The notes under the pieces: generated by a model
Databases searched by the model: none
What the model was told of the DNA's origin: nothing
What the model saw: only the letters and a program-made list of their open reading frames with translations
Shown: piece by piece, positions 1 to 64,000 of the stretch
Layout of the letters: each line of letters opens with the position of its first letter
How positions within the stretch are numbered: the first letter of the stretch is position 1
Translations under genes and position numbers: made by a program
Origin: a virus
Direction: 5' to 3' (one strand)
Length of the DNA: 64,000 nt
UHGV virus genome: UHGV-0277504

Positions 1-402
1 ATCATAACTACTTTTTTGAACTTCGTAATCTTCAGTTAAATCATCAACATACCACTCTTCATATTTTTCACTATAGATTAATTTAACTACTATAAAATAT
101 TTTATTAAAGAATTATAATATTCCACATCTCTATGAACATAATGTGATACTAAGAAATTAGCTTTTACAGTCGCTTCATCCCCTATAATATCCTCTTCTC
201 CAACATTCACTTTAGAAACAACCATACCTGATATAACACCAGGATATGGTCGTGCTCTACCTCTATCTATAGCAAATTCATGTGTACAAAAATCAAATAG
301 TTTTTGATTCTTATAAGATATAATATCATTAGTTACTTGATAAAAATTATATACATTATCTATTAAATTTGTTACTTTAGTATTAATTTCTTGTATCATA
401 AC
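1..402 (-). CDS. hypothetical tail/baseplate-module protein (partial; 5' start at 402, continues past window start)
   Basis: Open minus-strand frame from ATG at 402 (MIQEINTKVTNLIDNVYNFYQ...) running off the window; follows the CHAP tail lysin in the late operon. Confidence 0.5.
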
Positions 403-413
403 TCATCTCTTTT

Positions 414-3020
414 CTAATATATAAAGTGATAATTTCCCTTAGGTAGACTACTTACTTTAAGCGTTCTCTCACCATAAGTATGGTAAGCTGAATAATTATA
501 TTCAGATATATGGATTGTTTTACCATCTTTAGAGACACCTTCTACAAAAGCAACATGACCTGTTCCGTGGTCTCCACTTTTGTAAGCTTCCCAGTTAAGA
601 ATAGCACCACGTTTAGGTGTTGTTCCTACACCTATACCCTGTGCTCTGGCGGCGTTGTCGTAATTATGAGCATCACCCCATGCTCCACAGGAAAGCCCAA
701 ACTGTTTACGTCTATTATATACATACCAAGTACATTCACCTACTAAACCACCTACTTGTGGATTTCCTGGGTAAGTTTTCTTATCCCACTTAGGTAAATC
801 ACCTTTGTACTTTTCTAATTTTTTAAGAGATTCTCCTCCACTAGCGTCTCCTCCTTCATCATCTCCGCCACCATCTTTACCTTTATTTTTTTCAGCTATG
901 GCTTCTGATTTCATGTCTGCTAGTGATTTCTCTCCTAATAAACCTCCGATAAAGTCTGATGATTGACCCCAAGGAGGTGCAAATCTAACAGGACTTCCGT
1001 CTGGTACTTCAGCTTCTTTAAGTCCTCTAGTTACTCCTATAGTTGTATAGTATCCTTGTTTGTAATCAAATTTATGTTCTACTGATTCAATATAGAATTC
1101 CCAAACATCATTACGTTGTTCATCTTTAACAAACAATCGTTTTCCTAAATCATATTTATGGTGTCCTAGAACAATTATATCTCCTGAATAGAAGTTAGGA
1201 TTATTGTAATACCAATTATAAAGCATTTTACTAAATATCAACATAGGACTGTCTGTAGCATCTGCTCCTACATCTGCACTAGCATTACTAATCTCCTCTA
1301 ATGCCTTAATATAGTCTTTATATATCTGGTCGTCAGGAGGTGTTCCTTTATATTCCATATATTTTTCTACAAGTTTTTCAGCATCTGCTTTACTACCAAA
1401 TCTAAAATTATTTGCTAAATCATCAATAGCTTTTTTCTTATTCTTTTTACCATCTTCTCCTTCAAAAGATTTATTATCAGGGAAGTGTTTTTTAAGTTTC
1501 TCTTTAATCTTAGGTACAGTAGCTATAGGTCTATTATCTATTTGTTGTTCTGTTCCTGGATTATGACCTGTAACTTCTTTATACTTACTTTCAGAGATAC
1601 TTCCATTTTTTGAAAATTCTGCTACTAACTTTTTAGCTTGGTCTTTAGTTAAATCATGGTATCTACTAGATAGTATCTTAGCCCAACCCTCTTGTTTTGC
1701 ATTTACTTCTTGTTGTCCTTGGTTTTTAAGGTCTTTTAATACCTTATCATAAGTACCTTTTTGAGCTCCAGCATCTCTTTTATCAATAATCTTTTTATAA
1801 TCTTCTTCACTTAGTTTACCATCTTTTGAGAATTTGTCAACTATTTCTTGAGCATTTTCTTTTGTTAATCCTTTATATTTACTGGATAATTTTTTAACCC
1901 ATTTATTTTTTGCTTTTGATACTTTATCTTTACCTTCTTTTTTAAGGTCTTTCATTACTTTATCGTAAGATTCTTGCTCATCTCCAGCATCATTGTTATC
2001 ATCTTCTGTAGATGAGTTCTCTTCAATAGGTATATACATATTTTCTACTTCTAATTTAGAATAACCATATCTATCAACAAGCTCTTTATGATATTGTGGT
2101 TTAGAAAATACATCAGCTTCCATTGTTTTAAGCATTTGTGGTGTTGTAACTGTAAAAATAGAATATGTCTCTACATCAGATTTACCTACATCTTCTTCTA
2201 CAAAGTCTTCAGAACTTACTGTCTCATAATCTAAAGCTTTCCACTGAGATTCATTAAAAGGTGTCTTACGCATAACTAATTGTGTTTTATCAGCGTTTTT
2301 ATCTTGTCCGTTTCTAAAGAATAATTCATTAAATGGTTTAGCTGTAATCATATCCATCATTTGCTTTAAGCTACCGTCAAAATTAGTTAATTGAGTGGTG
2401 TCTTTAAGATTCTCAAAAGCTGTCCAACTATCTAATCCATCCCAAGCAAAATGGTCGGATATAGTTTTATTATGATTACCTTTACCATCATCATATTTAT
2501 ATTTCATAAATGGAATAAAGTAATCTAATACTTCTTTCATTATTTGACTAGCATTAGAACCACTAAATTTTATTTTCTCACCATCTACTAACCATCCTGT
2601 TGCTGGTAATACAGCTTGAACCTCTTGGATTACACCTAATCCAAATTTAATAAAAGGTTTAGAGAAAGCTTGACCTGTTATTCTATATGTGGTTTGGTCG
2701 TTGCTGTAACTTCCTATTTTAGATACTTGAGAAATCATACCTACTAATACTAGTCCTTCTTTATCATCTGCTGGATTAGGATTAATATAAATCTTAACAA
2801 TATCATTAATCATTAAAGCTTTATCCCAATTTGTATCCCCTGCTAAAGTAATAACAAAAGTAGCACTATCATCTGACATAGCATTTTTAGTTTGGAAACC
2901 TAGGACTTTATTTCCTACTTGCTCTCCTGTAACTTCTACAGCATTACTATATCTTAAAGTAAATATATTTTCATCTGTAACGAATTCTAATCTTATATCA
3001 GGTCTTCTTATCCTTTTCAT
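414..3020 (-). CDS. tail-associated cell-wall hydrolase with C-terminal CHAP peptidase domain (tail lysin/TAME)
   Basis: 868-aa ORF; C-terminus has CHAP Cys/His motifs (GECTWYVYNRR...GDHGTGHVAFV); K/E-rich repeated central modules; located just downstream of TMP as in K/Twort-like phages. Confidence 0.8.
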   Translation of the reverse strand: MKRIRRPDIRLEFVTDENIFTLRYSNAVEVTGEQVGNKVLGFQTKNAMSDDSATFVITLAGDTNWDKALMINDIVKIYINPNPADDKEGLVLVGMISQVSKIGSYSNDQTTYRITGQAFSKPFIKFGLGVIQEVQAVLPATGWLVDGEKIKFSGSNASQIMKEVLDYFIPFMKYKYDDGKGNHNKTISDHFAWDGLDSWTAFENLKDTTQLTNFDGSLKQMMDMITAKPFNELFFRNGQDKNADKTQLVMRKTPFNESQWKALDYETVSSEDFVEEDVGKSDVETYSIFTVTTPQMLKTMEADVFSKPQYHKELVDRYGYSKLEVENMYIPIEENSSTEDDNNDAGDEQESYDKVMKDLKKEGKDKVSKAKNKWVKKLSSKYKGLTKENAQEIVDKFSKDGKLSEEDYKKIIDKRDAGAQKGTYDKVLKDLKNQGQQEVNAKQEGWAKILSSRYHDLTKDQAKKLVAEFSKNGSISESKYKEVTGHNPGTEQQIDNRPIATVPKIKEKLKKHFPDNKSFEGEDGKKNKKKAIDDLANNFRFGSKADAEKLVEKYMEYKGTPPDDQIYKDYIKALEEISNASADVGADATDSPMLIFSKMLYNWYYNNPNFYSGDIIVLGHHKYDLGKRLFVKDEQRNDVWEFYIESVEHKFDYKQGYYTTIGVTRGLKEAEVPDGSPVRFAPPWGQSSDFIGGLLGEKSLADMKSEAIAEKNKGKDGGGDDEGGDASGGESLKKLEKYKGDLPKWDKKTYPGNPQVGGLVGECTWYVYNRRKQFGLSCGAWGDAHNYDNAARAQGIGVGTTPKRGAILNWEAYKSGDHGTGHVAFVEGVSKDGKTIHISEYNYSAYHTYGERTLKVSSLPKGNYHFIY

Positions 3021-3076
3021 TTAAATCTGTCCTTTGTTAAAAAATATGTATAAAAGGTGGTTTATAAACCACCTTA

Positions 3077-3874
3077 TTAAACTCTTCTATATTGATTGGA
3101 GAAGATACTTAAATCTGTATTCATAACATTATTAAACTTACTTTCTACAGCTTCTCCTAATTCTTCAGAATTATTTTGATTACCTTGTACATTCACATTA
3201 ACTCTAACATTATTGTTATTATTCACGTTACTAGACATTGAATTACTATTAGAGCTTCTTGTAGGTAAAGGTGCTGTATTGTTAAGTAAAGCACTTGTCA
3301 CAGGACTTACAGGTTCTTGTGGTGCTGAGAATCTACCACCTTTACCTCCTTTAGCTCTTCCTCCTGTAGGAGACCAACCACCGTTAGGGTTATAGTCGCT
3401 CTTCCAGTTTTTATTATTAAAGAAAGCTAATAATTGGTCGTATCCATTATGAATGTTTCCATGTCCTTTTACTTTATAGTTGTTGAAAGTACTAGGAACA
3501 TATTGTAAAAGACCTTGTGCCTCATTACCGCCACTGTTTATATCTTTAATTTGTTGTTTTATTTTAGGGTCTCCACCAGATTCTTTTTGAATAAGACTTG
3601 CTATTCCGTCTACATCTTTATCTGATATTTTAACACCCATTGCTTTGGCGGCTTTTCTAATATCATCTTTCCATTTATCAGCTGATTTTTTCTTATCTCC
3701 ACCTGCTGAATCCCCTACGTCAGAGTCATCAGAACTACCTGAATCACTTCCTCCTCCGTCTAAAGATTTAGCATCATTTATTAATTGTTCAGCTCTATCT
3801 AATAAACTTTTATAAGTTTTAAGGTTTTTAGTCTCAGAAGCATTATTTTTCTCTCTGAGTTGTTCGGTAGTCAT
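3077..3874 (-). CDS. tail-associated lytic transglycosylase (SLT-domain) protein
   Basis: 265 aa; SLT-like motif (ESGGDP...GLLQYVPSTF); N-terminal LREKN + SDSG/D-rich linker; GGKGGRFS motif shared with the upstream paralog; strong RBS before ATG at 3874. Confidence 0.7.
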   Translation of the reverse strand: MTTEQLREKNNASETKNLKTYKSLLDRAEQLINDAKSLDGGGSDSGSSDDSDVGDSAGGDKKKSADKWKDDIRKAAKAMGVKISDKDVDGIASLIQKESGGDPKIKQQIKDINSGGNEAQGLLQYVPSTFNNYKVKGHGNIHNGYDQLLAFFNNKNWKSDYNPNGGWSPTGGRAKGGKGGRFSAPQEPVSPVTSALLNNTAPLPTRSSNSNSMSSNVNNNNNVRVNVNVQGNQNNSEELGEAVESKFNNVMNTDLSIFSNQYRRV

Positions 3875-3936
3875 TTTACCTTTTTTCTTTTTATCTCCTA
3901 GTATGCCATACGTTAAAGTATATAAGTTTTTAAATA

Positions 3937-4842
3937 TTAGTATTGTAAATTTTTATTCATGTAATTAACTACTTCATTTACAATCATATCACTTGCTTTA
4001 TCTACATCATAACCTTCTGGAATAGTTAAATTTAAGTCTAAATTCTTACTTCTTGTTGTTGATTCTACTGTTTCTGTCTGTGGAGGTGAAAACCTACCAC
4101 CTTTACCACCTTTTAAGAATTTATCTGAACTACCCATTATACTAGCAATCATTGTATCCCAGTTTCCTGCTGTTGCATATTCATGTTGTCCTCCATTATG
4201 ACGCATTTTGTGTAGTGTTTTTTGTCCTCTACTATAGAAATTTTTAGCTATCCACTTAGCTCCACCAACAATACCTAAACCATAATTAAATCCGTTATTA
4301 GGATTGTTATCAAACGCACCAATTCCGTACCAGTTACCTTTTTTAGGGTCTCCTCCATGTGATAGGTTGGAAGTACCCCAAGCTGTTTCTACAGCACTAT
4401 GTGCTACTAAGTAACGAGGGTCTAATCCAGATGCTTTACCTGCTTTCATGTATATTTCTCCTAAACCACGCATTTTAGAATTTTTAGGAGCCATAGCGTC
4501 AATCCATTTATTTAACATCTTAGCATTAACGCCCTTAGCTGTTTTACCTAAATCGTGTTTAGTTATATCTGAATTAGTAAAGTTTTTACCATTTAAGTAA
4601 TCTAGTTCACCTACAGAACCGCCTTCATCATCTCCTCCAGAGTCTGATGATTCTAGGTTAGCTATTACGTTATCAAAGAATTGGCTTAATACAGGTATGT
4701 TTTTATTTTGTTCTCGTGCATTTTTCTCTCTTAAAGTTTCAAGTCTAAATCTTTCTTTTAGATTATTTCTCTTCTTACCCTTCTTCTTACCATAGGTTAA
4801 AATATATAAAACATTTATAAATTTTATCCTTTTATATAGGTC
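3937..4842 (-). CDS. muramidase (glucosaminidase-like) domain reading frame with no start codon for 108 codons; probable 3' exon of the tape measure gene
   Basis: Frame open from 4842 to 3937 (302 codons). First ATG/GTG/TTG in frame is at 4518 only. Upstream codons are protein-like (…RLETLREKNAREQ…SSDSGGDDEG…) and parallel the N-terminus of paralog 3077..3874. Glucosaminidase-type motif LVAHSAVETAWGTS. A group I intron lies immediately upstream. Confidence 0.55.
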   Translation of the reverse strand, partial: DLYKRIKFINVLYILTYGKKKGKKRNNLKERFRLETLREKNAREQNKNIPVLSQFFDNVIANLESSDSGGDDEGGSVGELDYLNGKNFTNSDITKHDLGKTAKGVNAKMLNKWIDAMAPKNSKMRGLGEIYMKAGKASGLDPRYLVAHSAVETAWGTSNLSHGGDPKKGNWYGIGAFDNNPNNGFNYGLGIVGGAKWIAKNFYSRGQKTLHKMRHNGGQHEYATAGNWDTMIASIMGSSDKFLKGGKGGRFSPPQTETVESTTRSKNLDLNLTIPEGYDVDKASDMIVNEVVNYMNKNLQY

Positions 4843-5268
4843 TTAGAAGGATAGTTATTTTTTTAAAAATATAAAGTTGGAATAAAATTTAAAAACTTAT
4901 ATATTTTAACTTTATTTAGCTATAGAACGCTACTTCTAAGCCCTAGGTCTATTCCTAGTCACTAGCTTTCACTACGTGTGTAGACTATTTGACTTCCCTA
5001 TTATTATAGGGTGGGTATTTTTCTTCCACCAATAGCTTGTGGTTTTACTCTCCCGTCAGGAGATAGTCGTTGAGGGTCTTCCTTATCTTTTGACTTAGGA
5101 CTTTCCCTGCTAAAGACCGATTACGTATACCTTAGGGTTTAACCTTAGCACATCTAACTTATTTTTTCTACTTTCGTAACTTTTCCATTTATCCTTTCGG
5201 ATTCTGTTTTAGTTAAGTTAGCTTTACGGATTCTTAGCATTTAACACCCGATACTAGCAACTTACGCT
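4790..5268 (-). ncRNA. group I intron at the 3' end of the tape measure gene (3' boundary uncertain, 4790-4830)
   Basis: Minus-strand core homologous to the other introns in the window (…GUUACGAAAGUAGAAAAAAU…UAGAUGU…CAACGACUAUCUCCUGACGGGAG…AAUAGUCUAC…). Candidate P1 is exon GCUAGU paired with intron GCUAGU (U.G at the splice site), placing the 5' splice site after …CTA GT, 5 nt before the TMP stop. Confidence 0.6.
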
Positions 5269-8200
5269 ACTAGCAAGGCAATTTGTTTGTAACAATCGTT
5301 ACCTCTAAATCCTGAAATTCCTTTTTTATTTTCTTTATCTCCCTCTTTTTCAAATTCACTTAAACCTTGATGACTTAATTGTGGTGCCATACTAATAAGT
5401 GCTGGATTTCTTTTTACTTTATCATCTGAAGGTGAACCCATTCCACCTTTTCCAGCTCCTCCTAAAAATCCTATTTTGGTAGGGTCGTTTGTTGGTATGT
5501 TTTTATTTTTACCTTTTTTGCTTCCAAATAATCCATGCCATGCTTTTCCTACAAGACCAAAGTCTTTATAAGATTTAGGTTTAGTCCATCCGATACCTAA
5601 AGATTTTTTCAATCCTTTTTTACCGACTTCTGAGCCAGCTTTATCTCCAACTATTCCTCCTATTGTACTTCCAGCAATACCACCTATAGCTGTTCCTAAT
5701 CCTGGTATTACAGAACCTATAGTAGCACCAATAGCTCCACCTGCGGTAGCTCCTGTAGCTCCACCGATGCTTCCTCCTATAGCTTCTTTGTTACCGCTCT
5801 TAAGAGAACTACCTATATCTAATGCTGATATACCTAATCCTAATAATGGAATTCCTTTTCCTAATCCTTTAAGACCTCTAGCTCCTGCTGTTATACCACT
5901 TGTTCCGCCTTTGCCTTTAGGTATTTTAGATAAAAGACCTTTTCCTTTAGAGACTATACCTTTTCCTGTTGTCTTGGCATTACTTCCTATTCCTTTCCAG
6001 TCAATTCCTCGACCTTTAGAAACAACTCCTCTACCAATGTTTTTAGCATTGTTTCCGAGTCCTTTCCAATCAATTCCTTTAATGCCTTCTCCTGCTCTAG
6101 TTGTTCCACCTTTTATTTTCTTACCTAAATCTCCTAAACCTTTTATCTGTCCGCCTCGGCTTGTATCGGTAGGTTTATATTCTCCAACTTGAATAAGTCT
6201 TTTACCAAAATCACCAACTCTTCCAAGTCTTCCACCTTTTCTACCTGTTGAACCTTTGTGGAATGTTCCACCTCCATCACCATTAGGTTTTTTAGGGGAA
6301 CCTCCACCACCTATTGGAGTTCCAGAACCATTATCTGTTCTTCCTCTACGACCTCCTGCTCTTCCATTTCTACCTTTTCCTCTACCTCTTCTTCCTAATA
6401 AAGATTCTCCGTTAGCTCTTCTACCTAACATCTCAGAACCTTTCATCATTGCTATAGATTTCATTAAAGAAACAGCAAAAGCCATGGCACTAGCTCCTGC
6501 TAAGTAGAAAGGTGCTGGAAGACTCATTAATGCTGTATTAACATTTCTTATTTTTCCAGTCATATCGTAAAGGTTTTCTGCTAATCTATCAGCTTTAGCT
6601 TTTCCTTGGTCGTCTTTACCTTCTTGTGATTCTTTATAATCTTTAGAGTTTTTATCTCTTTCTTTAGAACCTTCTTTAGATGTTTTCTTTTTATAGTCTT
6701 CTAAAGCTTTCTTAGTTAGCTTACCTTCTTCAGCCATTTTAAATAACTCATCAGACTGTTCTAAGGTAGCATCTACACCCATTTGTTTTAGGCTTTCATT
6801 AAAGGCTATCTTTTGTCCTTTTTTAGAGCTTGATACTTGAGTAGCTTGTTGATAAAGGTCTGATACATTTTCAGGGTCGGCAATACCTTTATCCATACGT
6901 TTTTGTAAATCATACCTACCTTCTAAACCTTGGTATTGTGAGCCCCAACCCATTGCATTTCTAATATAAGGGTCTTGCATACCATTTCTAATTCCATCAT
7001 TAAGGCTTGACATGAATTCTGCACCTTGTTGTCCTTGTAATCCTTTAGAACCTGAAGATGCTAACATAGATTGCATAGATGATACATTACTTAAATCATT
7101 TTTTGTCATCGTTCTTCCTTGACCGACTGACTCAGCAATTGAAGATAAAGCTTTTAATTGCTCTTCATTTCTTCCAACCATTCCTGATTCTTTTAGTCCG
7201 CCTAAGAAAGCACTTTGTATATCTTTAATATCTGCTCCAGAATCAATAGCACCAGTGTGCATTAATGTATTCATAGAGTCTCTATAAGCTTGGTCGTCTG
7301 CGATACCCATCGCTTTTCCACCTGTAGCTAGCTCTTTAACTCCACTATTTACATTGTCTTGACCTTTATATCCTACACTTCCCATGTAGTCTGAAGCAAA
7401 TTTAAGCATATCAGTACTATTATAACCTAGATGATTATCTATTGACATCTCTTCAAAATTATGTCTTACTGATTTATAATCACTTGTACCCATTTGCTGA
7501 CCTAAGGCTATTTTTTGTGGTCGGTTTGTTTCACTTAAAGACTTACCTTTCATGTACATACCGCCACCAACAGCCATGCCTGCCATTACACCGTGTGAAG
7601 CAATGGAAGGTGCACGTTCTCTAAAGATACCTTTAAACGTTCCTCTAGCTGGGTCTATTCTTCGGTCATTCATCTGTTTACTAGCTACATTATCAAAGTA
7701 GTTAGATGTAGTATCCATTTGTCGTATTAATTTTTCAATGGAATCAATCTCTTTAGCTCTAGCTTTATTGTTAGCTTCTATTTGTGCTCTTTCTTGTTGA
7801 TAGGTAGATTTATCAATTTCTTTATTTGTAAATCTCCTATTAAGATTAGACATTGATGTATCGTTTTTATCTCTATTACGTAAATCAGCTAATTGTTTTT
7901 TTAAATCAGCTGAATCTCTACGCATAAATTGAGATTTACCGATTGCTGATTTAGTTTGAGTACCAGTATCATAAGACATTCTACCTGATATTTCTGATTT
8001 ATCTAAATTACGTCTTACTCTATACTCAGAAGCTCTTATCTGTTTCATCTTTTGCTGAGCTGTCATAGCATTATTTAAAGATTCATAATAATCATCTGTA
8101 GCTTCACCTAGACGCTTCATGTCTTGTATACGTGTATTAATACCACTATCGGTACCTACAGTTTTAGAAGAAAACTCATCTAGATTTTCAGTCATAGATT

Positions 8201-8579
8201 CTAAAGTATTATTTAATTTTTCATATGATTTTTGTAAATTTGTATTAGGTGCTTTACCCATTGCTATTTGTTCTTTTTGAGCATCGGATATAGCATCTTT
8301 AAAATCATTAATTTCTTTAGTAGCTTTTCTTGTAGAATCTACTACTGTATTCATATCTTTAGAAGATATAAAAGCACTACCATCAGTTTTATCAGCAATA
8401 TCTTTAATTCTTTTAAATTGAGATGCTATAATTTTTAGTTTATCAGCCATACCGTCAATCGGTTTGTCAAGCTCCATATTTTCTATAGCATCCATATAAG
8501 CTTGTATGATTTTTAAACTACTCTCTAACTGAGAGCTATCACCTGATATATTCAATCTATAATTATCATTCATTGCCAT
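5262..8579 (-). CDS. tail tape measure protein (exon 1 if spliced)
   Basis: 1105 aa; long coiled-coil region; Gly-rich GxxGxG/KGKG repeats; position between tail chaperones and muralytic tail proteins. Confidence 0.85.
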   Translation of the reverse strand: MAMNDNYRLNISGDSSQLESSLKIIQAYMDAIENMELDKPIDGMADKLKIIASQFKRIKDIADKTDGSAFISSKDMNTVVDSTRKATKEINDFKDAISDAQKEQIAMGKAPNTNLQKSYEKLNNTLESMTENLDEFSSKTVGTDSGINTRIQDMKRLGEATDDYYESLNNAMTAQQKMKQIRASEYRVRRNLDKSEISGRMSYDTGTQTKSAIGKSQFMRRDSADLKKQLADLRNRDKNDTSMSNLNRRFTNKEIDKSTYQQERAQIEANNKARAKEIDSIEKLIRQMDTTSNYFDNVASKQMNDRRIDPARGTFKGIFRERAPSIASHGVMAGMAVGGGMYMKGKSLSETNRPQKIALGQQMGTSDYKSVRHNFEEMSIDNHLGYNSTDMLKFASDYMGSVGYKGQDNVNSGVKELATGGKAMGIADDQAYRDSMNTLMHTGAIDSGADIKDIQSAFLGGLKESGMVGRNEEQLKALSSIAESVGQGRTMTKNDLSNVSSMQSMLASSGSKGLQGQQGAEFMSSLNDGIRNGMQDPYIRNAMGWGSQYQGLEGRYDLQKRMDKGIADPENVSDLYQQATQVSSSKKGQKIAFNESLKQMGVDATLEQSDELFKMAEEGKLTKKALEDYKKKTSKEGSKERDKNSKDYKESQEGKDDQGKAKADRLAENLYDMTGKIRNVNTALMSLPAPFYLAGASAMAFAVSLMKSIAMMKGSEMLGRRANGESLLGRRGRGKGRNGRAGGRRGRTDNGSGTPIGGGGSPKKPNGDGGGTFHKGSTGRKGGRLGRVGDFGKRLIQVGEYKPTDTSRGGQIKGLGDLGKKIKGGTTRAGEGIKGIDWKGLGNNAKNIGRGVVSKGRGIDWKGIGSNAKTTGKGIVSKGKGLLSKIPKGKGGTSGITAGARGLKGLGKGIPLLGLGISALDIGSSLKSGNKEAIGGSIGGATGATAGGAIGATIGSVIPGLGTAIGGIAGSTIGGIVGDKAGSEVGKKGLKKSLGIGWTKPKSYKDFGLVGKAWHGLFGSKKGKNKNIPTNDPTKIGFLGGAGKGGMGSPSDDKVKRNPALISMAPQLSHQGLSEFEKEGDKENKKGISGFRGNDCYKQIALLVA

Positions 8580-8633
8580 TAAGTAATCACCGCCCTATAC
8601 TTTAAAAAAAGGTGGTAGTAACATCCTACCACC

Positions 8634-9143
8634 CTACATATATAAATCATCATCGTCAAACTCATTAAGTGCGTCTTCAATACTTTGTTGTGAGTACTCT
8701 TCTTGATTATCACTAGTATTGTTAACTTGTTTGTCAAGCTCTTCAATATTCTTTTGAATTTGTGCCATTTTATTTTTATGAATTTCTCTTGCTTCCTCAT
8801 CATCTTCTTCAGCTTCTACACGTTCAGTCATCTTAATACGTTCTGATTCTGAAAGTCTGTCATAGGCTTGTTTTGCTAAGTCTTCAGCATCTAAGAAGTC
8901 TGGTACTGGCTCGAATTCTTCTTGTGATTCATCATACCATGAAGTATCATCATCTTCAACTGTACTATCGTAACCTTTATTTCGTCTTTCCATTTCTCTA
9001 TTATCTAAATTCATACTTTCAATAATAAAGTGTATTTGGTAGGCATCTAAATTTTTGAAATTAGGGTCTGTAGGCAATACTTTAAACTCTCTCATAATAG
9101 CCCACATATTCCTGGATAAAGGTCTCTTAACAAGTGCTTGCAT
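8634..9143 (-). CDS. tail assembly chaperone-like acidic protein
   Basis: 169 aa, highly acidic C-terminus; immediately upstream of TMP (canonical chaperone position). Confidence 0.45.
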   Translation of the reverse strand: MQALVKRPLSRNMWAIMREFKVLPTDPNFKNLDAYQIHFIIESMNLDNREMERRNKGYDSTVEDDDTSWYDESQEEFEPVPDFLDAEDLAKQAYDRLSESERIKMTERVEAEEDDEEAREIHKNKMAQIQKNIEELDKQVNNTSDNQEEYSQQSIEDALNEFDDDDLYM

Positions 9144-9174
9144 CCCGCCTGAATCAGAAATTTCTTTATCTCTG

Positions 9175-9585
9175 TTACCTACGAAAGGTTCCTAGGAAGT
9201 CAATCCAATCATCGTAAACTCGTACTAAAGGTATTAAGTTATATATTTTTTCTGGGTCACTTAACTCATCAGGTACTTCTACACCTACGACTTGAATTGT
9301 TGCTAACATTTGATACGCTTTATAAATCTCATCGCTTTGGTATAAATCCATACCTCCTAAGTAATTTGAACGCATAGCGTTAATTGTACCTTGCTCTAAT
9401 GCATTAGGTACTCTTAATTTAATATTGAAATCTAATTTAATTTCTTTAAAATTATAATATTTCTCAAAAACATCATTTACTCCACGAATAACTCTTGAAA
9501 CTGTATTGTCTTGTTCTTGTTCTTTCTTTCTCTTTAACTCCTGTAATTCATCAGTGTTATTATTTTGTGTATTATTTTCAGCCAT
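9175..9585 (-). CDS. tail assembly chaperone-like protein
   Basis: 136 aa; gene pair preceding TMP. Confidence 0.45.
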   Translation of the reverse strand: MAENNTQNNNTDELQELKRKKEQEQDNTVSRVIRGVNDVFEKYYNFKEIKLDFNIKLRVPNALEQGTINAMRSNYLGGMDLYQSDEIYKAYQMLATIQVVGVEVPDELSDPEKIYNLIPLVRVYDDWIDFLGTFRR

Positions 9586-9710
9586 AATAAATTTACCTTC
9601 CTTTTTAACGTAAAATAAACCTATACTATTTAATTATTCATAATTAATATAACAGATAGTATAGGTTTTGTATTAATTTTATTATATCACACTTTAATCA
9701 AATATCAAAA

Positions 9711-10004
9711 TTACTTTTCCAAGTTTTTTGTATACTCTACAATTTCTTCTAGTCCTTGTTTTATTCCTTCTTTATTATGTAGTAAATAATCATAATATTC
9801 TTGTAAAGAATCATAGTACTTATAATCAATAGTCAATACTTCTTGCCCCTTAATATATTTACGAGTTATCTTTTCAACCTTTTTAACAGATTCTTTAAAA
9901 ATATCTAAAATACTATTTACTTTAATTGCATCATATTTACTATTACCTTCTGGGAAATCTTTTAATTCTTTTTCCATTTCAAATCTTACTTGTGTTAATT
10001 TCAT
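9711..10004 (-). CDS. hypothetical protein
   Basis: 97-aa ORF, RBS present. Confidence 0.5.
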   Translation of the reverse strand: MKLTQVRFEMEKELKDFPEGNSKYDAIKVNSILDIFKESVKKVEKITRKYIKGQEVLTIDYKYYDSLQEYYDYLLHNKEGIKQGLEEIVEYTKNLEK

Positions 10005-10069
10005 TTAAATCAATCTCCTTTAATTATTTATAAGTTTATTATATCTTCTCTTTATTAGTTTGTCAACAT

Positions 10070-10267
10070 TTACATGTAAAAAATTACGATAATCCAATAT
10101 GGTATATTAGTAATAATCCATGCAATAATTAATCCAATAGAAATACCATAATACTTACTTACGTCTCCTCTATCTTTATTAATAATTGTAAACGATATTA
10201 ATACTATGTTAGATACAATAATAATAAGTACATTCAGAATAATAAAATAAATTTCTATTAACTCCAT
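10070..10267 (-). CDS. small membrane protein
   Basis: 65 aa, two hydrophobic segments. Confidence 0.45.
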   Translation of the reverse strand: MELIEIYFIILNVLIIIVSNIVLISFTIINKDRGDVSKYYGISIGLIIAWIITNIPYWIIVIFYM

Positions 10268-10271
10268 ATAA

Positions 10272-10733
10272 TCACCTCTTAATAATTTTTAAACTCTCAT
10301 CGTAATAACTTAAATCTAATGTTTTATGACTATCATGTGTTTTATTATAATACACTGTAATTATCTTACCTGTTTGAATTTCTATTACACAGTATTGATA
10401 ACATACTTGATTTTCCACTGTGACAATTTCTGGATGTCTAACTAATACTCTTTTATATGTATTTTCACCTAAGACTGTTTCATTATATTCTATAATATTA
10501 TCTAAATTAAAACTATCTGAATAAATCATACCTTTTAATTTTCCTAAGTTAAGGAATGTTTTAAGTTTATCTTTAGTGTGTTTTGTTAAAATGAACTTAT
10601 CATTAATCATCAAAGAATACTGTAATAAATTTTTACAATGAAGTAATTCTAATGTTGTCATTTGATTTATATGTTTCTTTTTTTGTCTACTTTTACAAGT
10701 TGTTCTTCTTTCTGAATAAAATGTTTTACCCAT
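10272..10733 (-). CDS. hypothetical protein
   Basis: 153-aa ORF. Confidence 0.5.
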   Translation of the reverse strand: MGKTFYSERRTTCKSRQKKKHINQMTTLELLHCKNLLQYSLMINDKFILTKHTKDKLKTFLNLGKLKGMIYSDSFNLDNIIEYNETVLGENTYKRVLVRHPEIVTVENQVCYQYCVIEIQTGKIITVYYNKTHDSHKTLDLSYYDESLKIIKR

Positions 10734-10840
10734 TAATAATCATCTCTTTTCTTATGTTTTCTTTTTCTAGTATATTTAGTCTTATCTTTTTTAACTTGAG
10801 TATATGGTTTTATATGCCATGTTGCTCTTGTCTTACTCAT
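10733..10840 (-). CDS. small basic peptide (35 aa, MSKTRATWHIKPYTQVKKDK...)
   Basis: ATG at 10840; stop overlaps the start of the next gene (TAATGG); not in the ORF track (below length cutoff). Confidence 0.3.
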   Translation of the reverse strand: MSKTRATWHIKPYTQVKKDKTKYTRKRKHKKRDDY

Positions 10841-10856
10841 CTTACCAATACTTTTT

Positions 10857-11015
10857 CTATTTGTCAATATATTTCTTCCTTTCTTTTTGTAAATCTTTTT
10901 TTAATTCTGTTCTTGATTTACGTTTCATTATTTTCTTAAATTTACCTTTAATTATAGGATAATCATAATAATGAAACATATTATAACCTTTAATTTTTGC
11001 TTGTCTATTATTCAT
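10857..11015 (-). CDS. small basic peptide (52 aa, MNNRQAKIKGYNMFHYYDYP...)
   Basis: Strong SD AAGGAGAG 6 nt before ATG at 11015; follows the hairpin terminator AACCCTTGACAATAATCAAGGGTT of the upstream endonuclease gene. Confidence 0.35.
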   Translation of the reverse strand: MNNRQAKIKGYNMFHYYDYPIIKGKFKKIMKRKSRTELKKDLQKERKKYIDK

Positions 11016-11076
11016 GTATTTCTCTCCTTAATTATAATTTAACCCTTGATTATTGTCAAGGGTTATTTGTTATTTG

Positions 11077-12027
11077 TTATTTGTTTTTAAACTTTCTTTT
11101 TAAATTTTTACCTATAGAACTTACTAAATTCTTAACATCATTTAAAGTTATATTAAAATAATTGCTAATTTCATATTTATCCATATATTGATATTTTTCA
11201 ATAAAATCATCAATATCTATCTCTAGTCCATTATAAAATGTAAACACACTAGGTCTTTTTGAAACTATCCCTAATCTATTTAATTTATTAAAAATCTCTA
11301 GTACAGTATCTTTATACGTAAATATAATAAGTTGTATACCATTTTCTTTACAGTAATCTTCTTTTTTAGTATCCCATTCCTTTTGTTTTTCTTTTGTAGT
11401 GTTTCTATAGTCTCTATAATGTTGCTGTCCGTTATATTCTATACAATACTCCATTCCTTTATGTTTAATATAAAAATCCATTCTCTGATTTGAATTTTTT
11501 AAGAGGTACTCTCTTTCATATACTGTACCATTGTAATCTAGTATATCTTTAATTATCTTCTCTCCTATAGATAATTTATATCCATTATTCTTTTTATTTC
11601 TAATAGTCTTTATATAGTCTATATAGCTAATAGCGTTTAATACAGTTAATTTCTCTTCTTCTGTAGCTTCTCTAACAGTATATCCTTTTGCAGTAGTTCT
11701 TGGAAACCCATCCCTATGCCCTCTTGACACGTTTATCAATTCTGACTTACTGATACCATATAAATTTTGTATCATTTCCATAGGTAACTTTATAACTTCA
11801 TTACCTTTAGTTAATACATATACCTTTATGCGTTTATCAGTAATTGTTTTTGCTTTTTCACTAAAATCAGAATCTTCGTACCTAAACAACCATCCTTTAG
11901 TAGATTTTATTTTACCTTCTAAACACCTATTAACCGTACCCGTATTACCTACTAAATTTTGTGCTTCTTTTACACTAATGAATTCTTTACTTTCTCCTGT
12001 TTTAGTGTTTAAACCTATAATTTTCAT
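11077..12027 (-). CDS. free-standing homing-endonuclease-like protein (N-terminal DNA-binding modules + C-terminal DUF559/Vsr-like nuclease motif)
   Basis: C-terminus has the DFY..IEYNGQQH motif shared with the three other paralogs in the window. Real start is probably MKIIGLN (12027), preceded by AAAGGAGG. Sits next to intron-containing tail tube region. Confidence 0.6.
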   Translation of the reverse strand: MKIIGLNTKTGESKEFISVKEAQNLVGNTGTVNRCLEGKIKSTKGWLFRYEDSDFSEKAKTITDKRIKVYVLTKGNEVIKLPMEMIQNLYGISKSELINVSRGHRDGFPRTTAKGYTVREATEEEKLTVLNAISYIDYIKTIRNKKNNGYKLSIGEKIIKDILDYNGTVYEREYLLKNSNQRMDFYIKHKGMEYCIEYNGQQHYRDYRNTTKEKQKEWDTKKEDYCKENGIQLIIFTYKDTVLEIFNKLNRLGIVSKRPSVFTFYNGLEIDIDDFIEKYQYMDKYEISNYFNITLNDVKNLVSSIGKNLKRKFKNK

Positions 12028-12097
12028 TATATATCCTCCTTTATTTTTATCTTTAAATAAATTATACCATGTCATTAGTGTTTTGTCAAATTAAAAA

Positions 12098-12125
12098 AGA
12101 CCTGAGATAACTCAGGTCTTATAAT
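12098..12125 (-). terminator. rho-independent terminator after tail tube/intron region
   Basis: Minus strand AAGACCUGAG-UUAUC-UCAGGUCUUUUUU. Confidence 0.6.
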
Positions 12126-12127
12126 CG

Positions 12128-12833
12128 AATTAAGCTTTGTCACTTGCTGTCCTTTGTACCCTATCTCTCGATATATTTTAAAGGGAGTAGACTATACCAT
12201 AATCTTTAATGTAATTTAAAGACTCACCTATTATAGTCGTTGAAGCTTCCCACTTTGTAGGCTTGCCTGCGTATCATCTATTGCTTTAAGTACTTAGGAT
12301 TTAACCTTATACCATACTAGATATTTTTTCTGATTTCTCAACCTTCAAGCTTATCTTTTAGGATTACTTTGTAGTTATCTAGTCTTTAAGACTTTCACGC
12401 AATTTAAGGTGTTTTCTATGCTTGTCACCAAACATAGCCTCTATAAATTAAAGGTAGCTAAATTCAATTTCTTCTGTTACGATTTCGTTTGTACGCCCTT
12501 TTATACCGTTGGTTTCCCAATACTTTAACACTTTTTTATTAGTCGGAATAGACTATACCATAATCTTTAATGTAATTTAAAGACTCACCTATTATAGTCG
12601 TTGAACCTTCTTCTTATCTTTAGACTTAGAAGCTTGGATGCTGATTACCTATTACTTAGTCACTTAGTACCTTCTGTTTAAGGCTTTTATCTCAACATAT
12701 GACATCTAATCAATTTTTTCTACTTTCGTAACCTTCACATTTACCTTTTCAAGTTTTGTTGTGGTTTGATTAGCTTTAAGGTTTTCCAGCAATTTAAGGT
12801 GTTATTCGATTATCTATTACTAGATAAAAGGAG
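12128..12833 (-). ncRNA. two tandem group I intron-like elements (plus candidate micro-exon) downstream of tail tube exon 1
   Basis: Two copies (approx 12815-12490 and 12425-12130) share UUCAACGACUAUAAUAGGUGAGUCUUUAAAUUACAUUAAAGAUUAUGGUAUAGUCUA (P7-P8-P7'). Both open with an ACACCUUAAAUUGC box. Copy A has P2-like UUAUCUAGUAAUAGAUAAUCGAAUAAC and a GUUACGAAAGUAGAAAAAAUUGAUUAGAUGU core. Confidence 0.6.
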
Positions 12834-13202
12834 CTATATTTTTTCTAACTCTTCATTGTAGTTATTAGCACTACAGCCATGGTAACTGATAATCACTTGT
12901 TTAGTTAAATTATCAATAACAAGAATGTCGATAATATCTTTCTTAAGAATTTCTTCACCTAGTGAAGCATATCCTAATTTTGCAAAGTTTTCTTTTTTCA
13001 TACGTAAACGTTCTACTGTTAACGTACCTTCATATTTTAAGTAAACGTGTTCTTGTGGCATGATTGAACCAATTTCATACACACCAGTAGTTCCGTATTC
13101 ACGTCTACCACTTGCTGATTGTGCTCTTCCTACTGGTTTACCTTTAATATACAACAATACGGTATTACCAGTATGGACTGTTTGTTTAGCTTGTGATGCC
13201 AT
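12834..13202 (-). CDS. tail tube protein (probably exon 1 of an intron-interrupted gene)
   Basis: 122 aa directly after the sheath gene; ORF stop lies at the beginning of the intron-like sequence. Confidence 0.7.
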   Translation of the reverse strand: MASQAKQTVHTGNTVLLYIKGKPVGRAQSASGRREYGTTGVYEIGSIMPQEHVYLKYEGTLTVERLRMKKENFAKLGYASLGEEILKKDIIDILVIDNLTKQVIISYHGCSANNYNEELEKI

Positions 13203-13261
13203 TTAATTCACTCTCCTATATTTTATATAGAGGAGCCATTAGGCTCCTCAATAGAGCCTAA

Positions 13262-15046
13262 TTAGGCTTGTAATGCTTGTTGTTTATAAACAAGACTTAC
13301 AGAAATTTTCTTAATGCTTCTGATAGGGTAAATAGTTAATGAGATTCTAGCTTCTTTACCTTCGATAATAACTTGTACATCTTCTGGTGGGAAGTCTTGA
13401 ATTTCATTGTCACGTTTCTTACGTTCTAGGTAAGAGATTACAAAGTCTTTCATAATTGAAGCACTTGTATTAATTGTTCGTGTACCAATGAACTCATCTT
13501 CTAATTCTCTCTTCAATTCAGAAACTAAGAAGTCATTAGCTTCCCCTACAGCCATTTCTGACTTAATAGGGTCAGACATGTCATTGTAAGTAGTTACGTC
13601 TTCTACAATACGGAAGTTTGTAACAGTTCTATTACGAACAAACTCGATACTAATAATACCATTTTCATTTAATTCATCAAGGTCAGTAGAATCATAAATG
13701 TTATCTAAACCATTGACATGCAAGTGTTTAAATGTAATTGATTCTCCGATACCTAAACCTGAAGCTAGACCTGCTACAGCACTTGCTACCATGTAAGCTG
13801 GTGCATGCAATTTACGACCATTTTCCATACCTAAAGTAGCACTGTTAGCGATTAGAGATACTCGAGGATTCATTAATGAAGAAGCTCTTCCATAAAGTTT
13901 TTCTTTATGTTCTGCTATTCCTCCACCTACTATAGCTCTCATAGGTTCCCCTGCATCTGAACGTTCTCTAACAAAGTGAGCTACTTCTGCATGTACAGAT
14001 TCACGAGAAGATAATGGTACGATATAGTATCCACCTAAGTGAGCAAATTTCTCGAATTTATCAGCCCAGCTTGTAGGCTCTTCTCCGTTAGTACCACCTT
14101 CAAGTTTAGTTAACTCGAAAGGTTCAATAGTTTTAAATTTTGCACCTTCTTCTGTTGTTGCTGTTACTGTGGCATTGTCTTCTCCAGCATCTACTGTTAC
14201 ATCACTTGAATTAGATACGTCTTCTGGTACTCGTTCAAAATGAATTAAACCATTATATTCAGTTTGTTTTTGTAAGTCACCAAAAATAGCTGTTACATAA
14301 GCACCTTTATCTGTAACATCTAAATCTTCTACTGGGTCAAGTAATGTACTTTCAATGTTTTTATCTCCAAAAGGTGATAACTTAGCTTCAAAGTCTGGTA
14401 GTTGATTAATATCTGTAATAACTTCGTTAGTGTATTTATATAAACCACCACTTAAGTCATACGATTTAACAACATTATCTCCAACTTTTAATACTAGACT
14501 TTCAGCTTTTTGTGTTTCATCATCATGGATTACAGAAACAGTAGCTTTAGGCTCTTCACCAGTATATTTAACTGTAAAGATATTACCAATGTTGTCATAA
14601 ACTTCATTAAATCTGTCGTTTTCAAAAATCAAACGCAAACGTAATGATTTACTTAAGTTGTTTTTCTCTAGAGCTACTTGAATATTATTAGACGCATTAC
14701 CGTAAATATCTGATACGATACGTAAACCGCCTTTTTCAACAGATGCTGGTTTAGCGTCTTCTACACGCATTGCAAAAATTTGACCTGCTGTGTAGTTAGG
14801 ATTAGAACCCCAAGCTAATTCAATAGCGTCTAAAAGCTCACCTGAACGGAAAGTACGTTTTGCTTGTGAATAGTTACGTAATTTATAAACTTGGTTAGGT
14901 TCCCCGCCTTCAGCTTTACCAATTAACATTAAAGTTTTTTCACTGGCACTTGCTGAACCGCCGATACCTGATGAATCTACTTCAATAGTAGCATGAGGTC
15001 TCGTAATAGGTCTACGTGGGAATACTTCTTTATAATCATTTGCCAT
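13262..15046 (-). CDS. tail sheath protein
   Basis: 594 aa; size and position (after head-tail connector genes, before tube) match myovirus sheath proteins. Confidence 0.85.
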   Translation of the reverse strand: MANDYKEVFPRRPITRPHATIEVDSSGIGGSASASEKTLMLIGKAEGGEPNQVYKLRNYSQAKRTFRSGELLDAIELAWGSNPNYTAGQIFAMRVEDAKPASVEKGGLRIVSDIYGNASNNIQVALEKNNLSKSLRLRLIFENDRFNEVYDNIGNIFTVKYTGEEPKATVSVIHDDETQKAESLVLKVGDNVVKSYDLSGGLYKYTNEVITDINQLPDFEAKLSPFGDKNIESTLLDPVEDLDVTDKGAYVTAIFGDLQKQTEYNGLIHFERVPEDVSNSSDVTVDAGEDNATVTATTEEGAKFKTIEPFELTKLEGGTNGEEPTSWADKFEKFAHLGGYYIVPLSSRESVHAEVAHFVRERSDAGEPMRAIVGGGIAEHKEKLYGRASSLMNPRVSLIANSATLGMENGRKLHAPAYMVASAVAGLASGLGIGESITFKHLHVNGLDNIYDSTDLDELNENGIISIEFVRNRTVTNFRIVEDVTTYNDMSDPIKSEMAVGEANDFLVSELKRELEDEFIGTRTINTSASIMKDFVISYLERKKRDNEIQDFPPEDVQVIIEGKEARISLTIYPIRSIKKISVSLVYKQQALQA

Positions 15047-15065
15047 ATTCTAAATTCTCCTATCT

Positions 15066-15287
15066 TTAAATATCAAATTTCTTACCTGTATACTCTTCCA
15101 GGTAAGGTAAAAAATCTTCATCTTTATACTGGTAATGTTTACCATTCATATATGCTTTAAATCCTTCAGCTTGTCCTGGTGTTAAACCGAACATAACTTT
15201 AGCAATATCAATAAAAGTATCAATATGAATATAACCATTAAAAGATGATTTGTTATTTTTTTTAGTTGTTTTCCTTGCTTGTGCCAT
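15066..15287 (-). CDS. hypothetical structural-module protein
   Basis: 73 aa. Confidence 0.45.
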   Translation of the reverse strand: MAQARKTTKKNNKSSFNGYIHIDTFIDIAKVMFGLTPGQAEGFKAYMNGKHYQYKDEDFLPYLEEYTGKKFDI

Positions 15288-16119
15288 TACTTACAGCCCT
15301 CTCTTTAAAGGTTATCTTATTTATTTCTTGTGTTATTGTATAATCTAAATCAGAAGATGAAGTATAACTAATAATTGTAGGTCTTCCAAAAATATAATCA
15401 CTACCGTTATCAATAATTGGTGCTAAATCACCAAAACTTAACTTCTGTAGTTGAAATGTTTGTTGCTCTTCAATACTATCACGCATAGATATTAATATCA
15501 TTCTTAATACAGCATCCATACATCTAGCAACATCAACATTATATGATAATCCTACTACTGTAATACTTTCTTCTACATTCATACCTTTTACAATACCTTT
15601 AGTATCATCTGTTTTTTCAACGTAAGTAATTATAGCATTATACCCTTCATAATCTTCATTAAAGTTGTAATTAAAGTAGATTTTATTATCTTTAACTTTC
15701 ATATCATCATCTTTAGCAAATACTACATCATCTACATTAATTACTGAATGAATTGGATTACTTACTGTAAATACTAGCTTATCTCCTTCTCTTTGTGCTA
15801 CTGAATTCTCAACATAAGTATTATTACTATTTTCAAAATAACTACCTTGAACTCCACCAAGAGCTGTTCCTACTTCTTGTCCTTGCCCTAATTGGATAAG
15901 GTAGTGAGCTTCGTGATTAGTTTTAAATTCTGGAAAGTTATATCCTATAGTAATTTCATGTTGTGCATTTTTACCACAAAAAGATTCTATAAAGTTATTT
16001 CTAGCTTGCTCATCAAAGTCTTTTAAAACTTCATTTATAATATAACAATTGTCTAGCACTGTACGTAATCTAGGCTTAATTTCTTTTAATAAATATGAAT
16101 CTACTGATGATATAGCCAT
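15262..16119 (-). CDS. structural-module protein (tail terminator/neck-like position)
   Basis: 285 aa, between connector genes and sheath. Confidence 0.5.
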   Translation of the reverse strand: MAISSVDSYLLKEIKPRLRTVLDNCYIINEVLKDFDEQARNNFIESFCGKNAQHEITIGYNFPEFKTNHEAHYLIQLGQGQEVGTALGGVQGSYFENSNNTYVENSVAQREGDKLVFTVSNPIHSVINVDDVVFAKDDDMKVKDNKIYFNYNFNEDYEGYNAIITYVEKTDDTKGIVKGMNVEESITVVGLSYNVDVARCMDAVLRMILISMRDSIEEQQTFQLQKLSFGDLAPIIDNGSDYIFGRPTIISYTSSSDLDYTITQEINKITFKERAVSNGTSKENN

Positions 16120-16134
16120 TAATATACCTCCTTA

Positions 16135-16770
16135 CTATCTTATATTTCTCATTTTCCAGTTCATTAAGTTTTTAACGTTATTTAAAGTAGTTTTAGAAAA
16201 ATTATCACTATTTACTTTATCTCTGTTTAATACCCAAGCACTAGAAGGTGATTTACTTGATACTGTTCTGAATATAAAGTATGAAGCTTTCTTCTTAGGT
16301 TTACGTCTTACCTTAGTCATGTTATTACTAGGTGATTTAGGTTTCATTGACGGGTGAGTTATATTTCTACCTTTACTCACTGCTTGTAAATATGATGTTA
16401 AAGAACTAGCTGAACTTTTACCTGAAGGTATTTGTAACTTACGCATATCTTGATAAGTATCCCTGTTCATTCGACTGGTTTTTATACGTATTGGTACAAT
16501 CAAGTACCAGCCACCATTTTTAGTTCTTCTTTTTTTAGAAGATTTAGCAAAGGCTTTTTTTAAGTCTATTACTCCTTTTTCTTCTAATTTCTTTTCTGTC
16601 ACTTCTAAATAAGTAGGCATACGTTTGATATAAACATCATCTACTTGCTGTGCGGTTGCTTGTAGTTTATCGAGTATATCAGAACGCATTGAATCTATAG
16701 TCTTCCTACTTACCTGCTTACCATTCTTAAATATAGTAGGTTTTTTAGTAGCTTTTACTTTTTTAGCCAT
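16135..16770 (-). CDS. structural-module protein (head-tail joining region)
   Basis: 211 aa, basic. Confidence 0.5.
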   Translation of the reverse strand: MAKKVKATKKPTIFKNGKQVSRKTIDSMRSDILDKLQATAQQVDDVYIKRMPTYLEVTEKKLEEKGVIDLKKAFAKSSKKRRTKNGGWYLIVPIRIKTSRMNRDTYQDMRKLQIPSGKSSASSLTSYLQAVSKGRNITHPSMKPKSPSNNMTKVRRKPKKKASYFIFRTVSSKSPSSAWVLNRDKVNSDNFSKTTLNNVKNLMNWKMRNIR

Positions 16771-17645
16771 TATTTAAATGCTCCATTAAAGAATCCACCT
16801 AATGAACTTTGTCCTGATTTTGCTTTAGGGTCTTCAACTTGTAATTCAATATCTTCTTCTAAAGCATCATTAACTACATACGGGTCTGGTAGTACAATAA
16901 CGTCTTCACGTTTAAGAAGTAATTTTTGAGGTAAGTTTTCAAATCTCGGTTTTGATTCATTAAATGTTGTATATTGGTATCTACTTTCTTTTAAAATATC
17001 GGATACAACATATCTTAAAGTCATTAAAATATTTAATGAAACAGTTGAATTTTTAAATTGTTCATTTAAAAATAATCTACCATTCTCTATCTTATAATCA
17101 TTTTCATTTAATACTTTTTCTTGTGTAGTTATAAATGTTACTTCCTTAACGTCATAGTATAAAGGTATACCTTTTTTAATACGTTCACCATTTACAAAAT
17201 AAACTAATGATTGAGGCATTAACACTTCAGGTACTGTAAACCTATCTCTATAAGAAACTCTAGTTTCTAATTTTGTTGTTCCTATAGCTGTACCTGTATC
17301 TACTAAACCGATGTCTATATTTTGTGTTCCTTTCTCTTGTGATTGTATCATCATATGAGTTTCTTCTGCTGGTAAATATGCAATACCTTTGCCATGACAT
17401 CTAGGACAATCTAGTCTAGGAGAACCTGTCTCTGGGTTTAGACAAGTACAAAAATATGCACGCTCCCACAAGACTTTAATACCTCTATCTTTTGTAAATC
17501 TTCTCATATCTTTGGTATCAAATTCTAATCTTGCTGTTTTATTTTCTTTCTCTACTTGGTCTACTTCACCTGAGTAAGCATAAGAAGTAGACTTATTGAA
17601 TACATTTCCGTTAAATCCTTGGCTAATCATATATGGTTTTTCCAA
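16770..17645 (-). CDS. structural-module protein (head-tail connector region)
   Basis: 291 aa; contains CxxC…CxxC. Confidence 0.5.
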   Translation of the reverse strand: MEKPYMISQGFNGNVFNKSTSYAYSGEVDQVEKENKTARLEFDTKDMRRFTKDRGIKVLWERAYFCTCLNPETGSPRLDCPRCHGKGIAYLPAEETHMMIQSQEKGTQNIDIGLVDTGTAIGTTKLETRVSYRDRFTVPEVLMPQSLVYFVNGERIKKGIPLYYDVKEVTFITTQEKVLNENDYKIENGRLFLNEQFKNSTVSLNILMTLRYVVSDILKESRYQYTTFNESKPRFENLPQKLLLKREDVIVLPDPYVVNDALEEDIELQVEDPKAKSGQSSLGGFFNGAFK

Positions 17646-17658
17646 TTAAATCCACTCC

Positions 17659-18567
17659 TTAAACACCTATCATATTAGTTCCAAAATAAGAACGTAAAGC
17701 GTCTAATAACTCTTTTATATCTGAATCTATTTGAATTATCTGAGCACTAGCTCCACCATACATAGCTGATTGTGTAGTACCTATAGTCTCAGAAATTCCG
17801 TCTATTTCTAATGATTTATTTGCTATTCCTGCACCAATAATTAAGTTACCCCATACTTGGTAAATCTCTTTTAATGCATACTTAACAACTAATTGCTCTA
17901 GCTCTGGTGGTATCTCCCAAGGTTTAGTTCTACCTGCTCGTTTACGAGGTAGCATACCTGATATATAATCAAGTTTTATCATTTGTGGAGCAAAAGTAGC
18001 ACCACTAGGAGGATATACACCTGCCAATTGAGGATACCCACTAAATACAGCATCATAACTCATAGATTGTCCTGTCTGCATTAAAGCTGTAGGAAATAAT
18101 TGAACATGTCCTGCTAAGTGTTCTACTTTCCACCAGTTAGCTGGGTATTGATATATTGGTCTACCATTAAATTGTAATTGTAAATTCTCTACTTGTAATA
18201 TTGGTTTCTTATAAGCATGTACAAACATATAACTATTAAATTCTGTCTCATAGTAATCTCTAGACTCATTTTGAATATCTGGTAATATAGATATATCTAA
18301 TATATGCTCTGCTTTACTTATTGCTCTTTCTAAAATATGATAATAAAATTCATCACCCATAGGTTGTCCTGTATCAGGATTCTGTACAGTTATACCAAAC
18401 ATATAAGCTTTAACAGCATCAGGAGTCCATCCATAATCTGCTATAGTTATATTATCAATCTCACTTACATCAATATGTTTAGGATTACCTGCTGGGTGGT
18501 AAGGGTACTCATAATTCATAGAGCCTTCATAAGGGTCTAAACCCCCTCCAAACATTGAGTTTACCAT
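17659..18567 (-). CDS. structural-module protein (capsid/connector-associated)
   Basis: 302 aa, downstream of the major capsid gene. Confidence 0.5.
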   Translation of the reverse strand: MVNSMFGGGLDPYEGSMNYEYPYHPAGNPKHIDVSEIDNITIADYGWTPDAVKAYMFGITVQNPDTGQPMGDEFYYHILERAISKAEHILDISILPDIQNESRDYYETEFNSYMFVHAYKKPILQVENLQLQFNGRPIYQYPANWWKVEHLAGHVQLFPTALMQTGQSMSYDAVFSGYPQLAGVYPPSGATFAPQMIKLDYISGMLPRKRAGRTKPWEIPPELEQLVVKYALKEIYQVWGNLIIGAGIANKSLEIDGISETIGTTQSAMYGGASAQIIQIDSDIKELLDALRSYFGTNMIGV

Positions 18568-18576
18568 ATTATCACC

Positions 18577-18843
18577 TTACTTATTTTCTGATTTTTTAGT
18601 TGTTGTTTTACGTGTGCTTGTTTTTCTTGTAGTTGTTTTAGGTTTAGTATCTTCTTTTTTAGATTCTTCTTTAGTTTCTTTCTTAGGTTGTGATTTTTTA
18701 TCTTCAGTATAAGTGAAACCATTTAAATTAGCAAATTCTTTTTCTTGTTCTTTAGTTAAACCATTTACTTTACCTTTATCATCAATTGTAACTTTTCCAT
18801 ATGGAGTTGCCATTTCAATATTAGTTTTTGTATAATTAAGCAT
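18577..18843 (-). CDS. hypothetical protein with K/T-rich basic tail
   Basis: 88 aa. Confidence 0.45.
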   Translation of the reverse strand: MLNYTKTNIEMATPYGKVTIDDKGKVNGLTKEQEKEFANLNGFTYTEDKKSQPKKETKEESKKEDTKPKTTTRKTSTRKTTTKKSENK

Positions 18844-18942
18844 AGATTTTAATTTCCTTTCATGTTATAATAAAAAAAGAGGATAAACAAAGTTTACCCT
18901 CTATAAAATTTTATTAAATTTTTCTTATTTTACTAAGCTATC

Positions 18943-20334
18943 TTAGTATGCAATATATTTAACGTTTTTGATACGAGCCCATTTTTTAGGAGCACGTAAT
19001 GCCAATGCACCATACCATAATACAGCAAATGTAATTGAAGCATTAATTTGTGCTAATGGTAATTTCATCATTGGTAGTAATTCGAATAAGTGAATTACTT
19101 GTGGAGACATTTCACCAACAAATACGTCTGCTGTTTCTGGTAATGTTTCGTTAAGGTCTAAGAATTCTAATTTGCCTTCTTCATTAACGTCTTTCAATGG
19201 AATACGTTTGATTAAGTAGAATTGACCTGTTACTTTACCTTGACGGTATACAGAAACGAATTGTGGTTGTTGTTGATACATAGAGTTTACAGAGATTGTT
19301 AATTTAACAGCGTCTGTAGCATCTGTTACAGTAGCTTCTACTGCTTCTGAAGGAGCTGATTGAGCTTCATCAGAGTTAACTACAACTTTGTAAACTAAAC
19401 CAGAACGGTCTTCCTCTTTAATAAATTTACCTTTTTTACCTTTTTCTACTGTAGCTTCTACTTTAGCTGGTTGTGGAGCGTTTGGTAATGGTTGTAAACC
19501 TTCATCTAAGATTAATTCATTTTCCATTACTGTAGAACCGTGTAAACGGATAAATCCACGAGCTGAATAGAAACCTTGCACACTGTATCCAGTGTTAACG
19601 TTACCGTTATTATCTTGCATTAATTGTACTTGGCGACCTAAAATATTATTAACAAAGTCAGCGTGTACACCAATAGGCATGTAAGCATCTGTAGCTGTAC
19701 CAAAGCCTTTACCGATACGTACTGAAGCTTCGTTTAATGTTTTCTCATCTAATGATTCACCATGAGCGTCAATTACGTTATCTTTATCAATTAATTTAGC
19801 TAATCCGTCAAATTCAAGACCTTCTCCACCTGGTTCTGAAGTTAATGAAGCATCACCATAGAATGAAGCCCACTCAATTGTTTTAGCAACAACTGCGATA
19901 GCATCTTCTGTTAAGATTTGTGCTGGGTCTTGAATGTTGTTAACTAAACCACTAGCAATTGACATGTTTTTAGTATCAGAAACGTATTTCATTGATACTG
20001 TTCTTTGACGAATGTTAGGGTCACTTACTGGTGCTACCCCTACTTCACGAACAAAACGTGAATGTCCTACATTACCGTGACGTAAATAAACATCGTATTT
20101 AACTACTGTTGATTCAGCTGGTCTACGTGCAATATCACGATAGAAAATCAAATCATCATTAGTCCATGTTAACATAGAGATTTGGTCGTCTAAAATTTCT
20201 CGTCTTAAAGCTCCTGCATCAATTTGTGTTTCAGGAGTAATACCGTGTCCTGTTTGGAACGATTTAACTACTTCTTCTTGGAACGCATCAGCATATTGGT
20301 TTTGCTGAGCATTTAATTTTTTTCCGTTAGCCAT
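18943..20334 (-). CDS. major capsid protein (HK97-fold)
   Basis: 463 aa; size and position identical to Twort-like major capsid protein; N-terminal region shares a 20-aa motif with the prohead protease. Confidence 0.85.
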   Translation of the reverse strand: MANGKKLNAQQNQYADAFQEEVVKSFQTGHGITPETQIDAGALRREILDDQISMLTWTNDDLIFYRDIARRPAESTVVKYDVYLRHGNVGHSRFVREVGVAPVSDPNIRQRTVSMKYVSDTKNMSIASGLVNNIQDPAQILTEDAIAVVAKTIEWASFYGDASLTSEPGGEGLEFDGLAKLIDKDNVIDAHGESLDEKTLNEASVRIGKGFGTATDAYMPIGVHADFVNNILGRQVQLMQDNNGNVNTGYSVQGFYSARGFIRLHGSTVMENELILDEGLQPLPNAPQPAKVEATVEKGKKGKFIKEEDRSGLVYKVVVNSDEAQSAPSEAVEATVTDATDAVKLTISVNSMYQQQPQFVSVYRQGKVTGQFYLIKRIPLKDVNEEGKLEFLDLNETLPETADVFVGEMSPQVIHLFELLPMMKLPLAQINASITFAVLWYGALALRAPKKWARIKNVKYIAY

Positions 20335-20460
20335 AAAAGTTAATCACCTTTCATCTTTTATTATATAAGGTAGGAAGTAGGGTGATTAACCCCTAAATCC
20401 TTTTAGTTTTTTTATTTATTAATTACATTGTATAATATAACACAATTTTGTATACTTTTA

Positions 20461-21483
20461 TTATTTAATAAAATCTTTGATTAATTCTACGTCATTTTCT
20501 GTAGCTCTTTCAGGACTAGCTGTTACGTTAGTGTAAGCTTGACGTAATTTATTTAAATGAGCATAGTTCTTATCTTTACGTGAAGCTTGCTCTTTAAATT
20601 TATCCATAAACACTTTTCGTTCTTCTTGAGTTAATCCTTCTTCTGAAGTTTCTGCTTCTTCTTGTGAGCTTTCTGTTGATTGTTCTGATTTACCTTCGGA
20701 TACTTCGTCAGCTTCTGATGTTTCAGTATCAATAGACTTATTAACAAAGCCTTCAGCTTTACCTTCGTTTTCTTGTGTAGTTGAAGTTACAGATTTTTGA
20801 GTTGTTTCTTCTTCTTGGTTTCCATCTTCTTTAGTTTCTTCAACATTTGTTGCTTCTGTTTCTTTTTTATCTAATACAGCATCTAACTTATCATTTAATT
20901 CTTTAAACTCAGATTTAGTAACAAATTGTTCTTTTTCTTGTGAAAGAGCTTCTAAAGATTTTAAAACTGTAGAGAAACCTGTAAGAATATCTTCATCAGA
21001 AATTGATTTAGAAGTTTTTTCTTTTCCTTCTTTTTTATCTTCTTTAGAGTCCTTAGAGTCTTTATCTTCTTTCTTATCTTCTTTATCCTCTTTGGAATCT
21101 TCTTTTTCTTCTGAATCTTTATCTTCTTTTTTGTTTTTACGTTTCTCGTTATCTTTATCTTCTGTCTTAGTATCTTTATGGTCTACAGGGTCTTTTGATT
21201 CTTTAGTAGACTTTTCTACTGTATCGTCTTTCTCTGGACTTACATCTTCAGTACCTTCTGATTCTAATTTCTCTCCTTCTTCTTGAGCTTCTTTAGAATC
21301 TTCTTCAGTTACCTTTTCAGGTTCTTTATTTTCTGTAGCTTGAGTTTCAGCTGTTTGTGTTTCTGTTTCTTCTACCACATTATCTTTTGTTTCTGTATCT
21401 TCTGTTTTGTCTTCTTGAGACTTAGTGATAGATTCATTAAGTTTATCATATTCTTCTAAGATATTTGATAATCCTTTAGCCAT
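20461..21483 (-). CDS. acidic low-complexity protein, putative scaffold-like protein
   Basis: 340 aa, E/D/K/T-rich disordered, between prohead protease and major capsid gene. Confidence 0.4.
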   Translation of the reverse strand: MAKGLSNILEEYDKLNESITKSQEDKTEDTETKDNVVEETETQTAETQATENKEPEKVTEEDSKEAQEEGEKLESEGTEDVSPEKDDTVEKSTKESKDPVDHKDTKTEDKDNEKRKNKKEDKDSEEKEDSKEDKEDKKEDKDSKDSKEDKKEGKEKTSKSISDEDILTGFSTVLKSLEALSQEKEQFVTKSEFKELNDKLDAVLDKKETEATNVEETKEDGNQEEETTQKSVTSTTQENEGKAEGFVNKSIDTETSEADEVSEGKSEQSTESSQEEAETSEEGLTQEERKVFMDKFKEQASRKDKNYAHLNKLRQAYTNVTASPERATENDVELIKDFIK

Positions 21484-21485
21484 TA

Positions 21486-22256
21486 TTATAAATGCTCCTT
21501 CCTAATTTGCATTACCGCTAACTCAGCGTCTTTTCTTGAAAGACCTTTAGCAAGCTGTAATGTTATAATGGATTCTTCATAACCCATTTGATTAGATTTA
21601 TTCAAATCTTCTACAATATTATTCCAAGTATCATTAAATTTTTTCAAATCTTTAATCTTAGTTACATATGTTAAGTTTGTAATACTAGATGCTAAAGATT
21701 CTCTACGTAATGCTCCTGCGTCTGTTTGCGTTTCAGGTGTAGTTCCATGTCCTGTTAAGAATGATTTAACAAAACTTTCCCATGTTGCCTCAGGGTTTGC
21801 TGGATTTTTAACTAAAGCGACACCTGTAATTGTTACTTCATCAATAACTCTGTTATCATTTACATTACGTTTTTTTACTGCACCTTCAATACTAAAACCT
21901 AACTTACGACCACTTCCAGATTTTTCTAATTTCTCTGCTAAGTCTAACATCTTAATAACATTTTCGTTATCTTTAAATAAGTTAGCTTCGATATATAATC
22001 CTTTTTCAACATCAACATAGCAATTATCTGTAGGGAAACCTACTACTTCATCTTGATTATGCTCATAGTTAACATAACCGTGCTCTTTAAAATAACTTAT
22101 GTCAATTCCTTTAGGGTTTATAATATCTGATTGTAAATCTAATGCTGGTGTACTAGCCCAGCCTGAAACTTTAGAAAATTGTTCTGTATCCTCTTTTGTG
22201 CTTACAGATTTTGATAAGTCCATAGGAACAAAAGCATTAAACTTCATTTCTTCCAA
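21486..22256 (-). CDS. prohead protease (HK97/S78 family)
   Basis: 256 aa, GWASTP…D motif; immediately after portal. Confidence 0.75.
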   Translation of the reverse strand: MEEMKFNAFVPMDLSKSVSTKEDTEQFSKVSGWASTPALDLQSDIINPKGIDISYFKEHGYVNYEHNQDEVVGFPTDNCYVDVEKGLYIEANLFKDNENVIKMLDLAEKLEKSGSGRKLGFSIEGAVKKRNVNDNRVIDEVTITGVALVKNPANPEATWESFVKSFLTGHGTTPETQTDAGALRRESLASSITNLTYVTKIKDLKKFNDTWNNIVEDLNKSNQMGYEESIITLQLAKGLSRKDAELAVMQIRKEHL

Positions 22257-22397
22257 AGGTTTTTACACCTCACTTGTCTAGTTAATTTTATTATTTTCTA
22301 TGTATAATATAACACTTTAAGTTTAATATAATAAAAATAACTAACTAATATGTATATTATACCACATATTAGTTAGTTTACAAAATTAATTTAATAA

Positions 22398-24128
22398 TTA
22401 TTTTTTAAAATCTTCAGGTTTTTCGTTATTAGGATTTTTACTTGTTGTCATACCTTGTTGATTTGTATTTGTTTGATTTTTAACTTGTCCGTCTTTACCT
22501 ACTTCATTACTTTCTTGTTCTGTATCTTGCTCATTTGTTGTTTCTGTATTTTGGTCTTCTCCTTCTGAGCTTAATACATTTTGCATCATTTCTAATTTTT
22601 CTTTTCTTTGTGCATCTTCATATTGATTTTGTTGGTATATTTGTCCTACTCTTTGTACATATACACCGTTAAGTATAGTGTCTCCGCCTTCGATTGGTGG
22701 TTCACCTAATTCTTTTCTTACTTCATTAACAGTTAAAGCTACTTCTGCTTTAGCTTTAAGTATTTCTATTTTATCTTTTTCAGATTTAGAATCTCCACCA
22801 ACAAATTGGAATGTATATTTATCTCCATACTCAGATACAATATGTCTATTTATTAAGTCTTCTATAAATCTTAATAAAGGTTGTAATCCTTTATTTTGAG
22901 AAGCTTGGTGTTTTTTAGACGGGTCTGCTTCGTTTAATGTATTTCCACCTTTAGAACTTGTAGCTCCTCCTCTGTTAGGGAAGTTAATTTCAGCGGGGTC
23001 AATTCCATACAGACTTGAAATAATATTAATAAGATAGTTTAACCATTTCTCAAATTGCATATCATTTGCTGTAGGTGTCATATTTACAAAGTTAACGTCA
23101 TCAGCCATCATTACAGGCACTTGCCAACTTCCATTAATACCAGAGAAACTAGATTTCCATTCTCTTTTAAAATTTTCTAATGCATGTTGAGATTGTTGTT
23201 GGTCTGCTTTTATTTGTAATATACCTCTAGTTGTTCCTCCATGACTAAAGAATCTGTCATTAAAGTTTTCAGTATTATTATAAGCTATAAATTCTTTCAT
23301 AGCTATCTCTACTTCAGAAAGTCCATATCCAGAAGCATTAATATCTGTTCTAGGGTTTCTTATACCCATAGCAAGTTCTCTAGAAGTAAAATAAGCTACA
23401 ACTTTTTTATCTATAACTTGTACAAATCTTTTACCACCTTTTATAATTTTACCCTTCTTATCAGTAGCATAGAATATTGTACTAGGGTCAACAGCTATGA
23501 ACTTATCTAACTTAGTACCATTCTTTTTATTAAATACTTTTTCAAAATTAACTTGGTCGTATAAATAAGTATCTCTAACTATTTTCCTACAGAAAGTTTG
23601 AAAAGAATCTCTATCTACATCCTTATCTCTTCCTGTATTTAATATAAATTCTTCAATTCTTTTAATTTCTTCTTTTTCTTTTTTACCAGGTTCTGCTTCT
23701 AAATCACGCATACGTACTTCAAAACCTAATCCTCTTTCAGAATATCTAGAAGGTTGACAATACATAGCTACCTGATTTGCTCTAGTAAGTATAATTGCAT
23801 TTAGTATAGGATTATTACCAAACTTTTTAAGAACATCATGTAAATTATGCTCATTCTTTGTATAACTTCTTTTATCTCTAAACTCTGGATTAGTATCCAT
23901 TAAAGACAAAAAAGGTTCTGCATATGCCTGCTGATTACCATATAGAGATTTTGATATGCTCTTATTTAAATTAACATTATCTTGTTCTATTTTTTTTATA
24001 TTAGCTTGTAAATCATTATCTATAGGTACCGCTCCATAACTATCGGTATAGTCTTTACCTAGTCTTAAACTCTTAAATAAATCTGCCAAGTTATTTGTCA
24101 CCACCATTTCTAACCACTGATAATACAA
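22398..24128 (-). CDS. portal protein
   Basis: 576 aa, acidic C-terminal tail; position between terminase and protease. Confidence 0.8.
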   Translation of the reverse strand: MYYQWLEMVVTNNLADLFKSLRLGKDYTDSYGAVPIDNDLQANIKKIEQDNVNLNKSISKSLYGNQQAYAEPFLSLMDTNPEFRDKRSYTKNEHNLHDVLKKFGNNPILNAIILTRANQVAMYCQPSRYSERGLGFEVRMRDLEAEPGKKEKEEIKRIEEFILNTGRDKDVDRDSFQTFCRKIVRDTYLYDQVNFEKVFNKKNGTKLDKFIAVDPSTIFYATDKKGKIIKGGKRFVQVIDKKVVAYFTSRELAMGIRNPRTDINASGYGLSEVEIAMKEFIAYNNTENFNDRFFSHGGTTRGILQIKADQQQSQHALENFKREWKSSFSGINGSWQVPVMMADDVNFVNMTPTANDMQFEKWLNYLINIISSLYGIDPAEINFPNRGGATSSKGGNTLNEADPSKKHQASQNKGLQPLLRFIEDLINRHIVSEYGDKYTFQFVGGDSKSEKDKIEILKAKAEVALTVNEVRKELGEPPIEGGDTILNGVYVQRVGQIYQQNQYEDAQRKEKLEMMQNVLSSEGEDQNTETTNEQDTEQESNEVGKDGQVKNQTNTNQQGMTTSKNPNNEKPEDFKK

Positions 24129-24462
24129 TTGTATTATTAAATGTTAATTCACTTATATTTTTAGGTAAATTAATTTTATATTCAAATGGTTCTTCTATAT
24201 AATAAAACATTTTTTTACTTTCTGTTACTAAATCATAATCCTCTAATAATATGTTGTTGTCTTTGTCTAATAAAATAACTCTATTATCTTTTGTAGCTTC
24301 TAATATCATATACTTTTGTTTATCTATAGCAATAAATACAGCAACATGTCTTCCACCAATTTGTCTGTAATAATCAACTATTTCTATCCAATTATCTTGC
24401 ATACCTTGTTGTTTAATAAATTCTTTAGCTTCATCCCATTTACTATCTTTTGAATATATCAC
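24091..24462 (-). CDS. hypothetical protein
   Basis: 123 aa. Confidence 0.45.
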   Translation of the reverse strand: MIYSKDSKWDEAKEFIKQQGMQDNWIEIVDYYRQIGGRHVAVFIAIDKQKYMILEATKDNRVILLDKDNNILLEDYDLVTESKKMFYYIEEPFEYKINLPKNISELTFNNTIVLSVVRNGGDK

Positions 24463-24829
24463 TATTATCTTCTTCCTTTTTCGTTGCTTTTATATTTCTC
24501 TCTTTAACGTACTTTTCCATTTTATACCATACAAAACCAATAATAGTACCTATCGTTCCTGTTCCTACGATAACAAATGGATTATAAAAGCCATTATATT
24601 TTTCTGTATTTTCTATAGTATTTATAACGTCTATTTTAATAATATCAGATGTTTTTTGAAACATTGAAACTAAAAAATAAAATGATACTAATAGTATAAC
24701 ATAATTAATTAATTTTACAAAAAAGGATTTATTTTTTTTAGCACAAGAATATATAAGTATATATAATACACTCAAACTAAGGACAATAACTGATAGAGAA
24801 GTTATTAAATTAAAATCTATACTGAGCAT
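24443..24829 (-). CDS. membrane protein
   Basis: 128 aa, 3 hydrophobic segments. Confidence 0.45.
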   Translation of the reverse strand: MLSIDFNLITSLSVIVLSLSVLYILIYSCAKKNKSFFVKLINYVILLVSFYFLVSMFQKTSDIIKIDVINTIENTEKYNGFYNPFVIVGTGTIGTIIGFVWYKMEKYVKERNIKATKKEEDNSDIFKR

Positions 24830-24905
24830 ATACCCACCTCAAATATGTTATTATACTATATATAATATAACATGCAAAAAAAGGGTAGTATATCTACCCT
24901 TTAAA

Positions 24906-25397
24906 TTACTTATTATCTTCCATTAATTTCTCTTTTTCTTTTTTTAATTTTAACTCTTCTTCCTCTTTAATTCGTTGCTTTTCTTCGTAATTTTCTCTTA
25001 ACATAAAGTTTAATCCTAATTGAACTTCATTTCCAGATAGTACATTACTCATATAAAAGTCTTCAATTACAATGTCACCTAAAGGAAGTGCTTTACCTTT
25101 TTTAACATCTTCTTTAATTTTCTCTGTATACTCATCTAAATTAAGACGTTTATTAAATGCAATCTCAAACATTTTATTATGATACTCACCTGTAAGCTCA
25201 TCATTTAATCTTGTTTGGAATAATAACATATGTGAATCAAGTTTATTTGGTGGGTCTTGTCTAAACAAGTTTAAAGTCTCATACAGGGTAGCCATAAGTT
25301 TACAAGCTAAATCACTAAACTCCTGTAATGCTTTTTCTTTTTCTTCACCCCTAATAGGTGTAATAGATTCTTCTAATGTTAATGTATTTTTTTCCAT
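24906..25397 (-). CDS. hypothetical protein
   Basis: 163 aa. Confidence 0.5.
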   Translation of the reverse strand: MEKNTLTLEESITPIRGEEKEKALQEFSDLACKLMATLYETLNLFRQDPPNKLDSHMLLFQTRLNDELTGEYHNKMFEIAFNKRLNLDEYTEKIKEDVKKGKALPLGDIVIEDFYMSNVLSGNEVQLGLNFMLRENYEEKQRIKEEEELKLKKEKEKLMEDNK

Positions 25398-25558
25398 AAT
25401 AAATCTCCTTTTAATTTAATAAATCTTTTATATCTTTTTCTATTGATTTTAGTTCTCTTGCAATATTAATTTCATAAATTTTACTTTTTTCTCTTTTATA
25501 ATAAAACCTAATATCAATTAAAATAAATAGTATAAGTAAAACAGTATAGACAATAAAA

Positions 25559-26362
25559 TTAAACAAAAACATCATTATCACCTACAAAATTTTGAACTTC
25601 TTTTTTAGTCATTAAATATCTATCTTTAACTTTTTTAAAACCTAGATAATCTATATAATTAATAGCTTCTTTTAATTGTATATCATATATAGATATTGCC
25701 ATTTCATTATCTATACCTAGTTTTATAAGTTCAAATATAGAACGTAATCCTACTCCGCTAGATTCTGGTGAACTAATATATGATTCTAATTTTATTTCTT
25801 TGTCATATAAATTATATTCTGCTATACCTATAACATCCTCACCGTTATTGAATACTTTATAAATAGAAGATGTTTCTTTTAAATGAGATGTATTTACACC
25901 TTTATTTTTAAGTATAGACAAAGATGTAGCTAATCTTTCTGGATTTACTTTTTCATTTATACCACCATTATCTTCAACTGAAGAACCTATAGCTGAGTTA
26001 TTATTAGTTTCAGGTTGTTTATCTTGTTGCTCTTTATCTTTTGAATTTCCGTCTTCGTAAATAGTCATTTCTACTTCTTTGCCGTTTCTAATTACTTTAC
26101 GTTTAACTTTATTCAAATTAGATAAATCTTTATCTCCGCCTTTGGTTATTTTTTCAGTATTTGATTTACAAAACAATACCATATCATAAAAGCTATTAAA
26201 ACCATTTGGTTTGTATAAATGTTTATATTTTTTGTTTAATGTTTCTTCGTTATTAATAACTTCATCAAAACTAAAATATTTACCTGTAAGAAAGTATAGA
26301 TTATTTTCATCCATACTTTCATTATCTTTTTTCATTATATCATAAATAAACTCATTTGTCAA
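25559..26362 (-). CDS. hypothetical protein
   Basis: 267 aa. Confidence 0.5.
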   Translation of the reverse strand: MTNEFIYDIMKKDNESMDENNLYFLTGKYFSFDEVINNEETLNKKYKHLYKPNGFNSFYDMVLFCKSNTEKITKGGDKDLSNLNKVKRKVIRNGKEVEMTIYEDGNSKDKEQQDKQPETNNNSAIGSSVEDNGGINEKVNPERLATSLSILKNKGVNTSHLKETSSIYKVFNNGEDVIGIAEYNLYDKEIKLESYISSPESSGVGLRSIFELIKLGIDNEMAISIYDIQLKEAINYIDYLGFKKVKDRYLMTKKEVQNFVGDNDVFV

Positions 26363-26375
26363 ATTAAATCACTAC

Positions 26376-27146
26376 CTAATCTATATAATAGTTTGTATTA
26401 CTATTTCCTGAATTATAATTAGTAGTAACAAAAGTAGAATTAAACGCTGTACCATTTCCTTGTTGTATTAACTGTTGTATTCGTGTTAATCCGATATTTG
26501 CATATACACTTGCCTGTGCCCAGTGGTCGTCACCTTTACGTTTAATTACTTGATACATTTCTTCTTTTTTCTCGTCTTCCTCATCCATAATTAAAACATT
26601 TTGCCAATGTTTTAAATATGTTCTAAGGTCATCATCTACTTCTTGATACATACGTATATTTTTTGTTTTTAGTCCTTGGATATAAATCTTATTTTGCATA
26701 AGCTTATCAACAGTTACCGTATTATCTTTTTCATTAAATTTAGGTCGTAACTGTCCTGTAGAACGTGGACTGGAATTGTAAGTACATCCAAAAACTTTAT
26801 CTTCTCCAAAATGGTTTATAAGTTTTAGGACATTATTACCACTATCCCCATTATCTGCTATGATAATGTCTGGTTCATATTTAGAAATTTCCCATATAAT
26901 TGTTTCTAAATCAGCTTCAACCATATTAGGTCTTGTATTTTTCTTAACAGAAAATAATCTTATTAAGTCTTTTTTACCATCAGGCAATACACCATGGACT
27001 GTAACCCAGTGGTGATTTCCCCAATCAATTCCTACAGAAATATAAGAATAATTACCTCTGTTAAACATTTGTTTTTTAGCAACAGGTGATTTATTTTCAA
27101 ATACATCTTCTTCAAGAACACGCATTTTAACATCTTCATATGGCAT
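26376..27146 (-). CDS. terL: terminase large subunit, exon 4 (C-terminal nuclease domain)
   Basis: …ISVGIDWGNHHW…IIADNGDSGNN… RNase-H-like terminase nuclease motifs. Begins at ATG 27146 directly after omega-G 27147 of the upstream intron, in frame with exon 3. Confidence 0.8.
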   Translation of the reverse strand: MPYEDVKMRVLEEDVFENKSPVAKKQMFNRGNYSYISVGIDWGNHHWVTVHGVLPDGKKDLIRLFSVKKNTRPNMVEADLETIIWEISKYEPDIIIADNGDSGNNVLKLINHFGEDKVFGCTYNSSPRSTGQLRPKFNEKDNTVTVDKLMQNKIYIQGLKTKNIRMYQEVDDDLRTYLKHWQNVLIMDEEDEKKEEMYQVIKRKGDDHWAQASVYANIGLTRIQQLIQQGNGTAFNSTFVTTNYNSGNSNTNYYID

Positions 27147-28444
27147 CAATTACTACCGTTACTTTCGTAATACTTTAACATTCATTTAAGAATCGGTTTA
27201 GACTATATCATAACCCTTATTTTTGGTTAAGGGTTCCTTGCTTTACACTAATAACTTTTCATTTAAATAATCTTCAATATCTTTATATTTTCTTTTACTA
27301 TAATCTACTTCAAGAAGTAAGTAACCGTTATATTCTGCATAACTTTTCTTTAGCTCATCTCTTAATTTTTGGTTTTTAAATGCCTTCTCTCCACCAAAAG
27401 ATTTTACTGGTTGATAATGTTGTATTCCTTGATACTCTATTAATATATCATACTCAGGTAAATAAAAGTCATAAGATAGTGGCTTATTGTAGATTAAATC
27501 ATCAAACTTTTTCTGTGTTTCATATTTAATATTATTATTAATTAAATATTCTTCTACAAACTTTTCTCCAATAGGCATTTTACATTTAGGACACATATCT
27601 CTCTCCATAAGATGAGAAGCTCTTATTTCCCATGTTAAACCACATTTATGTCTAACTAAAACTTTAGATTTAGAATTAGTATACTCTGATAACACTTCAT
27701 AATCATTACCGTATTTTTTCTTAACTTCATCTAAAAACTGTTGATGAGTTCTTCTTTGTTTTAAGTTATGGTTTTTTATTCTACAATGAAAACATCTACT
27801 GTTCTTTGATAGAAACTCATTAGGTTTAACTTCCCATTCTTTTCCACATACATTATGAATTAATTTTACTTTATTAGTGGCTCCTGTATAATCACCAATT
27901 AAAGTATATTCATCACCTACTAAATCATGGAGTTCTTTTTTAAATTGTTTTGTAGTTTTAGATTTCCTACCTTTTCTTTTATCATTACAAGCAGGACATC
28001 TGTTACCATCTAAAAAAGATTTAGGCTTTATTAAGTATTCATGATTTCCACAAGTCTCAGAATTATGTCTCATAAGTATTTTTGTTTTATTATTTACATA
28101 TTCTCCTAAAACTTCATATTCATTTGATACCTTATCATATACTCTTTTCTTAAATTCTTCTGTAGTTATCTTCCTTGTCATTTTTAACCCCCCTTCTTTA
28201 TACATTTTTTTATTAAAAGTTATTAGTTTTTATCTAGTTCTCACTATATCCATTTATATAGTTACCTAGAAATTTAGTCGTTCGGCATTTACTATAATCT
28301 AATTATACCATACATTGTTATTCTGTCAATAATTAAATTATAGATTTAGCACAGGATTGCTTTATGCTTTTTCTAGCACTTAAGGTTTCCCTGTTTAACA
28401 AGGTTATTCGATATATATTACTATATAAAGGGGCTATGCCATTA
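27147..28444 (-). ncRNA. group I intron 3 in terL (contains endonuclease ORF)
   Basis: P1 GGGU|UAAUGGCAUAGCCC (U.G at splice site; exon ends …YSLG, stop UAA is the first 3 nt of the intron). P2-like UUAUAUAGUAAUAUAUAUCGAAUAAC. P7 5' AACGACUAAA before the ORF. S-element AUGAUAUAGUCUAAACC plus 3' module after the ORF. Confidence 0.75.
27243..28181 (-). CDS. intron-encoded homing endonuclease-like protein (Cys4 zinc-ribbon repeats + DUF559/Vsr-like nuclease motif)
   Basis: Start MTRKITTEEF after AAGGGGGG SD; three CxxC…CxxC ribbons; C-terminal YDFYLPEYDILIEYQGIQH; paralog of 29214..30155. Confidence 0.7.
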   Translation of the reverse strand: MTRKITTEEFKKRVYDKVSNEYEVLGEYVNNKTKILMRHNSETCGNHEYLIKPKSFLDGNRCPACNDKRKGRKSKTTKQFKKELHDLVGDEYTLIGDYTGATNKVKLIHNVCGKEWEVKPNEFLSKNSRCFHCRIKNHNLKQRRTHQQFLDEVKKKYGNDYEVLSEYTNSKSKVLVRHKCGLTWEIRASHLMERDMCPKCKMPIGEKFVEEYLINNNIKYETQKKFDDLIYNKPLSYDFYLPEYDILIEYQGIQHYQPVKSFGGEKAFKNQKLRDELKKSYAEYNGYLLLEVDYSKRKYKDIEDYLNEKLLV

Positions 28445-29170
28445 ACCCAACGAATAGTTATAAAATGCTTGCTTAGAATCTGTGTTCATTTCTTTTTCTA
28501 CTAATTGGTCTGCTGAAATCCATACAGCGTTCATTTGAGATATATAATATCCTCTAATACCTGAATTATTTTTTGTTCGTTCAGGATAACGACATTCCCA
28601 CACACCATTATACCATCTATCTAAAGGTTTACCACATTTTTGACATACATATTGGTATGTTCCATCTTGTACCGTTTTTGCTTGTTCATCAATACCTTCA
28701 GGATTAACCAATAATAAATTACCGCTTTGTTCTAAATTATTCTCATCATAGGGAGCATATTTCATCTCGTTATGGTAATCACAATGTTGGCAAACATGTG
28801 CATAGTACCATTGGTCTGATTGTTGATATAATTTATGAATACCTACACCTGGAGCTGAAGGTGTTGAGAATCTTCTAACAATGTGTAATGGTGAACTTGA
28901 CATAGATTCAAGTGCTGATGATTCAGCAAGTGAGTTAACACGTTCATATTCATCCATAGCTAAAAAGTCAATATCCACACCCTCAACTGAACCTGGTTTA
29001 CTACTCGTTCTAAAGAATAGACTAGAGTTTCTTATTTGTTTATACCCTAAAGAATCTTTATCCCAATTTACTATATCTTTAAAATATGATTTTTCTAAAA
29101 CAGGATTAAGCCTTGACTGAACAAATTTCTTAAGTTGCTCTTGTGTCGATTCTACCGCTATTTTCATAGT
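28445..29170 (-). CDS. terL: terminase large subunit, exon 3 (ATPase Walker B/motif III region)
   Basis: VDIDFLAMDEYE (Walker B-like), RRFSTPS; 5' end lies 0-15 nt upstream of ATG 29167 (in-frame stop 6 codons upstream sits inside the intron S-element/P9). Confidence 0.7.
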
Positions 29171-30428
29171 ATTTAAAACGGACTAGACTATATCTTAACT
29201 CAACATTTAGGTGTTAAGTTCTCTGCTTTACTTCTAAAACTAACTTTAATATATCTTTCTCTATACTCATTTCATTTTGTGTATAAGGTATTCTAATAAG
29301 TCTGATATTGTTATCTTGTGCATACTTATTTTTTATGCCATCCCTTATTTGTATTTCTCTTAGATAATCTTCTCCTCCAAAAAAATCCACTACTTTAGTA
29401 TGTTGTAATCCATCAAATTCAATAAGAGTATTTATAGAAGGAATATAAAAATCAAAAGGTAATTCTCTTTTATATCTACATTCTTTAAATCTTTTTTCTC
29501 TTTCAAATTCTACATTGTGTTTATTAAGTAAATCTTGTATTAACAACTCTCCTTTTGATGATTTACAATAAGGACACCCTGATAAGCGTATCACTTGATT
29601 AGGTTCAGATTTAAACGTATTTGAACATTCTGTACATCTAAAAGTAGTTTTTGTATGTGTATTTACATACTCTCCTTCTAATAAGATACGAGTTCCATGC
29701 TTATCTTTTAAATCTTTAAGTAACTTATTAATATCTTTTTTCTGTTTATCATGATTATACTCATTTACACATTTAGGACATAAAAACTTTTTATGTTGTC
29801 TTAATGCATTTGTAGGACTTACTAAAAAAGTATGGTTATGTTTTAAACATCTATGTTTAATTTTTACATCATGGGTTTTATAAATACCTTCTATTACTAT
29901 ATTTCCTTTATATTTGTTTTCTAATTCTTTACTATATTTTTCATAACTCTTAACCCTTTTTAGTTCTCTACAATGTTTACATCTGTTACCGTTCATAAAA
30001 TTGTTTGCTTTTACTTCCCATTCTTTACCACACTTATTATGTCTAAGTAAAACTTTATTTTTACTTAAAGTATACGTACCTATGACAGTATACTCATCTC
30101 CTACTAAATTATAAACATCTTTAACAAATTCTTCATGCGTTTTTTTCTTAGTCATTATATACTACCCTCCTTATACCTTATAATTTAATCTAGTTTTATT
30201 AAAGTTAGTTAGTTTTCTTATCTAGTTCTCACCTACACCTTTTTGTAAGTTACCTAGAAATTTAGTCGTTAGGCATTTACCTTAATTTAATTATATCATA
30301 CATTATTATTTTGTCAATAATTAAATTAAAGATTTAGCACGGTATCGGCTCTATCCGTTAGGACTTAGCTTCTCTTACCAGGTTATTCATTATTCCCCTG
30401 TGACCGTTTAACAGAGTTTTAATTCCCC
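29171..30428 (-). ncRNA. group I intron 2 in terL (contains endonuclease ORF)
   Basis: 5' core 30420-30180 homologous to introns 1 and 3 (CUCUGUUAAACGG…GUGCUAAAUCU…AACGACUAAAUUUC). S-element AAGAUAUAGUCUAG at ~29190 overlaps the ORF 3' end. Upstream exon ends U|UAA. Confidence 0.65.
29214..30155 (-). CDS. intron-encoded homing endonuclease-like protein (Cys4 zinc-ribbon repeats + DUF559/Vsr-like nuclease motif)
   Basis: 313 aa; MTKKKTHEEFVKDVYNLVGDEY parallels 27243 paralog; C-terminal FDFYIPSINTLIEFDGLQH; AAGGAGGG SD. Confidence 0.7.
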   Translation of the reverse strand: MTKKKTHEEFVKDVYNLVGDEYTVIGTYTLSKNKVLLRHNKCGKEWEVKANNFMNGNRCKHCRELKRVKSYEKYSKELENKYKGNIVIEGIYKTHDVKIKHRCLKHNHTFLVSPTNALRQHKKFLCPKCVNEYNHDKQKKDINKLLKDLKDKHGTRILLEGEYVNTHTKTTFRCTECSNTFKSEPNQVIRLSGCPYCKSSKGELLIQDLLNKHNVEFEREKRFKECRYKRELPFDFYIPSINTLIEFDGLQHTKVVDFFGGEDYLREIQIRDGIKNKYAQDNNIRLIRIPYTQNEMSIEKDILKLVLEVKQRT

Positions 30429-30569
30429 AAAGATTTAGGGAATGTGTAAAGACATTTTACATTTTTAAAACTATACATATCTGCAAAATGTACCATTTCC
30501 ATTACAGACATTTCACTTAATCCTAGCTGACGTGACTTAATTACTGCTTTATTAGGATGAGTATCATTT
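30429..30569 (-). CDS. terL: terminase large subunit, exon 2 (mini-exon with deviant Walker A KSRQLGLS)
   Basis: ~47 codons NDTHPNKAVIKSRQLGLSEMSVMEMVHFADMY… with stops flanking. Joins exon 1 (ending …AAA AUC GU) in frame via the first A after omega-G 30570. KSRQxGxS matches the deviant terminase Walker A of the lambda gpA KSARVGYS type. 3' boundary is ±10 nt. Confidence 0.6.
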
Positions 30570-30917
30570 CAATTACTACCGTTACTTTCGTAATACTTTA
30601 ACATTCATTTAAGAATCGGTTTAGACTATATCACAACCCTTATTTTTGGTTAAGGGTTCTCTGCTTTACGGAATATTATTCCTCTTATCTATTAAAATAG
30701 AAATTTAGTCGTTAGGCTTTTACTATAATCAAATTATATCATATATTATTATTTTGTCAATAATTAAATTATAGATTTAGCACGGTTGGTTCCCACTGTC
30801 TGTGTATAGTCAGATTTAGGGTTTCTTACCAGTATATTGGTTTTCTATACATTATTTTACTATGCCCGTTTAACAGAGTTATTCAATACATATTACTACA
30901 TAAGGTCGCAAATAATT
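30570..30917 (-). ncRNA. group I intron 1 in terL (no ORF)
   Basis: ~345 nt; P1 UCGU/GCGA with U.G; P2-like UUAUGUAGUAAUAUGUAUUGAAUAAC; core and 100-nt 3' module near-identical to intron 3. Confidence 0.7.
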
Positions 30918-31131
30918 ATACGATTTTAACTTGCCAAGGTCTATGTGCTTGTGCTTTACTTCTATCTCTATTAGGTATACTGAATGTAATAGGATGTCCT
31001 CTTAGTGTATGATACTTTAACATATACGTACTCGGATTAAGCATATTCAATATATGGTCTAACTGTTCTCTAGTAACATTTTTTGTTTTAAAAGTTTCCT
31101 GTGTCATTTTTATTAATTCTTTACCATCCAT
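30916..31131 (-). CDS. terL: terminase large subunit, exon 1 (N-terminus)
   Basis: AGGAGG SD + ATG 31131; ORF stops 2 codons into intron 1. Confidence 0.6.
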   Translation of the reverse strand: MDGKELIKMTQETFKTKNVTREQLDHILNMLNPSTYMLKYHTLRGHPITFSIPNRDRSKAQAHRPWQVKIV

Positions 31132-31141
31132 AAATATCCTC

Positions 31142-31561
31142 CTAAAATGTTTCTGAGTTTTCTTGGTTCATTACTTGCTCTTTTTCTGAAATCATATTAG
31201 CTATATCGTCTGCTGATAACTCAGATAATTTTTGTAAATCTAGTTGATTACTTTCTTCACTATCACTATCTTGGTCTATAACATTTTCAAAGAGTTCTTG
31301 CTGTTTAACTGATATTTCAGGTATTGCTCCTCCACCTTCTGTAGTAGCTCCTGATAGTTCTTGCATTTGTGAGAATATAACAAAAAGCTTATACAAATCA
31401 TTAGGGTCTTTAACCTCTATTTGATTAGACTCTACTTTATTATTAAAGTCTATCATTAATTTTTGTATGCTAGACATAAAACCGTCTGCTATCATTTTTC
31501 TAGCGTCTTCTTGTTCTGATTTTTTCTTATTTACATTTGTTCTTATATCTTTAACTCCCAT
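31142..31561 (-). CDS. acidic hypothetical protein (possible small terminase-associated position)
   Basis: 139 aa, immediately upstream of terL; identity as terS not demonstrable from sequence. Confidence 0.4.
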   Translation of the reverse strand: MGVKDIRTNVNKKKSEQEDARKMIADGFMSSIQKLMIDFNNKVESNQIEVKDPNDLYKLFVIFSQMQELSGATTEGGGAIPEISVKQQELFENVIDQDSDSEESNQLDLQKLSELSADDIANMISEKEQVMNQENSETF

Positions 31562-31565
31562 AATA

Positions 31566-31829
31566 TCACACCAATCCTAAATTTTTATAACACGTGTTAA
31601 TGTCTTGACAAATATCTATATACAGAAGATTGGAGTATCTTATGTGATAGTGATTCTTTTTTGCAAATACTTGACCGTTACTATACTTCATTCCAGACAA
31701 AGGTTCTCCACAAATACCACATACTCTAGTAGGACTAGATATTCTCTTATCACCTTTTCTAATAAGTGTTTTTTTAGGTGCGTCTTTAAAAATACTTCGT
31801 CTCTTCTCTTTAATATCTATCTTCTTCAC
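31566..31829 (-). CDS. zinc-ribbon-containing small protein
   Basis: 87 aa with CGICGEP…. Confidence 0.4.
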   Translation of the reverse strand: MKKIDIKEKRRSIFKDAPKKTLIRKGDKRISSPTRVCGICGEPLSGMKYSNGQVFAKKNHYHIRYSNLLYIDICQDINTCYKNLGLV

Positions 31830-32181
31830 GTTTTAATCTTTCCTTTACTTTAGCTCTTACTTTTACTTCTTCATAAGATACACCTAATTGCTCTTCTATT
31901 ACTTCTTTCATTATCTCTACTTCTTCTCTAGTAACATTTGTTTCTTTTAAAATGTATTCTGGTAGAGGGTCTTCTTTCTTTAAGTATATCTTATCTATAA
32001 AGTTTGAGCTAGTATATGATAATGCTATACCTGTTATAGCATATATAAGTACTGCTTGAGGTCTTAAACTAAATAATATTGAAAGTACATTTGCTATAGA
32101 TAGTAGTAAAATCAACAAATCTAATACTATTAAAAACTTAAATATAAAATATTTCATGTTATTAGTCAAAATATTTGTCAC
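31810..32181 (-). CDS. membrane protein
   Basis: 123 aa, 2 TM segments; first gene of minus-strand late block after divergent region. Confidence 0.45.
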   Translation of the reverse strand: MTNILTNNMKYFIFKFLIVLDLLILLLSIANVLSILFSLRPQAVLIYAITGIALSYTSSNFIDKIYLKKEDPLPEYILKETNVTREEVEIMKEVIEEQLGVSYEEVKVRAKVKERLKREEDRY

Positions 32182-32287
32182 TTCCTAATGTTAAAAAATG
32201 TAATACATATACTAATCTAACAAAAAGGTCTTACTATGTTATATTATTGTTGTAATAAAAAATATAACTAATAGGGGTTGCTATATA

Positions 32288-32551
32288 ATGTCAATATTAT
32301 TATTAATAGTATCACTACCCCTTGTCTTTTTTTATTTTACATCAATATCAAGATTAAACTATAGGATAGCTAAAGATATAGTATATAAAAATAATATAAA
32401 TTTACTAAAAAATATTATTTTTATTTTTTTTATATACTTACTATCTATATGTAATCTATATTTTATATTTACACATAAATTATTACCTATTGTATGTATG
32501 AATTTAGTTATTTTATTATCTGTTGTTATTGTCTTCTTAACCCAGGATTAA
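32288..32551 (+). CDS. membrane protein
   Basis: 87 aa, hydrophobic. Confidence 0.4.
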   Translation: MSILLLIVSLPLVFFYFTSISRLNYRIAKDIVYKNNINLLKNIIFIFFIYLLSICNLYFIFTHKLLPIVCMNLVILLSVVIVFLTQD

Positions 32552-32579
32552 ATAAAAAATTAAGGAGGGTTGTTTTGAA

Positions 32580-32903
32580 GTGACAAAATACAAAGATATT
32601 TTAAAAGTAGAATTTGTGGATGCGTTAGCTCACTTTGATACTAATAGAGAGTACTTCCATATTTATCGAATCACTAGGTTACTATCTAATGGCTCTATTA
32701 TTTCATTCGATTATTATTACCTTCCTTCCGATGACCCTAATATAGTTAATATAGAGATAGATTTAAAAGAGTTCGGTAAATTAAGATTTGCTATTGATGT
32801 TAAAACTTCTTATGGTAAAATAGTATCTGAAAAGCATAATAAAGTCATCCAGAATTTTATAGAAAATTATGATGTTCACTCTGTAGCCCCGTTGAAAGTT
32901 TAG
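32580..32903 (+). CDS. hypothetical protein
   Basis: 107 aa; AAGGAGGG SD upstream, GTG/TTG start. Confidence 0.5.
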   Translation: MTKYKDILKVEFVDALAHFDTNREYFHIYRITRLLSNGSIISFDYYYLPSDDPNIVNIEIDLKEFGKLRFAIDVKTSYGKIVSEKHNKVIQNFIENYDVHSVAPLKV

Positions 32904-32913
32904 GTGAAAGAAA

Positions 32914-33246
32914 TTGGAAAACGACATTGATACACTATTAAATCAAATAGATAAAATAAGAAATCAAATACAAGAAAAAGGCTACATTGATAAAGATACT
33001 TATTCAAACCTAGAAAAAGAAGTTTCAGAATTACGTAGTATGATTCTTAACCTAGATAAAGATTTAGCTGTTACTAGTGAGAAGCAATCAACAATCTATA
33101 TACAATTAGAAAGATTAGATGAAAAAATAAAAGAATTATCTGAAAGTACAAAGGTAAAAGACGATAAGAAACGTGATACTACAGAAAAAGTATTACTTTT
33201 GATACTAGGTGCAATATTATCGTTTATATTCAATAAATTTAGTTAG
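32914..33246 (+). CDS. coiled-coil protein with C-terminal TM anchor
   Basis: 110 aa. Confidence 0.5.
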   Translation: MENDIDTLLNQIDKIRNQIQEKGYIDKDTYSNLEKEVSELRSMILNLDKDLAVTSEKQSTIYIQLERLDEKIKELSESTKVKDDKKRDTTEKVLLLILGAILSFIFNKFS

Positions 33247-33256
33247 GAGAGTTTTT

Positions 33257-33466
33257 ATGGTAAAATCAATTGAATTAACAATGAATAGTGGTAAAACATT
33301 CTTTTTAATAAGTACTGAAGATGAAAAATACACTCATTCTTCTGTGAACGCAATGTTAAGAGGAAATAGTAATCCTTCTGTAAAAGTCCATACTAGTAAT
33401 GATATTAATTCTGATGTGGTTTATATTAACCCTTTCTTTATTGAATCATTTAAGATGAATTATTAA
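33257..33466 (+). CDS. hypothetical protein
   Basis: MVKSIELTM… after GGAGAG SD (track ORF 33209 extended). Confidence 0.45.
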   Translation: MVKSIELTMNSGKTFFLISTEDEKYTHSSVNAMLRGNSNPSVKVHTSNDINSDVVYINPFFIESFKMNY

Positions 33467-33569
33467 AGGCTAACTTATGTTAGTCTTTTTTTATATATCT
33501 ATTATACCATAAACATCTTGAATATTAAAATTAAACTATCTCAATTTCCAACACTACTAAATATTAATT

Positions 33570-33770
33570 ATTTATTGTTAATATATTGATTATTAATAAT
33601 TAATATATATAAATATATATATTAGAGTAATCCTTATTTTCCAAATATACAAATTACCTAAATATTCAGAATTCTTTTTCCTTATATATAAATATTGTTA
33701 ATATATTTGTTATTAATAATTAGTATTAGTATATATAAATAATAGTTATTAGAACTGGTCTTATTTGCCA
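33570..33770. repeat. two ~34-bp direct repeats, each containing the palindrome TTATTAATAA, in an AT-rich intergenic region
   Basis: TATTGTTAATATATTGATTATTAATAATTAATAT (33575) vs TATTGTTAATATATTTGTTATTAATAATTAGTAT (33694), each followed by CTTATTT(T/G)CCAAATA. Confidence 0.6.
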
Positions 33771-33846
33771 AATAGTTAAAAAAACCTCTAAAACACTTGA
33801 TATTAAAGGATTTTAATCAAAAATTTAAAAAAGTTTATAAAAAGTG

Positions 33847-33875
33847 TTGACATTTATCAAAAATAAGATTATAAT
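33847..33875 (+). promoter_or_regulatory. sigma-70-type promoter (TTGACA-17-TATAAT) with upstream AAAAGTG
   Basis: Exact consensus hexamers, 17-nt spacer. Confidence 0.65.
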
Positions 33876-33914
33876 AAACTTAACAATAAAAAATTAAGAA
33901 AAGGATTGATATAA

Positions 33915-34796
33915 ATGGAATTAATCAAAAAATTTAATTATGAAGATAATAAAGTAAGAGTTGTTGAAAAGAATGGAGAAATTTACTTTGTTGGTAAAGA
34001 TATAGCAAATATCTTAGGGTATACAAATTCAAGAAAAGCATTATTAGACCATGTCGATGAAGAAGATAAGCTGGTGTCACGAATCGTTACGGCAGGTCAA
34101 AATAGAAATATGATAATTATTAATGAATCAGGATTATATAGTTTAATATTTTCTTCAAAATTAGATAAAGCTAAAGAATTTAAACGATGGGTAACTAAAG
34201 AAGTATTACCTGATATTAGAAAATATGGAATGTATATTGATGATTCTTTTATCAAAACAATTATAGATAATCCTCAAAGTGCAAGAGAAGAAATGCTTAA
34301 GTATTTTAATGAATCTCAAAGATTACAAAAAGTAGTAAAAGACTTAGAACAAGAAAATGATATGTTAAGAGAACTAGAAAACGAAGTAGGTGTTTTAGAG
34401 AGTAAAGTAGAATTACTTTCAAATAAACCAAATAACTCAGATTGGAAAAAAGAAGCAAATAAAAGAGTTAGACAATTAACACCAAAATTAACAAGTATTA
34501 TATATCCTAATTTTGGTAAAGCATGGAATGAAGTATACAGAGAAATGTTATATTCAGAAAACATTAATATTAAATCTAAACATACAAGAAGATTAAAAAG
34601 AATGGAAAACAATAATGTATCTCAAAGTGAGATTAATAACACAACAATTTTGGATACAATTGGAACTGATGTAGAATATATTGACAAAATGTTCAATGCA
34701 ATATCTAACTTAGAACAGAGAAATATTAACTCAGAAAATAATTTTAATGAAAAACCTTTTTATGATTCAGGTAATTTTAGTGGTTTACTTATTTAA
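33915..34796 (+). CDS. Bro-N domain protein (anti-repressor-like)
   Basis: N-terminus VRVVEKNGEIYFVGKDIANILGY matches Bro-N/KilA-N fold motif. Confidence 0.65.
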   Translation: MELIKKFNYEDNKVRVVEKNGEIYFVGKDIANILGYTNSRKALLDHVDEEDKLVSRIVTAGQNRNMIIINESGLYSLIFSSKLDKAKEFKRWVTKEVLPDIRKYGMYIDDSFIKTIIDNPQSAREEMLKYFNESQRLQKVVKDLEQENDMLRELENEVGVLESKVELLSNKPNNSDWKKEANKRVRQLTPKLTSIIYPNFGKAWNEVYREMLYSENINIKSKHTRRLKRMENNNVSQSEINNTTILDTIGTDVEYIDKMFNAISNLEQRNINSENNFNEKPFYDSGNFSGLLI

Positions 34797-34809
34797 TTTA
34801 AAAAAAGTA

Positions 34810-34838
34810 TTGACATTAACAATTAAACATGTTATGAT
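34810..34838 (+). promoter_or_regulatory. sigma-70-type promoter (AAAAAGTATTGACA-17-TATGAT)
   Basis: Consensus -35, 17-nt spacer. Confidence 0.6.
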
Positions 34839-34875
34839 AAATATATCAAAAATTAAGAAAAGGATTTGATTAAGT

Positions 34876-35097
34876 ATGAGAAAACAAGTAATGGTATATT
34901 CAAAACTAAATTGTAAAGAATGTGGGAACCACTTTATGGTTCCTAGAAAAAGAGCAAAAAGAAGAGAAGAAGGTCATATCAAAGACTTATATTGTGTAAA
35001 ATGTAAAAAAACAACAAAACATATTGAGGATAACAGAAGTGAAACAGAAAAATTCTGGGATGAATTCCATTCAAATAGAAAATATCAAAAAAATTAA
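34876..35097 (+). CDS. zinc-ribbon protein
   Basis: 73 aa, CKECGN…CVKCKK. Confidence 0.5.
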   Translation: MRKQVMVYSKLNCKECGNHFMVPRKRAKRREEGHIKDLYCVKCKKTTKHIEDNRSETEKFWDEFHSNRKYQKN

Positions 35098-35127
35098 TAA
35101 AAAATTTAAAAAAGTTTTAAAATAAAC

Positions 35128-35156
35128 TTGACACAGGGTTATTTTTATGTTATGAT
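35128..35156 (+). promoter_or_regulatory. sigma-70-type promoter (TTGACA-17-TATGAT) driving the 35160-35990 non-coding region
   Basis: Consensus -35, 17-nt spacer. Confidence 0.6.
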
Positions 35157-35159
35157 ATA

Positions 35160-35990
35160 TGTATCAAATAAAACAAATCCCTTACACAACTGTTTTTTCA
35201 TTACGTTGTTTTCCAGTTCAAACAATAACAGCGTTTGCCTATAACTAATGATTAGACTATAAACAAATCAAGAGGAAATTAGTCTATTCCTCTAATATAA
35301 TTTTAATACAACTAAACATCTGAACATAGTGACTGAATAAGTGAGTGATGTCACTAAGGTGTAAGAATGTCTTAGGAAGCCTACTAAAGTGTGAGAACCT
35401 TTAGAGGTATCCTCAGAGGGATATTTATTCCGAAAGGATTGCTTAGCACTTGGATATAAGGATTATACGGTAGAGAGACTATCAGTGATGAATCACTAGT
35501 CAAGGTCTTAGCGGAATCTTGACTAGTTACGCTACTAAAATCATTTACGTGGTTGGAGCCTAGAAATAGGTTTGATAATGATTGTCTTTCGTACAAGTAG
35601 CACAAACCCACGATAAAGCTAAAGAAAACAAAAAATATATGTTATTTTAATTCTTCACATCGTGTGAAAGTTGGTAAGTAACTGTCCTTACCCCTATACT
35701 GTGGAAACACTCATAAAAGTGGACTATGGCTAGCTACCATATAGAACTTTCTATGACTAGGTTACCTAATAATAATTCTTGTATTTCAGGTTCCCCGTGA
35801 AAAGGGATATGTTTGGATGTTTAGTTGTATTATACAACTAACTTCTCTTTCATTTTAATATTCATATCAATGGTTTTTGACTCCTTTACCATTGATAGAG
35901 AGAAACCCCTTATAAGAACATATTCATTTGTACAAACAAACACCTCCTTATAAAAAACAAAAAAACTTATAAGGGGTTTTTACATACACA
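35160..35990 (+). ncRNA. candidate large structured non-coding RNA / intron-derived element
   Basis: ~830 nt without credible ORF, locally GC-richer with many hairpins; contains group-I-like GACUAUAA…UAGUCUAUUCC pair; ends with long-range stem CCCCTTATAAG…CTTATAAGGGG + TTTTT. Confidence 0.4.
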
Positions 35991-36085
35991 TAACCCTAAT
36001 AACCTGAATATAATTTGCTTGATATTTATATTCAAAAAAAATAAGGTAAGTACTTTTTAAAGGTTTTTGTCTCACCTATACATAA

Positions 36086-36451
36086 ATGAAAAAAGGAATT
36101 GTTATTGTGGCAAAGAAAAAAACATTAGCTCAAAAAACATATGAAGATACAGTAAAAGCTAGAAGATGGTTTGCAGGTACTCGAAATGAATTTAATACAG
36201 CAAGAGCAAAAAAGAAAAATACTGAATCTTTTTTAAAACAATCAAAAGAAGATATTAAAACAGCTAGTGAAAAAGGTAGATTTAGTTGTATATTGTATTA
36301 TAAAGTATTTAAGTTTAAAGAACCTGTAGAAGGGTATAATAAACAAGAAATATTATCAGCACTTAAAGAGTTGGATAAAGAAGGATTTAAAACAACATAT
36401 GAGGATACTCAAGATGGTGTATTAGTGAGTGCTAGATGGGATAACGAATAA
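36086..36451 (+). CDS. hypothetical protein
   Basis: 121 aa. Confidence 0.5.
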   Translation: MKKGIVIVAKKKTLAQKTYEDTVKARRWFAGTRNEFNTARAKKKNTESFLKQSKEDIKTASEKGRFSCILYYKVFKFKEPVEGYNKQEILSALKELDKEGFKTTYEDTQDGVLVSARWDNE

Positions 36452-36665
36452 ACAAAAAGGAGTTTTTAATATCGCTACTCAAAAACAACTTTACTTTGTA
36501 AATGGACTAATAGGTAAAGCTATTGTTAATGACAAAGTATTAAATAAAAGAGATTTATGGAATCAGTTAGACTTATTAAATGATACTAAATTAGAAGACT
36601 TAGATAATAAACAAATGTCAAATGTTATTAGTAAATTAAATGAAATTAATAATGATATAGAATAA
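36429..36665 (+). CDS. hypothetical protein
   Basis: 78 aa, start overlaps upstream stop. Confidence 0.45.
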   Translation: MLDGITNKQKGVFNIATQKQLYFVNGLIGKAIVNDKVLNKRDLWNQLDLLNDTKLEDLDNKQMSNVISKLNEINNDIE

Positions 36666-36763
36666 CCACCTATTTATGTAGGTGGTTTTCTTATATTAAA
36701 ATAATTAACGCTTTTTTTGTTATATTAGTTAGTACAAAAATATAATAGAAAGGGCGTTTTTTA

Positions 36764-37324
36764 ATGTCTAATAAAGATATGAAAAAACCTACTGTTGTAG
36801 GTGGTGTAAACTTATCCACACGTGTACGCAGTAAGACTTTTTGGGTATCACTTGTAGGTATACTAGTTGGTGTAGTTACTCAAGTAGGTACACTTTTTGG
36901 TCTTGATTTAGAAGACCAAGTAGGACAATACTCTGAATTAGCTACAGGTATTATTACAGCTTTAGGTATTTTAGGTGTTTTACAAGACCCTAATACTAAA
37001 GGAATTAAAGATAGTGGTATTGCACAAACATACACTTCTCGTAGAGATAGTAAAGACCCTGAACAAGCAATAGATTGGCAAAATAATACAGAATTTGATT
37101 TAGGTGTAAAGAAACCTCAAGAGTTTGATACTTCTGAATCTTTCTCTGATGATAGTGATGAAGAAGAAGTAGATTTAGAAGAAGAAGTAGCTAAAGATGA
37201 TTCTGTACAAGAAGACACAAATAAACCCCTTGGAGCTGGAAAAGGAGAGTCTGTAGACTCTATGAAAAACACACCTCTAAATGTAGGTAGTCAATCAGCT
37301 AAATCAAAAGGCGGTGAAAAATAA
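36764..37324 (+). CDS. holin
   Basis: 186 aa; N-terminal TM helices (FWVSLVGILVGVVTQVGTLFGL; ITALGILGVL), acidic C-terminus; immediately precedes the endolysin. Confidence 0.7.
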   Translation: MSNKDMKKPTVVGGVNLSTRVRSKTFWVSLVGILVGVVTQVGTLFGLDLEDQVGQYSELATGIITALGILGVLQDPNTKGIKDSGIAQTYTSRRDSKDPEQAIDWQNNTEFDLGVKKPQEFDTSESFSDDSDEEEVDLEEEVAKDDSVQEDTNKPLGAGKGESVDSMKNTPLNVGSQSAKSKGGEK

Positions 37325-37326
37325 TA

Positions 37327-38058
37327 ATGAAAACTAAAAAACAAGCTTTAAAATGGATTTTAAATACTATAGGTCAAGGTATAGATTGGGATAAAATGTA
37401 TGGGTTTCAATGTATGGATTTAGTTGTTGCTTATTTATATTACGTTACTGATGGGAAAATAGCAATGTGGGGAAATGCTATTGATGCTCCTAAAAATAAT
37501 TTTAAAGGTACTGCTAAAGTAATTAAAAATTACCCTGCTTTTAGACCTGAAGCAGGAGATATAGTAGTTTGGTCTTATGGTAATTTTAGTACTTACGGAC
37601 ATATTGCTGTAGTTATAGATGGAGACCCTTACGGTGACTTGCAGTATATCACAGTAGCTGAGCAAAATTGGAATGGTTTAGGACTATACAAACAAGAAGT
37701 TACTACAAAACGTATTCATAATTACGATGGTGTATCTCATTTCATAAGACCTAAGTTCAAAAAAACAGTTAAAAAAGAAGATAACACTCTTACAAAAGAA
37801 AAAAACAACAAAAAAACAAAAGGAAAAAAATTAAAAGTATCAACACAAAGAATAAACTACACTATGGATAAAAGAGGTTATAAACCTAAATTTGTTGTAA
37901 TACACAATGATGCTGGTAGTTCTTCTGCACAACAGTATGAACAAGGATTAAAAAATGCAGGATACAGTAGATATGCTCAAGGAGTAGCACATGCATACGC
38001 TTCTGATGGTTATGTGTGGGAAGCAATATCAGAAGATAGAATAGCTTGGCATACGGGT
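37327..38058 (+). CDS. endolysin exon 1 (CHAP domain + start of amidase_2 domain)
   Basis: CHAP motifs (FQCMDLV…GHIAVV); amidase start VVIHNDAG…AWHTG; exon ends at GGGU of P1. Confidence 0.8.
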
Positions 38059-38410
38059 AAATAGTTGCCCTGTTATATAGTAATGTATAATTAAAATTCT
38101 TTTAATTGACTGGGAGGCTAAGGCTATCAAGCTATGCTAATCAGCATCCAAGAATATTGTTTAAAAAAACTACTTGACAACATAATAACTTTTGGAAACA
38201 ATATTAAGGTTCAACGACTATCCTTATAGACGAGTGCCAATAAAAAATAAATCGTCAACAGGAGTAGGGCTCAAGTTAATGGAGTAGGTGAGAATCCTTT
38301 AAATCGAAATGGAGAACCCCTAAAATAATTAGGGTGAAGATATAGTCTAGACTTATAGGAAACTATGAGAAGTTCATAAGAGAACTGGTAGAGTGTTACG
38401 AACTCTATTG
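38059..38410 (+). ncRNA. group I intron in endolysin gene (352 nt, no ORF)
   Basis: P1 GGGU|AAAUAGUUGCCC; P2-like GUUAUAUAGUAAUGUAUAAUUAAAA; P7 GGUUCAACGACUAUCC; S-element GAAGAUAUAGUCUAGAC; P9 AGAGUGUUACGAACUCU; omega-G 38410. Confidence 0.8.
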
Positions 38411-39142
38411 AATATATCGGATGGAACAAATCCAGGAACAGGTAACTTTGAAGGATATGGAATTGAAGTTTGTCAATCTTTAGGAGATAGAAATACTTTC
38501 TTAAAAAATGAGCAAACTGTATTCCAATTTATTGCAGAAAAATTGCAAAAATGGAACTTACCTGCAAATAGAAATACCATCAGACTTCATAATGAATTTA
38601 TACAAACAGAATGTCCCCATGCTTCAGCATATTATCATGCAGGTATGAATACTAAAGTAGATGCTTATACAAAAGAAAGACAATTAAAAATAAAAGATTA
38701 TTTCATAAAACAAATTAGAGCATACATGAAAGGAAGTACACCTAAATCTACAGTAGTAAAATCTAGTAAAAGTAGTGGTTCTTTACCTAAGAAACAAGGT
38801 AAAAAACAAAAATTTAAATCAAATATTGGTAAAACATTCGACTTTAATGGATTAAATACCAATACTTGGGGTACTAAATGGTATTATGAAAATAATACAT
38901 TTACATGTAATGCTCGACAAGGTATCATAACAAGAGTAGGTAGTCCGTTTACAAACGCACCTCAAGCAGGTGTTTTATTCTACGGACAAACTGTAACATA
39001 TAATCAAGTAGCTGTTAATCCAAAAGAGCCATTTGTATGGATTTCATGGATTACAAATAATGGTACTGAAGTATGGATGCCTATTGAAGTCTTAGACAGT
39101 AATAATAAAATTATTGAGCAGTGGGGTACTTTTGGTTGGTAA
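38411..39142 (+). CDS. endolysin exon 2 (rest of amidase_2 + SH3b cell-wall binding domain)
   Basis: Spliced junction …AWHTG|NISDGTNPGTGNFEGYGIEVCQS restores a contiguous N-acetylmuramoyl-L-alanine amidase domain; C-terminal SH3b-like WYYENNTFTC…. Confidence 0.8.
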   Translation, partial: NISDGTNPGTGNFEGYGIEVCQSLGDRNTFLKNEQTVFQFIAEKLQKWNLPANRNTIRLHNEFIQTECPHASAYYHAGMNTKVDAYTKERQLKIKDYFIKQIRAYMKGSTPKSTVVKSSKSSGSLPKKQGKKQKFKSNIGKTFDFNGLNTNTWGTKWYYENNTFTCNARQGIITRVGSPFTNAPQAGVLFYGQTVTYNQVAVNPKEPFVWISWITNNGTEVWMPIEVLDSNNKIIEQWGTFGW

Positions 39143-39162
39143 AAATAATATTTATTTTTAGA

Positions 39163-39192
39163 CTAGGATTAAATTCCTAGTCTTTTTTTATT
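39163..39192 (+). terminator. rho-independent terminator after endolysin
   Basis: AGACTAGGATTAAATTCCTAGTCT + TTTTTTT. Confidence 0.7.
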
Positions 39193-39251
39193 GATTTATT
39201 TAAAACATTATGATAAAGTAATTATATAGACAAGAAAAGTTAAATATTTAG

Positions 39252-39280
39252 TTGACTTTTAAGTTTATATGTGTTATAAT
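39252..39280 (+). promoter_or_regulatory. sigma-70-type promoter (TTGACT-17-TATAAT)
   Basis: hexamers and spacing. Confidence 0.55.
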
Positions 39281-39312
39281 GTAATTAATAAATAAAAAAG
39301 GAGTGTAAAAAT

Positions 39313-39534
39313 ATGAATAGACTTAAACACTGGTTTAATAAAAGTGTTCTTAAAAAAGAAAAAGATAAGTATAAAGTATATTTTATTCATAAGAAGTTTG
39401 ATAGTAGAGTACCTGTAGTTATAGATGTTGAAGCTACAAGTAAAGTAGACGCAAAAAAGAAGACTTTAAAATTTATTAAAAAGTATGCTTCAGATTCTGG
39501 AAATTATAAATTTTTGAAAGTAGAATATAAATAG
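39313..39534 (+). CDS. hypothetical basic protein
   Basis: 73 aa, AAGGAG SD. Confidence 0.5.
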   Translation: MNRLKHWFNKSVLKKEKDKYKVYFIHKKFDSRVPVVIDVEATSKVDAKKKTLKFIKKYASDSGNYKFLKVEYK

Positions 39535-39765
39535 GTGATGTTTATGGAAAAAGAGAATAAACCATTAGTATTAAAAAAAGTAAGAGAAGAAAAAGGATAC
39601 ACATTAAGAGAATTAGCTTCAGAATTAGGTGTTAATTATTCTGTAATATCATACTGGGAATATGGAAAGAAAAAACCTAGAACAAATAACCAATTAAAAT
39701 TAGAAAAAACATTAGGTGTTCCTTTCGAAGAATTATCAAAGGAGTGGGAAGAGCAAGATGAGTAA
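39535..39765 (+). CDS. XRE-family helix-turn-helix transcriptional regulator
   Basis: GYTLRELASELGVNYSVISYWEYGKKKP HTH motif. Confidence 0.65.
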   Translation: MMFMEKENKPLVLKKVREEKGYTLRELASELGVNYSVISYWEYGKKKPRTNNQLKLEKTLGVPFEELSKEWEEQDE

Positions 39766-40354
39766 ATTATCGAAATCAATATTAACAAACAAAAAAATAG
39801 AAGATTTAATAGATATGGTAGATTCTTTTGAATTACAACAAGTAAGAAAAGTAATCGGTGATGATAATTTTTCTAATATTATTACAATTGTAAATTCTTT
39901 AGATAATGATTACTCAAAAGTATTACTTGTCGGTGTATTAGATAAATTATTACATTCTACACCTTTAGTAGAGTATGATGACGTGTATACTACGTTACGT
40001 AAATACGATGAAGCAGAGCTAAAAGAAGAGACAGCTAATTTAATAGTTCAAAATACATTATATGATAATTGTACTATTATACCTGAAAAAGAATTACCTA
40101 ATATAGGTGATTTAGAATCAGTGCAGAATTTAATTAAAGTTATTAATGTACTATCAATTATAGAAACTCCTAGTACAAAAGATTTATTTTCTGTAAGTGA
40201 AGAATTTTTAAGTATAAAAGAATTAATGAATAACTATGACTTAAATGTAGAAGGTATTATAGATAAATTATATAATTTAGATAAAAATATTGAAGATAAA
40301 GATAGTTTACCTAAAGATTTAGAAGAATTAATAAAGTATGTAATTGAATATTAA
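39716..40354 (+). CDS. hypothetical protein (probable true start at MSKLSKSIL ~39758)
   Basis: 212-aa ORF; internal ATG overlaps upstream stop. Confidence 0.5.
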   Translation: MFLSKNYQRSGKSKMSKLSKSILTNKKIEDLIDMVDSFELQQVRKVIGDDNFSNIITIVNSLDNDYSKVLLVGVLDKLLHSTPLVEYDDVYTTLRKYDEAELKEETANLIVQNTLYDNCTIIPEKELPNIGDLESVQNLIKVINVLSIIETPSTKDLFSVSEEFLSIKELMNNYDLNVEGIIDKLYNLDKNIEDKDSLPKDLEELIKYVIEY

Positions 40355-40361
40355 AATATAG

Positions 40362-40565
40362 GTGGTTATGTGTATTATGAAAAATTTATTTAAAGTGTTT
40401 TTAGATAATTATGAAGTATTTGTGGTTGCTAATAATGATAAAGAAGCAGAAAACCATTGTTTTAAATTTTTAGATTTTAATAAAATTAGTATAAGTAAAG
40501 TAAAGCAAGTTAAAAGTGATGATATTTATCCTTATTTTGTTAGGGGTAAAAGTTATGCAAGCTAA
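40362..40565 (+). CDS. hypothetical protein
   Basis: 67 aa. Confidence 0.4.
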   Translation: MVMCIMKNLFKVFLDNYEVFVVANNDKEAENHCFKFLDFNKISISKVKQVKSDDIYPYFVRGKSYAS

Positions 40566-40971
40566 ATTATACACAGACGGTAGTTCTAACTATAAATTAG
40601 GTAAAGTTGGAACAGGTGCAGTAATTGTAGATAATAGTAATAACATTTTATCAGAAATAAGTAAGGAAGTTGACAAACCAGAACTCTTAAAGTATAATAA
40701 TGTTGCAGGTGAAATACTAGCTTGTTGTTACGGTATAGAAAAGTGTATAGAACTAGGTGTCAAACAAGTAGAAATACATGTAGATTATATCGGATTAATT
40801 AAGTGGTATGATGGAACATGGCGTACAAAAAATAATTTTACTAAATTATACGTTAATATGTTAAGAGAATATGGTAAATTTATTGATTTTAATTTTATTA
40901 AAGTTAAAGCACACTCAAACGATAAGTGGAATGAGTACGCTGATAAACTTGCAAAAAAATCTATAAAATAA
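40552..40971 (+). CDS. rnhA: ribonuclease H
   Basis: YTDGSS…GAG…E…KVKAHSNDKWNEYADKLA: classical RNase H1 DEDD motifs; start MQAKLYTDGS. Confidence 0.7.
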   Translation, partial: VMQAKLYTDGSSNYKLGKVGTGAVIVDNSNNILSEISKEVDKPELLKYNNVAGEILACCYGIEKCIELGVKQVEIHVDYIGLIKWYDGTWRTKNNFTKLYVNMLREYGKFIDFNFIKVKAHSNDKWNEYADKLAKKSIK

Positions 40972-40985
40972 AAGGAGAAAAAGTT

Positions 40986-41498
40986 ATGAGAAAAATTAAT
41001 CCAGTTGTTAAATTTGAAAAATTAATAAGAACGAGTGATGTAGAAAAGGTTAGTAATTACATTCAAAATAATAATTTACCATTAAATGTAGAAGATAATA
41101 ATGATATTAATGCTATTAATAGATATTTAGTTAGTGATGATGGTAAGTTTATTGCTAAATACAATAAAGATAAAAACGCAGTAGGTTTTTATAAAGAAGT
41201 AGGAGATACTGTTAAACATTTAACACATGTTACAAGAGAAGAGCTAGGTAATACTACTTTCACTATTAAAGAAAAAGAATATATTAATTTAGTAACAGAA
41301 GTATTACCTCAAGGAGATATTTTATTAAAAACAAGTTATGAAATAGTAACTATTGATAACGATTCTGTATTAGGTTTTATTTCAGATGTAATGTATGATG
41401 TAGATGATGTTGAAGAGATTATTTACACAGGATTGTCTAGAGGTAGAACTGAAAATGTTATTTTAGATTTTCAATTAGATAAATATTTAAGTAACTAA
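40986..41498 (+). CDS. hypothetical protein
   Basis: 170 aa. Confidence 0.5.
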   Translation: MRKINPVVKFEKLIRTSDVEKVSNYIQNNNLPLNVEDNNDINAINRYLVSDDGKFIAKYNKDKNAVGFYKEVGDTVKHLTHVTREELGNTTFTIKEKEYINLVTEVLPQGDILLKTSYEIVTIDNDSVLGFISDVMYDVDDVEEIIYTGLSRGRTENVILDFQLDKYLSN

Positions 41499-41525
41499 AA
41501 AAATAATTTTTAAGGTGGAACTTCG

Positions 41526-42263
41526 ATGTCAAAAGAATTAGAATATAAATTAAGAGAGTATCCTAATGTTAGATATAATATGTTAGAACATACAGTATTT
41601 AATGAATTTTTAAATAAAGCTACACAAGAACAATTACAGTTTTGTGAGGACTTCTTTAATGATGAAGTAGAGATTTTATTTAACGAAAGTCCAGCGGGAA
41701 CAGGTAAAACTATGTGTAGTGTTGCATGTGCTTATGCAGATTGGTTAAATAAAGGAAAGAAATTAGTATTTATTATTGCTCCAGTTTCAGAAGATTTAGG
41801 TAGTAGACCAGGAAATCAAACAGAAAAAGAAATGGCATATTTTATGGGATTACACGATGCTATTACAGAACTAAATATGGTACCAGAACAAGTTATAACA
41901 GAAATGTTACTCATGGATGAAAACCATAAAGAAAACGACTTAGTAGAATGTTGGGTATCTCAAATCTCTCATTTATTCTTACGTGGTGGTAATTTGAAAA
42001 ATGTAACAGTAGTTATAAATGAAGCTCAAAACTTTAAACGTTCTGAATTAAAAAAAGTATTGACAAGACTACATTCTAATTCTAAATGTATTGTTGAAGG
42101 TAACTATAGACAAATTGATTTAAGACAAAATAATAAATCTGGATTTGAACCTTATGTAGATTACTTTAAATCAGAGAATTATCAAGGTGCAGTATATCAT
42201 CACTTTACAACTAATTTTAGAAGTAAAATAGCACAGTTTGCAGACAATTTTAATTGGAAATAA
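41526..42263 (+). CDS. phoH: PhoH-like ATPase
   Basis: Walker A SPAGTGKT; PhoH-type VVINEAQN box. Confidence 0.7.
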   Translation: MSKELEYKLREYPNVRYNMLEHTVFNEFLNKATQEQLQFCEDFFNDEVEILFNESPAGTGKTMCSVACAYADWLNKGKKLVFIIAPVSEDLGSRPGNQTEKEMAYFMGLHDAITELNMVPEQVITEMLLMDENHKENDLVECWVSQISHLFLRGGNLKNVTVVINEAQNFKRSELKKVLTRLHSNSKCIVEGNYRQIDLRQNNKSGFEPYVDYFKSENYQGAVYHHFTTNFRSKIAQFADNFNWK

Positions 42264-42283
42264 AAAATATTAAAAAAAGTATA

Positions 42284-42312
42284 TTGACATTTATATCTCC
42301 CTGTTATACAAT
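42284..42312 (+). promoter_or_regulatory. sigma-70-type promoter (AAAAGTATATTGACA-17-TACAAT)
   Basis: hexamers and spacing. Confidence 0.55.
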
Positions 42313-42334
42313 ATATCATACAGGGAGGCTTTTT

Positions 42335-42433
42335 ATGAATAAACTAACAAAGGAAGAAGTCAAACAAATATATACAAGCACTAAGACACAAGATGACAAA
42401 TATAAAAAGAGTAGAAAGATTAAAAGAATATAA
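42335..42433 (+). CDS. small basic peptide (32 aa, MNKLTKEEVKQIYTSTKTQDDKYKKSRKIKRI)
   Basis: GGGAGG SD 6 nt upstream; lies between promoter and first methyltransferase gene; below ORF-track cutoff. Confidence 0.35.
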   Translation: MNKLTKEEVKQIYTSTKTQDDKYKKSRKIKRI

Positions 42434-42447
42434 AGGAGAGTAAACTT

Positions 42448-43029
42448 ATGAGTGAAAAATATTTAACAGGAACATCTTTATCAGGAACATCAACTACAAG
42501 AGATAGGGTAGAGAATGATTATTATGCTACTCCACCAGAGAGCACTTTAAAATTATTAGAAGTAGAGGAATTTAAGGGGAATGTATTAGAACCCTGTTGT
42601 GGAGAAGGACATATATCAGAAGTATTAAAGAAAAAAGGGTTTGAAGTACACTCCAATGATTTAATAAACAGAGGTTATGGGGAAGATAACAAAGACTTTT
42701 TAAAAGAAGGTTTTAGAACTTATGACAATATTATTACAAATCCACCTTATAAGTATGCTAAGGAATTTATTGAAAAGGCATTAAAAATAACAACAGGAAA
42801 AGTAGCTATGTTTTGTAAGATTCAATTATTAGAAGGTGTATCTAGATATGATATGTTTCAAAATTCTCCTTTAAAAACAGTCTATGTATTTACTAAAAGA
42901 CAGAACCCTTGGCGTAATGGTAGTCCAGTAGATGAGAATGGTAAAAAATGGGCTAGTACAATGTGCTTTGCATGGTTTGTTTTTGAACATGGTTATGATG
43001 GAAAACCAACGATAGAATGGTTATTATAA
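42448..43029 (+). CDS. DNA N6-adenine methyltransferase (NPPY motif)
   Basis: TNPPYKY catalytic motif, EPCCGEGH AdoMet-binding-like motif. Confidence 0.65.
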   Translation: MSEKYLTGTSLSGTSTTRDRVENDYYATPPESTLKLLEVEEFKGNVLEPCCGEGHISEVLKKKGFEVHSNDLINRGYGEDNKDFLKEGFRTYDNIITNPPYKYAKEFIEKALKITTGKVAMFCKIQLLEGVSRYDMFQNSPLKTVYVFTKRQNPWRNGSPVDENGKKWASTMCFAWFVFEHGYDGKPTIEWLL

Positions 43030-43037
43030 AAAAAGTA

Positions 43038-43066
43038 TTGACATTGATATAAAAATGATGTAAAAT
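43038..43066 (+). promoter_or_regulatory. sigma-70-type promoter (AAAAAGTATTGACA-17-TAAAAT)
   Basis: hexamers and spacing. Confidence 0.5.
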
Positions 43067-43099
43067 AAAGATATAATAAAAATAAAGGAGATTTAAACT

Positions 43100-43789
43100 A
43101 TGATTAATTTATTACAAGGAGATTGTATAAAACTTATTGAAAAATTAGAGGACAACAGTGTTAATGCTATTATTACAGACCCACCGTATAACATTGCAAA
43201 AAAGAATAATTTTACTACTATGGGTAGAGCAGGTATTGATTTTGGAGATTGGGATAAAGAATTTGATGAAATTGCATGGATTGAAAAAGCAATTCCTAAA
43301 ATAAAAAAAGGTGGTAATATTGTAGTATTCTGTGATATGAGACAATTTACACCTATTATAGAAAAAATGGAAAGTTTAGGTTGTGAATTTAAAGATGTTA
43401 TCCGTATGGTTAAGTCAAATCCTATGCCTAGAAATAGGGATAGACGTTTTATTTTTGATACAGAATTTGCATTATATTTTATTAAAAAAGGCGCTAAATG
43501 GACTTTTAATAGATTAGATGAGAAATATGAAAGACCTTTAATTGAGACAACTGTTACACCTAAATCGCAAAAGGTCGATAAAGGACACCCAACACAGAAA
43601 CCTCTATATGCTATGGAATGGTTATTAGAGAGACTTACAAATGAAGGCGATACTATTCTTGACCCGTTTATGGGTAGTGGTACTACTGGAGTAGCTTGCC
43701 AAAAATTAAATCGTGATTTTATTGGTTGTGAATTATCCGATGAATATTTTAAAATGGCACAAAAGAGATTACAATATGGACTTAAATAG
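43100..43789 (+). CDS. DNA methyltransferase, beta-class (DPPY…SGTT)
   Basis: ITDPPYN motif IV followed by C-terminal FMGSGTTGVAC motif I (circularly permuted N6A/N4C class). Confidence 0.7.
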   Translation: MINLLQGDCIKLIEKLEDNSVNAIITDPPYNIAKKNNFTTMGRAGIDFGDWDKEFDEIAWIEKAIPKIKKGGNIVVFCDMRQFTPIIEKMESLGCEFKDVIRMVKSNPMPRNRDRRFIFDTEFALYFIKKGAKWTFNRLDEKYERPLIETTVTPKSQKVDKGHPTQKPLYAMEWLLERLTNEGDTILDPFMGSGTTGVACQKLNRDFIGCELSDEYFKMAQKRLQYGLK

Positions 43790-43802
43790 GAGGATAATTT
43801 AA

Positions 43803-44618
43803 ATGGAATTAAATAAAATTTATAATGAAGATTGTTTAGAGGGTATGAATAAAATACCTGATAAATCAGTAGATATGATACTTTGTGATTTACCCTATGA
43901 AGTTACTGCTTTAAAATGGGATAAGATTATACCTTTAGATAAATTATGGGAACAATATGAAAGAATTATTAAAGATAATGGTGCTATTGTTTTAACAGCT
44001 ACTCAACCCTTTACAAGTAAACTTGTAATGAGTAATTCTAAATTATTTAAACATGAATGGATTTGGGAAAAACAAAAAGCAAACAACTTCATGGGTGCTA
44101 AGTATCAACCATTAAAATATCATGAGAATATATTGGTTTTTGGTAAGGGTAAAGTAAATTATTATCCTCAGAAATATAAAGTGTTAGAAGTAGAAGAAAT
44201 AATTGAAATGAATAAAAAAGAATTAACAAACTTAATGAAAACTAGAGATTATGATAGATTTGGAAAAGTAGACAGACGTAAGACAATTAATAACTCTAAA
44301 AGTAATAAAGATTATTTAGGAACAAAAGTAACTAGAAATAGAACAAAAGATACAGGTTATAGAAATCCTAAAAGTGTTTTGAAAATTAATAAAGAGATTA
44401 ATGGTTTATTACACCCTACACAAAAACCAGTAGCTTTATTTGAATACTTAATTAAAACATACTCTAACGAGGGAGATACTGTTTTAGATAACTGTATGGG
44501 AAGTGGTACTACTGCTATTGCTTGTTTAAATACTAATAGAAATTATATAGGATTTGAATTAGATGAAGAATATTATAATAAATCTTTAGATAGAATAGAA
44601 GAACACAAAGGAGAATAA
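43803..44618 (+). CDS. DNA methyltransferase, beta-class (DLPY…SGTT), paralog of 43100
   Basis: CDLPYE motif IV, CMGSGTTAIAC motif I. Confidence 0.65.
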   Translation: MELNKIYNEDCLEGMNKIPDKSVDMILCDLPYEVTALKWDKIIPLDKLWEQYERIIKDNGAIVLTATQPFTSKLVMSNSKLFKHEWIWEKQKANNFMGAKYQPLKYHENILVFGKGKVNYYPQKYKVLEVEEIIEMNKKELTNLMKTRDYDRFGKVDRRKTINNSKSNKDYLGTKVTRNRTKDTGYRNPKSVLKINKEINGLLHPTQKPVALFEYLIKTYSNEGDTVLDNCMGSGTTAIACLNTNRNYIGFELDEEYYNKSLDRIEEHKGE

Positions 44619-44622
44619 AATT

Positions 44623-44883
44623 ATGAAAAAACTATCATACAGTTTTCAAAAAGGTAATTTTTGGAGTAAGTTGTTATGGATTGTTGGATTAACATTATCT
44701 CTAATTGTTGGTTGGTGCGTAATTGAGAGTATAGGTTTCTTCTTACAGACAACTGTAGGTACAATAGGATTGTTGTGTATTAGTCCTATTGTAGCTTTAG
44801 GTATTATTGCTTTCAGTATTGTAAAATATCCTAGAGTACGTGACCGAGATAGCTACTCTGACTATGTTAAAAAATACTTATAA
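44623..44883 (+). CDS. membrane protein
   Basis: 86 aa, 2 TM. Confidence 0.45.
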   Translation: MKKLSYSFQKGNFWSKLLWIVGLTLSLIVGWCVIESIGFFLQTTVGTIGLLCISPIVALGIIAFSIVKYPRVRDRDSYSDYVKKYL

Positions 44884-44895
44884 AGGAGGCATACG

Positions 44896-45951
44896 ATGGA
44901 ATTACAAGAAGTAACTTTATTAACTCCTTTAGATAATTTTGTAGTGTATAAAAACGGAAGAAGGAGAGTTTATGTAAATTGTTTATGTATATGTGGTAAT
45001 AAAATATGTGTCAGAGAAGATTCTTTTAAAACAAAAACAATAAAGTCTTGTGGTTGCTATAAAAAATATATTTATAATAAAGTGAAAAACCAACCTTTTC
45101 CTATAAATATAAAACGTATAAAAAATAATATTTACTATCCTATATATGGTTTTATAGGTTATTATATATCTATGAATGGTAAAATATATAGTGAATTTAC
45201 AGACAGATTTATAAAAAGAAGAAAAAACAAGAAAAATTATGTTATAGTTTCTATAATGGAAAGTGATAAAACAAAGTCTGAGCCTGTATTGTTGCATAGG
45301 TTATTAGCAAAGACGTTTATACTTAATAAAGATAATAAAGAAACAGTAAATCATAAAGATTTTAACACGTTAAACTACTCTCTATCTAACTTAGAGTGGG
45401 CAACACAACAGGAAAATAACAGTCATAGGAATAACGCAAATTATAGTGGAGAAAGAAATAATAAATCCTTTAAATTAAAACCAGAAGATGTTAAAGAAAT
45501 TTACGAATCCACCCTACCATATGAGGAGTTAGAATCATATTACGGTGTTAAAAAACAAATGTTATACAAAATAAAAAATGGCAAGTGTTGGTATGAAGTA
45601 ACAAAAGATTTAAAAAAAGGAAATTCAGATAAAAACTACTTAGACAATGAAACAATTAAAAGAATTTATAAAGAAGAAGGAAAAATAAAAGATATTGCTA
45701 AAAAATACAACGTATCAAGAGAAACTGTATCAAAAATTAAGCAACGTAAAATACATTCCAATGTTACAAAAGACTTAGTAAAAGGAGAATCTACTCACAA
45801 TCATTTCACTAAAGAATTAGTTAAGAGTATATATCTGTGTGAAGGAACGCAAAAGTATATTGCAAATAAATTTAATATCAGTCAGTCAGCTGTATCAAAT
45901 ATAAAAAGTGGAAAAACATATAGTAATATTACAAAATATATTAAGAAATGA
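44896..45951 (+). CDS. free-standing HNH homing endonuclease with C-terminal NUMOD-like HTH repeats
   Basis: HNH_3-type motif VNHKDFNTLNYSLSNLEWATQQEN; three repeated ~35-aa modules ending …KIKxGKxxxNVTK. Confidence 0.65.
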   Translation: MELQEVTLLTPLDNFVVYKNGRRRVYVNCLCICGNKICVREDSFKTKTIKSCGCYKKYIYNKVKNQPFPINIKRIKNNIYYPIYGFIGYYISMNGKIYSEFTDRFIKRRKNKKNYVIVSIMESDKTKSEPVLLHRLLAKTFILNKDNKETVNHKDFNTLNYSLSNLEWATQQENNSHRNNANYSGERNNKSFKLKPEDVKEIYESTLPYEELESYYGVKKQMLYKIKNGKCWYEVTKDLKKGNSDKNYLDNETIKRIYKEEGKIKDIAKKYNVSRETVSKIKQRKIHSNVTKDLVKGESTHNHFTKELVKSIYLCEGTQKYIANKFNISQSAVSNIKSGKTYSNITKYIKK

Positions 45952-45995
45952 GTATTCAGAGTATACAAGAAAATATTTATAAAGGAGAATAAATT

Positions 45996-46589
45996 ATGGT
46001 AAATGAAATTAAAGACAAGAAAGTATATTTAGGAGGGCATCTACTTAACCAAGCAATGGTAGAATATAGACAAAAACAACATGATGAAGTGGAAGGTATT
46101 ATAGGTATAACACCTTATTCTCCTATTAATGATAAATCAATTAATGATAAGGAAAATGCTGTACAAGAAGGTCTTGCAGAAAGGATTCTTAACAATGATT
46201 TTAGAGCTATGCAAGAATCTGATATTTTTGTATTTGATGTATTAAATGAAGGTATTGGTACCATTGCTGAATTAAGTATTGTTCTAGGTATGAAACATCA
46301 AGCAGATAGAACCTTAGCATTAATTGAATCTCAATTACACTATGACCACCCAGAATATTATAATGTACATCAAATTGCATCTGAATCTAAAAAAATATTA
46401 GAGAAACCTGTTCTAATTTACTGTTCAGATATTCGTCAAGGACATGGTAAACCATATAGTGACCCAGACAGAGCTGAATTTAGTACGAACCAATTCGTTT
46501 ATGGCATGATTTTATCATTAACCAATGGCAAAGGATTTATGTCTTGGGAAGAGGTTAAAGAAGAATTAGAATATTTAGGAGGAAATTAA
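45996..46589 (+). CDS. nucleoside 2-deoxyribosyltransferase-like protein
   Basis: N-terminal VYLGGHL… and FVFDVLNEGIGTIAELS motifs resemble NDT family. Confidence 0.45.
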   Translation: MVNEIKDKKVYLGGHLLNQAMVEYRQKQHDEVEGIIGITPYSPINDKSINDKENAVQEGLAERILNNDFRAMQESDIFVFDVLNEGIGTIAELSIVLGMKHQADRTLALIESQLHYDHPEYYNVHQIASESKKILEKPVLIYCSDIRQGHGKPYSDPDRAEFSTNQFVYGMILSLTNGKGFMSWEEVKEELEYLGGN

Positions 46590-46590
46590 T

Positions 46591-46893
46591 ATGGATAATG
46601 TATCTAATAATGTAATTGAAAAAGTATCCAATGCATTAGGGTATAGTTGGAGTACTTTAGTACATCAGCAAATATGGAATGGTATTCTATTTTTACTAGT
46701 GGGCTTAGTTGTAGCTTTTGTAATTTATTTACTATGGTATAAATTTAATTTGAAATTAACAACTTCAAATGTAATTATAACATACTTACTGTTAGGGGTA
46801 TTATGTGTATCTTTATCTATATATGGTTTAGCTCATATTGTAAATCCTAGTTACTTTGCACTACAAGAAGCTAAAACCATAATTGCAAAATAA
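46591..46893 (+). CDS. membrane protein
   Basis: 100 aa, 2 TM. Confidence 0.45.
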   Translation: MDNVSNNVIEKVSNALGYSWSTLVHQQIWNGILFLLVGLVVAFVIYLLWYKFNLKLTTSNVIITYLLLGVLCVSLSIYGLAHIVNPSYFALQEAKTIIAK

Positions 46894-46962
46894 GTCAAAA
46901 GAGTAATCATTTTGATTACTCTTTTATTATATTAAGAAATAAAAAAGAATAGAGGAGACGTT

Positions 46963-47598
46963 ATGATAGCTCAAATAATATACAAGGATATACCTATATT
47001 ACTTGCTATGCTATATGGTATTTTAGTAATTATAGGATATATACCAGCTTTAATATCGTTAGTAAAAGATAAAAATCTAAATGGAGTTAGTAGTAGTTTT
47101 TGGTACTTAATAAGTGTAACTGTAGGTATTAGTTTTTATAATATAATATTAACTGGAGGAACACGATTTCAAGTAGTATCAATATTCTTAAACTTTCTTT
47201 TAGGTGTTGTTTGCTTACTAGTACTTAATTATCGTAAATTTAAATTTCATGGTATAGTTTATACAGTTATATTCTTATTAGCATTATATTTATTTTTAGG
47301 ATTATTAACTAGTATAGAAATTACACAAACAGTAGCTAGTGTATCTATTGTACTAGCTTATGTAGGACAAATATATAAATTTGTTAAATCTAAATCTTCT
47401 AGTGGTACTAATAAATGGTTATACTTACTTATAGGTGTAGGTTTATTAAGTTTAGTTACAAGTATGGTTTTAACTGATGTGTCTAATCATATTATTATAA
47501 CAGAATTAATTAATTTTATTTTAATATTAATTTGTTATTTTATGTCTAATTATTACTATAAAAGTGGGGTAGATATAAGTGAAAGACGAAGTAAGTAA
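46963..47598 (+). CDS. polytopic membrane protein (possibly PnuC-like transporter)
   Basis: 211 aa, ~6 TM segments; family assignment tentative. Confidence 0.4.
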   Translation: MIAQIIYKDIPILLAMLYGILVIIGYIPALISLVKDKNLNGVSSSFWYLISVTVGISFYNIILTGGTRFQVVSIFLNFLLGVVCLLVLNYRKFKFHGIVYTVIFLLALYLFLGLLTSIEITQTVASVSIVLAYVGQIYKFVKSKSSSGTNKWLYLLIGVGLLSLVTSMVLTDVSNHIIITELINFILILICYFMSNYYYKSGVDISERRSK

Positions 47599-47845
47599 AA
47601 CGGAAGTAATTTCAAATAATGAAATTATATTTTTAAGTACAATTAATAATATGTACATTAAAAGTGTAGATGAAGATAACATACCTATAGAATACACTAA
47701 AGATATTAAATATGCTCTATCTATGCCTAATACAATTAATTTTAAAAATTCAACTAAATATTTAACTTTAATAACAAATAAATCAGTAATACCTATAAAT
47801 AAAGTTACAGCTAAAACAACTACTATTACTACAGAAGAACTTTAA
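47579..47845 (+). CDS. hypothetical protein
   Basis: 88 aa. Confidence 0.4.
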   Translation: MKDEVSKTEVISNNEIIFLSTINNMYIKSVDEDNIPIEYTKDIKYALSMPNTINFKNSTKYLTLITNKSVIPINKVTAKTTTITTEEL

Positions 47846-47923
47846 AAAGTTCTTCTTTTTTTGTTGACAACTTTATAAGTAAATGTTATAGTAGATATAA
47901 GATAAATAAAGGAGGAATTTAAA

Positions 47924-48097
47924 TTGAAACCACTTATCACATTAACACAAGAAGAAACTAAGTTATTATTAGACTACTTAGAAACATTACAAGATGATAT
48001 GAGAAATTATGAAGGTATGAGAGAGTTGTATAACCATATACAATCAAAATACAAAATTTCTAAAGGTATTATAGTTGACAAAAATGAATATCTATGA
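47924..48097 (+). CDS. small protein with TTG start (57 aa, MKPLITLTQEETKLLLDYLETLQDDMRNYEGMRELYNHIQSKYKISKGIIVDKNEYL)
   Basis: Perfect SD AAGGAGG 8 nt before TTG at 47924; not in the ORF track. Confidence 0.45.
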   Translation: MKPLITLTQEETKLLLDYLETLQDDMRNYEGMRELYNHIQSKYKISKGIIVDKNEYL

Positions 48098-48136
48098 TAT
48101 ACTTAAAAAGTAATAAATAAAAAAGGAGATATAAAT

Positions 48137-48439
48137 ATGGATAAATTAGTTAAACTAGTAGAAGAATGGTCTAAAAATAAAGGATTAGATAAGTCTGATA
48201 GTTTTAGACAGTTAGCTAAAGTGCTCGAGGAAGTAGGAGAGGTAGCTTCAGCTTTAGCTAGAGCAGATAAGGAATTACTTGAAGATGGTATCGGAGATAC
48301 TATCGTAACCTTAATTATCTTAGCTCAACAGCAAGGACTAAAAATAGAAGATTGCTTAGCAACCGCTTATGGGGAGATTAAAGGCAGAACAGGTGAAATG
48401 AAAGACGGAATATTTGTTAAAAGTGAAGACCTTAAATAA
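48137..48439 (+). CDS. MazG-like nucleotide pyrophosphohydrolase
   Basis: EEVGEVASA…EDGIGDTIV MazG EExxE/D motifs, 100 aa. Confidence 0.65.
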   Translation: MDKLVKLVEEWSKNKGLDKSDSFRQLAKVLEEVGEVASALARADKELLEDGIGDTIVTLIILAQQQGLKIEDCLATAYGEIKGRTGEMKDGIFVKSEDLK

Positions 48440-48562
48440 GGTTAGATAAGGTAAATATTGTTATATTATGGGTGTATAAATTATTTATACATTCCATAAT
48501 ATCTTTCCTTTTCCCTTATTACTTATGTAGTAAGGGTTTTATTTTTATATTGGAGGTATATT

Positions 48563-48979
48563 ATGGATATTAAAGAATTTCTAGAAGGTCAACCTAAATC
48601 AGAGTATAAGGATAAACAGAAGTTAAAAGAAAGTATTATTAATACAAGTATTGAGATTACAAAAGTAAACCTAGATGATTTCAGAGAATTAGAAAAGTTA
48701 TTTGATGACTTAAAAGAATACATCCATATTTTAGAAATTAATTATGGTAAAGAAACAAATATAGAAATTCCTAGCCACTATTCAGGAACAAAAGATGTTA
48801 TATCATTTTTAGAAGAGCAATTTACAGCTGAAGCTTTTGTTAGTTCTATGGTGTTTAATATTGTTAAGTATACTACAAGATTAGGTAGAAAAGATGAAGA
48901 GGCAAAAGAAATCAGTAAAATTAAAAACTACTACTTAAGAATGCATAACTTTTTCTTAACAGGTGACTCACTTGGATAG
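48563..48979 (+). CDS. hypothetical protein
   Basis: 138 aa. Confidence 0.5.
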   Translation: MDIKEFLEGQPKSEYKDKQKLKESIINTSIEITKVNLDDFRELEKLFDDLKEYIHILEINYGKETNIEIPSHYSGTKDVISFLEEQFTAEAFVSSMVFNIVKYTTRLGRKDEEAKEISKIKNYYLRMHNFFLTGDSLG

Positions 48980-49289
48980 CCAAACATTCAATAATTTAAT
49001 CTATCTATGTAAGTCTACCTTTAACAGTTTAAGTAGTTACGATGTAGTAGACCATAATGTTACAACACACGCCACTGACGAAGGAGTTAAAAACTTCTAT
49101 ATAGCTTATATAAGATTAGAAGGTCACTTTATTTCAGTTCAAATTGACTTAGAAAAGTTATTAAATAATGATTCTATAGAAAATATGTATAAATATATAA
49201 TTAAATGTATAAAAATAGAAATACAAAAACACTATTTTAAAACATTTAATCAAAAAATAGATATTGATAGAATGTTAGATGAGGTATAG
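48963..49289 (+). CDS. hypothetical protein
   Basis: 108 aa. Confidence 0.45.
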   Translation: MTHLDSQTFNNLIYLCKSTFNSLSSYDVVDHNVTTHATDEGVKNFYIAYIRLEGHFISVQIDLEKLLNNDSIENMYKYIIKCIKIEIQKHYFKTFNQKIDIDRMLDEV

Positions 49290-49302
49290 TATATGAAAAA
49301 AA

Positions 49303-49455
49303 TTATTATTTTATTGAGTGTGATTGTTTTAGGTTCTTTAGTATATAGACATTACTATAAATCTGTATTAGAACAAGATGATATAGATACTTATTCAGAT
49401 ATTGATTTTAATAAAAACGACCATATACATTTAAATAATTTATAAAAGGACTATT
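49303..49455 (+). CDS. small membrane/secreted peptide (50 aa, MKKIIILLSVIVLGSLVY…)
   Basis: GAGGTA SD, hydrophobic N-terminus; below ORF-track cutoff. Confidence 0.35.
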
Positions 49456-49568
49456 AATTTAGTCCTTTAGTATTTAATAGACGCTTAATGTTTTTGTTAC
49501 TTCTTTGTAATAGTTTTATGTTATATTGGTACAGTAGAAAATTTGAAGAACGAAAGGATTTTTATTTT

Positions 49569-50231
49569 ATGTTTAAAAAATTAGTAGCTCCAATTGTAGT
49601 AGCAGGAGCATTATTTACAGTAGGACACTCAGCAGATGCTAGTGAAGTTAATTTTGAAGATTTAGCTAATAAAGCTCAACATAATAGCCCTGAATTAGTA
49701 CAACATCCAGTACATGCAGGAGCATACGATTATAATTTTACACGAGAAGGTATTAATTATCATTTTTATAGTGATGGTACTTACTTTGGATATGAATGGC
49801 ATAATACTTTAGTAGAAAATCCAACACAAGACCATTTAACACCTAATCCTAAAGCTACTAGTTCTAATACAGTAGCTAAACAAGAACAAGCACCTACAAA
49901 AGAAGTAGTTAAACGAGACGAAGTTGTTAAATCTTATAATACACCAGCTCAATCAACTTCATCAGTTAAATTAGCAAATGGTAACACACCAGGTGCTACT
50001 GGTTCAAGAGTAGCTCAAGAAATGGCTAAACGCACAGGCGTGTCAGCTTCAACTTGGGAGCACATCATTGCTAGAGAATCTAATGGAGACCCTAACGCAC
50101 ATAACCCTTCAGGAGCACATGGCGTGCTACAGACGATGCCAGGTTGGGGAGATACTTCAACAGTACAAGGACAAATTAACTCAGCAGTTAAAGCTTTCAA
50201 TGCTCAAGGTTTATCAGCTTGGGGTATGTAA
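49569..50231 (+). CDS. secreted transglycosylase-like domain protein (IsaA/SceD-like)
   Basis: Signal peptide MFKKLVAPIVVAGALFTVGHSADA; C-terminal WEHIIARESNGDPNAHNPSGAHGVLQTMPGW transglycosylase-like motif. Confidence 0.6.
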   Translation: MFKKLVAPIVVAGALFTVGHSADASEVNFEDLANKAQHNSPELVQHPVHAGAYDYNFTREGINYHFYSDGTYFGYEWHNTLVENPTQDHLTPNPKATSSNTVAKQEQAPTKEVVKRDEVVKSYNTPAQSTSSVKLANGNTPGATGSRVAQEMAKRTGVSASTWEHIIARESNGDPNAHNPSGAHGVLQTMPGWGDTSTVQGQINSAVKAFNAQGLSAWGM

Positions 50232-50317
50232 TATAAGTATTTAGACTTATGTAATAACTAATTACATAGGTCTTTTTTTTTGTTATATTAACCTTAGATA
50301 AACAATAGATTGGAGAC

Positions 50318-50665
50318 ATGATAATGGCAAAAGTTTTACGATTGTATGATAGTACAGATAAACTACTTGCAACGTCTGAAGAAGTCATTTCTAATTCAGC
50401 ATCTGTTCGTATTGATGACCTTAAACCTAATACATCTTATGAAGAAGGAAGTTTTAAAATTTCTTGGGTTATTAATGGTTCAGAATCAAGTAAAATAGAT
50501 GTTCCAGAATTCAAAACATTACCTACTACAAATGATAATTCAGATGATTCAGTAAGTCATACTTTAACATTTAACATGTTAAATTTTGATGATAATAACA
50601 TAACTATTAGTGAAGAAGAACCAGAAGATAAATCTAAAATTTGGTTTAAACCAGTAGAACAATAA
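50318..50665 (+). CDS. Ig/FN3-like domain protein (paralog of 51732..52010)
   Basis: Shared motif MAKxL…LATxExV…L.P.T.Y..G……G.E..K.DVPEF.T. Confidence 0.5.
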   Translation: MIMAKVLRLYDSTDKLLATSEEVISNSASVRIDDLKPNTSYEEGSFKISWVINGSESSKIDVPEFKTLPTTNDNSDDSVSHTLTFNMLNFDDNNITISEEEPEDKSKIWFKPVEQ

Positions 50666-50684
50666 GTAAAGGGGATATAATTTA

Positions 50685-51263
50685 ATGGCAAATTTATTAC
50701 CAAGTGTGTTTAATAAAGAAACAGGTAAATGGGAAACAATCATTGCTCGACCTGTAGCACAAGAAGTATTTAAAATTATGAAAGAAGATTATTTAAGAAG
50801 TAAAGGTGAAATTGGATATATTTTTGTTTCACATGATGAAGGAGATATGCCTGTAAACCTAGTATTATTCTATGATACTTCTAAAACAGGAACTGAAATA
50901 GTAGATAACCCTGAACGTGTTAAAGAAAATATTAAGTTTAATCTAGACCAATACCTATTAACTAAAAATAATAATGCTAAGCAATTCCGTATATCAGAAT
51001 TCAGACAAAGAATTGAAGATTTACATTTAGTTGATATTGATTCTGAATTCTATGTAGAAGTTATAGATACTGAAGGAGAGAAACACGTTATACCTTCAAC
51101 AAAAGCATTAACAAATAACTTTGAAATCACAAACGCTCTCTTAGAGGCAGGGAATGAAATTAAAGTTAAATATTTCTACAATGGTAATCCTATAGATGAC
51201 TTCATGTTAGATAAGAAAGTAACAGAAGAAAATAGAGATAGATACCCTAGTGAATCACAATAA
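50685..51263 (+). CDS. hypothetical protein
   Basis: 192 aa. Confidence 0.5.
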   Translation: MANLLPSVFNKETGKWETIIARPVAQEVFKIMKEDYLRSKGEIGYIFVSHDEGDMPVNLVLFYDTSKTGTEIVDNPERVKENIKFNLDQYLLTKNNNAKQFRISEFRQRIEDLHLVDIDSEFYVEVIDTEGEKHVIPSTKALTNNFEITNALLEAGNEIKVKYFYNGNPIDDFMLDKKVTEENRDRYPSESQ

Positions 51264-51286
51264 TAAATTATTTTTTTAAAATAAAC

Positions 51287-51315
51287 TTGTAAAAATAACA
51301 AATGTATGTTATAAT
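51287..51315 (+). promoter_or_regulatory. sigma-70-type promoter (TTGTAA-17-TATAAT)
   Basis: hexamers and spacing. Confidence 0.5.
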
Positions 51316-51319
51316 GTGA

Positions 51320-51670
51320 TTATCAGTATCCTAACACCTCTTAATAATGTGAAACACAGGGTGCAGTTTTTACTTAAAACCTTTTAAGGTTTGACTTACT
51401 AGAGAGTACAGTAAGTTGCTTGCATATTGGCTTTGTAAATATGTGTTGGTTCCGACATGAAACTTCTTCATTGTCCGTACTCTATTGACCTATCTACCAT
51501 GTTGTAGAAAAGGACTACATTAACGTTAATAGAAAATGACCTTAAACCTGCAATTACTTATCATAGGAAAACTATGATAAGTCCCTGCTATATAGGTATA
51601 CTTTAATCAATGTAACCTAGGGACATACGATTGAGTATACTATTATATAGTATACATTGCAGGTTTTTTA
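51320..51670 (+). ncRNA. candidate long structured leader/ncRNA
   Basis: ~350 nt non-coding, GC-richer, multiple hairpins; closing long-range stem CCTGCAAT…ATTGCAGG + TTTTTTA (51540-51668). Confidence 0.35.
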
Positions 51671-51731
51671 TATAATTAATGTTATATTATCTAGTGTAAG
51701 AAAAAATATACGATAAGGGATGAATAACAAC

Positions 51732-52010
51732 ATGGCAAAAAAACTAATAGCTTACAACAAACAAGGTGAGAAATTAGCAACAGGAGAACCAGTAGAATCA
51801 GGTAAAGCAACAGTACAATTAACAGGATTAACACCAGAAACTACTTATGCTAAAGGTGATTACCAAGTAGCAATTGATGTAGATGGTCGTGAAGGTAACA
51901 AAGTAGACGTACCTGAGTTTACAACACAAGCTACACCAGTAGCGGAGCCTGAAAATGTAGAAGCTGGAGAAACAACAGATACTACAGCTGACATTTCAGC
52001 AGATGTATAA
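51732..52010 (+). CDS. Ig/FN3-like domain protein (paralog of 50318..50665)
   Basis: start MAKKLIAYNKQ after TAAGGGA SD. Confidence 0.5.
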   Translation: MAKKLIAYNKQGEKLATGEPVESGKATVQLTGLTPETTYAKGDYQVAIDVDGREGNKVDVPEFTTQATPVAEPENVEAGETTDTTADISADV

Positions 52011-52040
52011 CTTAGAAAAAGTCGTTTAATGACAAGTAAT

Positions 52041-52077
52041 TACTAGGACTGGGATTTATTCCTAGTCCTTATTTTTT
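52041..52077 (+). terminator. rho-independent terminator
   Basis: ACTAGGACTGGGATTTATTCCTAGTCC + TTATTTTTTT. Confidence 0.6.
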
Positions 52078-52109
52078 TAAAAAGTTGAATATAATGTAAG
52101 AAAAATTAA

Positions 52110-52137
52110 AGACTAGTTTGTAACTAGTCTTTTTTTA
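52110..52137 (+). terminator. rho-independent terminator
   Basis: AAGACTAGTT-TGTA-AACTAGTCTT + TTTTT. Confidence 0.65.
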
Positions 52138-52144
52138 TTTGTAG

Positions 52145-52173
52145 TTGACAGATAAAGTTATCTATGGTATACT
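52145..52173 (+). promoter_or_regulatory. sigma-70-type promoter (TTGACA-17-TATACT)
   Basis: hexamers and spacing. Confidence 0.55.
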
Positions 52174-52204
52174 CTATTTAGTAACTAATAAGAGAGGTGT
52201 AGTA

Positions 52205-52513
52205 ATGAGTAATTTAGGTTATAAACTTAACCAAGTAACAAAAGAGAAGATAAGCAATCAATGTTTATCAGAATACAAAGATAAAATTTTAAAATTTATA
52301 ACTAACAAATTATATGAAGAAGCAAATGAAGGGAAATATAGTACAAATATAAGCTTATATCATGTTTATTCACATTTTGATATTCATCCTTCTAGTCAAT
52401 TTACATTTGATATTTTAAATTATTTTAGACGTAATGGTGTTAATGTTATTATGAAGTGTACAGATTCTGAATACCCTTACCCTATATATTATGAATTTAG
52501 TTGGGAAAAGTAA
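52205..52513 (+). CDS. hypothetical protein
   Basis: start MSNLGYKLNQ after AGAGGTG SD (track ORF start 52145 lies inside the promoter). Confidence 0.5.
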   Translation: MSNLGYKLNQVTKEKISNQCLSEYKDKILKFITNKLYEEANEGKYSTNISLYHVYSHFDIHPSSQFTFDILNYFRRNGVNVIMKCTDSEYPYPIYYEFSWEK

Positions 52514-52552
52514 CTTTAAATTAGTAAAAAATAATAGAAAGTAGGTATAGTA

Positions 52553-53137
52553 ATGTATATTATTGTAGGACAAGATTTTGATGTATTTGATTACCAAGAG
52601 GTTTATACTGATTATAATGTATGTTTAGCAAACACAGAAAATGAAGCAAAAAAAATTGTAGATTATTTAAATAAAAATAATTATGAAGAAGGTTTATTTA
52701 AGTATATTAAAATATCTAGTTATTCTTTAGAGGAATTAAAAAATAAACATAGATATTACCATGTTTATGGTTATGTTACTTTAGAACGTCAAAACCATGT
52801 ATTTAAAGTTAAAGATAGTTCAATTAATAATTTAGACTATTACCCTTGCTTAGAGTATTTAAATGAAGATGAAATTCTAGAAAATAATGAATACTATATG
52901 TATGAGTCTGGTGATGATAGGGTGCCATATAAAATACATTGTTACAGTGTAAGTAAAAATAAAATTGATGTTAATATTGAACTACCTTTATCTCAAGATA
53001 AAGAAAAAACAAATAAACAATTTAAATTACTAGAAAATAAAATAAAATCAATTGTAGATAATATAGCTAAAGAAGATATACGTTCATCAAACAAATATAA
53101 ACAAGATATTGAAAATTTAAGTAAGGGAGAATTATAA
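52553..53137 (+). CDS. hypothetical protein
   Basis: 194 aa. Confidence 0.5.
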   Translation: MYIIVGQDFDVFDYQEVYTDYNVCLANTENEAKKIVDYLNKNNYEEGLFKYIKISSYSLEELKNKHRYYHVYGYVTLERQNHVFKVKDSSINNLDYYPCLEYLNEDEILENNEYYMYESGDDRVPYKIHCYSVSKNKIDVNIELPLSQDKEKTNKQFKLLENKIKSIVDNIAKEDIRSSNKYKQDIENLSKGEL

Positions 53138-53139
53138 TT

Positions 53140-53394
53140 ATGCGTTTATATCAAGCAGAACACGATAATTGTGAGCAATATGAAGACAATTATTCTTATA
53201 GAGAAAATAAAGCTTATACAAATAAGGATAACTTAATTAAACGTATTAAAGAAGAAGGGTACGAAGAAAAAAGAAGCGGTTACCTTCAAGATGGGTACAT
53301 TTATTACCATAAAGATAATATAGAAGATGTACCTCTTTTTAAGGAAGATATGATTATAATCCATGAATTAGAAATTGTTAAAGAAAATACTTAA
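53140..53394 (+). CDS. hypothetical protein
   Basis: 84 aa. Confidence 0.45.
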   Translation: MRLYQAEHDNCEQYEDNYSYRENKAYTNKDNLIKRIKEEGYEEKRSGYLQDGYIYYHKDNIEDVPLFKEDMIIIHELEIVKENT

Positions 53395-53452
53395 CATAAA
53401 GATATTTTTTATAGTATAATAAAGGAAAAGATACTAGAAGGAGAGAATTATA

Positions 53453-53926
53453 ATGAGTAAATATGAAAAAGAAATAGAACAATTTTTAGAATCAGAAAGT
53501 GTAAAAATAGATTATGGTACTTTTGAATTAGAATTTGAAAAAGGTAAATCTCCATTTATTCATTTACTATATAAAGGATTACCAATTGATACACTAGAAA
53601 ATTATCTTATTATTACAGAAGAGTATTTACAACAACTATTTGAAAAATATGAATATTATCCTAAGGAATACTTTGAAGATAAGTTAACTAAAACAGATAA
53701 AAGAATTAAAAAAAGAAAAATAGGAAATGAAATACTAAATAAAACTAAAGACCTACATGAATTATCTTCAGAAATAGAAAAAATTATTAAGCTTTATGAA
53801 GAAGCATTTAATACAAAAGAAGAATATTTATTTAAAGAATATGAAATAGGTTTATATATTACACACTTAGATGAAGTTATCCAAAAGTTAAATAAGTATA
53901 CAGAATATAATAATAATGACTTTTAA
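53453..53926 (+). CDS. hypothetical protein
   Basis: 157 aa. Confidence 0.5.
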   Translation: MSKYEKEIEQFLESESVKIDYGTFELEFEKGKSPFIHLLYKGLPIDTLENYLIITEEYLQQLFEKYEYYPKEYFEDKLTKTDKRIKKRKIGNEILNKTKDLHELSSEIEKIIKLYEEAFNTKEEYLFKEYEIGLYITHLDEVIQKLNKYTEYNNNDF

Positions 53927-53947
53927 TACTTATATTTTATAAATAAA

Positions 53948-53976
53948 AGCAAGAGTTTTTATCTCTTGCTTTTTAA
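53948..53976. terminator. bidirectional terminator between convergent genes
   Basis: AAAAGCAAGAG-TTTTTATC-TCTTGCTTTTT. Confidence 0.6.
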
Positions 53977-55437
53977 ATTATCTATTTTATTTTTCAATAT
54001 ATCTATTTCTTTTTGATAATCTCTTATTTCAAATTCATAAGCTTCATATTCTATCTGATTTAATTTTTTTAATTTATTTACATATTCTCTTACAATTTTT
54101 TTATTTAATTTAGATTCTATAGATATTTCTTTTAAAGTTAAATTTTTTTCATATAATTTTTTAACTAATAAAATATTATCTATATCATAAAAAGAATTTT
54201 TAAAAACGTTAAACCAATTAACATTAGGATTATATAAAGAGGAATTCTTAATACTAGTTTTAATGTATTCAAAGTCAGAAAGCTCAGCATTTATTTCTAT
54301 ATAGTTAATACCATTATTAATAACCGCTTCTTTTTTCTCTTTATCTACTCTTTGTTGTTCTTCTAAAGTTAGTTTAAATCTAGCACCTTCTCTTAACTCT
54401 TTATAATGTTGAGCACCATGAACTTCTATCACACAATTTAAATTTGGTAAATAGAAATCATACCTTCTTCTTTTTAAGAAATCAAAAGTTTTTTCTTGTA
54501 TATAAAAAATACCTAATTCATCTAAGTAAGCTTTAACGACTTTTTCTGGATAACTTCTTTTTATATTAAATTTACTTTTGTTTTCTTTATTTTTACTTTT
54601 TAATTCCGCACAATAACCACAATTTTTTTGTACTCCATTTAAAAAATGGTCTACTCTAACCTTCTTAACTGTACCGCAAGTTAAACACTTAACTTTAAAC
54701 ATATTTCTTGTATTTATAGTACCATCCTTATTTATAAACTCTTCATTAAAATAATCAACTATCTCATAGTTATTATTTACTTCACCTATTAAATTTTTAT
54801 TAGCATCAGAATCTTTATTAGCTAAATAAGATATATTACAAGTAAAGAAATTATACTCATTATATAATCTATTTTTATTATCATGTTCTAATCTTATATA
54901 ACCAATTTCTTTACCTTTATTATTGTACTTAGTAAAATAGTCTAAGATAGTGACGTAACCCTTATAGTTATTAAATTCAAAGTAAACATCACAACCAATA
55001 CTATTTTTTAAATCTACTTTACCATTATTTTTTAGCGGTAAACTTTCATAATACATCTTTCTTTTAGTTGATTCTTTACTGTGTTTTAATTTATCACCTA
55101 CTATACTTTTAAGTGATACATTTAAAAAACTTTCTTTATTTATAACATAATAGTTATTATCATACTTTAATTTTAAACGAGCTTTTTTATTATCTTTAGT
55201 ACTAGGTAAATATTCTTCTATTACTATATAACCTTTAACACTTATATACTCAAAAGGAACTTCTGTATTATTACATTTTTTAAAATCATATACTTCTTTT
55301 CCTGATGGCTGTGTTTTAGTAGGTACATTAGTTAAGTCTATGTAACAAGGTTTATTATTTTTATATACTTTAATTATTTTATCCATTAAATATTTCTCCT
55401 TACTATTTTTTATCCTAGGTACACTATAATATAACAA
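53959..55437 (-). CDS. free-standing homing-endonuclease-like protein (zinc ribbons + DUF559/Vsr-like nuclease motif), largest paralog
   Basis: 492 aa; C-terminal RYDFYLPNLNCVIEVHGAQHY…; CLTCG…CGYC zinc ribbon. Confidence 0.6.
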   Translation of the reverse strand: MLYYSVPRIKNSKEKYLMDKIIKVYKNNKPCYIDLTNVPTKTQPSGKEVYDFKKCNNTEVPFEYISVKGYIVIEEYLPSTKDNKKARLKLKYDNNYYVINKESFLNVSLKSIVGDKLKHSKESTKRKMYYESLPLKNNGKVDLKNSIGCDVYFEFNNYKGYVTILDYFTKYNNKGKEIGYIRLEHDNKNRLYNEYNFFTCNISYLANKDSDANKNLIGEVNNNYEIVDYFNEEFINKDGTINTRNMFKVKCLTCGTVKKVRVDHFLNGVQKNCGYCAELKSKNKENKSKFNIKRSYPEKVVKAYLDELGIFYIQEKTFDFLKRRRYDFYLPNLNCVIEVHGAQHYKELREGARFKLTLEEQQRVDKEKKEAVINNGINYIEINAELSDFEYIKTSIKNSSLYNPNVNWFNVFKNSFYDIDNILLVKKLYEKNLTLKEISIESKLNKKIVREYVNKLKKLNQIEYEAYEFEIRDYQKEIDILKNKIDNLKSKR

Positions 55438-55727
55438 AAATTAACGGGGCGGGGTATGAGTACATAAGAAAGTTATTTATTATTATTTTGTTGACTTTTG
55501 TAGATTATAGTTTATTTTTAAGGTGGTTTATAGGGAACCTGAGGTAGGTATACTAGGGTATTATTACACCCCCTGTTTATGGCAATTTATAACGGGGCGT
55601 ATATATAAAAAAATTATACAATATAATAATAACATTATATCATTGTTTATTTATTTCTTTTTATTTATTTTCTTAATTTTTTTATTTATTTTTTTATATT
55701 TTTAAAAACAAAAAAATACAAAGGGAA

Positions 55728-56006
55728 TTATTCCACTTTGTACTCTCTTACTAATATCTCTAGTTCTTCATCTTCTATTGTTTCTAAGTCTTCTAGTTGT
55801 TCATCTATTGAAGCATTTTCAATGCTTAACGCTTCTGTTAGCTCTTCATATGTTAAGCTCTCATTGATAGCTTCTAATCGTTCTGTAGCAAGTTCTTTTA
55901 GTTCTTCTAATAGTTCTTGTTGTCTTCTTTCTTCCTCTCTGTCCTGTTCCTCCTGTTCTCTCTCAGATTGTAAATATTCGATTTCGTATTGGTTTAATGT
56001 TTTCAT
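55728..56006 (-). CDS. acidic small protein
   Basis: 92 aa, E-rich. Confidence 0.45.
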   Translation of the reverse strand: MKTLNQYEIEYLQSEREQEEQDREEERRQQELLEELKELATERLEAINESLTYEELTEALSIENASIDEQLEDLETIEDEELEILVREYKVE

Positions 56007-56273
56007 AATTAAGCAACTCCTTTGATTTGTTAATTATATTATAGCATTATAACATAGAAACTGTCAACAGGTTTTTTAATCTTTTTTAATAACATATTTA
56101 ACAATGTTATCATCGAGTTTGTTCTCAATATCTACCATTGAACAGTTAGGAGTTACCTCTTCACGTGTGACTCTCACAGCCTCGACAAGAGCTTTTTTTG
56201 TTTCCTCGTTCATTTATATGTTTTCCTTCCTTCTTTCTTTAATATGAAGCTATAAGGTGCCTTATAACTAATA

Positions 56274-56621
56274 CTAGAATTCTTCTACCTCTTCAACCAT
56301 TTCAAAATATTGTTCTTGCTCTGCTGTTGGTTCTTGTCCTTGTTTTACTAAAATCCAACCACTCTCTGGCACATGTTGAATCATTCCTGTTCTTTCATGT
56401 GCTTGTTTCCAAAAGTCTTCTGTGTATCTGTCTATATCGTCAAACAATACCTCAATTATACGATGGTCTTCTGTACGACAACCGTCATAAAACATGCCAC
56501 TGATTAAAGTACCATCATCTAAGATGTAAATTGCTTCATCTAAATTCTCTGTAGTTTCTACGCCTTCCGCTTCAAATAGTTCAATAATTTCTTCATTTGT
56601 TAATGTTCTCATTACTAACAA
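56274..56621 (-). CDS. hypothetical small early protein
   Basis: 115 aa; own TTGACA-17-TATTAT promoter at 56643-56671 (minus). Confidence 0.5.
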   Translation of the reverse strand: MLVMRTLTNEEIIELFEAEGVETTENLDEAIYILDDGTLISGMFYDGCRTEDHRIIEVLFDDIDRYTEDFWKQAHERTGMIQHVPESGWILVKQGQEPTAEQEQYFEMVEEVEEF

Positions 56622-56642
56622 CTCCCTTTTCTTTATATATCT

Positions 56643-56671
56643 ATAATAACATGATATATAAATGTTGTCAA
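56643..56671 (-). promoter_or_regulatory. sigma-70-type promoter (AAAAAGTGTTGACA-17-TATTAT)
   Basis: same family as plus-strand early promoters. Confidence 0.55.
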
Positions 56672-56701
56672 CACTTTTTTATTTAAAATATGAAACGGAA
56701 A

Positions 56702-56986
56702 TTATTCCGCTTCTTCTTGCATAGCAATAAAATCATTATATTTTTCTTCATTATCTGTATAAGTAATTATCAAATCTGAAGACCATTCATTTAAATAAAC
56801 CTCTTCAATAATTGCATATTTACGAACGATACGACCAAATTTTATTTTTTCTTGGCTATTGTCTATTGTGAATTCATCCGCAAGTGAGCCGATGAATCTA
56901 TTAACCTCTAACCCCCAATCTGAACATTGTTCAACTAAATTTTCCGCAATTTCTAGTGTAATTTGTTTCTTAATATCTTTTTTCAT
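56702..56986 (-). CDS. hypothetical small early protein
   Basis: 94 aa. Confidence 0.5.
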   Translation of the reverse strand: MKKDIKKQITLEIAENLVEQCSDWGLEVNRFIGSLADEFTIDNSQEKIKFGRIVRKYAIIEEVYLNEWSSDLIITYTDNEEKYNDFIAMQEEAE

Positions 56987-57057
56987 TTGTAATAATTCCT
57001 TTCTTAACTTTCTATAATTATAATATCATGTTATAGTTACGTTGTCAATAGTTTTTT

Positions 57058-57387
57058 TTAAATTTCTAAATATCTTTTTTTGTCTGTATCTGGGTTGTGA
57101 ATTTCAATTTTTAAAGTTGTATCATTATTAAATACTGAGCAAATTGTTTCATTATCTAAATTCATTAATTTGTTGTTAATTACATAATCAAAAATTTCAT
57201 CCATTAGTTTATCTTCTTTTTCAGTGTTTGGCTTATCTTCATATAAATCCTTACCATCGTTAAAGTTTTCAATATCCATAAAGTTATAGTTTGATAAAAA
57301 TTTATTTTTGAAATTTGTCATAGTAATCAATTCCTCTCTTGTTTTAATTTCTATATTTATATTAACATGTATTATGTAAGGTGTCAA
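57058..57387 (-). CDS. hypothetical small early protein
   Basis: 109 aa. Confidence 0.45.
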   Translation of the reverse strand: MTPYIIHVNINIEIKTREELITMTNFKNKFLSNYNFMDIENFNDGKDLYEDKPNTEKEDKLMDEIFDYVINNKLMNLDNETICSVFNNDTTLKIEIHNPDTDKKRYLEI

Positions 57388-57495
57388 TACCTTTTTTTAT
57401 TTTTTTCTGTAAGGTGTGGGAGTTTTCCGCTCCCTTAACCTTACATCTTTATATTATCATAGTTTCAAATTATTGTCAATAGTTTTTTTTAAAAT

Positions 57496-57825
57496 TTATT
57501 CTACAAATTCTATAGGCTCAATTTCCCCGTCTTCTAGTAGTTCATTGTAGCGTTCTACAATTTCATTGTAATTGTCTTTCAATAGTTCTTTATAGTCTAG
57601 GTTGTCTAAGCTGTCTAAGTTACCGTAAACGTTAATCGTGAAATAATCATCATTCCAATCAAACTCTCCAAAGTGTGCCATTCTTAAAATTTCTGTAACT
57701 GATATGCCTACTAAAATCTCGTCTAGTTCATCCATTGGATTATAGTCAAATTCTTCTAAACTGTCATCCCATGCGTTAACCTCTCTTACGATTTCTTTTA
57801 ATTGTTCTACTGTGTATTTTTTCAT
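57496..57825 (-). CDS. hypothetical small early protein
   Basis: start MKKYTVEQ after AAAAGGAATTGATTAGA leader. Confidence 0.5.
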   Translation of the reverse strand: MKKYTVEQLKEIVREVNAWDDSLEEFDYNPMDELDEILVGISVTEILRMAHFGEFDWNDDYFTINVYGNLDSLDNLDYKELLKDNYNEIVERYNELLEDGEIEPIEFVE

Positions 57826-58141
57826 TCTAATCAATTCCTTTTCTTTGTTTTGTTTTTCTTTCTATAATTATAATACCATGTGCTTTAGTTTCTGTCAATA
57901 CTTTTTTTAAAGTTTTTTTTTATTTTTTTCTGTAAGGTGTTTCCTTAACCTTACAACTATATAATATCAAATAGTGAAGAGATTGTCAACACTATTTGAT
58001 AAAAATATTTATACTATCTTGAATACTAATCAAGTAATCAAGAACAGTAATAACTGTTGTACCACCTACTAAGGTAGCCAAAGCGTCAGTTAATTCTGTG
58101 CTTTTATATGATTTGTTTTTATATTTAAATTTAATCATTTT

Positions 58142-58381
58142 TTAAGCTCCTTTTTTTATATATTTTGTTTTATTATCATTAAGAATAAGTTTAACACATT
58201 TAGGAGTAGTTGAGATTTCTTTTGCTCCTGTGCCATATAGATTTAAACATGATAAATTTATTTTATAGAACAAGTCATCACATTCTTCAATGTTAGACCA
58301 TTGAGAAACATCAGGTGTTATAGTTCCCTGCTCTTTAATTCTTTCGTATGTGTCGGCTATATAGTTTTTATATTCTTTCAT
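58142..58381 (-). CDS. hypothetical small early protein
   Basis: start MKEYKNY after AAAGGAATTGTTACAA leader. Confidence 0.45.
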   Translation of the reverse strand: MKEYKNYIADTYERIKEQGTITPDVSQWSNIEECDDLFYKINLSCLNLYGTGAKEISTTPKCVKLILNDNKTKYIKKGA

Positions 58382-58460
58382 TTGTAACAATTCCTTTCTT
58401 TATTTGTTAAGTTAATAATAACATGTGTAGGGGTTGATTGTCAACCCCTTTATTTAATTT

Positions 58461-58601
58461 TTATTTTTGTAACTCTTCTAGTTCTTTTTTAGCTTTCTTA
58501 ATCTCTCTTCTTGCTTCCGCTTCTTCTTTCTTAGTAAGGTCTTGGAATTCCAATTCCATTTCTAAGTTCTCGATAATGCTTTCTAGTTCTAATTCTCTCA
58601 T
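58461..58601 (-). CDS. small coiled-coil peptide (46 aa, MRELELESIIENLEMELEFQDL…)
   Basis: Identical leader AAAGGAATTGTTACAAATG as the gene at 58381; below the ORF-track cutoff; plus-strand ORF 58438..58638 is probably its shadow. Confidence 0.4.
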   Translation of the reverse strand: MRELELESIIENLEMELEFQDLTKKEEAEARREIKKAKKELEELQK

Positions 58602-59487
58602 TTGTAACAATTCCTTTCCTTATTTGTTAACTCTATAATAACATGTTGTGTTTAAGTTGTCAATAGTTATTTTGAATATTTTACAATTTTATTTGCTTTC
58701 AAAAATGTAACATCTTGACGGTAGCTTTTTAATTCTTCTGCAAAATTTTCATTATTTTTCATACCGATTAATTTTAAAGTTGTTGTAATTTTTTTCATTT
58801 AAATCAATTCCCTTCAAATTCTATAATTTTTTTATTTAATTTCTTTAGGTTAGAAGCGGTTGACCGCTTCCTTAACCTTACAATTATATAATATCATAGT
58901 TTCAAGTGACTGTCAACACTTTTTAAAAAATTAATTCTTTTTCTTTTTTACTATCCATATACATTTTTATTTCACAACATAACCAAAGTGTTATCATTTG
59001 TAACAACCCCTAATTAATAATTTTTTTATATAATTCTTGTAAGGTTTGTTATTGCTTTCCCTTACAACTATTATATTACTACACATTAAAAACAATTGCA
59101 ACCCCTAAATGCAAATTTTTTTAAGAAAAAAAAATAAAAAAAATTTGTAAAACCCCTTTACAAATACCGTAGAATTTGTTATTCTATATATATAGAAAGA
59201 AAGCGGTGACCTGCATCCATGTCCGCTATATAAATGAAGTTGTAGGGGGAAAGACTAGCCCTAAACCTTTTAATATAAAAAAGTTATTTAATTTTATTTT
59301 TATATTAAAAAAAGATTCCCACTCTATTATAGCATTTTTAATATAATATTGTCAAGTACCAATTTTACACCCTTTTATTTATTATATAATTTTTTTATAT
59401 AAATATAAAACAAATAAAAAACCTAGGAATTTAATCCTAGGTAAATTATTATTTAATATAATTTTTTTATTTAATTCAGAAGCGGTT

Positions 59488-59769
59488 TTATTTAACCGCT
59501 TCTTTTTCTTTAACTGTTTCTAGTGCCCATTTGATAGTTTCTTCAATGTTGTAGCTTTGGAATACTACACCGCCACCGAACCATTTAGCAGTGTACTTTT
59601 TAAAACCATATAGCTTATTAATCTCATCATAATCCCAAAGGCTAATACCTAGGTCGCTAAAGTGTACTACATATCTAGGGTTTCCGTTATTATCATTTTC
59701 AATTCTGAAAGCTGTAATCTCGTTTCCATTTACTGTCACTGTTTCTTCATATTTAAAATTCTTTTTCAT
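59488..59769 (-). CDS. hypothetical small protein
   Basis: 93 aa; followed by minus-strand terminator at 59440-59465. Confidence 0.5.
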   Translation of the reverse strand: MKKNFKYEETVTVNGNEITAFRIENDNNGNPRYVVHFSDLGISLWDYDEINKLYGFKKYTAKWFGGGVVFQSYNIEETIKWALETVKEKEAVK

Positions 59770-59979
59770 TTAAATCAAATCCTTTTCTATATATTTTTTA
59801 TTAAATTTCCTTATTTGCTTTAAGTTATTTCCTTAACCTTACATCTTTATATTAACATGTTTCTTATAAGCTGTCAACACCTTTTTAAAACTTTTTTTTT
59901 AATTTTTTTCTTGCTGTTGTTTCCTTTCCCTTACAAGTATTATTATAGCAAAAAGGGGCTATGATTACAACCCCTATTT

Positions 59980-60297
59980 TTAAATAATTTCATCTAAAAC
60001 AATTTCCCCGTTATCAATAACGATAACACCACCTTGAATAATAAAGAAAATCAATCCTTTATATTCCCGTGCTATTCCGTAATCATAAGGCGTTTTACCA
60101 AATAGTTTGTTACGTTTATAGAATGTAATATCTTCACTGTGTAAACCACCAGGTACGTGTACAGTTAGTTCAGGATGCCAACCTGTGCCCCCTAAATCAT
60201 TTCTGTATAAGTTTTTGGACTTATACCCATCATAACCAAATGTTTCCATTATATTATTTGCAATTAATTCTATATTATTTTTATACAATATTATCAA
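59980..60297 (-). CDS. hypothetical small protein
   Basis: 105 aa. Confidence 0.45.
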   Translation of the reverse strand: MIILYKNNIELIANNIMETFGYDGYKSKNLYRNDLGGTGWHPELTVHVPGGLHSEDITFYKRNKLFGKTPYDYGIAREYKGLIFFIIQGGVIVIDNGEIVLDEII

Positions 60298-60858
60298 TTC
60301 CCTTCTGTGAATTACTGTAATTATATATTATCATTTATCTTATGATTAATCAATAGATTTACATAAATTTATTTAACTTTTTTCGTTGGTCTATTTTCTA
60401 CTATTATATGAAGAAACTGGAAAATAGGTTAAAATAAAATTAGATTGTGTACAACAAGATCTCACCATAAAAAAATTATTATATAAAAAAATTATAGTTA
60501 TGCTAAATAATAAAATAAATAAGCAGGTGTAAAATTGACTATTGATTTTGAACATGGTTTATTATATAATGGAAGTGATGACTATCTTTAAGTTAATAAA
60601 TATATTATATAAAAAAATTATATAATACCCTTTTTTTATAACCCACCCACCACTCCAATTATTATGTTAAGGCATTTTTGCCAATTTGTCAAGAGGTAAA
60701 TTTTACACTTTTTTCTTTTGTAAATAGTGTAAAATTGCCCTAAAAACTTTTAAAATTATATTTACAAATACGGTAATATGCTGTAATATATTAAGTGTAG
60801 TAAGCAAGGGAAACAAATTCCCACTACAAATATTATATAAAAAAGGAATTGATTAAAA

Positions 60859-61080
60859 ATGAAAAACGTTAAAAATTTAAAAAATTGGTTAAAAAGAAAC
60901 AATTATGATTTTGAAGAATACAACACGCCAGACGGTTGTGGGAGCACATTGAAAGGGATTATTATTCATAACATTGAATTTGCTACTGAGAATGATGAAC
61001 TAGTTGCTCTATTCCCTGATGGTGATTATGAACACATGACAAACAGACAAGCTTATAACTTTATTAGAAAAAACATTTAA
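60859..61080 (+). CDS. hypothetical small protein
   Basis: AAAAGGAATTGATTAAAAATG leader. Confidence 0.5.
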   Translation: MKNVKNLKNWLKRNNYDFEEYNTPDGCGSTLKGIIIHNIEFATENDELVALFPDGDYEHMTNRQAYNFIRKNI

Positions 61081-61112
61081 TAAAAAAATTAATTAAAAAG
61101 GAATGAATTAGA

Positions 61113-61313
61113 ATGACACATATTAAAGTAGATAAAAGAAAATCATTAAATAAAAATATAAAAGAAAATGGATTAAAAAAAGAATTAAATAAAAATAGTG
61201 GAAAAATAAAAATAAAAGAAAGTTTATTAAGAAAAGCAAAAAGAAATAATGATATAGAAAAAATTAATAAACTAGAAAATGAATTAAAAAAATTATATAA
61301 TCAATTAGACTAG
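61113..61313 (+). CDS. lysine-rich small protein
   Basis: AAAAGGAATGAATTAGAATG leader. Confidence 0.45.
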   Translation: MTHIKVDKRKSLNKNIKENGLKKELNKNSGKIKIKESLLRKAKRNNDIEKINKLENELKKLYNQLD

Positions 61314-61335
61314 GGAAAACCCTAGTCTTTTTATG
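61305..61335 (+). terminator. rho-independent terminator
   Basis: AGACTAGGG-AAAA-CCCTAGTCT + TTTTAT. Confidence 0.65.
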
Positions 61336-61359
61336 TTCTATATCTTATATCTTTTTTAG

Positions 61360-61545
61360 GGGAAATCCGTACGATACTACTTGCTATTTTTAGGGGAAAA
61401 TCGACACCAGACTACTTGAAACAACTAGCCTTTTTCATACAATACTACTTACTAATTATGTATATTTATAAGAATATTTGAATAAAATTCATACAATACT
61501 ACTTACATTATATAGGTAAAATATAGACAATACTACTTGAATATA
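61360..61545. repeat. iteron-like array: five copies of (A)ATACTACTT(G) spaced 35-50 bp
   Basis: GATACTACTTGCT (61371), AGACTACTTGAAA (61408), AATACTACTTACT (61441), AATACTACTTACA (61491), AATACTACTTGAA (61526). Confidence 0.55.
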
Positions 61546-62162
61546 TAATAGTATTCAGGAAGGTAGTGGGTAGATTAACCCCCTAGTATTAAAAAAGATA
61601 TTAATACTAGAGCTAAATCATATTTCAGTTTAGGCTAGGTCTAGTTTCATTTTTGTTAATATTTTTACACGCACTCTTATCCACGCAACCTAAATTAATA
61701 GGTTAATACTACCCCGTTCATATTGAACCTAAGAGTCCTCCCTGTCCTTTATTGCTTGGTAGACATCACCAACTATGGTAGAAGGTATAGTGTATCTATA
61801 CCTACAAAGTATAAGCATTGCATATCTTATACCCGCCCTGTGAGTTTTATGCAGGTGCTCGTGGCTCACTACCACCACATCGTTGTCGCTATTCCTATAG
61901 GTTCCTATGCATGACCTATACTCATCAGCTCTTTATCTTATTGTACTTATACTATACCATACTTTTAATATCAGGTCAAGTAAAAAATGATAACTTTTAC
62001 TTATTATTTGATATAAGTTTATCTTATTATAAATAAAACTTTTTTGAAATTTTTAAGCAACCTATCGTAAAAATTTTTAAGGGGGTATCATCCTAAATTT
62101 TTTAAGGTCTTCATCCTAAAATAACAAACCGCTTCGAGAATTTAATCTGAAGCGGTTTGTTA

Positions 62163-62363
62163 TTATAAAGTATTGTTAACTTCTTTAAGTAATTTTAATA
62201 ATTCATCATATTTTTCATCTGTCAATCTACTATTTTCTTTTAAAGTTTTATCTAAGAAGTTAGGTAATTCTTCATCAGAATAAGATGTTCCTTTACCTAA
62301 TTCTTCTAAATAACGTTTTACTATATACTCTACTGTTTCTAATTCTTTTAGTGATTCTCTCAT
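62163..62363 (-). CDS. hypothetical small protein
   Basis: 66 aa; hairpin CCGCTTC…GAAGCGG downstream. Confidence 0.45.
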   Translation of the reverse strand: MRESLKELETVEYIVKRYLEELGKGTSYSDEELPNFLDKTLKENSRLTDEKYDELLKLLKEVNNTL

Positions 62364-62387
62364 ATAAACACTCCTTAATTATAAACA

Positions 62388-62723
62388 TTACTTCATACCT
62401 TTAAAAAATTTATTTAATTTAATCTTTTCTTTTTCTTCTTTTTCAAGTCTTTCTTTATTTTTTTCATCATAGAAATCAATTAATTCGTAAATAGTATCAA
62501 ACTTAGTTAATTTCTTTTTAAAATTTCTACCTTTAAGTGTGTTTAATTCAAACATTTCAACATAGTTACCCTTTGATATAGTAACAATACCTCCTTCTTT
62601 ATCAAAAACACACTCTACACCATACTCATCATTAGTTATAGTATAATAAGTATTATACCCTACATAACTTTTTCTTCCATGTTCTTTAATATAATTTTTA
62701 AATCCAAGAATATCAATATCCAT
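62388..62723 (-). CDS. small protein, distant member of the 62864/63207 paralog family
   Basis: MDIDILGFKNYIKEHGRKSY…. Confidence 0.5.
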   Translation of the reverse strand: MDIDILGFKNYIKEHGRKSYVGYNTYYTITNDEYGVECVFDKEGGIVTISKGNYVEMFELNTLKGRNFKKKLTKFDTIYELIDFYDEKNKERLEKEEKEKIKLNKFFKGMK

Positions 62724-62863
62724 TTGTATAATCTCCTTTATATTTAATACCCTTAGCTTAAGGACTTTAAAAGTCTATATGAAGCGGTAATATTTTTCTA
62801 GTACTATTTATCCTAGAAACAATACCGCTTCTATATAAGGCTCTAAATAGCTTTAGAATTAAT

Positions 62864-63205
62864 CTAGCTTAAAAAGTCTTTAACACTTGATTCAATTCTT
62901 CTTTGTTTTCTCTTTTTTTCATTTTCTTTTCTAGTAAGGTCTTCATGTAATTCATCAATTAAATCAAATACACTAGAGTGTAATTCAATATCTTTGTTAA
63001 GTTGTTCTAATTTATTTAAATCACTAAGTTCTACCTCTAATACAGTTTTTCCATTTTTACAAAATAGTAAATAATTAGAAAAAACATTTGGTTTTTTATA
63101 TTGTATCTCATAACCTTTACCTAAGTCAATATTTTTAATTCCTTTATCATTCATTCTACCATACTTATCAATGTAATTTTTTAAGTCTATACTATCAAAT
63201 CTCAT
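62864..63205 (-). CDS. small protein, tandem paralog
   Basis: MRFDSIDLKNYIDKYGRMNDKGIKNIDLGKGYEIQY…. Confidence 0.55.
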   Translation of the reverse strand: MRFDSIDLKNYIDKYGRMNDKGIKNIDLGKGYEIQYKKPNVFSNYLLFCKNGKTVLEVELSDLNKLEQLNKDIELHSSVFDLIDELHEDLTRKENEKKRKQRRIESSVKDFLS

Positions 63206-63206
63206 C

Positions 63207-63554
63207 TTATAAACCTCCTAAAAAGTCTTTAACTTTTGATTCAACTTTTCTTTGTCTTCTCTCTTCTTCACTTTCTTTTTTAGTACATTCTTCATATAAA
63301 TCATCAATTAAATTAAATACATTAGGGTATATTAAAATATTTTTATCAAGACATGTTACTTCAACCATATTATCAAGGTCTACCTTTAATACTTCTTTTC
63401 CATTTTTACAGAATAATAAATGGTTGGAAAAAATAATTGGTTCAAGATATTGTATTTCATACCCTTTTCCTAAATCAATAGTTTTAATTCCTTCATCATT
63501 TACTCTACCATACTTATCAATATAATTCTTTAAGTCTATACTATCAAATTCCAT
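63207..63554 (-). CDS. small protein, tandem paralog
   Basis: MEFDSIDLKNYIDKYGRVNDEGIKTIDLGKGYEIQY…. Confidence 0.55.
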   Translation of the reverse strand: MEFDSIDLKNYIDKYGRVNDEGIKTIDLGKGYEIQYLEPIIFSNHLLFCKNGKEVLKVDLDNMVEVTCLDKNILIYPNVFNLIDDLYEECTKKESEEERRQRKVESKVKDFLGGL

Positions 63555-63787
63555 AATATAATCTCTCCTTTAAACTTTATACTTAAATTGTACTATAATA
63601 CTTATATTTTGTCAACACTTTTATTTAAACCGCTTCTATAAAAACACTAATTTAAGTAATTTTTACACAATGTTCGTGTTTAATGCAAAATTAAGTACTT
63701 TTTCTCTAGAGAAAAGTTACATTAATTACCTATAAAAGTGAACGATACATACTACAATTATGTATAAATATTCGTATAAAAATATAC

Positions 63788-63816
63788 TTGACAACTAATA
63801 TTACTTATGCTATAAT
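63788..63816 (+). promoter_or_regulatory. sigma-70-type promoter (TTGACA-17-TATAAT)
   Basis: exact consensus. Confidence 0.6.
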
Positions 63817-63846
63817 AGTAGTATAATCAATAAGGAGGAATAATAA

Positions 63847-64000
63847 ATGGAATTTACATTAGATGATTTTGTACAATACATTCAACTTAAAGGAAATGAA
63901 GGAACTAAAGAAAAAAATGGAGTTACGTCAATAACATACCTAGTAAGTGAACACTATAGTGTAACTTATAATAGTTTTAATAAAGGTATATTGCTATTAT
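63847..64000 (+). CDS. hypothetical protein (partial, runs off window)
   Basis: AAGGAGG SD at 63832, ATG 63847, MEFTLDDFVQYIQLKGNEGTKEK…. Confidence 0.5.
   Translation, partial: MEFTLDDFVQYIQLKGNEGTKEKNGVTSITYLVSEHYSVTYNSFNKGILLL

What the first reader, a model, noticed from the sequence alone, without database searches (positions are those of the whole stretch)
26376..31131. Terminase large subunit gene split into four exons by three group I introns, two of them carrying endonuclease genes
Four minus-strand ORF pieces together give a complete TerL: an N-terminal piece, a 47-codon mini-exon carrying a deviant Walker A (KSRQLGLS), a Walker B/motif III piece, and a nuclease domain. They are separated by sequences with group I hallmarks: a P1 with U.G at the splice site, a P2 U-A hairpin with GUAA loop, a P7 5' strand, and an AAGAUAUAGUC S-element. 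Frames are continuous across predicted junctions: exon 1 ends …AAA AUC GU, exon 2 supplies the A (V-N-D-T-H…); exon 3 ends …YSLG with UAA as the first intron codon; exon 4 starts at ATG right after omega-G 27147. Each upstream exon ORF terminates 0-5 nt into its intron, a classic phage-intron arrangement. Three introns in a packaging ATPase, including one isolating the P-loop on a ~140-nt exon, is unusual. Expression of the essential late gene would depend on ribozyme activity.
Basis: partly seen in the sequence, partly recalled or inferred. Interest (0 to 1): 0.75.

Follow-up and report, generated by a model that had tools for sequence, protein, structure and literature searches.

The report
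Phage terminase gene with three introns
The DNA-packaging (large terminase) gene of this Staphylococcus epidermidis Twort-like phage really is cut into four pieces by three related group I introns, two of which carry homing-endonuclease genes, but this layout is common and already described in this phage group.

Summary
On the minus strand, terL (31131-26376) consists of four exons separated by three paralogous group I (IA2-like) introns. Relatives that lack each intron fix the junctions to the base: E1 31131-30920, I1 30919-30570, E2 30569-30437, I2 30436-29147, E3 29146-28445, I3 28444-27147, E4 27146-26376. The spliced 605-aa product is 100% identical over residues 91-605 to the uninterrupted gene of phage phiIPLA-C1C, and it aligns in one stretch to the TerL profile. 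Every intron follows a U that can pair with G in P1 and ends in G. P3, P4, P6 and P8 covary across 18 homologues.

The mini-exon is 133 nt, and exon 3 starts 21 nt downstream of the ATG.

The standard Rfam model misses the window's introns, but it passes the ORF-less orthologue of I3.

I2 and I3 carry phrog_559 genes (zinc-ribbon repeats plus a Vsr-like nuclease domain). Each intron also holds a perfect sigma-70 promoter in P6a.

Multi-intron terL genes, the P-loop mini-exon, VSR-type intron genes and intron promoters are all documented in Twortvirinae. Phages 80A and 80B have introns at the same three sites. This is a new allele of a known kind, of low interest. Splicing itself was not tested.

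The parts
30920..31131 (-). terL exon 1 (212 nt; ATG 31131, AGGAGG 8 nt upstream; ends ...AUCGU)
   Evidence: The junction is fixed by the Terranova allele, which lacks intron 1.
30570..30919 (-). Intron 1, 350 nt, no ORF. Elements: P1 UCGU(30923-30920)/GCGA(30909-30906) with U.G; P10 AUUU(30913-30910)/AAAU(30569-30566); P2 30902-30887; P3 30878-30873 with 30664-30659; P7 30710-30706 with 30628-30624; P7.1 30701-30688; P7.2 30682-30670; P8 30658-30635; omega-G 30570.
   Evidence: It is 100% identical to the phiIPLA-C1C intron. Rfam RF00028 gives only an 11.4-bit partial match.
30437..30569 (-). terL exon 2, a 133-nt mini-exon (residues 71-115) carrying the gpA-type deviant Walker A KSRQLGLS
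   Evidence: The Pfam GpA_ATPase match runs through it once the exons are spliced. phrog_38778 corresponds to this fragment.
29147..30436 (-). Intron 2, 1290 nt. Elements: P1 UUCCCU(30442-30437)/GGGGAA(30428-30423) with U.G; no P2; P3 30416-30411 with 29226-29221; P7 30267-30263 with 29190-29186; extended P7.1 30258-30221; ORF in the P7.2 position; P8 29220-29197; omega-G 29147.
   Evidence: It is absent from Quidividi, phiIPLA-C1C, Terranova and Twillingate.
29214..30155 (-). Intron 2 ORF, 313 aa: three zinc-ribbon repeats plus a C-terminal Vsr/DUF559-like nuclease domain (IEFDGLQH). Its last codons overlap P3' and the 5' strand of P8.
   Evidence: phrog_559 at E 7.6e-82. Pfam DUF4379/CapR zinc ribbons. 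AF2 model with pLDDT 90.3. Foldseek top hits are AbaSI, Vsr and 3hrl. An identical protein occurs in ENA/Logan contigs.
28445..29146 (-). terL exon 3 (702 nt; residues 116-349; rest of the ATPase domain, which holds the Walker B motif)
   Evidence: Pfam GpA_ATPase.
27147..28444 (-). Intron 3, 1298 nt. Elements: P1 GGGU(28448-28445)/GCCC(28434-28431) with U.G; 6-bp P10 UGGCAU(28441-28436)/AUGCCA(27146-27141); P2 28427-28412; P3 28403-28398 with 27241-27236; P7 28279-28275 with 27205-27201; P7.1 28270-28233; P8 27235-27212; omega-G 27147.
   Evidence: It is absent from phiIPLA-C1C. The ORF-less orthologue in Twillingate scores 55.0 bits on RF00028, above the 50-bit threshold.
27243..28181 (-). 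Intron 3 ORF. The probable start is ATG 28181 (312 aa, the length of the annotated Quidividi_076); the mechanical ORF starts at 28205. It is a paralogue of the intron 2 ORF, 32% identical.
   Evidence: phrog_559 at E 4.4e-86. Identity.
26376..27146 (-). terL exon 4 (771 nt including the stop; RNase H-like nuclease domain)
30733..30760 (-). Perfect sigma-70-type promoter (TTGACA, 16 nt, TG-n-TATAAT) in the P6a hairpin of intron 1
   Evidence: 12 of 12 hexamer matches plus TG. The P6a hairpin lies at 30774-30723.
30290..30317 (-). The same promoter in P6a of intron 2, 135 nt upstream of the intron ORF
28302..28329 (-). The same promoter in P6a of intron 3, 121 nt upstream of the intron ORF

Best explanation
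The region is the large-terminase gene of a Sepunavirus-like (Twortvirinae, Herelleviridae) Staphylococcus epidermidis myophage. Three paralogous group I introns of the phage IA2 type interrupt it.

Inferred mechanism. The terL precursor RNA folds into three ribozymes. Each is excised by the standard two-step guanosine-initiated reaction. Cleavage occurs after the U of a U.G pair in P1, and exon ligation occurs after omega-G. This joins E1-E2-E3-E4 into an mRNA for a 605-aa TerL. Without splicing, translation stops within 1 to 6 codons of each 5' splice site, and the Walker A motif (exon 2) stays separated from the rest of the ATPase (exon 3) and from the nuclease domain (exon 4).

Intron-borne genes. 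Introns 2 and 3 carry, in the P7.2 position, genes of the phrog_559 family. These encode three zinc-ribbon DNA-binding repeats plus a Vsr/DUF559-like nuclease domain. They most likely act as homing endonucleases that cut intron-less terL alleles in mixed infections and copy the intron in. Each intron also has a consensus sigma-70 promoter in the P6a hairpin. That promoter probably lets the host RNA polymerase transcribe the endonuclease gene early, independently of terL. Such transcripts lack the 5' half of the ribozyme and cannot splice.

Shown here: the exon/intron boundaries, the ribozyme core structure, homology of the spliced protein, and family membership of the ORFs.

Inferred only: splicing activity, autocatalysis, endonuclease activity and promoter use.
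For: 1. Intron-less alleles give base-exact junctions. The spliced CDS is in frame (1818 nt), and its product is 100% identical to the uninterrupted phiIPLA-C1C protein over residues 91-605.
2. The spliced protein matches phrog_675 TerL in one stretch, profile positions 6-572 of 576, at E 4e-243. The Pfam GpA_ATPase match lengthens from profile 61-233 (exon 3 alone, 42 bits) to 31-233 (51 bits) across the E2/E3 junction.
3. All three 5' splice sites follow a U that pairs with G of an internal guide sequence. All three introns end in G. I3 has a perfect 6-bp P10 and I1 a 4-bp P10 (sequence).
4. On 18 homologous intron cores from 10 phages (Staphylococcus, Enterococcus, Listeria), 98.1% of cells pair in P3, P4, P6, P7 and P8. 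Compensatory changes occur in 18 of 26 pairs. None of 500 shuffles reaches this, and slid controls give 28-44%. The P7.1 inner helix and the P9 GAAA hairpin also covary.
5. P7 (GACUA/UAGUC) and the adjoining GAUA of J8/7 are identical, and J6/7 near-identical (CUAAC/CGAAC against GCAAC), to those of the self-splicing, crystallised Twort orf142 ribozymes.
6. RF00028 scores the ORF-less orthologue of I3 at 55.0 bits, above the 50-bit threshold, with the same helix assignment. MDA2 and Listeria homologues score 35 and 26 bits at E 1e-5 and 6e-3.
7. Of the 23 differences between the window and phiIPLA-C1C, all synonymous, 11 lie within 15 nt of the I2 and I3 insertion sites. They create the U at -1 and the P1 and P10 complementarity.
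8. Published annotation and papers describe terL group I introns with precise boundaries in this genus, and VSR-type intron genes (PMC6597688; PMC11265418). LC-MS/MS peptides from both halves of a split TerL were reported for a Kayvirus (PMC5618024). Intron endonuclease genes under early promoters are also reported (PMC10383478).
9. The promoters match 12 of 12 positions plus TG in each intron.
Against: - No RNA data were available for this sequence, so splicing is inferred.
- Rfam RF00028 does not reach its threshold on the window's own introns. There was no hit in the whole-window scan, only an 11.4-bit partial match on I1, and 24 bits on an I2-type orthologue.
- I2 lacks P2 and has almost no P10.
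- In related Bastillevirinae, some terL and polymerase introns spliced in vivo but not in vitro (PMC11878797). Strict self-splicing therefore cannot be assumed.
- The nuclease fold match is weak: Foldseek E 2.7e-3 to 1.8e-2, with none at or below 1e-3. I am not aware of any phrog_559 member that has been assayed as a homing enzyme (my own knowledge, not searched).
Confidence: 0.93

Rival explanations
1. The introns are real, but at least one (most plausibly I2, or I1 with its large P5 extension) is not autocatalytic. It would need a phage or host protein, or it would splice so poorly that TerL supply is limited. In that case the gene is regulated, or partly crippled, rather than neutrally interrupted.
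For: - I2 lacks P2 and has a minimal P10.
- I1-type and I2-type cores score far below Rfam's threshold.
- In Bastillevirinae, several introns spliced only in vivo (PMC11878797).
- SEP1 terL shows an atypical early expression profile that its authors attribute to the introns (PMC11265418).
Against: - The same intron types sit at the same sites in many viable, isolated phages: 80A/80B, SA11, PSU6 and phiIPLA-C1C.
- All core helices are intact and covary.
- TerL is essential.
Confidence: 0.2
2. The four pieces are separately translated fragments of a split or decaying terminase gene, and the intervening DNA consists of inserted endonuclease cassettes. There would be no RNA splicing. This is how several GenBank records annotate the locus.
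For: - Records such as 80A, SA11, MDA2 and PSU6 annotate separate 'terminase large subunit' CDSs.
- PHROGs holds separate families for the fragments.
Against: - Exon 2 has no start codon of its own at its 5' end.
- Exon 1 ends in the middle of a codon.
- Exon 3 starts 21 nt downstream of the only nearby ATG.
- Removing the intervening DNA restores exactly the uninterrupted protein of phiIPLA-C1C.
- The intervening DNA has a covarying group I core.
Confidence: 0.02
3. The three near-identical ribozymes cross-react, with the 5' splice site of one intron joined to the 3' splice site of another. This would give exon-skipped isoforms, as seen for Twort orf142 and phage SIOphi. Only E1-E2-E4 stays in frame, and it would encode a 371-aa protein with the N-terminus, the P-loop and the nuclease domain but without the ATPase core.
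For: - The 100-nt 3' domains of I1 and I3 are nearly identical: they differ at three positions, two in P3' that match the compensating changes in P3 5'.
- Exon 2 ends and exon 4 starts on codon boundaries.
- Exon skipping is documented in Twort orf142 and in SIOphi (PMC11878797).
Against: - The guide sequence of I2 has no P10 complementarity to exon 4 (sequence).
- There are no RNA data.
- The other skipped products are out of frame.
Confidence: 0.1

Closest known systems
terL group I introns of Sepunavirus phages Quidividi, Terranova, Twillingate, SEP1, phiIPLA-C1C and 80A/80B
   Same: Same gene and same genus, with 97-99% DNA identity in the exons. I1 is 100% identical to the phiIPLA-C1C intron. 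I3 and its ORF match Quidividi at 99.3%. 80A and 80B have introns at the same three sites. Introns with precise boundaries are published (PMC6597688). Two terL introns are reported for SEP1 (PMC11265418).
   Different: No record in the phage collection covers 80% or more of the region. In 80A/80B the I2 ribozyme carries a different, 172-aa ORF (phrog_59), whereas here it carries a 313-aa phrog_559 gene. The closest DNA matches to that gene in the collection are paralogues at about 70% identity. The identical protein exists only in metagenome and Logan contigs. Relatives hold further introns at two other terL sites, window-equivalent about 28950 and about 28600.
Twort orf142 (tail tube gene) introns I1-I3: self-splicing IA2 group I ribozymes with a solved crystal structure
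   Same: Three introns in one late structural gene. The architecture is the same: P1, P2 (GUAA loop), P3-P9, with P7.1 and P7.2 between P7 and P3'. P7 and the adjoining GAUA of J8/7 are identical in sequence and J6/7 is near-identical.
   Different: The host gene differs. The terL introns have a larger P5 domain (I1, I2), a promoter-bearing P6a hairpin and an extended P7.1. They score 11-55 bits on RF00028, against 64-101 bits for the Twort introns.
Multi-intron terL genes of Silviavirus (Romulus/Remus, SA11, KSAP7/11), Kayvirus (I-MsaI intron), Enterococcus and Listeria Herelleviridae, and Bastillevirinae
   Same: Homologous intron cores at the same or adjacent terL sites. The P-loop mini-exon is flanked by two introns in SA11, PSU6 and MDA2. 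phrog_559/VSR-type intron ORFs are present. Promoters are annotated inside the introns (PMC7497331, PMC5618024, PMC11878797, PMC10383478).
   Different: The genera differ, core identity is 67-88%, and the combinations of occupied sites and ORFs differ.
Vsr / DUF559-type (PD-(D/E)XK-like) nucleases, including AbaSI's cleavage domain
   Same: The C-terminal domain (about residues 200-313) of the intron ORFs gives AbaSI, E. coli Vsr (TM 0.54 over the target) and 3hrl as top structural matches. The residues D235, E246, H252 and K275 are invariant.
   Different: Foldseek E-values are only 3e-3 to 4e-1. No Pfam Vsr or DUF559 hit appears at E <= 0.1. The N-terminal triple zinc-ribbon array is specific to this family. 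Activity is untested.

Membership tests
Group I intron | 5' splice site after a U that forms a U.G wobble with the internal guide sequence in P1 | tested here: met
   I1 UCGU/GCGA, I2 UUCCCU/GGGGAA, I3 GGGU/GCCC. In each case the U at -1 lies opposite a G. The junctions were fixed independently by intron-less alleles.
Group I intron | The last intron nucleotide is G (omega-G) | tested here: met
   G at 30570, 29147 and 27147. Where the junction is ambiguous by 1 nt (I1, I2), only this register gives both U at -1 and G at omega.
Group I intron | Conserved core: P3-P8 and P4-P6 domains with a P3/P7 pseudoknot, supported by covariation | tested here: met
   18 homologues, 26 pairs, 98.1% paired, 18 pairs with compensatory change, none of 500 shuffles as good, slid controls 28-44%. 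P7 never varies, so it is complementary but uninformative.
Group I intron | Guanosine-binding P7 and J8/7 catalytic core | tested here: met
   GACUA and GAUAUAGUCU are identical to the crystallised Twort ribozyme and to the RF00028 consensus; J6/7 differs by one or two bases (CUAAC/CGAAC against GCAAC). This rests on sequence identity, not on an assay.
Group I intron | Score at or above the gathering threshold of Rfam RF00028 (50 bits) | tested here: inconclusive
   Window I1 gives an 11.4-bit partial match. The whole window gives no hit. The ORF-less orthologue of I3 scores 55.0 bits and passes. An I2-type orthologue scores 24.4 bits. MDA2 and Listeria homologues score 35 and 26 bits. The whole-window scan also missed the endolysin intron, which scores 78 bits in a focused scan, so filters account for part of the negative result.
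Group I intron | GTP-dependent self-splicing | not testable with these tools
   This needs in vitro transcription and splicing, or cDNA.
Subgroup IA2 (phage type) | Extra helices P7.1 and P7.2 between P7 and P3' | tested here: met
   I1 has the hairpins 30701-30688 and 30682-30670. I2 and I3 have an extended P7.1 and an ORF in the P7.2 position. The P7.1 inner helix pairs 6 of 6 in 13 homologues with 9 different sequences.
Large terminase subunit (gpA/T4-like ATPase plus RNase H-like nuclease) | A contiguous match of the spliced product to TerL profiles, including the P-loop | tested here: met
   phrog_675 positions 6-572 of 576 at E 4e-243 in a single stretch. Pfam GpA_ATPase covers residues 79-290. 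Terminase_6C matches exon 4 weakly (E 0.007).
Homing endonuclease, VSR-like (phrog_559) | Family membership by profile | tested here: met
   E 7.6e-82 and 4.4e-86.
Homing endonuclease, VSR-like (phrog_559) | Vsr/PD-(D/E)XK-like nuclease fold | tested here: inconclusive
   The AF2 model has pLDDT 90.3. The top Foldseek hits are AbaSI (E 2.7e-3), Vsr (E 1.8e-2, TMt 0.54) and 3hrl (TMt 0.68). None reaches E <= 1e-3.
Homing endonuclease, VSR-like (phrog_559) | Site-specific cleavage of the intron-less allele and intron mobility | not testable with these tools
   The only evidence is indirect. Intron presence and absence is patchy among near-identical phages. Synonymous changes cluster at the insertion sites.
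HNH endonuclease (label used in several GenBank records) | HNH motif or domain | tested here: not met
   Neither ORF has a Pfam HNH-family hit at E <= 0.1. The fold matches are Vsr-like. The 'HNH' label appears to be a naming carry-over.

The most novel reading that the evidence does not exclude
The three paralogous ribozymes, together with their internal early promoters, might form a regulatory device rather than neutral parasites. In this reading, GTP-dependent and possibly cross-reacting (exon-skipping) splicing would set the timing or amount of TerL. It could also yield an in-frame E1-E2-E4 isoform that lacks the ATPase core. The promoter in the ORF-less intron 1 would drive a 5'-truncated transcript with a function of its own.
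Probability: 0.07. Interest if true: 0.5.

Novelty: new member of a known kind. Interest (0 to 1): 0.15.

Why it matters
The main value is for annotation. The correct terL CDS here is a four-part join encoding 605 aa. Several GenBank relatives (80A/80B, SA11, PSU6, MDA2) annotate the pieces as separate proteins and call the intron ORFs 'HNH'.

The locus also illustrates intron mosaicism. At least five terL insertion sites are used in one phage genus, and each isolate carries a different subset. Endonuclease genes and consensus promoters are plugged into fixed peripheral loops (P7.2 and P6a) of one ribozyme scaffold.

There is a practical caution as well. Rfam's standard group I scan misses these introns, and with default filters on a 64-kb window it even misses a 78-bit intron.

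None of this changes what is known about group I introns or terminases.

Tried and rejected
- Whole-window Rfam scan at gathering thresholds: nothing found. A 5.6-kb scan at E <= 10 gave only noise. I first took this as evidence against group I. A control on Twort orf142 scored 64-101 bits, which showed that the model does cover IA2 introns. The negative result therefore came from divergence and large insertions in the window's introns, plus speed filters.
- My recollection that Twort orf142 was the terminase gene was wrong. It is the tail tube gene (PMC11878797; GenBank annotation).
They would insert about 14 extra codons that are absent from every intron-less allele.
- A sequence search of the intron ORF against the PDB gave only a zinc-ribbon match at E 0.64.
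- The minimum-free-energy fold of I1 has a z-score of only -2.06. It recovers P3, P6a, P7.1 and P8, but it is not persuasive on its own.
- Regex harvesting of core motifs with one mismatch was too noisy. I replaced it with nhmmer profiles.
- Rom_a (Romulus) looked composite and was left out of the covariation set.
- Inteins, group II introns, frameshifting and translational bypass were considered. None fits, because the intervening DNA has a group I core and the exons join exactly at the RNA level.

Full report
**What is there**

The minus strand between 31131 and 26376 holds four open pieces whose products look like parts of a large terminase. Between them lie three intervening stretches, two of which contain long ORFs.

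A megablast of the region against 50,697 phage records finds 278 records. The best matches, at 97-99% identity, are Staphylococcus epidermidis Sepunavirus myophages (Herelleviridae, Twortvirinae): 80A/80B, Quidividi, BE04, Terranova, phiIPLA-C1C and SEP1. No record covers 80% or more of the region, because relatives differ in which intervening sequences they carry.

**Exact boundaries**

Each intervening sequence is missing from at least one near-identical relative.
- Terranova lacks the first.
- Quidividi, Terranova, Twillingate and phiIPLA-C1C lack the second.
- phiIPLA-C1C lacks the third.

Reading the junctions against these alleles gives the following layout.

| Part | Coordinates | Length |
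|---|---|---|
| E1 | 31131-30920 | 212 nt |
| I1 | 30919-30570 | 350 nt |
| E2 | 30569-30437 | 133 nt |
| I2 | 30436-29147 | 1290 nt |
| E3 | 29146-28445 | 702 nt |
| I3 | 28444-27147 | 1298 nt |
| E4 | 27146-26376 | 771 nt |

Where the alignment leaves a one-base ambiguity (I1, I2), only one register puts a U before the 5' splice site and a G at the intron's end.

The joined CDS is 1818 nt, in frame, and encodes 605 aa. Residues 91-605 are 100% identical to the uninterrupted phiIPLA-C1C CDS. The product matches the TerL family phrog_675 in a single stretch, profile positions 6-572 of 576, at E 4e-243. The Pfam GpA_ATPase match grows from profile positions 61-233 (exon 3 alone) to 31-233 across the E2/E3 junction once the exons are joined.

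The E2/E3 boundary is not.
- Exon 2 is 133 nt, not 47 codons.
- Its frame runs 15 nt into I2 before the UAA.
- Exon 3 begins at ACA 29146 after G 29147. The ATG at 29167 and the next six codons are intron.
- I2 has no P2 hairpin.

**Are they group I introns?**

The three introns are paralogues that share long blocks of sequence. Read against the phage IA2 plan, each has the following elements (coordinates).
- A P1 with U.G at the splice site.
- P3, P4, P5 and P6, including a long P6a hairpin.
- P7 (GACUA/UAGUC).
- P7.1 and P7.2 between P7 and P3'.
- P8, then J8/7 ending in GAUAUAGUC.
- A P9 with a GAAA hairpin, and a terminal G.

I3 also has a perfect 6-bp P10 (UGGCAU with the first six bases of exon 4), and I1 has a 4-bp P10.

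Using nhmmer profiles of the two halves, I collected homologous cores from terL genes of ten phages infecting Staphylococcus, Enterococcus and Listeria. I then tested my structure on 18 of them (alignment A1).
- 98.1% of 468 cells pair.
- 18 of 26 pairs show compensatory changes.
- None of 500 shuffles reaches the observed values.
- Sliding the 3' partners drops pairing to 28-44%.

P3, P4, P6 and P8 all covary. P7 is invariant, which says nothing either way, but it is identical to the P7 of the Twort orf142 ribozymes. The P7.1 inner helix and the P9 hairpin also keep pairing through many different sequences.

**The Rfam result**

The standard Rfam scan found nothing in the window, and a permissive scan of the region gave only noise. 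A control showed that RF00028 scores the three Twort orf142 introns at 64-101 bits, so the model does cover this subgroup.

Focused scans gave the following scores.

| Target | RF00028 score |
|---|---|
| Window I1 | 11.4 bits, partial |
| I2-type ORF-less orthologue (PSU6) | 24.4 bits |
| Enterococcus MDA2 homologue | 35.3 bits, full length, E 1.4e-5 |
| Listeria homologue | 26.4 bits, full length, E 6.4e-3 |
| ORF-less orthologue of I3 in Twillingate | 55.0 bits (threshold 50) |

The Twillingate orthologue of I3 sits at the same site and has an identical 3' domain. Its Rfam alignment uses the same helix assignment as mine.

The 35-kb batch scan had missed that 55-bit hit. The whole-window scan had also missed an endolysin intron that scores 78 bits when scanned alone. 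The negative result therefore reflects two things: real divergence with large insertions (the P5 domain, P6a, P7.1 and the ORFs), and the speed filters. It does not show absence of the fold.

**Cargo**

The ORFs in I2 (30155-29214, 313 aa) and I3 (probably 28181-27243, 312 aa) are 32% identical paralogues. Both belong to phrog_559 (E about 1e-82). They have three zinc-ribbon repeats (Pfam DUF4379 and CapR) and a C-terminal domain with invariant D235, E246, H252 and K275.

An AlphaFold model (pLDDT 90.3) gives AbaSI's Vsr-like domain, E. coli Vsr and the DUF559-like 3hrl as best structural matches. The E-values are only 3e-3 to 4e-1, so the Vsr-like fold is likely but not proven. No HNH domain is detectable, despite that label in several records.

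The ORFs sit in the P7.2 position. The last codons of the I2 ORF overlap P3' and P8. The exact I2 protein is absent from the phage collection, where the best DNA matches are paralogues at about 70% identity. It does occur in ENA and Logan contigs.

Each intron's P6a hairpin contains TTGACA, a 16-nt spacer and TG-n-TATAAT, which is 12 of 12 consensus positions. Homologues with short P6a hairpins lack this element. Similar promoters are annotated in the Romulus terL introns. Reviews state that Herelleviridae intron endonuclease genes are under early sigma-70 promoters (PMC10383478).

**Signs of mobility and co-adaptation**

The window and phiIPLA-C1C differ at 23 positions in exons 2-4, all synonymous. 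Eleven of these lie within 15 nt of the I2 and I3 insertion sites. They include all five codons before I2. These changes create the U at -1 and the P1 and P10 complementarity.

Relatives carry further introns at two other terL sites. A metagenome scaffold has I2 but not I1.

**Comparison with what is known**

- Group I introns with precise boundaries in terL of Quidividi, Terranova and Twillingate are published (PMC6597688).
- SEP1 is described with two terL introns (PMC11265418).
- Kayviruses have the I-MsaI terL intron, and TerL peptides from both halves of the split gene have been detected (PMC5618024).
- Romulus/Remus and KSAP7/11 have terL in up to six pieces (PMC7497331).
- In Bastillevirinae, terL genes carry two or three introns with phrog_559/VSR genes (PMC11878797).
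- 80A/80B, SA11 and PSU6 have three terL introns, and the same P-loop mini-exon also appears in MDA2.
- PHROGs even has families for the separate fragments.

**Verdict**

It is an ordinary feature of this phage group. What is specific to this sequence is the combination of sites 1, 2 and 5 with a phrog_559 gene in the second intron. Splicing, autocatalysis, endonuclease activity and promoter use remain inferred.

Noticed in passing
window 38049-38369 (+), between ORFs 37327-38064 and 38393-39142: The endolysin gene (CHAP plus amidase plus SH3b) is split by an ORF-less group I intron. It scores 78.4 bits on RF00028 in a focused scan, yet the whole-window gathering scan did not report it. Default filters on long AT-rich input can therefore lose clear hits.
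   Followed up: partly
window about 11077-12830 (-), downstream of ORF 13202-12834: The tail tube gene, the homologue of Twort orf142, appears to be interrupted. The P7 motif AACGACTA lies at 12602, and a 3'-domain profile hit lies at 12573-12504 (E 4e-8). A 332-aa ORF (12075-11077) has a Vsr/DUF559-like C-terminus (CIEYNGQQH). The exon junctions were not determined.
   Followed up: partly
window 30733-30760, 30290-30317, 28302-28329 (-): Each terL intron carries a 12-of-12 sigma-70 consensus promoter with an extended -10 inside the P6a hairpin. This includes the ORF-less intron 1, where it has no gene to drive. Homologues with short P6a hairpins lack it.
   Followed up: partly
window 26334-26362 (-): A fourth 12-of-12 promoter lies just after the terL stop. 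It overlaps the TTG start (26362) that ORF-calling and the Quidividi annotation give for the downstream virion structural protein gene. Either that start codon is set too far upstream, or the gene is mainly read through from terL.
   Followed up: no
L004 (Terranova) 914-1163; L002 (Twillingate) 2812-3093: Relatives have small ORF-less introns of the same family at two further terL sites, window-equivalent about 28950 and about 28600. At least five sites are therefore used within one genus. Twillingate's record describes 'two introns', but the alignment suggests three.
   Followed up: partly
L013 (ENA scaffold, 107 kb) 3375-7010: A metagenome phage scaffold encodes the identical I2 endonuclease but has exons 1 and 2 fused (no intron 1) and a different pattern downstream. 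This illustrates free reassortment of introns among near-identical phages.
   Followed up: no
spliced TerL residues 1-65, 70-116, 116-349: PHROGs contains separate families that correspond to individual terL exons: phrog_5340, phrog_38778 ('unknown function') and phrog_12876. These are artefacts of un-spliced annotation in many phage genomes.
   Followed up: no
window 29214-29226 and 27236-27245 (-): The 3' end of the I2 endonuclease ORF overlaps ribozyme core elements: P3' GCAGAG and the start of P8 lie within its last four codons and stop. The I3 ORF stops 1 nt before P3'. Protein-coding and RNA-structure constraints therefore share the same bases.
   Followed up: no

What the first reader, a model, noticed from the sequence alone, without database searches (positions are those of the whole stretch)
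35128..35990. Promoter-driven ~830-nt structured non-coding region between early genes
A perfect TTGACA-17-TATGAT promoter fires into ~830 nt with no credible ORF; the only ORF, minus 35384..35611, has no RBS and odd composition. The region is locally GC-richer than its flanks, dense in hairpins, and contains a GACUAUAA…UAGUCUAUUCC pair reminiscent of group I P7. It closes with a long-range stem (CCCCTTATAAG…CTTATAAGGGG) plus a T-run. It could be a large regulatory ncRNA, a degenerate or ORF-less ribozyme, or an unusually long structured 5' leader of the 36086 gene.
Basis: seen in the sequence. Interest (0 to 1): 0.6.

Follow-up and report, generated by a model that had tools for sequence, protein, structure and literature searches.

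The report
Divergent ROOL RNA in Staphylococcus phage
The flagged non-coding stretch holds a roughly 530-nt, highly structured phage RNA that is a divergent member of the known ROOL family (large RNAs that self-assemble into cages and have no known function), matching the most abundant transcript of therapeutic phage K.

Summary
A consensus early promoter (35128-35156) leads into about 830 nt with no conserved ORF, higher GC and dense structure, ending in a long stem plus U-run.

The region is composite:
- a conserved leader (about 35163-35252)
- a Sepunavirus-specific hairpin (35253-35292)
- a 529-nt core (35304-35832)
- a variable 3' tail with a terminator

The core is a ROOL RNA. A narrow Rfam scan gives RF03087 over its full length, at 67.7 bits and E 1.9e-13. 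That is below Rfam's 99.1-bit cut-off, and wider scans missed it.

In 26 Twortvirinae homologues, 97.9% of pair cells are paired, against 37-41% in slid controls. Of 139 pairs, 97 carry compensatory changes.

The phage K orthologue (36.5 bits, full length) coincides with the published 'lncRNA2', one of the two most abundant phage K transcripts. Listeria phage A511 carries a bridging ROOL (87.5 bits).

Elements that contact neighbouring copies in solved ROOL structures appear conserved: L11-J11/9 complementarity and a palindromic loop.

This is not a group I intron, a 5' leader or a coding region. I rate it a new, divergent member of a known family. ROOL function remains unknown.

The parts
35128..35156 (+). 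Early sigma-70-type promoter P1 (TTGACA, 17 nt, TG-n-TATGAT). The inferred transcription start is near 35163.
   Evidence: 11 of 12 positions, extended-10 TG. The promoter sits at the same place after the Iro gene in all Twortvirinae homologues that have the leader; Baoshanvirus BS1 is arranged differently. The start site is inferred, not mapped.
35163..35252 (+). Conserved promoter-proximal leader (CCCUUACACA-ACUG-U-run-ACGUUGUUUU-CCAGU-AAACAAUAAC...). It may be a hairpin whose loop (CCAGU) pairs with the upstream ACUG.
   Evidence: The sequence is conserved across genera. The formal pair count is inconclusive: 80.6% paired, against up to 58% in slid controls. In phage K this unit is followed by its own annotated terminator.
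35253..35292 (+). Sepunavirus-specific spacer with two interleaved stems (UAGACUA/UAGUCUA and AGAGGAA/UUCCUCU). It occupies the slot where other genera carry the ROOL-specific promoter P2 (in phage K preceded by a terminator).
   Evidence: Alignment. PG-2021_23 shows compensatory changes in the first stem. The MFE fold favours the second stem. Function unknown.
35296..35301 (+). TATAAT hexamer just upstream of the core. It has no acceptable -35 box, so it is at best a weak -10-only promoter.
   Evidence: Read directly from the sequence. It was not called by the promoter scan. Speculative.
35304..35832 (+). ROOL RNA core, bounded by a 23-pair closing helix (35304-35329 with 35807-35832).
   Evidence: Rfam RF03087 matches 35310-35823 at 67.7 bits, E 1.9e-13, model positions 1-574 of 574. 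Covariation: 139 pairs, 97.9% paired, 97 pairs with changes on both sides. nhmmer finds a single copy in the window.
35510..35533 (+). Loop AGCG (35510-35513) of the long hairpin is complementary to CGCU (35530-35533), which lies 2 nt after that hairpin's base. This corresponds to the ROOL L11 / J11/9 contact.
   Evidence: All 26 sequences can pair, and two positions covary: AGCG/CGCU, AGUG/CACU, GGUG/CACC. A511 has GUAAGUA/UACUUAC and the Rfam consensus has GGCA/UGCC. The contact is described as intermolecular in Efa ROOL (PMC12990946). Intramolecular pairing looks sterically implausible (inference).
35548..35612 (+). Conserved central domain. CGUGG (35548-35552) pairs with CCACG (35608-35612), crossing the [[ ]] helix as a pseudoknot. 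The domain also holds a GAAA-tetraloop hairpin and the motif GUACAAGUAGCACAAA.
   Evidence: 5 pairs, 3 with compensatory changes, 100% paired. The same motifs occur in the ROOL consensus and in A511.
35613..35653 (+). A-rich variable linker, closed by the helix GCAC(35600-35603)/GUGU(35662-35665).
   Evidence: Length and sequence are unconserved (columns 322-399 of A2). It lies at the same position as the ROOL linker. The closing helix covaries C-G to U-A in 14 versus 9 sequences. In ROOL cages the linker is disordered and sits inside the cage (PMC12286853).
35725..35741 (+). Hairpin UAUGG/CCAUA with the 7-nt loop CUAGCUA (35730-35736), which contains the palindrome UAGCUA. It is a candidate self-kissing loop, like ROOL L15-L15''.
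   Evidence: Stem covariation (helix 19). The loop is palindromic in 23 of 26 homologues and in A511: UAGCUA, UUGCAA or AGCU. It is not palindromic in the Twort clade, which has UCGCU. The match to L15 is my inference from PMC12990946.
35835..35981 (+). Lineage-variable 3' tail. It has a hairpin at 35865-35874/35888-35897, a long stem at 35905-35916/35966-35977 and a U-run at 35977-35981, which together look like an intrinsic terminator. It also contains CU-rich CUCCUU / CCUCCUU motifs.
   Evidence: Fold (z = -5.7). The tail differs or is absent in other genera.
34876..35097 (+). Upstream gene for a 73-aa C4 zinc-ribbon protein, annotated elsewhere as 'Iro / ribosome associated inhibitor A; zinc finger'. 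It is a conserved neighbour of ROOL in Twortvirinae and in Listeria phage A511.
   Evidence: It is 41% identical to A511 gp58, E 4e-18. No Pfam family reaches its cut-off. Any functional link is speculative.

Best explanation
Window 35304-35832 (+) encodes a divergent ROOL RNA. ROOL is a roughly 530-nt, protein-free, highly structured phage RNA. This copy is the Sepunavirus orthologue of 'lncRNA2' of phage K and vB_SauM-515A1.

Transcription (inferred). In this phage the RNA has lost the dedicated promoter that other genera place directly upstream. It is most likely made by read-through from early promoter P1 (35128-35156), through a conserved leader and a lineage-specific hairpin. Transcription would end at the stem plus U-run at 35905-35981.

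Mature form (inferred). The stable species is probably the core held by the 23-pair terminal helix.

Mode of action (inferred from family membership). By homology with solved ROOL structures, the monomer should fold into a flat multi-junction body. Copies should then join into a closed homo-oligomer, a cage of about 6-8 copies, through RNA-RNA contacts. Two such contact elements appear conserved here: L11 with J11/9, and a palindromic loop. The variable A-rich linker would face the interior.

What is shown: homology, secondary structure, and conservation of these elements. What is inferred: transcription in this phage, processing, and oligomerisation.

The biological role of ROOL is unknown in any system. 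My best guess is an abundant structural RNA that sequesters or encloses a translation-related component during infection. The grounds are its abundance and its genomic link to tRNA genes.

Sub-claim confidences: ROOL identity about 0.9; expressed as a discrete abundant RNA in this phage about 0.75; forms a homo-oligomeric cage about 0.5.
For: - Rfam match: ROOL RF03087 matches the window over its full length (35310-35823, 67.7 bits, E 1.9e-13).
- Structure from 26 homologues, derived independently of Rfam: 139 pairs, 97.9% of cells paired against 37-41% in slid controls, 97 pairs with changes on both sides against 19-30, covariation score 0.564 against 0.07-0.08, and 0 of 500 shuffles as high (RNAalifold).
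- Agreement with the ROOL model: 60 pairs are identical. Most of the remaining pairs belong to the same helices shifted by one register.
- Further ROOL-model helices covary: the linker-closing helix and the hairpin after GUGAAAGUU.
- Bridging homologue: Listeria phage A511 carries a ROOL at 87.5 bits, E 1e-17. The Staphylococcus-phage profile hits that same locus at E 2.5e-6.
- Phage K: ROOL matches at NC_005880 38,019-38,584 (36.5 bits, E 8.6e-6, full length). This coincides with RNA-seq lncRNA2 at 38,024-38,566. lncRNA1 and lncRNA2 together take 27% of phage reads (PMC11598898; also PMC7698491 and PMC9241854).
- No conserved ORF.
- Conserved synteny of Iro, then ROOL, then tRNAs (absent in some genera), then holin and endolysin.
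- Literature on ROOL cages and their contacts: PMC12286853 and PMC12990946.
Against: - The score is below Rfam's curated cut-off of 99.1 bits. The gathering scan of the whole window and two wider E-value scans returned nothing. The match appears only when the search filters are relaxed by giving a short stretch.
- There is no expression data for any Sepunavirus. The SEP1 RNA-seq paper does not mention such an RNA.
- This genus lacks the dedicated promoter and the adjacent tRNAs.
- The short hairpin P10 of the ROOL model is absent here, and the Twort clade lacks the palindromic loop. Stoichiometry, or even assembly itself, may therefore differ.
- My matching of elements to named ROOL contacts comes from text descriptions, not from coordinates.
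Confidence: 0.85

Rival explanations
1. A separate, new class of large structured phage RNA that only resembles ROOL (through convergence or chance motif sharing) and is not a true homologue.
For: The score is below Rfam's gathering cut-off. Default and 1.6-kb scans found nothing. Phage K scores only 36.5 bits. The P10 element is missing and some register shifts exist.
Against: The match runs end to end (model 1-574) at E 1.9e-13. Helix order, nesting, linker position and signature motifs are the same: UGAA-hairpin, GAAA hairpin followed by AUAA, GUAcAAGUAGC, GUGAAAGUUGG, and the G-C-centred loop. An intermediate member exists: A511 at 87.5 bits is also hit by the Staphylococcus-phage profile.
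Confidence: 0.06
2. A long structured 5' leader or cis-regulator of the downstream protein gene at 36086.
For: Same strand, no intervening strong promoter, and P1 is the nearest consensus promoter.
Against: A stem plus U-run precedes the gene. The gene downstream of the RNA differs between genera: tRNAs in phage K, other genes in Twort and the SA11-like phage. The RNA is conserved while its downstream partner is not. In phage K it accumulates as a discrete species far above its downstream neighbours (PMC11598898).
Confidence: 0.03
3. A self-splicing intron remnant or another ribozyme, as the first reader's group I idea suggested.
For: It is large, conserved and pseudoknotted, with GNRA loops. 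Group I introns do occur in this phage group; the phage K endolysin intron scores 33.4 bits.
Against: No group I or II, RNase P or small-ribozyme model matches at E up to 10. There are no flanking exons or an interrupted gene. The 'P7-like' pair lies outside the conserved core. No catalytic activity of ROOL is described in the papers read here.
Confidence: 0.03
4. The region encodes one or more small proteins, for example the minus-strand 75-aa ORF or mini-ORFs next to the SD-like motifs in the tail.
For: Several submitters annotated short ORFs here. Sequences reading AAGGAGG on the minus strand occur in the tail.
Against: No ORF is conserved in position or frame. Stops and frame-breaking indels appear even in close relatives. 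Substitutions follow base-pairing rather than codon periodicity.
Confidence: 0.02

Closest known systems
ROOL RNA (Rfam RF03087; Weinberg et al. 2017; cryo-EM structures 2025)
   Same: Full-length CM match. It shares the closing helix, the nested long-range helices, the GAAA hairpin, the signature motifs, a variable internal linker, L11-J11/9 complementarity and a phage origin. Relatives place it next to tRNA genes and express it at very high levels.
   Different: It scores 67.7 bits, below the 99.1-bit gathering score. It lacks the short P10 hairpin. It sits in strictly lytic Herelleviridae myophages rather than the prophages and megaplasmids studied so far. In this genus it has no adjacent tRNAs and no dedicated promoter.
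Kayvirus 'lncRNA2' (vB_SauM-515A1; phage K), called lnc001/lnc002 in Finstrlova et al. 2022
   Same: Orthologous: same synteny after the Iro gene, aligned end to end in A1/A2, nhmmer 478 bits for phage K. The ROOL hit in phage K coincides with the RNA-seq boundaries.
   Different: Phage K has its own early promoter directly upstream, a terminator between the leader and that promoter, a 36-nt extra hairpin, and three tRNAs downstream. The papers describe it only as an abundant transcript of unknown function that resembles ROOL and GOLLD by location and abundance.
Highly transcribed non-coding region of Listeria P100-like phage CKA15 (26,236-26,727), and the matching A511 locus
   Same: A511 26196-26747 is a ROOL at 87.5 bits. 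It shares the closing helix, central domain, GUAGCUC loop and an Iro-like neighbouring gene.
   Different: It belongs to a different subfamily (Jasinkavirinae). The gene order is reversed: tRNA, then ROOL, then Iro. The CKA15 authors proposed Y RNAs or sRNAs rather than ROOL (PMC12282133). The CKA15-to-A511 match rests on coordinates and synteny and was not aligned.
GOLLD RNA (RF01998)
   Same: A large ornate phage RNA found near tRNAs, abundant during lysis, with a variable internal linker, forming RNA-only cages.
   Different: No CM match at E up to 10. Sequence and fold are unrelated.

Membership tests
ROOL RNA (RF03087) | Statistically significant, full-length match to the family covariance model | tested here: met
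   Window 35310-35823: 67.7 bits, E 1.9e-13, model 1-574 of 574. A511: 87.5 bits. Phage K: 36.5 bits, E 8.6e-6.
ROOL RNA (RF03087) | Score reaches Rfam's curated gathering cut-off (99.1 bits). This is an operational criterion, not a biological one. | tested here: not met
   67.7 bits is below 99.1. Nothing was returned by the gathering scan. This is why the RNA is unannotated, and why I file it as a divergent member rather than a typical one.
ROOL RNA (RF03087) | Family secondary structure: terminal closing helix, two nested long-range helices, multi-junction body, supported by covariation | tested here: met
   Independent RNAalifold and pair counts on 26 homologues. 60 pairs are identical to the mapped ROOL model, and most others are the same helices shifted by one register. 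Extra model helices covary.
ROOL RNA (RF03087) | Unconserved internal linker between the AGUAGC... and ...GUGAAAG segments | tested here: met
   Columns 322-399 of A2 vary in length and sequence. The position is the same in the CM alignment.
ROOL RNA (RF03087) | Covarying loop-to-junction complementarity (L11 with J11/9) that bridges protomers | tested here: met
   35510-35513 with 35530-35533: 26 of 26 sequences can pair and 2 positions covary. A511 and the Rfam consensus are also complementary. That the contact is intermolecular is taken from PMC12990946 and my steric reasoning; it was not tested.
ROOL RNA (RF03087) | Short hairpin P10 between the P9 5' strand and P11 | tested here: not met
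   Only 5 nt separate these elements, and the CM alignment shows P10 deleted. The literature says P10 (the stem Kretsch et al. appear to number P7) varies within the family and tunes stoichiometry. It is therefore not strictly defining.
ROOL RNA (RF03087) | Phage or prophage location near tRNA genes | tested here: inconclusive
   The location is phage: yes. There are no tRNAs anywhere in this 64-kb window. Orthologues in phage K, S24, 184DA, KMM1, ESa1, CF5 and A511 are each followed within about 0.1-0.5 kb (A511: directly preceded) by tRNA genes.
ROOL RNA (RF03087) | Very high cellular abundance | not testable with these tools
   Shown only for the Kayvirus orthologues by published RNA-seq.
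ROOL RNA (RF03087) | RNA-only homo-oligomeric cage (hexamer or octamer) | not testable with these tools
   Requires native gel, SEC-MALS or cryo-EM of the transcript.
GOLLD RNA (RF01998) | Match to the family covariance model | tested here: not met
   No hit at E up to 10.
Group I intron (RF00028) | Match to the family covariance model, and an interrupted host gene | tested here: not met
   No hit in the region. The same model does detect the phage K endolysin intron. There are no flanking exons.

The most novel reading that the evidence does not exclude
In Herelleviridae, ROOL may be one part of a conserved three-part module with the adjacent zinc-ribbon protein ('Iro') and phage tRNAs. The RNA cage or an RNA-protein complex would then act on tRNAs or ribosomes during host takeover. 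In Sepunavirus its dose would be set by the conserved promoter-proximal leader acting as a read-through attenuator.
Probability: 0.12. Interest if true: 0.75.

Novelty: new member of a known kind. Interest (0 to 1): 0.45.

Why it matters
ROOL has been solved by cryo-EM as an RNA-only cage, yet it has no known function and no known partner.

Placing the most abundant transcript of phage K-type therapeutic phages, and the equivalent RNA of Listeria P100/A511-type biocontrol phages, in the ROOL family gives the question a workable system. These are virulent phages with an existing time-resolved transcriptome.

It also shows that Rfam's ROOL cut-off and the default search filters miss a whole clade. 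About 280 Staphylococcus and Mammaliicoccus phage records contain this RNA, unannotated or mis-annotated as small ORFs.

Finally, it gives phage-therapy genome annotators a name for a conserved 'empty' region.

Tried and rejected
- Rfam gathering scan of the window, and E-value scans of 1.6 kb and of five homologous loci, found nothing. For a long time this pointed to a new family. Only the detour through Listeria phage A511 and a 551-nt scan exposed ROOL.
- Group I/II intron idea: rejected.
- Coding potential: rejected.
- Relation to phage K lncRNA1: no sequence similarity, and lncRNA1 is not detectable in this window by blastn.
- Motif scans for relatives outside Herelleviridae gave only Twortvirinae. 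Results were 10 loci in viral contigs, 2 in metagenomes and 0 in bacterial genomes. A looser motif gave 49 loci, of which only two new ones were real.
- Testing whether Iro-like genes sit beside ROOL outside Herelleviridae: the only non-Herelleviridae Iro-like loci were weak and had no ROOL-like sequence within 3 kb. This is uninformative.
- Leader pseudoknot model: the pair count was inconclusive, partly because the alignment is inconsistent in the Twort and BS1 clades.
- The hairpin UUCA/UGAA (35654-35657/35665-35668) from RNAalifold never varies and conflicts with the covarying ROOL linker-closing helix. I dropped it in favour of that helix.
- I did not build my own covariance model. The full RNA exceeds the 400-column limit, and the Rfam result made it unnecessary.

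Full report
**What the window is.** The region 35100-36085 is 99-99.8% identical to Staphylococcus epidermidis myophages of the genus Sepunavirus, such as vB_SepM_BE04, phiIPLA-C1C, Quidividi and Terranova. Local gene order on the + strand is:
- a BRO-N/antirepressor-like gene (33915-34796)
- a 73-aa zinc-ribbon gene (34876-35097), annotated elsewhere as 'Iro / ribosome associated inhibitor A; zinc finger'
- the flagged non-coding stretch
- small genes, then holin (36764-37324) and endolysin (from 37327)

**Checking the observation.**
- The promoter TTGACA-17-TATGAT with an extended-10 TG is at 35128-35156. It is one of three near-consensus promoters in 1.3 kb.
- No ORF above 75 aa lies between 35100 and 36085.
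- GC rises to 0.32-0.375 against 0.22-0.27 in the flanks.
- The 3' tail folds into a hairpin plus a 12-bp stem (35905-35916/35966-35977) followed by UUUUU. The fold is -32 kcal/mol with z = -5.7.
- The minus-strand ORF 35384-35611 is not conserved. The same frame has 2-3 stops in Sepunavirus relatives that are 82% identical. Every frame has at least 2 stops in the Kayvirus-type homologues, and segment lengths differ by non-multiples of three.

**Conservation and anatomy.** blastn finds the stretch in 271-280 phage records. All but one are Staphylococcus or Mammaliicoccus Twort-like phages; the exception, a faecal-metagenome phage contig, matches only the promoter. Window positions 35102-35832 align at 67-71% identity to other genera. 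A MAFFT alignment of 18 phages shows four modules.
1. Promoter P1 and a conserved leader of about 90 nt are present in all aligned genera except Baoshanvirus BS1, where the leader motif lies downstream of ROOL.
2. A spacer follows. In every genus except Sepunavirus (and BS1, which is arranged differently) it contains a second consensus promoter placed directly before the core. In phage K an annotated terminator lies between the leader and that promoter.
3. The core runs 35304-35832.
4. A 3' tail follows that differs between genera and is absent in an SA11-like phage.

The window contains no tRNA gene. In phage K, S24, 184DA, KMM1, ESa1 and CF5 the core is followed within about 0.1-0.5 kb by tRNA genes.

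**The core is a structured RNA.**
- RNAalifold on 25 sequences predicted 131 pairs, 85 of them with compensatory double changes.
- I added a divergent SA11-like member found by nhmmer and two crossing helices found by a covariation scan. The resulting structure has 139 pairs in 21 helices.
- In that structure 97.9% of cells are paired, against 37-41% when partners are slid by 1-3 columns.
- 97 pairs carry changes on both sides, against 19-30 in the slid controls.
- The covariation score is 0.564, against 0.07-0.08. None of 500 shuffles reached the observed values.
- The 5' and 3' ends form a 23-pair helix. In the Baoshanvirus clade this helix is almost entirely rewritten by compensatory changes.

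**Link to published RNAs.** In phage K the same locus lies between gp191 (Iro) and tRNA-Asp. It is the 'lncRNA2' of three RNA-seq studies.
- In vB_SauM-515A1 it is 525 nt, takes 8.4% of counts and has its own early promoter (PMC7698491).
- In phage K it appears as lnc001/lnc002 (PMC9241854).
- In a later phage K study it spans 38,024-38,566. Together with lncRNA1 it takes 27% of phage reads, is detectable from 2 min, and has unknown function (PMC11598898).

Those papers note a resemblance to ROOL and GOLLD only by tRNA proximity and abundance. I found no paper that assigns homology. Subscription journals are not covered by the search.

**Identification as ROOL.** The first Rfam scans were negative.
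- A paper on a P100-like Listeria phage described a 490-nt highly transcribed non-coding region (PMC12282133), so I fetched Listeria phage A511.
- A511 has a 660-nt gap between tRNA-Pro and an Iro-like gene.
- The Staphylococcus-phage profile hits that gap at E 2.5e-6.
- Rfam calls the gap ROOL at 87.5 bits, E 1e-17, full length.
- Rescanning only 551 nt of the window, which relaxes the search filters, gave ROOL at 35310-35823. The score is 67.7 bits, E 1.9e-13, model positions 1-574 of 574.
- The phage K RNA gave 36.5 bits, E 8.6e-6, full length, at 38,019-38,584.

All three scores are below Rfam's 99.1-bit gathering cut-off, which explains the missing annotation.

I mapped the ROOL consensus pairs onto the window. 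123 pairs have both residues present, and 99 of these are canonical. 60 are identical to my independent structure. Most of the rest are the same helices shifted by one register. Two ROOL-model helices that RNAalifold missed also covary:
- the linker-closing helix GCAC/GUGU, which becomes GCAU/AUGU (14 versus 9 sequences)
- the hairpin GGUAAG/CUUACC, which becomes AUUAAC/GUUAAU and other variants

**How it probably works.** Solved ROOLs are RNA-only hexamers or octamers. They are held together by loop-junction and loop-loop pairs, and their unconserved linker sits inside the cage (PMC12286853; PMC12990946). Three features here fit that picture.
- The loop AGCG (35510-35513) of the 13-bp hairpin is complementary to CGCU (35530-35533), only 2 nt beyond the hairpin's base. 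The two covary, appearing as AGUG/CACU and GGUG/CACC in other clades, GUAAGUA/UACUUAC in A511, and GGCA/UGCC in the Rfam consensus. That geometry cannot close within one molecule. It matches the 'J11/9-L11 prime' contact between protomers.
- The 7-nt loop at 35730-35736 contains UAGCUA. A palindrome is kept as UUGCAA or AGCU in 23 of 26 homologues and in A511. This fits a self-kissing loop of the kind described for L15. The Twort clade is an exception.
- An A-rich, unconserved linker (35613-35653) sits where the ROOL linker sits.

The short P10 hairpin is absent. In Lactobacillus ROOL a shortened P10 changes the stoichiometry, so the copy number here is open. All of this is inference from sequence. 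Nothing was measured.

**Expression in this phage.** Expression is inferred. With the dedicated promoter missing, P1 read-through is the simplest route. A TATAAT hexamer at 35296-35301 without a -35 box is a weak alternative. The leader is strongly conserved in sequence, but my structural model for it (a hairpin plus loop-upstream pairing) gave an inconclusive pair count. In phage K the leader is followed by its own terminator. It may therefore be a separate small RNA or an attenuator. This is unresolved.

**Verdict.** The element is a divergent member of a known family, and its biological role is still unknown.

Its value is practical. It identifies the dominant non-coding transcript of two groups of applied phages as ROOL. 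It also shows that current ROOL annotation misses the Herelleviridae.

Noticed in passing
window 34876-35097; L071 (A511) 25611-25820; L007 (phage K) 4334-4552: A small C4 zinc-ribbon gene ('Iro / ribosome associated inhibitor A') lies next to ROOL in Twortvirinae and in Listeria phages A511 and P100, although the gene order is rearranged. The two proteins are 41% identical (E 4e-18). No Pfam family reaches its cut-off. It could be a ROOL partner or simply retained synteny.
   Followed up: partly
L071 (A511, NC_009811) 25837-25907, minus strand: Rfam finds a tRNA (52.5 bits) that is not annotated in the record. It overlaps the annotated N-terminus of gp58. The alignment suggests the real gp58 starts about 37 codons later, at MVKTVQ.
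   Followed up: partly
L031 (phage K, NC_005880 12800-15200) 833-969, minus strand: The 3' part of phage K's other abundant RNA, lncRNA1, matches the DUF3800-I RNA motif (RF02969) at 43.4 bits, just under the 44.2-bit cut-off. lncRNA1 has no sequence similarity to ROOL/lncRNA2 and was not found in this window.
   Followed up: partly
L014 (phiSA_BS1) about 3050-3400: In Baoshanvirus the conserved 'leader' motif (…CUGUUUUCCAGUAUAAAACAAUAAC…) lies downstream of ROOL rather than upstream. It is followed by sequence that by eye resembles phage K lncRNA1 (…AAGCUUAAU..UAGUUUUAA.AAUAAAGAGUAG.UAAUUG…). The two abundant RNAs may therefore be adjacent there.
   Followed up: no
window 35845-35950: The 3' tail carries several CU-rich motifs (UUCUCUUUC, CUCCUUU, CACCUCCUU) that resemble the 3' end of 16S rRNA. 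Phage K's tail has more, including CACCUCCUUUC. On the minus strand they read as Shine-Dalgarno sequences, but no conserved ORF follows them.
   Followed up: partly
window 33847-33875, 34810-34838, 35128-35156: Three near-consensus early promoters (TTGACA-17-TATAAT or TATGAT) lie within 1.3 kb, each in front of a very short transcription unit. This is typical of the early region of these phages.
   Followed up: no
A2 columns 450-485 (phage K, ESa1, EW36, S24, SA11-like): A hairpin of about 36 nt (…UAAACUUAUUACCGUUUUACGGUUUGUAAGU…) is inserted into ROOL in some Kayvirus-type phages and absent in close relatives. It is a lineage-specific expansion in a region the window lacks.
   Followed up: no
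Records MH321490, MH542234, MH321491, OQ355702/3, PP931174, OR885926: Several GenBank records annotate 2-4 short 'hypothetical protein' or 'putative membrane protein' ORFs across the ROOL locus. These are almost certainly mis-annotations.
   Followed up: partly

What the first reader, a model, noticed from the sequence alone, without database searches (positions are those of the whole stretch)
42284..44618. Three consecutive DNA methyltransferase genes (NPPY, DPPY and DLPY types) behind an early promoter and a 32-aa leader ORF
Tandem MTases are 42448..43029 (TNPPYKY), 43100..43789 (DPPY…SGTT beta-class) and 43803..44618 (DLPY…SGTT, paralog of the previous). They are uncommon among K-like staphylococcal phages, which typically evade restriction by site avoidance. 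Three distinct specificities suggest broad anti-restriction self-methylation. The small basic ORF 42335..42433 between promoter and first MTase could be regulatory.
Basis: partly seen in the sequence, partly recalled or inferred. Interest (0 to 1): 0.55.

Follow-up and report, generated by a model that had tools for sequence, protein, structure and literature searches.

The report
Three-gene phage DNA methyltransferase array
A Staphylococcus epidermidis phage carries three intact, unrelated DNA adenine-methyltransferase genes in a known recombination hot spot, most likely to shield its DNA from host restriction enzymes; near-identical phages are already annotated this way, and the small "leader" gene is only a deletion scar.

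Summary
In detail: three intact ORFs lie at 42448..43029, 43100..43789 and 43803..44618 with the stated motifs, behind a near-consensus promoter and a 32-aa ORF.

All three are credible DNA N6-adenine methyltransferases from different lineages, each with an experimentally characterised relative:
- MT1: a TRD-less gamma-type enzyme with no Pfam model, 33-36% identical to the small GANTC-specific PhiLM21-family enzymes.
- MT2: beta-class, 49% identical to M1.HpyAVI (GAGG).
- MT3: beta-class, 68% identical and gap-free to lactococcal M.Phi145I (GGWGA, HphI protection), which also carries DLPY.

dN/dS is about 0.11-0.13 for each gene.

- The phage is a Sepunavirus (SEP1-like), not K-like.
- It also shows extreme site avoidance (GATC 1 observed against about 131 expected).
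- There are two promoters, not one.
- MT2 and MT3 are not recent duplicates.
- The 32-aa ORF is a three-piece recombination scar, not a leader.

The slot between phoH and the membrane-protein gene holds 0, 1, 3 or 4 MTases in sister phages and is shared with Sextaecvirus siphophages. The genes are already annotated in Twillingate and BE06, and the hot spot was described in 2026. No methylome data exist. The finding is ordinary and of low interest.

The parts
41526..42263 (+). phoH-like ATPase gene. It forms the conserved left boundary of the variable MTase slot.
   Evidence: Pfam PhoH, E=2e-27. It is present in every Sepunavirus and Sextaecvirus relative examined, whether or not MTases follow it.
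42284..42312 (+). Promoter P1, sigma-A type (TTGACA-17-TACAAT), preceded by AAAAAAAGTA.
   Evidence: 11 of 12 consensus matches in an intergenic gap. It shares the upstream AAAAAGT(A/G) motif with other strong promoter-like sites in the window. It is a 72% direct repeat of P2. Activity and timing were not tested.
42297..42327 (.). Perfect 8-bp inverted repeat, CTCCCTGT / ACAGGGAG, flanking the -10 hexamer of P1. The right arm overlaps the GGGAGG RBS. It may be the operator of the lost HTH protein.
   Evidence: Repeat I11. It is conserved upstream of the intact 168-aa HTH gene in PG-2021_46. The operator role is inference only.
42335..42433 (+). 32-aa ORF, a recombination scar in three pieces:
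- 42335-42391: codons 1-19 of a 168-aa triple-HTH gene.
- 42390-42422: codons of about 111-121 of the same gene, with a 1-nt insertion that shifts the frame.
- 42415 onward: the last 29 nt of a lost upstream beta-class MTase gene.
   Evidence: Established by blastn and alignments to PG-2021_46, Quidividi and SEP9. The second piece matches 30 of 33 nt, and 0 of 2000 shuffles reached its score. Frame +1 reads KRVERLKEYKGE*, which is an MTase C-terminus.
42448..43029 (+). MT1: a 193-aa minimal gamma-type (motif X-I-IV) N6-adenine amino-methyltransferase with no target-recognition domain. Predicted activity is DNA m6A; specificity is unknown.
   Evidence: - Profiles: phrog_799, E=2e-68; no Pfam or NCBIfam family reaches threshold.
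- Family size: 4,367 close hits and 7,267 50%-cluster representatives.
- Conservation: motifs are invariant across the family.
- Structure: AF2 pLDDT 82; best superposition is M.TaqI-DNA, TMq 0.60.
- Characterised relatives: 33% identity (E=1e-19) to GANTC-specific Phi2LM21_p21 and 36% (E=4e-19) to PhiLM21_p027 (PMC5537653).
- Fusions: family members are fused to ParB_N and N6_N4_Mtase domains.
- Selection: dN/dS 0.13.
43038..43066 (+). Promoter P2, sigma-A type (TTGACA-17-TAAAAT), in front of MT2.
   Evidence: 11 of 12 matches in the 70-nt MT1-MT2 gap. The promoter and RBS modules are direct repeats of those at P1.
43100..43789 (+). MT2: a 229-aa beta-class DNA N6-adenine methyltransferase and homologue of M1.HpyAVI. 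The best guess for its target is a short asymmetric GAGG-like motif.
   Evidence: - Pfam PF01555, E=4e-42.
- Full-length match to PDB 5HEK/5HFJ, E=3e-64, 49.3% identity.
- The catalytic Asp of DPPY and the E216 equivalent are conserved, while the second half of the TRD diverges.
- dN/dS 0.11.
43803..44618 (+). MT3: a 271-aa beta-class DNA N6-adenine methyltransferase whose motif IV reads DLPY. It is a close homologue of M.Phi145I. The best guess for its target is GGWGA (overlapping the HphI site). It is probably translationally coupled to MT2, because its RBS overlaps the MT2 stop codon.
   Evidence: - Pfam PF01555, E=9e-31.
- 68% identity over 269 aa with no gaps, E=2e-144, to phi145 gp02. 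That enzyme was cloned and shown to protect against HphI (PMC4190342).
- DLPY is also present in that active enzyme.
- dN/dS 0.13.
44623..44883 (+). 86-aa membrane-protein gene. It forms the conserved right boundary of the variable slot.
   Evidence: phrog_3093, E=2e-38. It lies directly after the slot in SEP1, Terranova, Quidividi, Twillingate, 6ec and SEP9.
46897..46925 (+). First terminator-like hairpin downstream, and the likely end of the transcription unit that begins at P1/P2.
   Evidence: It is the only terminator-like site in 40000-47500. SEP1 has an annotated terminator at the equivalent position.

Best explanation
The locus is an array of three orphan DNA N6-adenine methyltransferase genes carried by a SEP1-like (Sepunavirus) S. 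epidermidis myophage. It sits in a recombination hot spot between phoH and a small membrane-protein gene.

**Expression (inferred).** Host RNA polymerase would transcribe the array from two sigma-A-type promoters. P1 drives the scar ORF and MT1. P2 drives MT2, MT3 and the downstream genes as far as the hairpin at 46897.

**Biochemistry (inferred from homology).** The three enzymes, from three different lineages, would methylate adenines in three different short motifs on replicating phage DNA. The best guesses from the nearest characterised relatives are:
- MT3: GGWGA.
- MT2: GAGG-like.
- MT1: unknown; its relatives recognise GANTC.

**Biological role (inferred).** Progeny DNA would be pre-protected against host Type II/IIS enzymes, and possibly against some Type I/III enzymes, that site avoidance does not cover. 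Because all three are amino-MTases and none makes m5C, the modifications would not expose the phage to the staphylococcal m5C-directed Type IV enzyme.

**Origin.** The array is assembled and reshuffled by recombination at repeated promoter/RBS modules and at the conserved 3' ends of MTase genes. The 32-aa ORF is a by-product of two such deletion events.

**Shown versus inferred.** Shown here: gene integrity, family membership, homology to characterised enzymes, purifying selection, variable slot content and the scar structure. Inferred: actual activity, target motifs, promoter timing and the protective effect.
For: - **Family membership.** MT2 and MT3 score far above the Pfam PF01555 threshold. 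MT1 hits phrog_799 at 2e-68.
- **Characterised relatives.** MT3 is 68% identical, with no gaps, to M.Phi145I. That enzyme was cloned and shown to give GGWG(m6A) methylation and HphI protection (PMC4190342). MT2 is 49% identical over its full length to M1.HpyAVI, with the catalytic D and E conserved. MT1 has E=1e-19 and 4e-19 to the GANTC-specific Phi2LM21_p21 and PhiLM21_p027.
- **MT1 structure and fusions.** The MT1 model has an M.TaqI-like fold. Family members are fused to ParB_N and N6_N4_Mtase domains.
- **Selection.** dN/dS is 0.11-0.13 for all three genes.
- **Orphan status.** The neighbours are phoH, a membrane protein and an HNH homing-type endonuclease. That HNH gene is also present in SEP1, which has no MTase, so it is not a cognate restriction enzyme.
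- **Accessory nature.** The slot holds 0, 1, 3 or 4 MTases in roughly 96-98% identical phages, which is what is expected of host-range genes.
- **Host barriers.** The main S. epidermidis barriers are diverse Type I systems and an m5C-directed Type IV system (PMC6918075).
- **Independent proposal.** PMC13152194 proposes the same role for this region.
Against: - No methylome, restriction-protection or host-range data exist for any Sepunavirus MTase.
- Target motifs are extrapolated from relatives at 33-68% identity. The second half of the MT2 TRD and its P41-equivalent residue differ from M1.HpyAVI.
- No host R-M system with a matching specificity was identified. MT2-like genes were not found on any staphylococcal plasmid.
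- The phage already avoids many Type II sites, so the added benefit is not demonstrated.
- Relatives such as SEP1 do without any of these genes. The copies in 6ec and PG-2021_46 are broken, so the genes are dispensable in some settings.
- PMC13152194 could not link MTase content to host range.
Confidence: 0.7

Rival explanations
1. The MTase genes are mainly selfish or hitch-hiking cargo. They would spread by recombination or homing-endonuclease-stimulated gene conversion in a hot spot and give the phage little benefit.
For: - The slot is highly mosaic and is shared between myoviruses and siphoviruses at about 87-93% nucleotide identity.
- HNH homing-type endonuclease genes flank it, at window 44896..45951 and as SEP9_061.
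- The scarred 168-aa gene is 37% identical to the DNA-binding half of that HNH protein.
- The copies in 6ec and PG-2021_46 are inactivated by deletions.
- In lactococcal phage Phi93 the MTase genes likewise flank an HNH gene (PMC4190342).
Against: - dN/dS of 0.11-0.13 and intact catalytic motifs in several lineages show selection on the proteins themselves.
- MT2 orthologues are retained at about 81% identity in S. aureus myophages such as Romulus, Remus, Stau2 and SA11.
- Mobility and benefit are not mutually exclusive.
Confidence: 0.15
2. The methylation serves the phage's own life cycle, for example replication, packaging or gene-expression timing, as proposed for the CcrM-mimicking phage MTases of Alphaproteobacteria or for P1 Dam. 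It would not serve anti-restriction.
For: The authors who characterised the relatives of MT1 proposed a replication-linked role (PMC5537653). The array lies among nucleotide- and DNA-metabolism genes: RNase H, phoH and nucleoside deoxyribosyltransferase.
Against: Closely related phages (roughly 96-98% identical across the region) have none (SEP1), one (Terranova) or four (Quidividi) of these genes and are all viable. No essential life-cycle step can therefore depend on them.
Confidence: 0.07
3. MT1 is not a DNA methyltransferase. It would be an RNA (tRNA or rRNA m6A) or protein amino-methyltransferase.
For: - No DNA-MTase Pfam or NCBIfam model reaches threshold.
- The lowest Foldseek E-value is to a TrmN6-like protein. 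Dim1/KsgA and TrmM rank alongside M.TaqI.
- The protein has no target-recognition domain.
Against: - It is homologous, at E about 1e-19, to enzymes shown experimentally to methylate GANTC in DNA.
- Family members are fused to ParB_N and to beta-class DNA MTases.
- It always lies next to DNA MTase genes.
- The best TM-score is to the M.TaqI-DNA complex.
Confidence: 0.08
4. The 32-aa ORF is a functional leader or regulatory peptide that controls MT1 expression.
For: - It has a strong RBS (GGGAGG-N5-ATG).
- It ends 15 nt before the MT1 start codon.
- It is basic (11 K/R).
- It is identical in the window, Twillingate and 6ec.
Against: - It is assembled from three unrelated gene fragments, with a frameshift in the middle.
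- Its RBS and start codon are inherited from the 168-aa HTH gene.
- Quidividi and SEP9 express the same MT1 gene with a full MTase gene in that position instead.
- The ORF has no family hit in Pfam, NCBIfam or PHROGs.
- Its identity across phages reflects a recently shared module with no substitutions at all, so it gives no evidence of selection.
- No terminator or attenuator structure follows it.
Confidence: 0.05

Closest known systems
Twillingate_050-053, and the BE06-BE09 and BE24 orthologues, in GenBank (Sepunavirus)
   Same: The gene order is the same: 32-aa ORF, 'SAM-dependent methyltransferase', then two 'site-specific DNA methyltransferase' genes between phoH and the membrane-protein gene. 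The 3.3-kb region is 98.9-99.3% identical at the nucleotide level. The MT1 and MT3 proteins are 100% identical to the BE phage proteins.
   Different: Outside the cassette the window is not identical to any record in the collection; the best match is Twillingate at 97.4% identity over 92% coverage. The downstream HNH gene is the SEP1-type 351-aa version.
M.Phi145I / M.Phi93I of lactococcal 936-type (Skunavirus) phages
   Same: Both are beta-class orphan phage MTases. MT3 is 68% identical with no gaps, including the DLPY motif IV and the TRD region. The lactococcal gene also sits in an insertion hot spot, next to an HNH gene in Phi93. The enzyme has been shown to methylate GGWG(m6A) and to block HphI (PMC4190342).
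   Different: The host genus and the genomic slot differ (between the terminase genes there). The C-terminal roughly 45 aa diverge: phi145 reads AGSFTT where MT3 reads MGSGTT. MT3's specificity has not been tested.
M1.HpyAVI (Helicobacter pylori HP0050; PDB 5HEK, 5HFJ)
   Same: MT2 aligns over its full length at 49% identity. Both are beta-class with a DPPY motif, a very short TRD and the conserved D29 and E216 equivalents. M1.HpyAVI methylates adenine in GAGG, and also in GGAG and GAAG in strain 26695.
   Different: M1.HpyAVI belongs to a Type II R-M system with a second MTase and an endonuclease, whereas MT2 is an orphan. The P41 position is Thr in MT2, and the second half of the TRD differs.
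Small NPP[Y/F/W] phage m6A MTases of Alphaproteobacteria (PhiLM21_p027, Phi2LM21_p21, Paracoccus prophage 179-aa enzymes)
   Same: MT1 has the same minimal architecture, with a SAM motif, NPP[YFW] and no TRD. It is homologous at E=1e-19 and 4e-19 with 33-36% identity. These relatives are orphan phage enzymes with experimentally shown DNA m6A activity at GANTC (PMC5537653).
   Different: Identity is low, so specificity cannot be transferred. The hosts are Gram-negative. The authors proposed a role in mimicking CcrM, and staphylococci have no CcrM.
M.TaqI (gamma-class N6-adenine DNA MTase, PDB 1G38)
   Same: The motif order is the same: xTP, then LEPxxGxG, then NPPY. The MT1 model superposes best on this structure, with TMq 0.60.
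   Different: M.TaqI has a large C-terminal TRD that MT1 lacks. Sequence identity is 16%. The Pfam models for this class do not reach threshold on MT1.

Membership tests
Beta-class N6A/N4C DNA amino-methyltransferases (Pfam PF01555 N6_N4_Mtase): MT2 | Profile score above the curated threshold. | tested here: met
   145 bits against a cut-off of 26.7, E=4e-42, covering profile positions 1-221 of 221.
Beta-class N6A/N4C DNA amino-methyltransferases (Pfam PF01555 N6_N4_Mtase): MT2 | Permuted motif order, with catalytic motif IV (D/S-P-P-Y/F) near the N-terminus and SAM motif I (FxGxG-type, GSGTT) near the C-terminus. The catalytic Asp and the SAM-ribose Glu must be conserved. | tested here: met
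   DPPY at aa 27-30 and SGTT at aa 193-196. Both the D29 and E216 equivalents of M1.HpyAVI are aligned and conserved.
Beta-class N6A/N4C DNA amino-methyltransferases (Pfam PF01555 N6_N4_Mtase): MT3 | Profile score above threshold and the permuted motif order. | tested here: met
   108 bits against 26.7, E=9e-31. DLPY at aa 29-32 and SGTT at aa 234-237.
Beta-class N6A/N4C DNA amino-methyltransferases (Pfam PF01555 N6_N4_Mtase): MT3 | Canonical (D/N/S)PP(Y/F/W) catalytic tetrapeptide. | tested here: inconclusive
   The first Pro is replaced by Leu, giving DLPY. The same DLPY occurs in M.Phi145I, which is experimentally active (PMC4190342), and in the other sequenced homologues P0305, P0272 and P0343. 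The variant is therefore compatible with activity, but it departs from the textbook motif.
Gamma-class N6-adenine DNA MTases (M.TaqI-like; Pfam N6_Mtase/Eco57I): MT1 | Motif order X (xTP), then I (ExxxGxG), then IV (NPPY). | tested here: met
   YATP at aa 26-29, EPCCGEG at aa 48-54 and NPPY at aa 98-101. These positions are invariant across 41 family members.
Gamma-class N6-adenine DNA MTases (M.TaqI-like; Pfam N6_Mtase/Eco57I): MT1 | Curated profile match above threshold. | tested here: not met
   The best Pfam hits are Methyltransf_23 (18.4 bits against 27) and MTS (16.9 against 23). NCBIfam gives only a 17-bit fragment of TIGR02987. MT1 should not be filed in those Pfam families.
Gamma-class N6-adenine DNA MTases (M.TaqI-like; Pfam N6_Mtase/Eco57I): MT1 | A separate target-recognition domain after the catalytic domain. 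| tested here: not met
   The protein is 193 aa and the whole model is a single Rossmann-type domain. It covers only the catalytic half of M.TaqI: TMq 0.60 but TMt 0.32.
Small phage NPP[Y/F/W] DNA m6A MTases (PhiLM21_p027 family; phrog_799): MT1 | Significant sequence homology to the experimentally characterised members, spanning the SAM and NPP motifs. | tested here: met
   E=4e-19 with 36% identity to PhiLM21_p027. E=1e-19 with 33% identity over 190 aa to Phi2LM21_p21. phrog_799 at 2e-68.
Small phage NPP[Y/F/W] DNA m6A MTases (PhiLM21_p027 family; phrog_799): MT1 | DNA m6A activity at a defined motif (GANTC in the characterised members). | not testable with these tools
   This needs a methylome or a HinfI-protection assay. 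The window has 135 GANTC sites and they are not depleted.
Orphan (solitary) phage MTase used for anti-restriction | No cognate restriction endonuclease is encoded beside the MTase. | tested here: met
   The neighbours are PhoH, an 86-aa membrane protein and an HNH_3 plus triple-HTH homing-type endonuclease. The same HNH gene is present in SEP1, which has no MTase.
Orphan (solitary) phage MTase used for anti-restriction | Phage DNA is methylated at the enzyme's motif and thereby protected from a host or commercial restriction enzyme. | not testable with these tools
   No published methylome or protection data were found for Sepunaviruses or for Silviavirus phages.
Regulatory leader peptide / upstream ORF | The ORF is an independently conserved unit with its own evolutionary history, coupled to a structure such as an attenuator or terminator, or to a regulated RBS, in front of the controlled gene. 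| tested here: not met
   The ORF is a three-fragment chimera with an internal frameshift. No terminator-like element follows it. Other phages have a full MTase gene at that position in front of the same MT1.

The most novel reading that the evidence does not exclude
The array may be a broad-spectrum counter-measure aimed at the hyper-diverse Type I R-M systems of S. epidermidis rather than at specific Type II enzymes.

Several short-motif or low-specificity m6A MTases, including the TRD-less MT1 whose Pfam-less family has more than 7,000 50%-identity clusters, would methylate adenines that happen to fall inside one half-site of many bipartite Type I targets. Such targets would then be hemimethylated. 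By established Type I enzymology (my own knowledge, not tested here), hemimethylated sites are methylated rather than cut.

A variant of this idea is that MT1 and its almost invariably adjacent beta-class partner (adjacent or fused to it in other genomes) methylate the two strands of one asymmetric site.
Probability: 0.12. Interest if true: 0.5.

Novelty: already known. Interest (0 to 1): 0.2.

Why it matters
Sepunaviruses are candidates for therapy against S. epidermidis. Which MTases a phage carries could set its host range on strains with different R-M systems.

The analysis gives concrete, cheap tests. HphI, MnlI and HinfI digests of virion DNA would probe the predicted GGWGA, GAGG-like and GANTC motifs. 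SEP1 (no MTase), Terranova (MT3 only), this phage (three) and Quidividi (four) form a natural allelic series for assigning motifs.

It also removes a false lead, since the "leader ORF" is a scar. It flags that MT1 belongs to a very large family of minimal m6A MTases that has no Pfam model.

Conceptually, however, orphan phage MTase arrays are well known, and this one is already annotated.

Tried and rejected
1. **Is the 32-aa ORF a truncated copy of the 80-81-aa gene that fills this position in SEP1, Quidividi and Terranova?** No similarity was found.
2. **Direct PDB sequence search with MT1.** It returned only noise, E>1. A predicted structure and a fold search were needed instead.
3. **Genomic context of the S. 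epidermidis chromosomal MT3 homologue P0297.** The sequence was not on record, so I could not check whether it sits in an R-M system or a prophage.
4. **Staphylococcal plasmid-borne R-M systems with an MT2-like MTase.** Only five plasmid hits were found and none was staphylococcal.
5. **S. epidermidis Type I target motifs from PMC6918075, to quantify half-site overlap.** The tables are not held as text. Only GAGN7TAC (RP62a) and GAGN6TCG were recovered, so the calculation was dropped.
6. **Could the HNH endonuclease downstream be a cognate restriction enzyme?** Rejected, because SEP1 carries the same HNH gene with no MTase and the protein has homing-endonuclease architecture.
7. **Is M.Phi93DAM (NPPY-only, GATC) a relative of MT1?** From the paper's description (63% identical to a prophage L54a N-6 adenine MTase), my guess is that it belongs to the PF05869 Dam family. 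Its family was not scanned here and no link to MT1 was established.
8. **Is the overall promoter-like site count informative?** No: 50 sites against 54.5 expected. Only the two 11-of-12 intergenic sites are meaningful.
9. **dN/dS on the 32-aa ORF.** This is impossible, because the ORF has no substitutions among the window, Twillingate and 6ec.

Full report
**1. Observation**

- a 32-aa ORF at 42335..42433;
- MT1 at 42448..43029 (193 aa);
- MT2 at 43100..43789 (229 aa);
- MT3 at 43803..44618 (271 aa).

The quoted motifs are present:
- MT1: YATP aa 26-29, EPCCGEG aa 48-54, NPPY aa 98-101.
- MT2: DPPY aa 27-30, SGTT aa 193-196.
- MT3: DLPY aa 29-32, SGTT aa 234-237.

Each gene has a good Shine-Dalgarno sequence. 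The MT3 RBS overlaps the MT2 stop codon. A TTGACA-17-TACAAT site (11 of 12 matches) starts at 42284.

The two promoter and RBS modules are 72-76% direct repeats of each other. They share the AAAAAGT(A/G)-TTGACA signature of other strong promoter-like sites in the window. The only terminator-like hairpin nearby is at 46897-46925. The MTases therefore head a longer transcription unit that runs through a membrane-protein gene, an HNH endonuclease gene and a nucleoside 2-deoxyribosyltransferase gene.

**2. What phage this is**

The region is 99.3% identical to S. epidermidis myophages vB_SepM_BE06-09 and BE24, and 98.9% identical to Twillingate. All are Herelleviridae, Twortvirinae, genus Sepunavirus (phiIBB-SEP1-like). 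Over 24 kb the best match is Twillingate, at 97.4% identity and 92% coverage, and no record in the collection is identical. 'K-like' is thus only loosely right: the subfamily is the same but the genus differs.

In Twillingate the four ORFs are already annotated as hypothetical protein, SAM-dependent methyltransferase and two site-specific DNA methyltransferases. The BE phages label them 'DpnA' and 'RsrI'.

**3. The three enzymes**

*MT2* scores 145 bits on Pfam PF01555 N6_N4_Mtase (cut-off 26.7). It aligns end to end with the solved H. pylori M1.HpyAVI (5HEK/5HFJ) at E=3e-64 and 49.3% identity. M1.HpyAVI is a dimeric beta-class m6A enzyme with a very short TRD. It methylates GAGG, and also GGAG and GAAG in strain 26695. 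Its residues D29 and E216 are essential, and P41 tunes specificity (PMC5173035). MT2 keeps both essential residues. It has Thr at the P41 position and diverges in the second half of the TRD. 'GAGG-like' is therefore a best guess only.

*MT3* scores 108 bits on PF01555. It is 68% identical (83% similar) over 269 residues, with no gaps, to gp02 of Lactococcus phage phi145 (E=2e-144). That protein is M.Phi145I. Murphy et al. cloned it and showed that it protects DNA from HphI (GGTGA). They assigned it the SMRT motif GGWG(m6A) (PMC4190342). M.Phi145I also carries DLPY, so the unusual motif IV is a functional variant and not a sign of decay.

*MT1* is the least obvious of the three.
- It misses every Pfam and NCBIfam threshold and has no PDB sequence relative.
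- It hits phrog_799 'DNA methyltransferase' at 2e-68.
- It belongs to a very large family: 4,367 close homologues and 7,267 50%-identity cluster representatives. Most are stand-alone proteins of about 190 aa.
- The family conserves the motifs D-Y-A-T-P, E-P-x-C-G-x-G-H and N-P-P-[YF]. That is the gamma-class order X-I-IV, as in M.TaqI.
- An AlphaFold model (pLDDT 82, pTM 0.80) is a single Rossmann domain. Its best superposition is the M.TaqI-DNA complex (TMq 0.60). tRNA and rRNA m6A enzymes and Type I M subunits rank alongside it. There is no room for a TRD.
- Longer family members fuse this domain to ParB_N and to PF01555 domains.
- Decisively, MT1 is homologous to Phi2LM21_p21 (33% identity over 190 aa, E=1e-19) and to the stand-alone PhiLM21_p027 (36% identity, E=4e-19). 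Both were shown experimentally to be GANTC-specific DNA m6A MTases. They are described as part of a group of small NPP[W/F/Y] phage enzymes (PMC5537653).

I conclude that MT1 is a DNA m6A MTase of unknown specificity. I give the rival reading, an RNA or protein MTase, about 8%.

MT2 and MT3 align only over their C-terminal 63 residues (51% identity). They share a family but are not recent duplicates.

All three genes are under purifying selection. dN/dS is 0.13 for MT1 against SEP9, 0.11 for MT2 against PG-2021_46 and 0.13 for MT3 against Terranova. For comparison, phoH gives 0.07.

**4. The slot is a recombination hot spot**

The content between phoH and the 86-aa membrane-protein gene varies among relatives:

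| Phage | Content of the slot |
|---|---|
| SEP1 | only an 81-aa hypothetical gene flanked by two promoters |
| Terranova | the 81-aa gene plus an MT3 orthologue (91% nt) |
| Quidividi | an 80-aa gene, an extra 225-aa beta-class MTase, then MT1, MT2 and MT3 |
| Window, Twillingate, BE phages | the 32-aa ORF plus MT1, MT2 and MT3 |

The whole phoH-to-deoxyribosyltransferase module, including MTase variants, is shared at about 87-93% nucleotide identity with Sextaecvirus siphophages (6ec, SEP9, PG-2021_46).

Decay is visible in those siphophages. In 6ec a deletion of window 42746-43411 joins the N-terminal part of MT1 to the C-terminal part of MT2, out of frame. In PG-2021_46, MT1 is absent and a 98-nt deletion removes motif I of MT3.

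A 120-kb phage-like contig from an S. haemolyticus assembly carries a different array in front of the same deoxyribosyltransferase gene: Dam (PF05869), then an MT1-like gene, then an N6_N4_Mtase gene. MT2 orthologues at about 81% identity occur in S. aureus myophages such as Romulus, Remus, Stau2 and SA11, and 59 staphylococcal phage records carry an MT2 homologue.

MTases are therefore not exceptional among large staphylococcal myophages. A 2026 paper already singles out this '~42 kbp' MTase region as the main difference among Sepunaviruses and proposes R-M evasion, without methylome data (PMC13152194).

**5. The 'leader ORF' is a scar**

- Window 41532-42391 is collinear with PG-2021_46. There, the same promoter, RBS and start codon open a 168-aa protein with three HTH repeats. 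Related phages annotate it as 'transcriptional repressor'. The first 19 codons of the window ORF are its 5' end.
- Window 42390-42422 matches codons of about 111-121 of that gene (30 of 33 nt). A one-base insertion in an A-run shifts the frame. None of 2000 shuffles reached the alignment score.
- From 42415 onward the window is collinear with Quidividi and SEP9, starting 29 nt before the stop codon of their extra upstream MTase gene. In frame +1 the window still reads ...KRVERLKEYKGE*, an MTase C-terminus.

The ORF is thus the residue of two deletions with short junction homologies. It has no family hit. It is nucleotide-identical in the window, Twillingate and 6ec, so no selection test is possible.

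The 168-aa protein is 37% identical to the C-terminal DNA-binding half of the HNH endonuclease at 44896..45951. A perfect 8-bp inverted repeat (42297-42304 and 42320-42327) brackets the -10 hexamer of P1. It may be the orphaned operator of that protein, which would leave P1 unrepressed. This last point is inference only.

**6. Site avoidance**

The window (28.5% G+C) shows extreme depletion of several sites:

| Site | Observed | Expected |
|---|---|---|
| GATC | 1 | about 131 |
| GGNCC | 0 | 26 |
| GGCC | 0 | 11.5 |
| CCGG | 0 | 14.9 |
| GATATC | 0 | 17.7 |

The candidate MTase targets are not depleted. GGWGA occurs 180 times, GAGG/CCTC 157 times and GANTC 135 times. This phage therefore combines avoidance with methylation; it does not substitute one for the other.

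**7. Mechanism and rivals**

Best explanation (confidence about 0.7): this is an orphan array of three functional DNA m6A MTases. It is transcribed from two host-type promoters and modifies phage DNA at three different short motifs to evade restriction.

All three are amino-MTases. Their modifications therefore do not create targets for the m5C-directed Type IV enzyme, which together with very diverse Type I systems forms the main S. epidermidis barrier (PMC6918075). That compatibility is my inference.

The rivals are selfish hot-spot cargo (0.15), a life-cycle or regulatory role (0.07), MT1 acting on RNA or protein (0.08) and a genuine leader peptide (0.05). Activity, motifs, timing and benefit are all untested. 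No methylome or protection data were found for these phages.

**8. Verdict**

However, the feature is an ordinary, already annotated example of a well-known strategy, in a hot spot already described in the literature.

What this analysis adds:
- specific motif predictions from characterised relatives;
- evidence of purifying selection;
- the modular recombination picture shared between myoviruses and siphoviruses;
- the demonstration that the 'leader ORF' is a scar.

Interest is 0.2 and novelty is 'already known'.

Noticed in passing
window 1-64000; lone GATC at 60458; lone GCGC at 43491 (inside MT2): The window shows extreme restriction-site avoidance. GATC occurs once against about 131 expected. 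GGNCC, GGCC, CCGG, CGCG and GATATC do not occur at all, and GCGC occurs once. The single GCGC lies inside the MT2 gene, which fits a foreign origin for the cassette.
   Followed up: partly
window 41532-46590 compared with L005 (6ec), L006 (SEP9) and L007 (PG-2021_46): A module running from phoH through the MTase slot, the membrane-protein gene and (in SEP9 only) an HNH endonuclease gene to the nucleoside deoxyribosyltransferase gene is shared between about 140-kb Sepunavirus myophages and about 90-kb Sextaecvirus siphophages. Nucleotide identity is about 70-95%, which implies recent exchange between genera.
   Followed up: partly
L005 3917-4584 (6ec); L007 4585-5220 (PG-2021_46): The MTase copies in these siphophages are inactivated. 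In 6ec, the MT1 N-terminal part is joined out of frame to the MT2 C-terminal part at a CAAATCC microhomology. In PG-2021_46, a 98-nt deletion removes motif I of MT3. GenBank annotates the 6ec fragments as two overlapping 'methyltransferase' CDSs.
   Followed up: yes
window 42297-42304 and 42320-42327: A perfect 8-bp inverted repeat (CTCCCTGT-N15-ACAGGGAG) brackets the -10 hexamer of promoter P1 and overlaps the RBS. It is conserved upstream of the intact 168-aa HTH gene in PG-2021_46. It may be an autoregulatory operator left without its repressor in this phage.
   Followed up: partly
window 44896-45951: This 351-aa protein has an N-terminal HNH_3 domain and three C-terminal HTH repeats (with Sigma70_r4/HTH_3-like hits). 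The free-standing 168-aa 'transcriptional repressor' of the siphophages is 37% identical to the HTH half. It may be a homing-endonuclease DNA-binding module that lost its nuclease domain.
   Followed up: partly
MT1 family (P0001-P0270); window 42448-43029: This is a very large family of minimal NPP[YF] methyltransferases of about 190 aa, with 7,267 clusters at 50% identity. No member in the listed hits has a Pfam domain, and NCBIfam has no model for it, even though some relatives have been characterised experimentally.
   Followed up: partly
L011 and L012, 7505-10049 (phage-like contigs; L012 is from an S. haemolyticus assembly, L011 from a metagenome): A different tandem MTase array (Dam PF05869, then an MT1-like gene, then an N6_N4_Mtase gene) sits directly upstream of a nucleoside deoxyribosyltransferase gene. 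The surrounding genes are those of a large phage, including DNA polymerase III alpha, a ligase and ribonucleotide reductase.
   Followed up: no
window 40670-40698: A perfect 12-of-12 sigma-70 consensus site (TTGACA-17-TATAAT) lies inside the RNase H-like ORF (40516..40971) on the coding strand. It could be an internal promoter or a chance match.
   Followed up: no
window 45996-46589: This is a nucleoside 2-deoxyribosyltransferase-like gene. Its Pfam score is below threshold (26 bits against 28.8), but it is consistently annotated as such and is conserved downstream of the MTase slot in all relatives examined.
   Followed up: no
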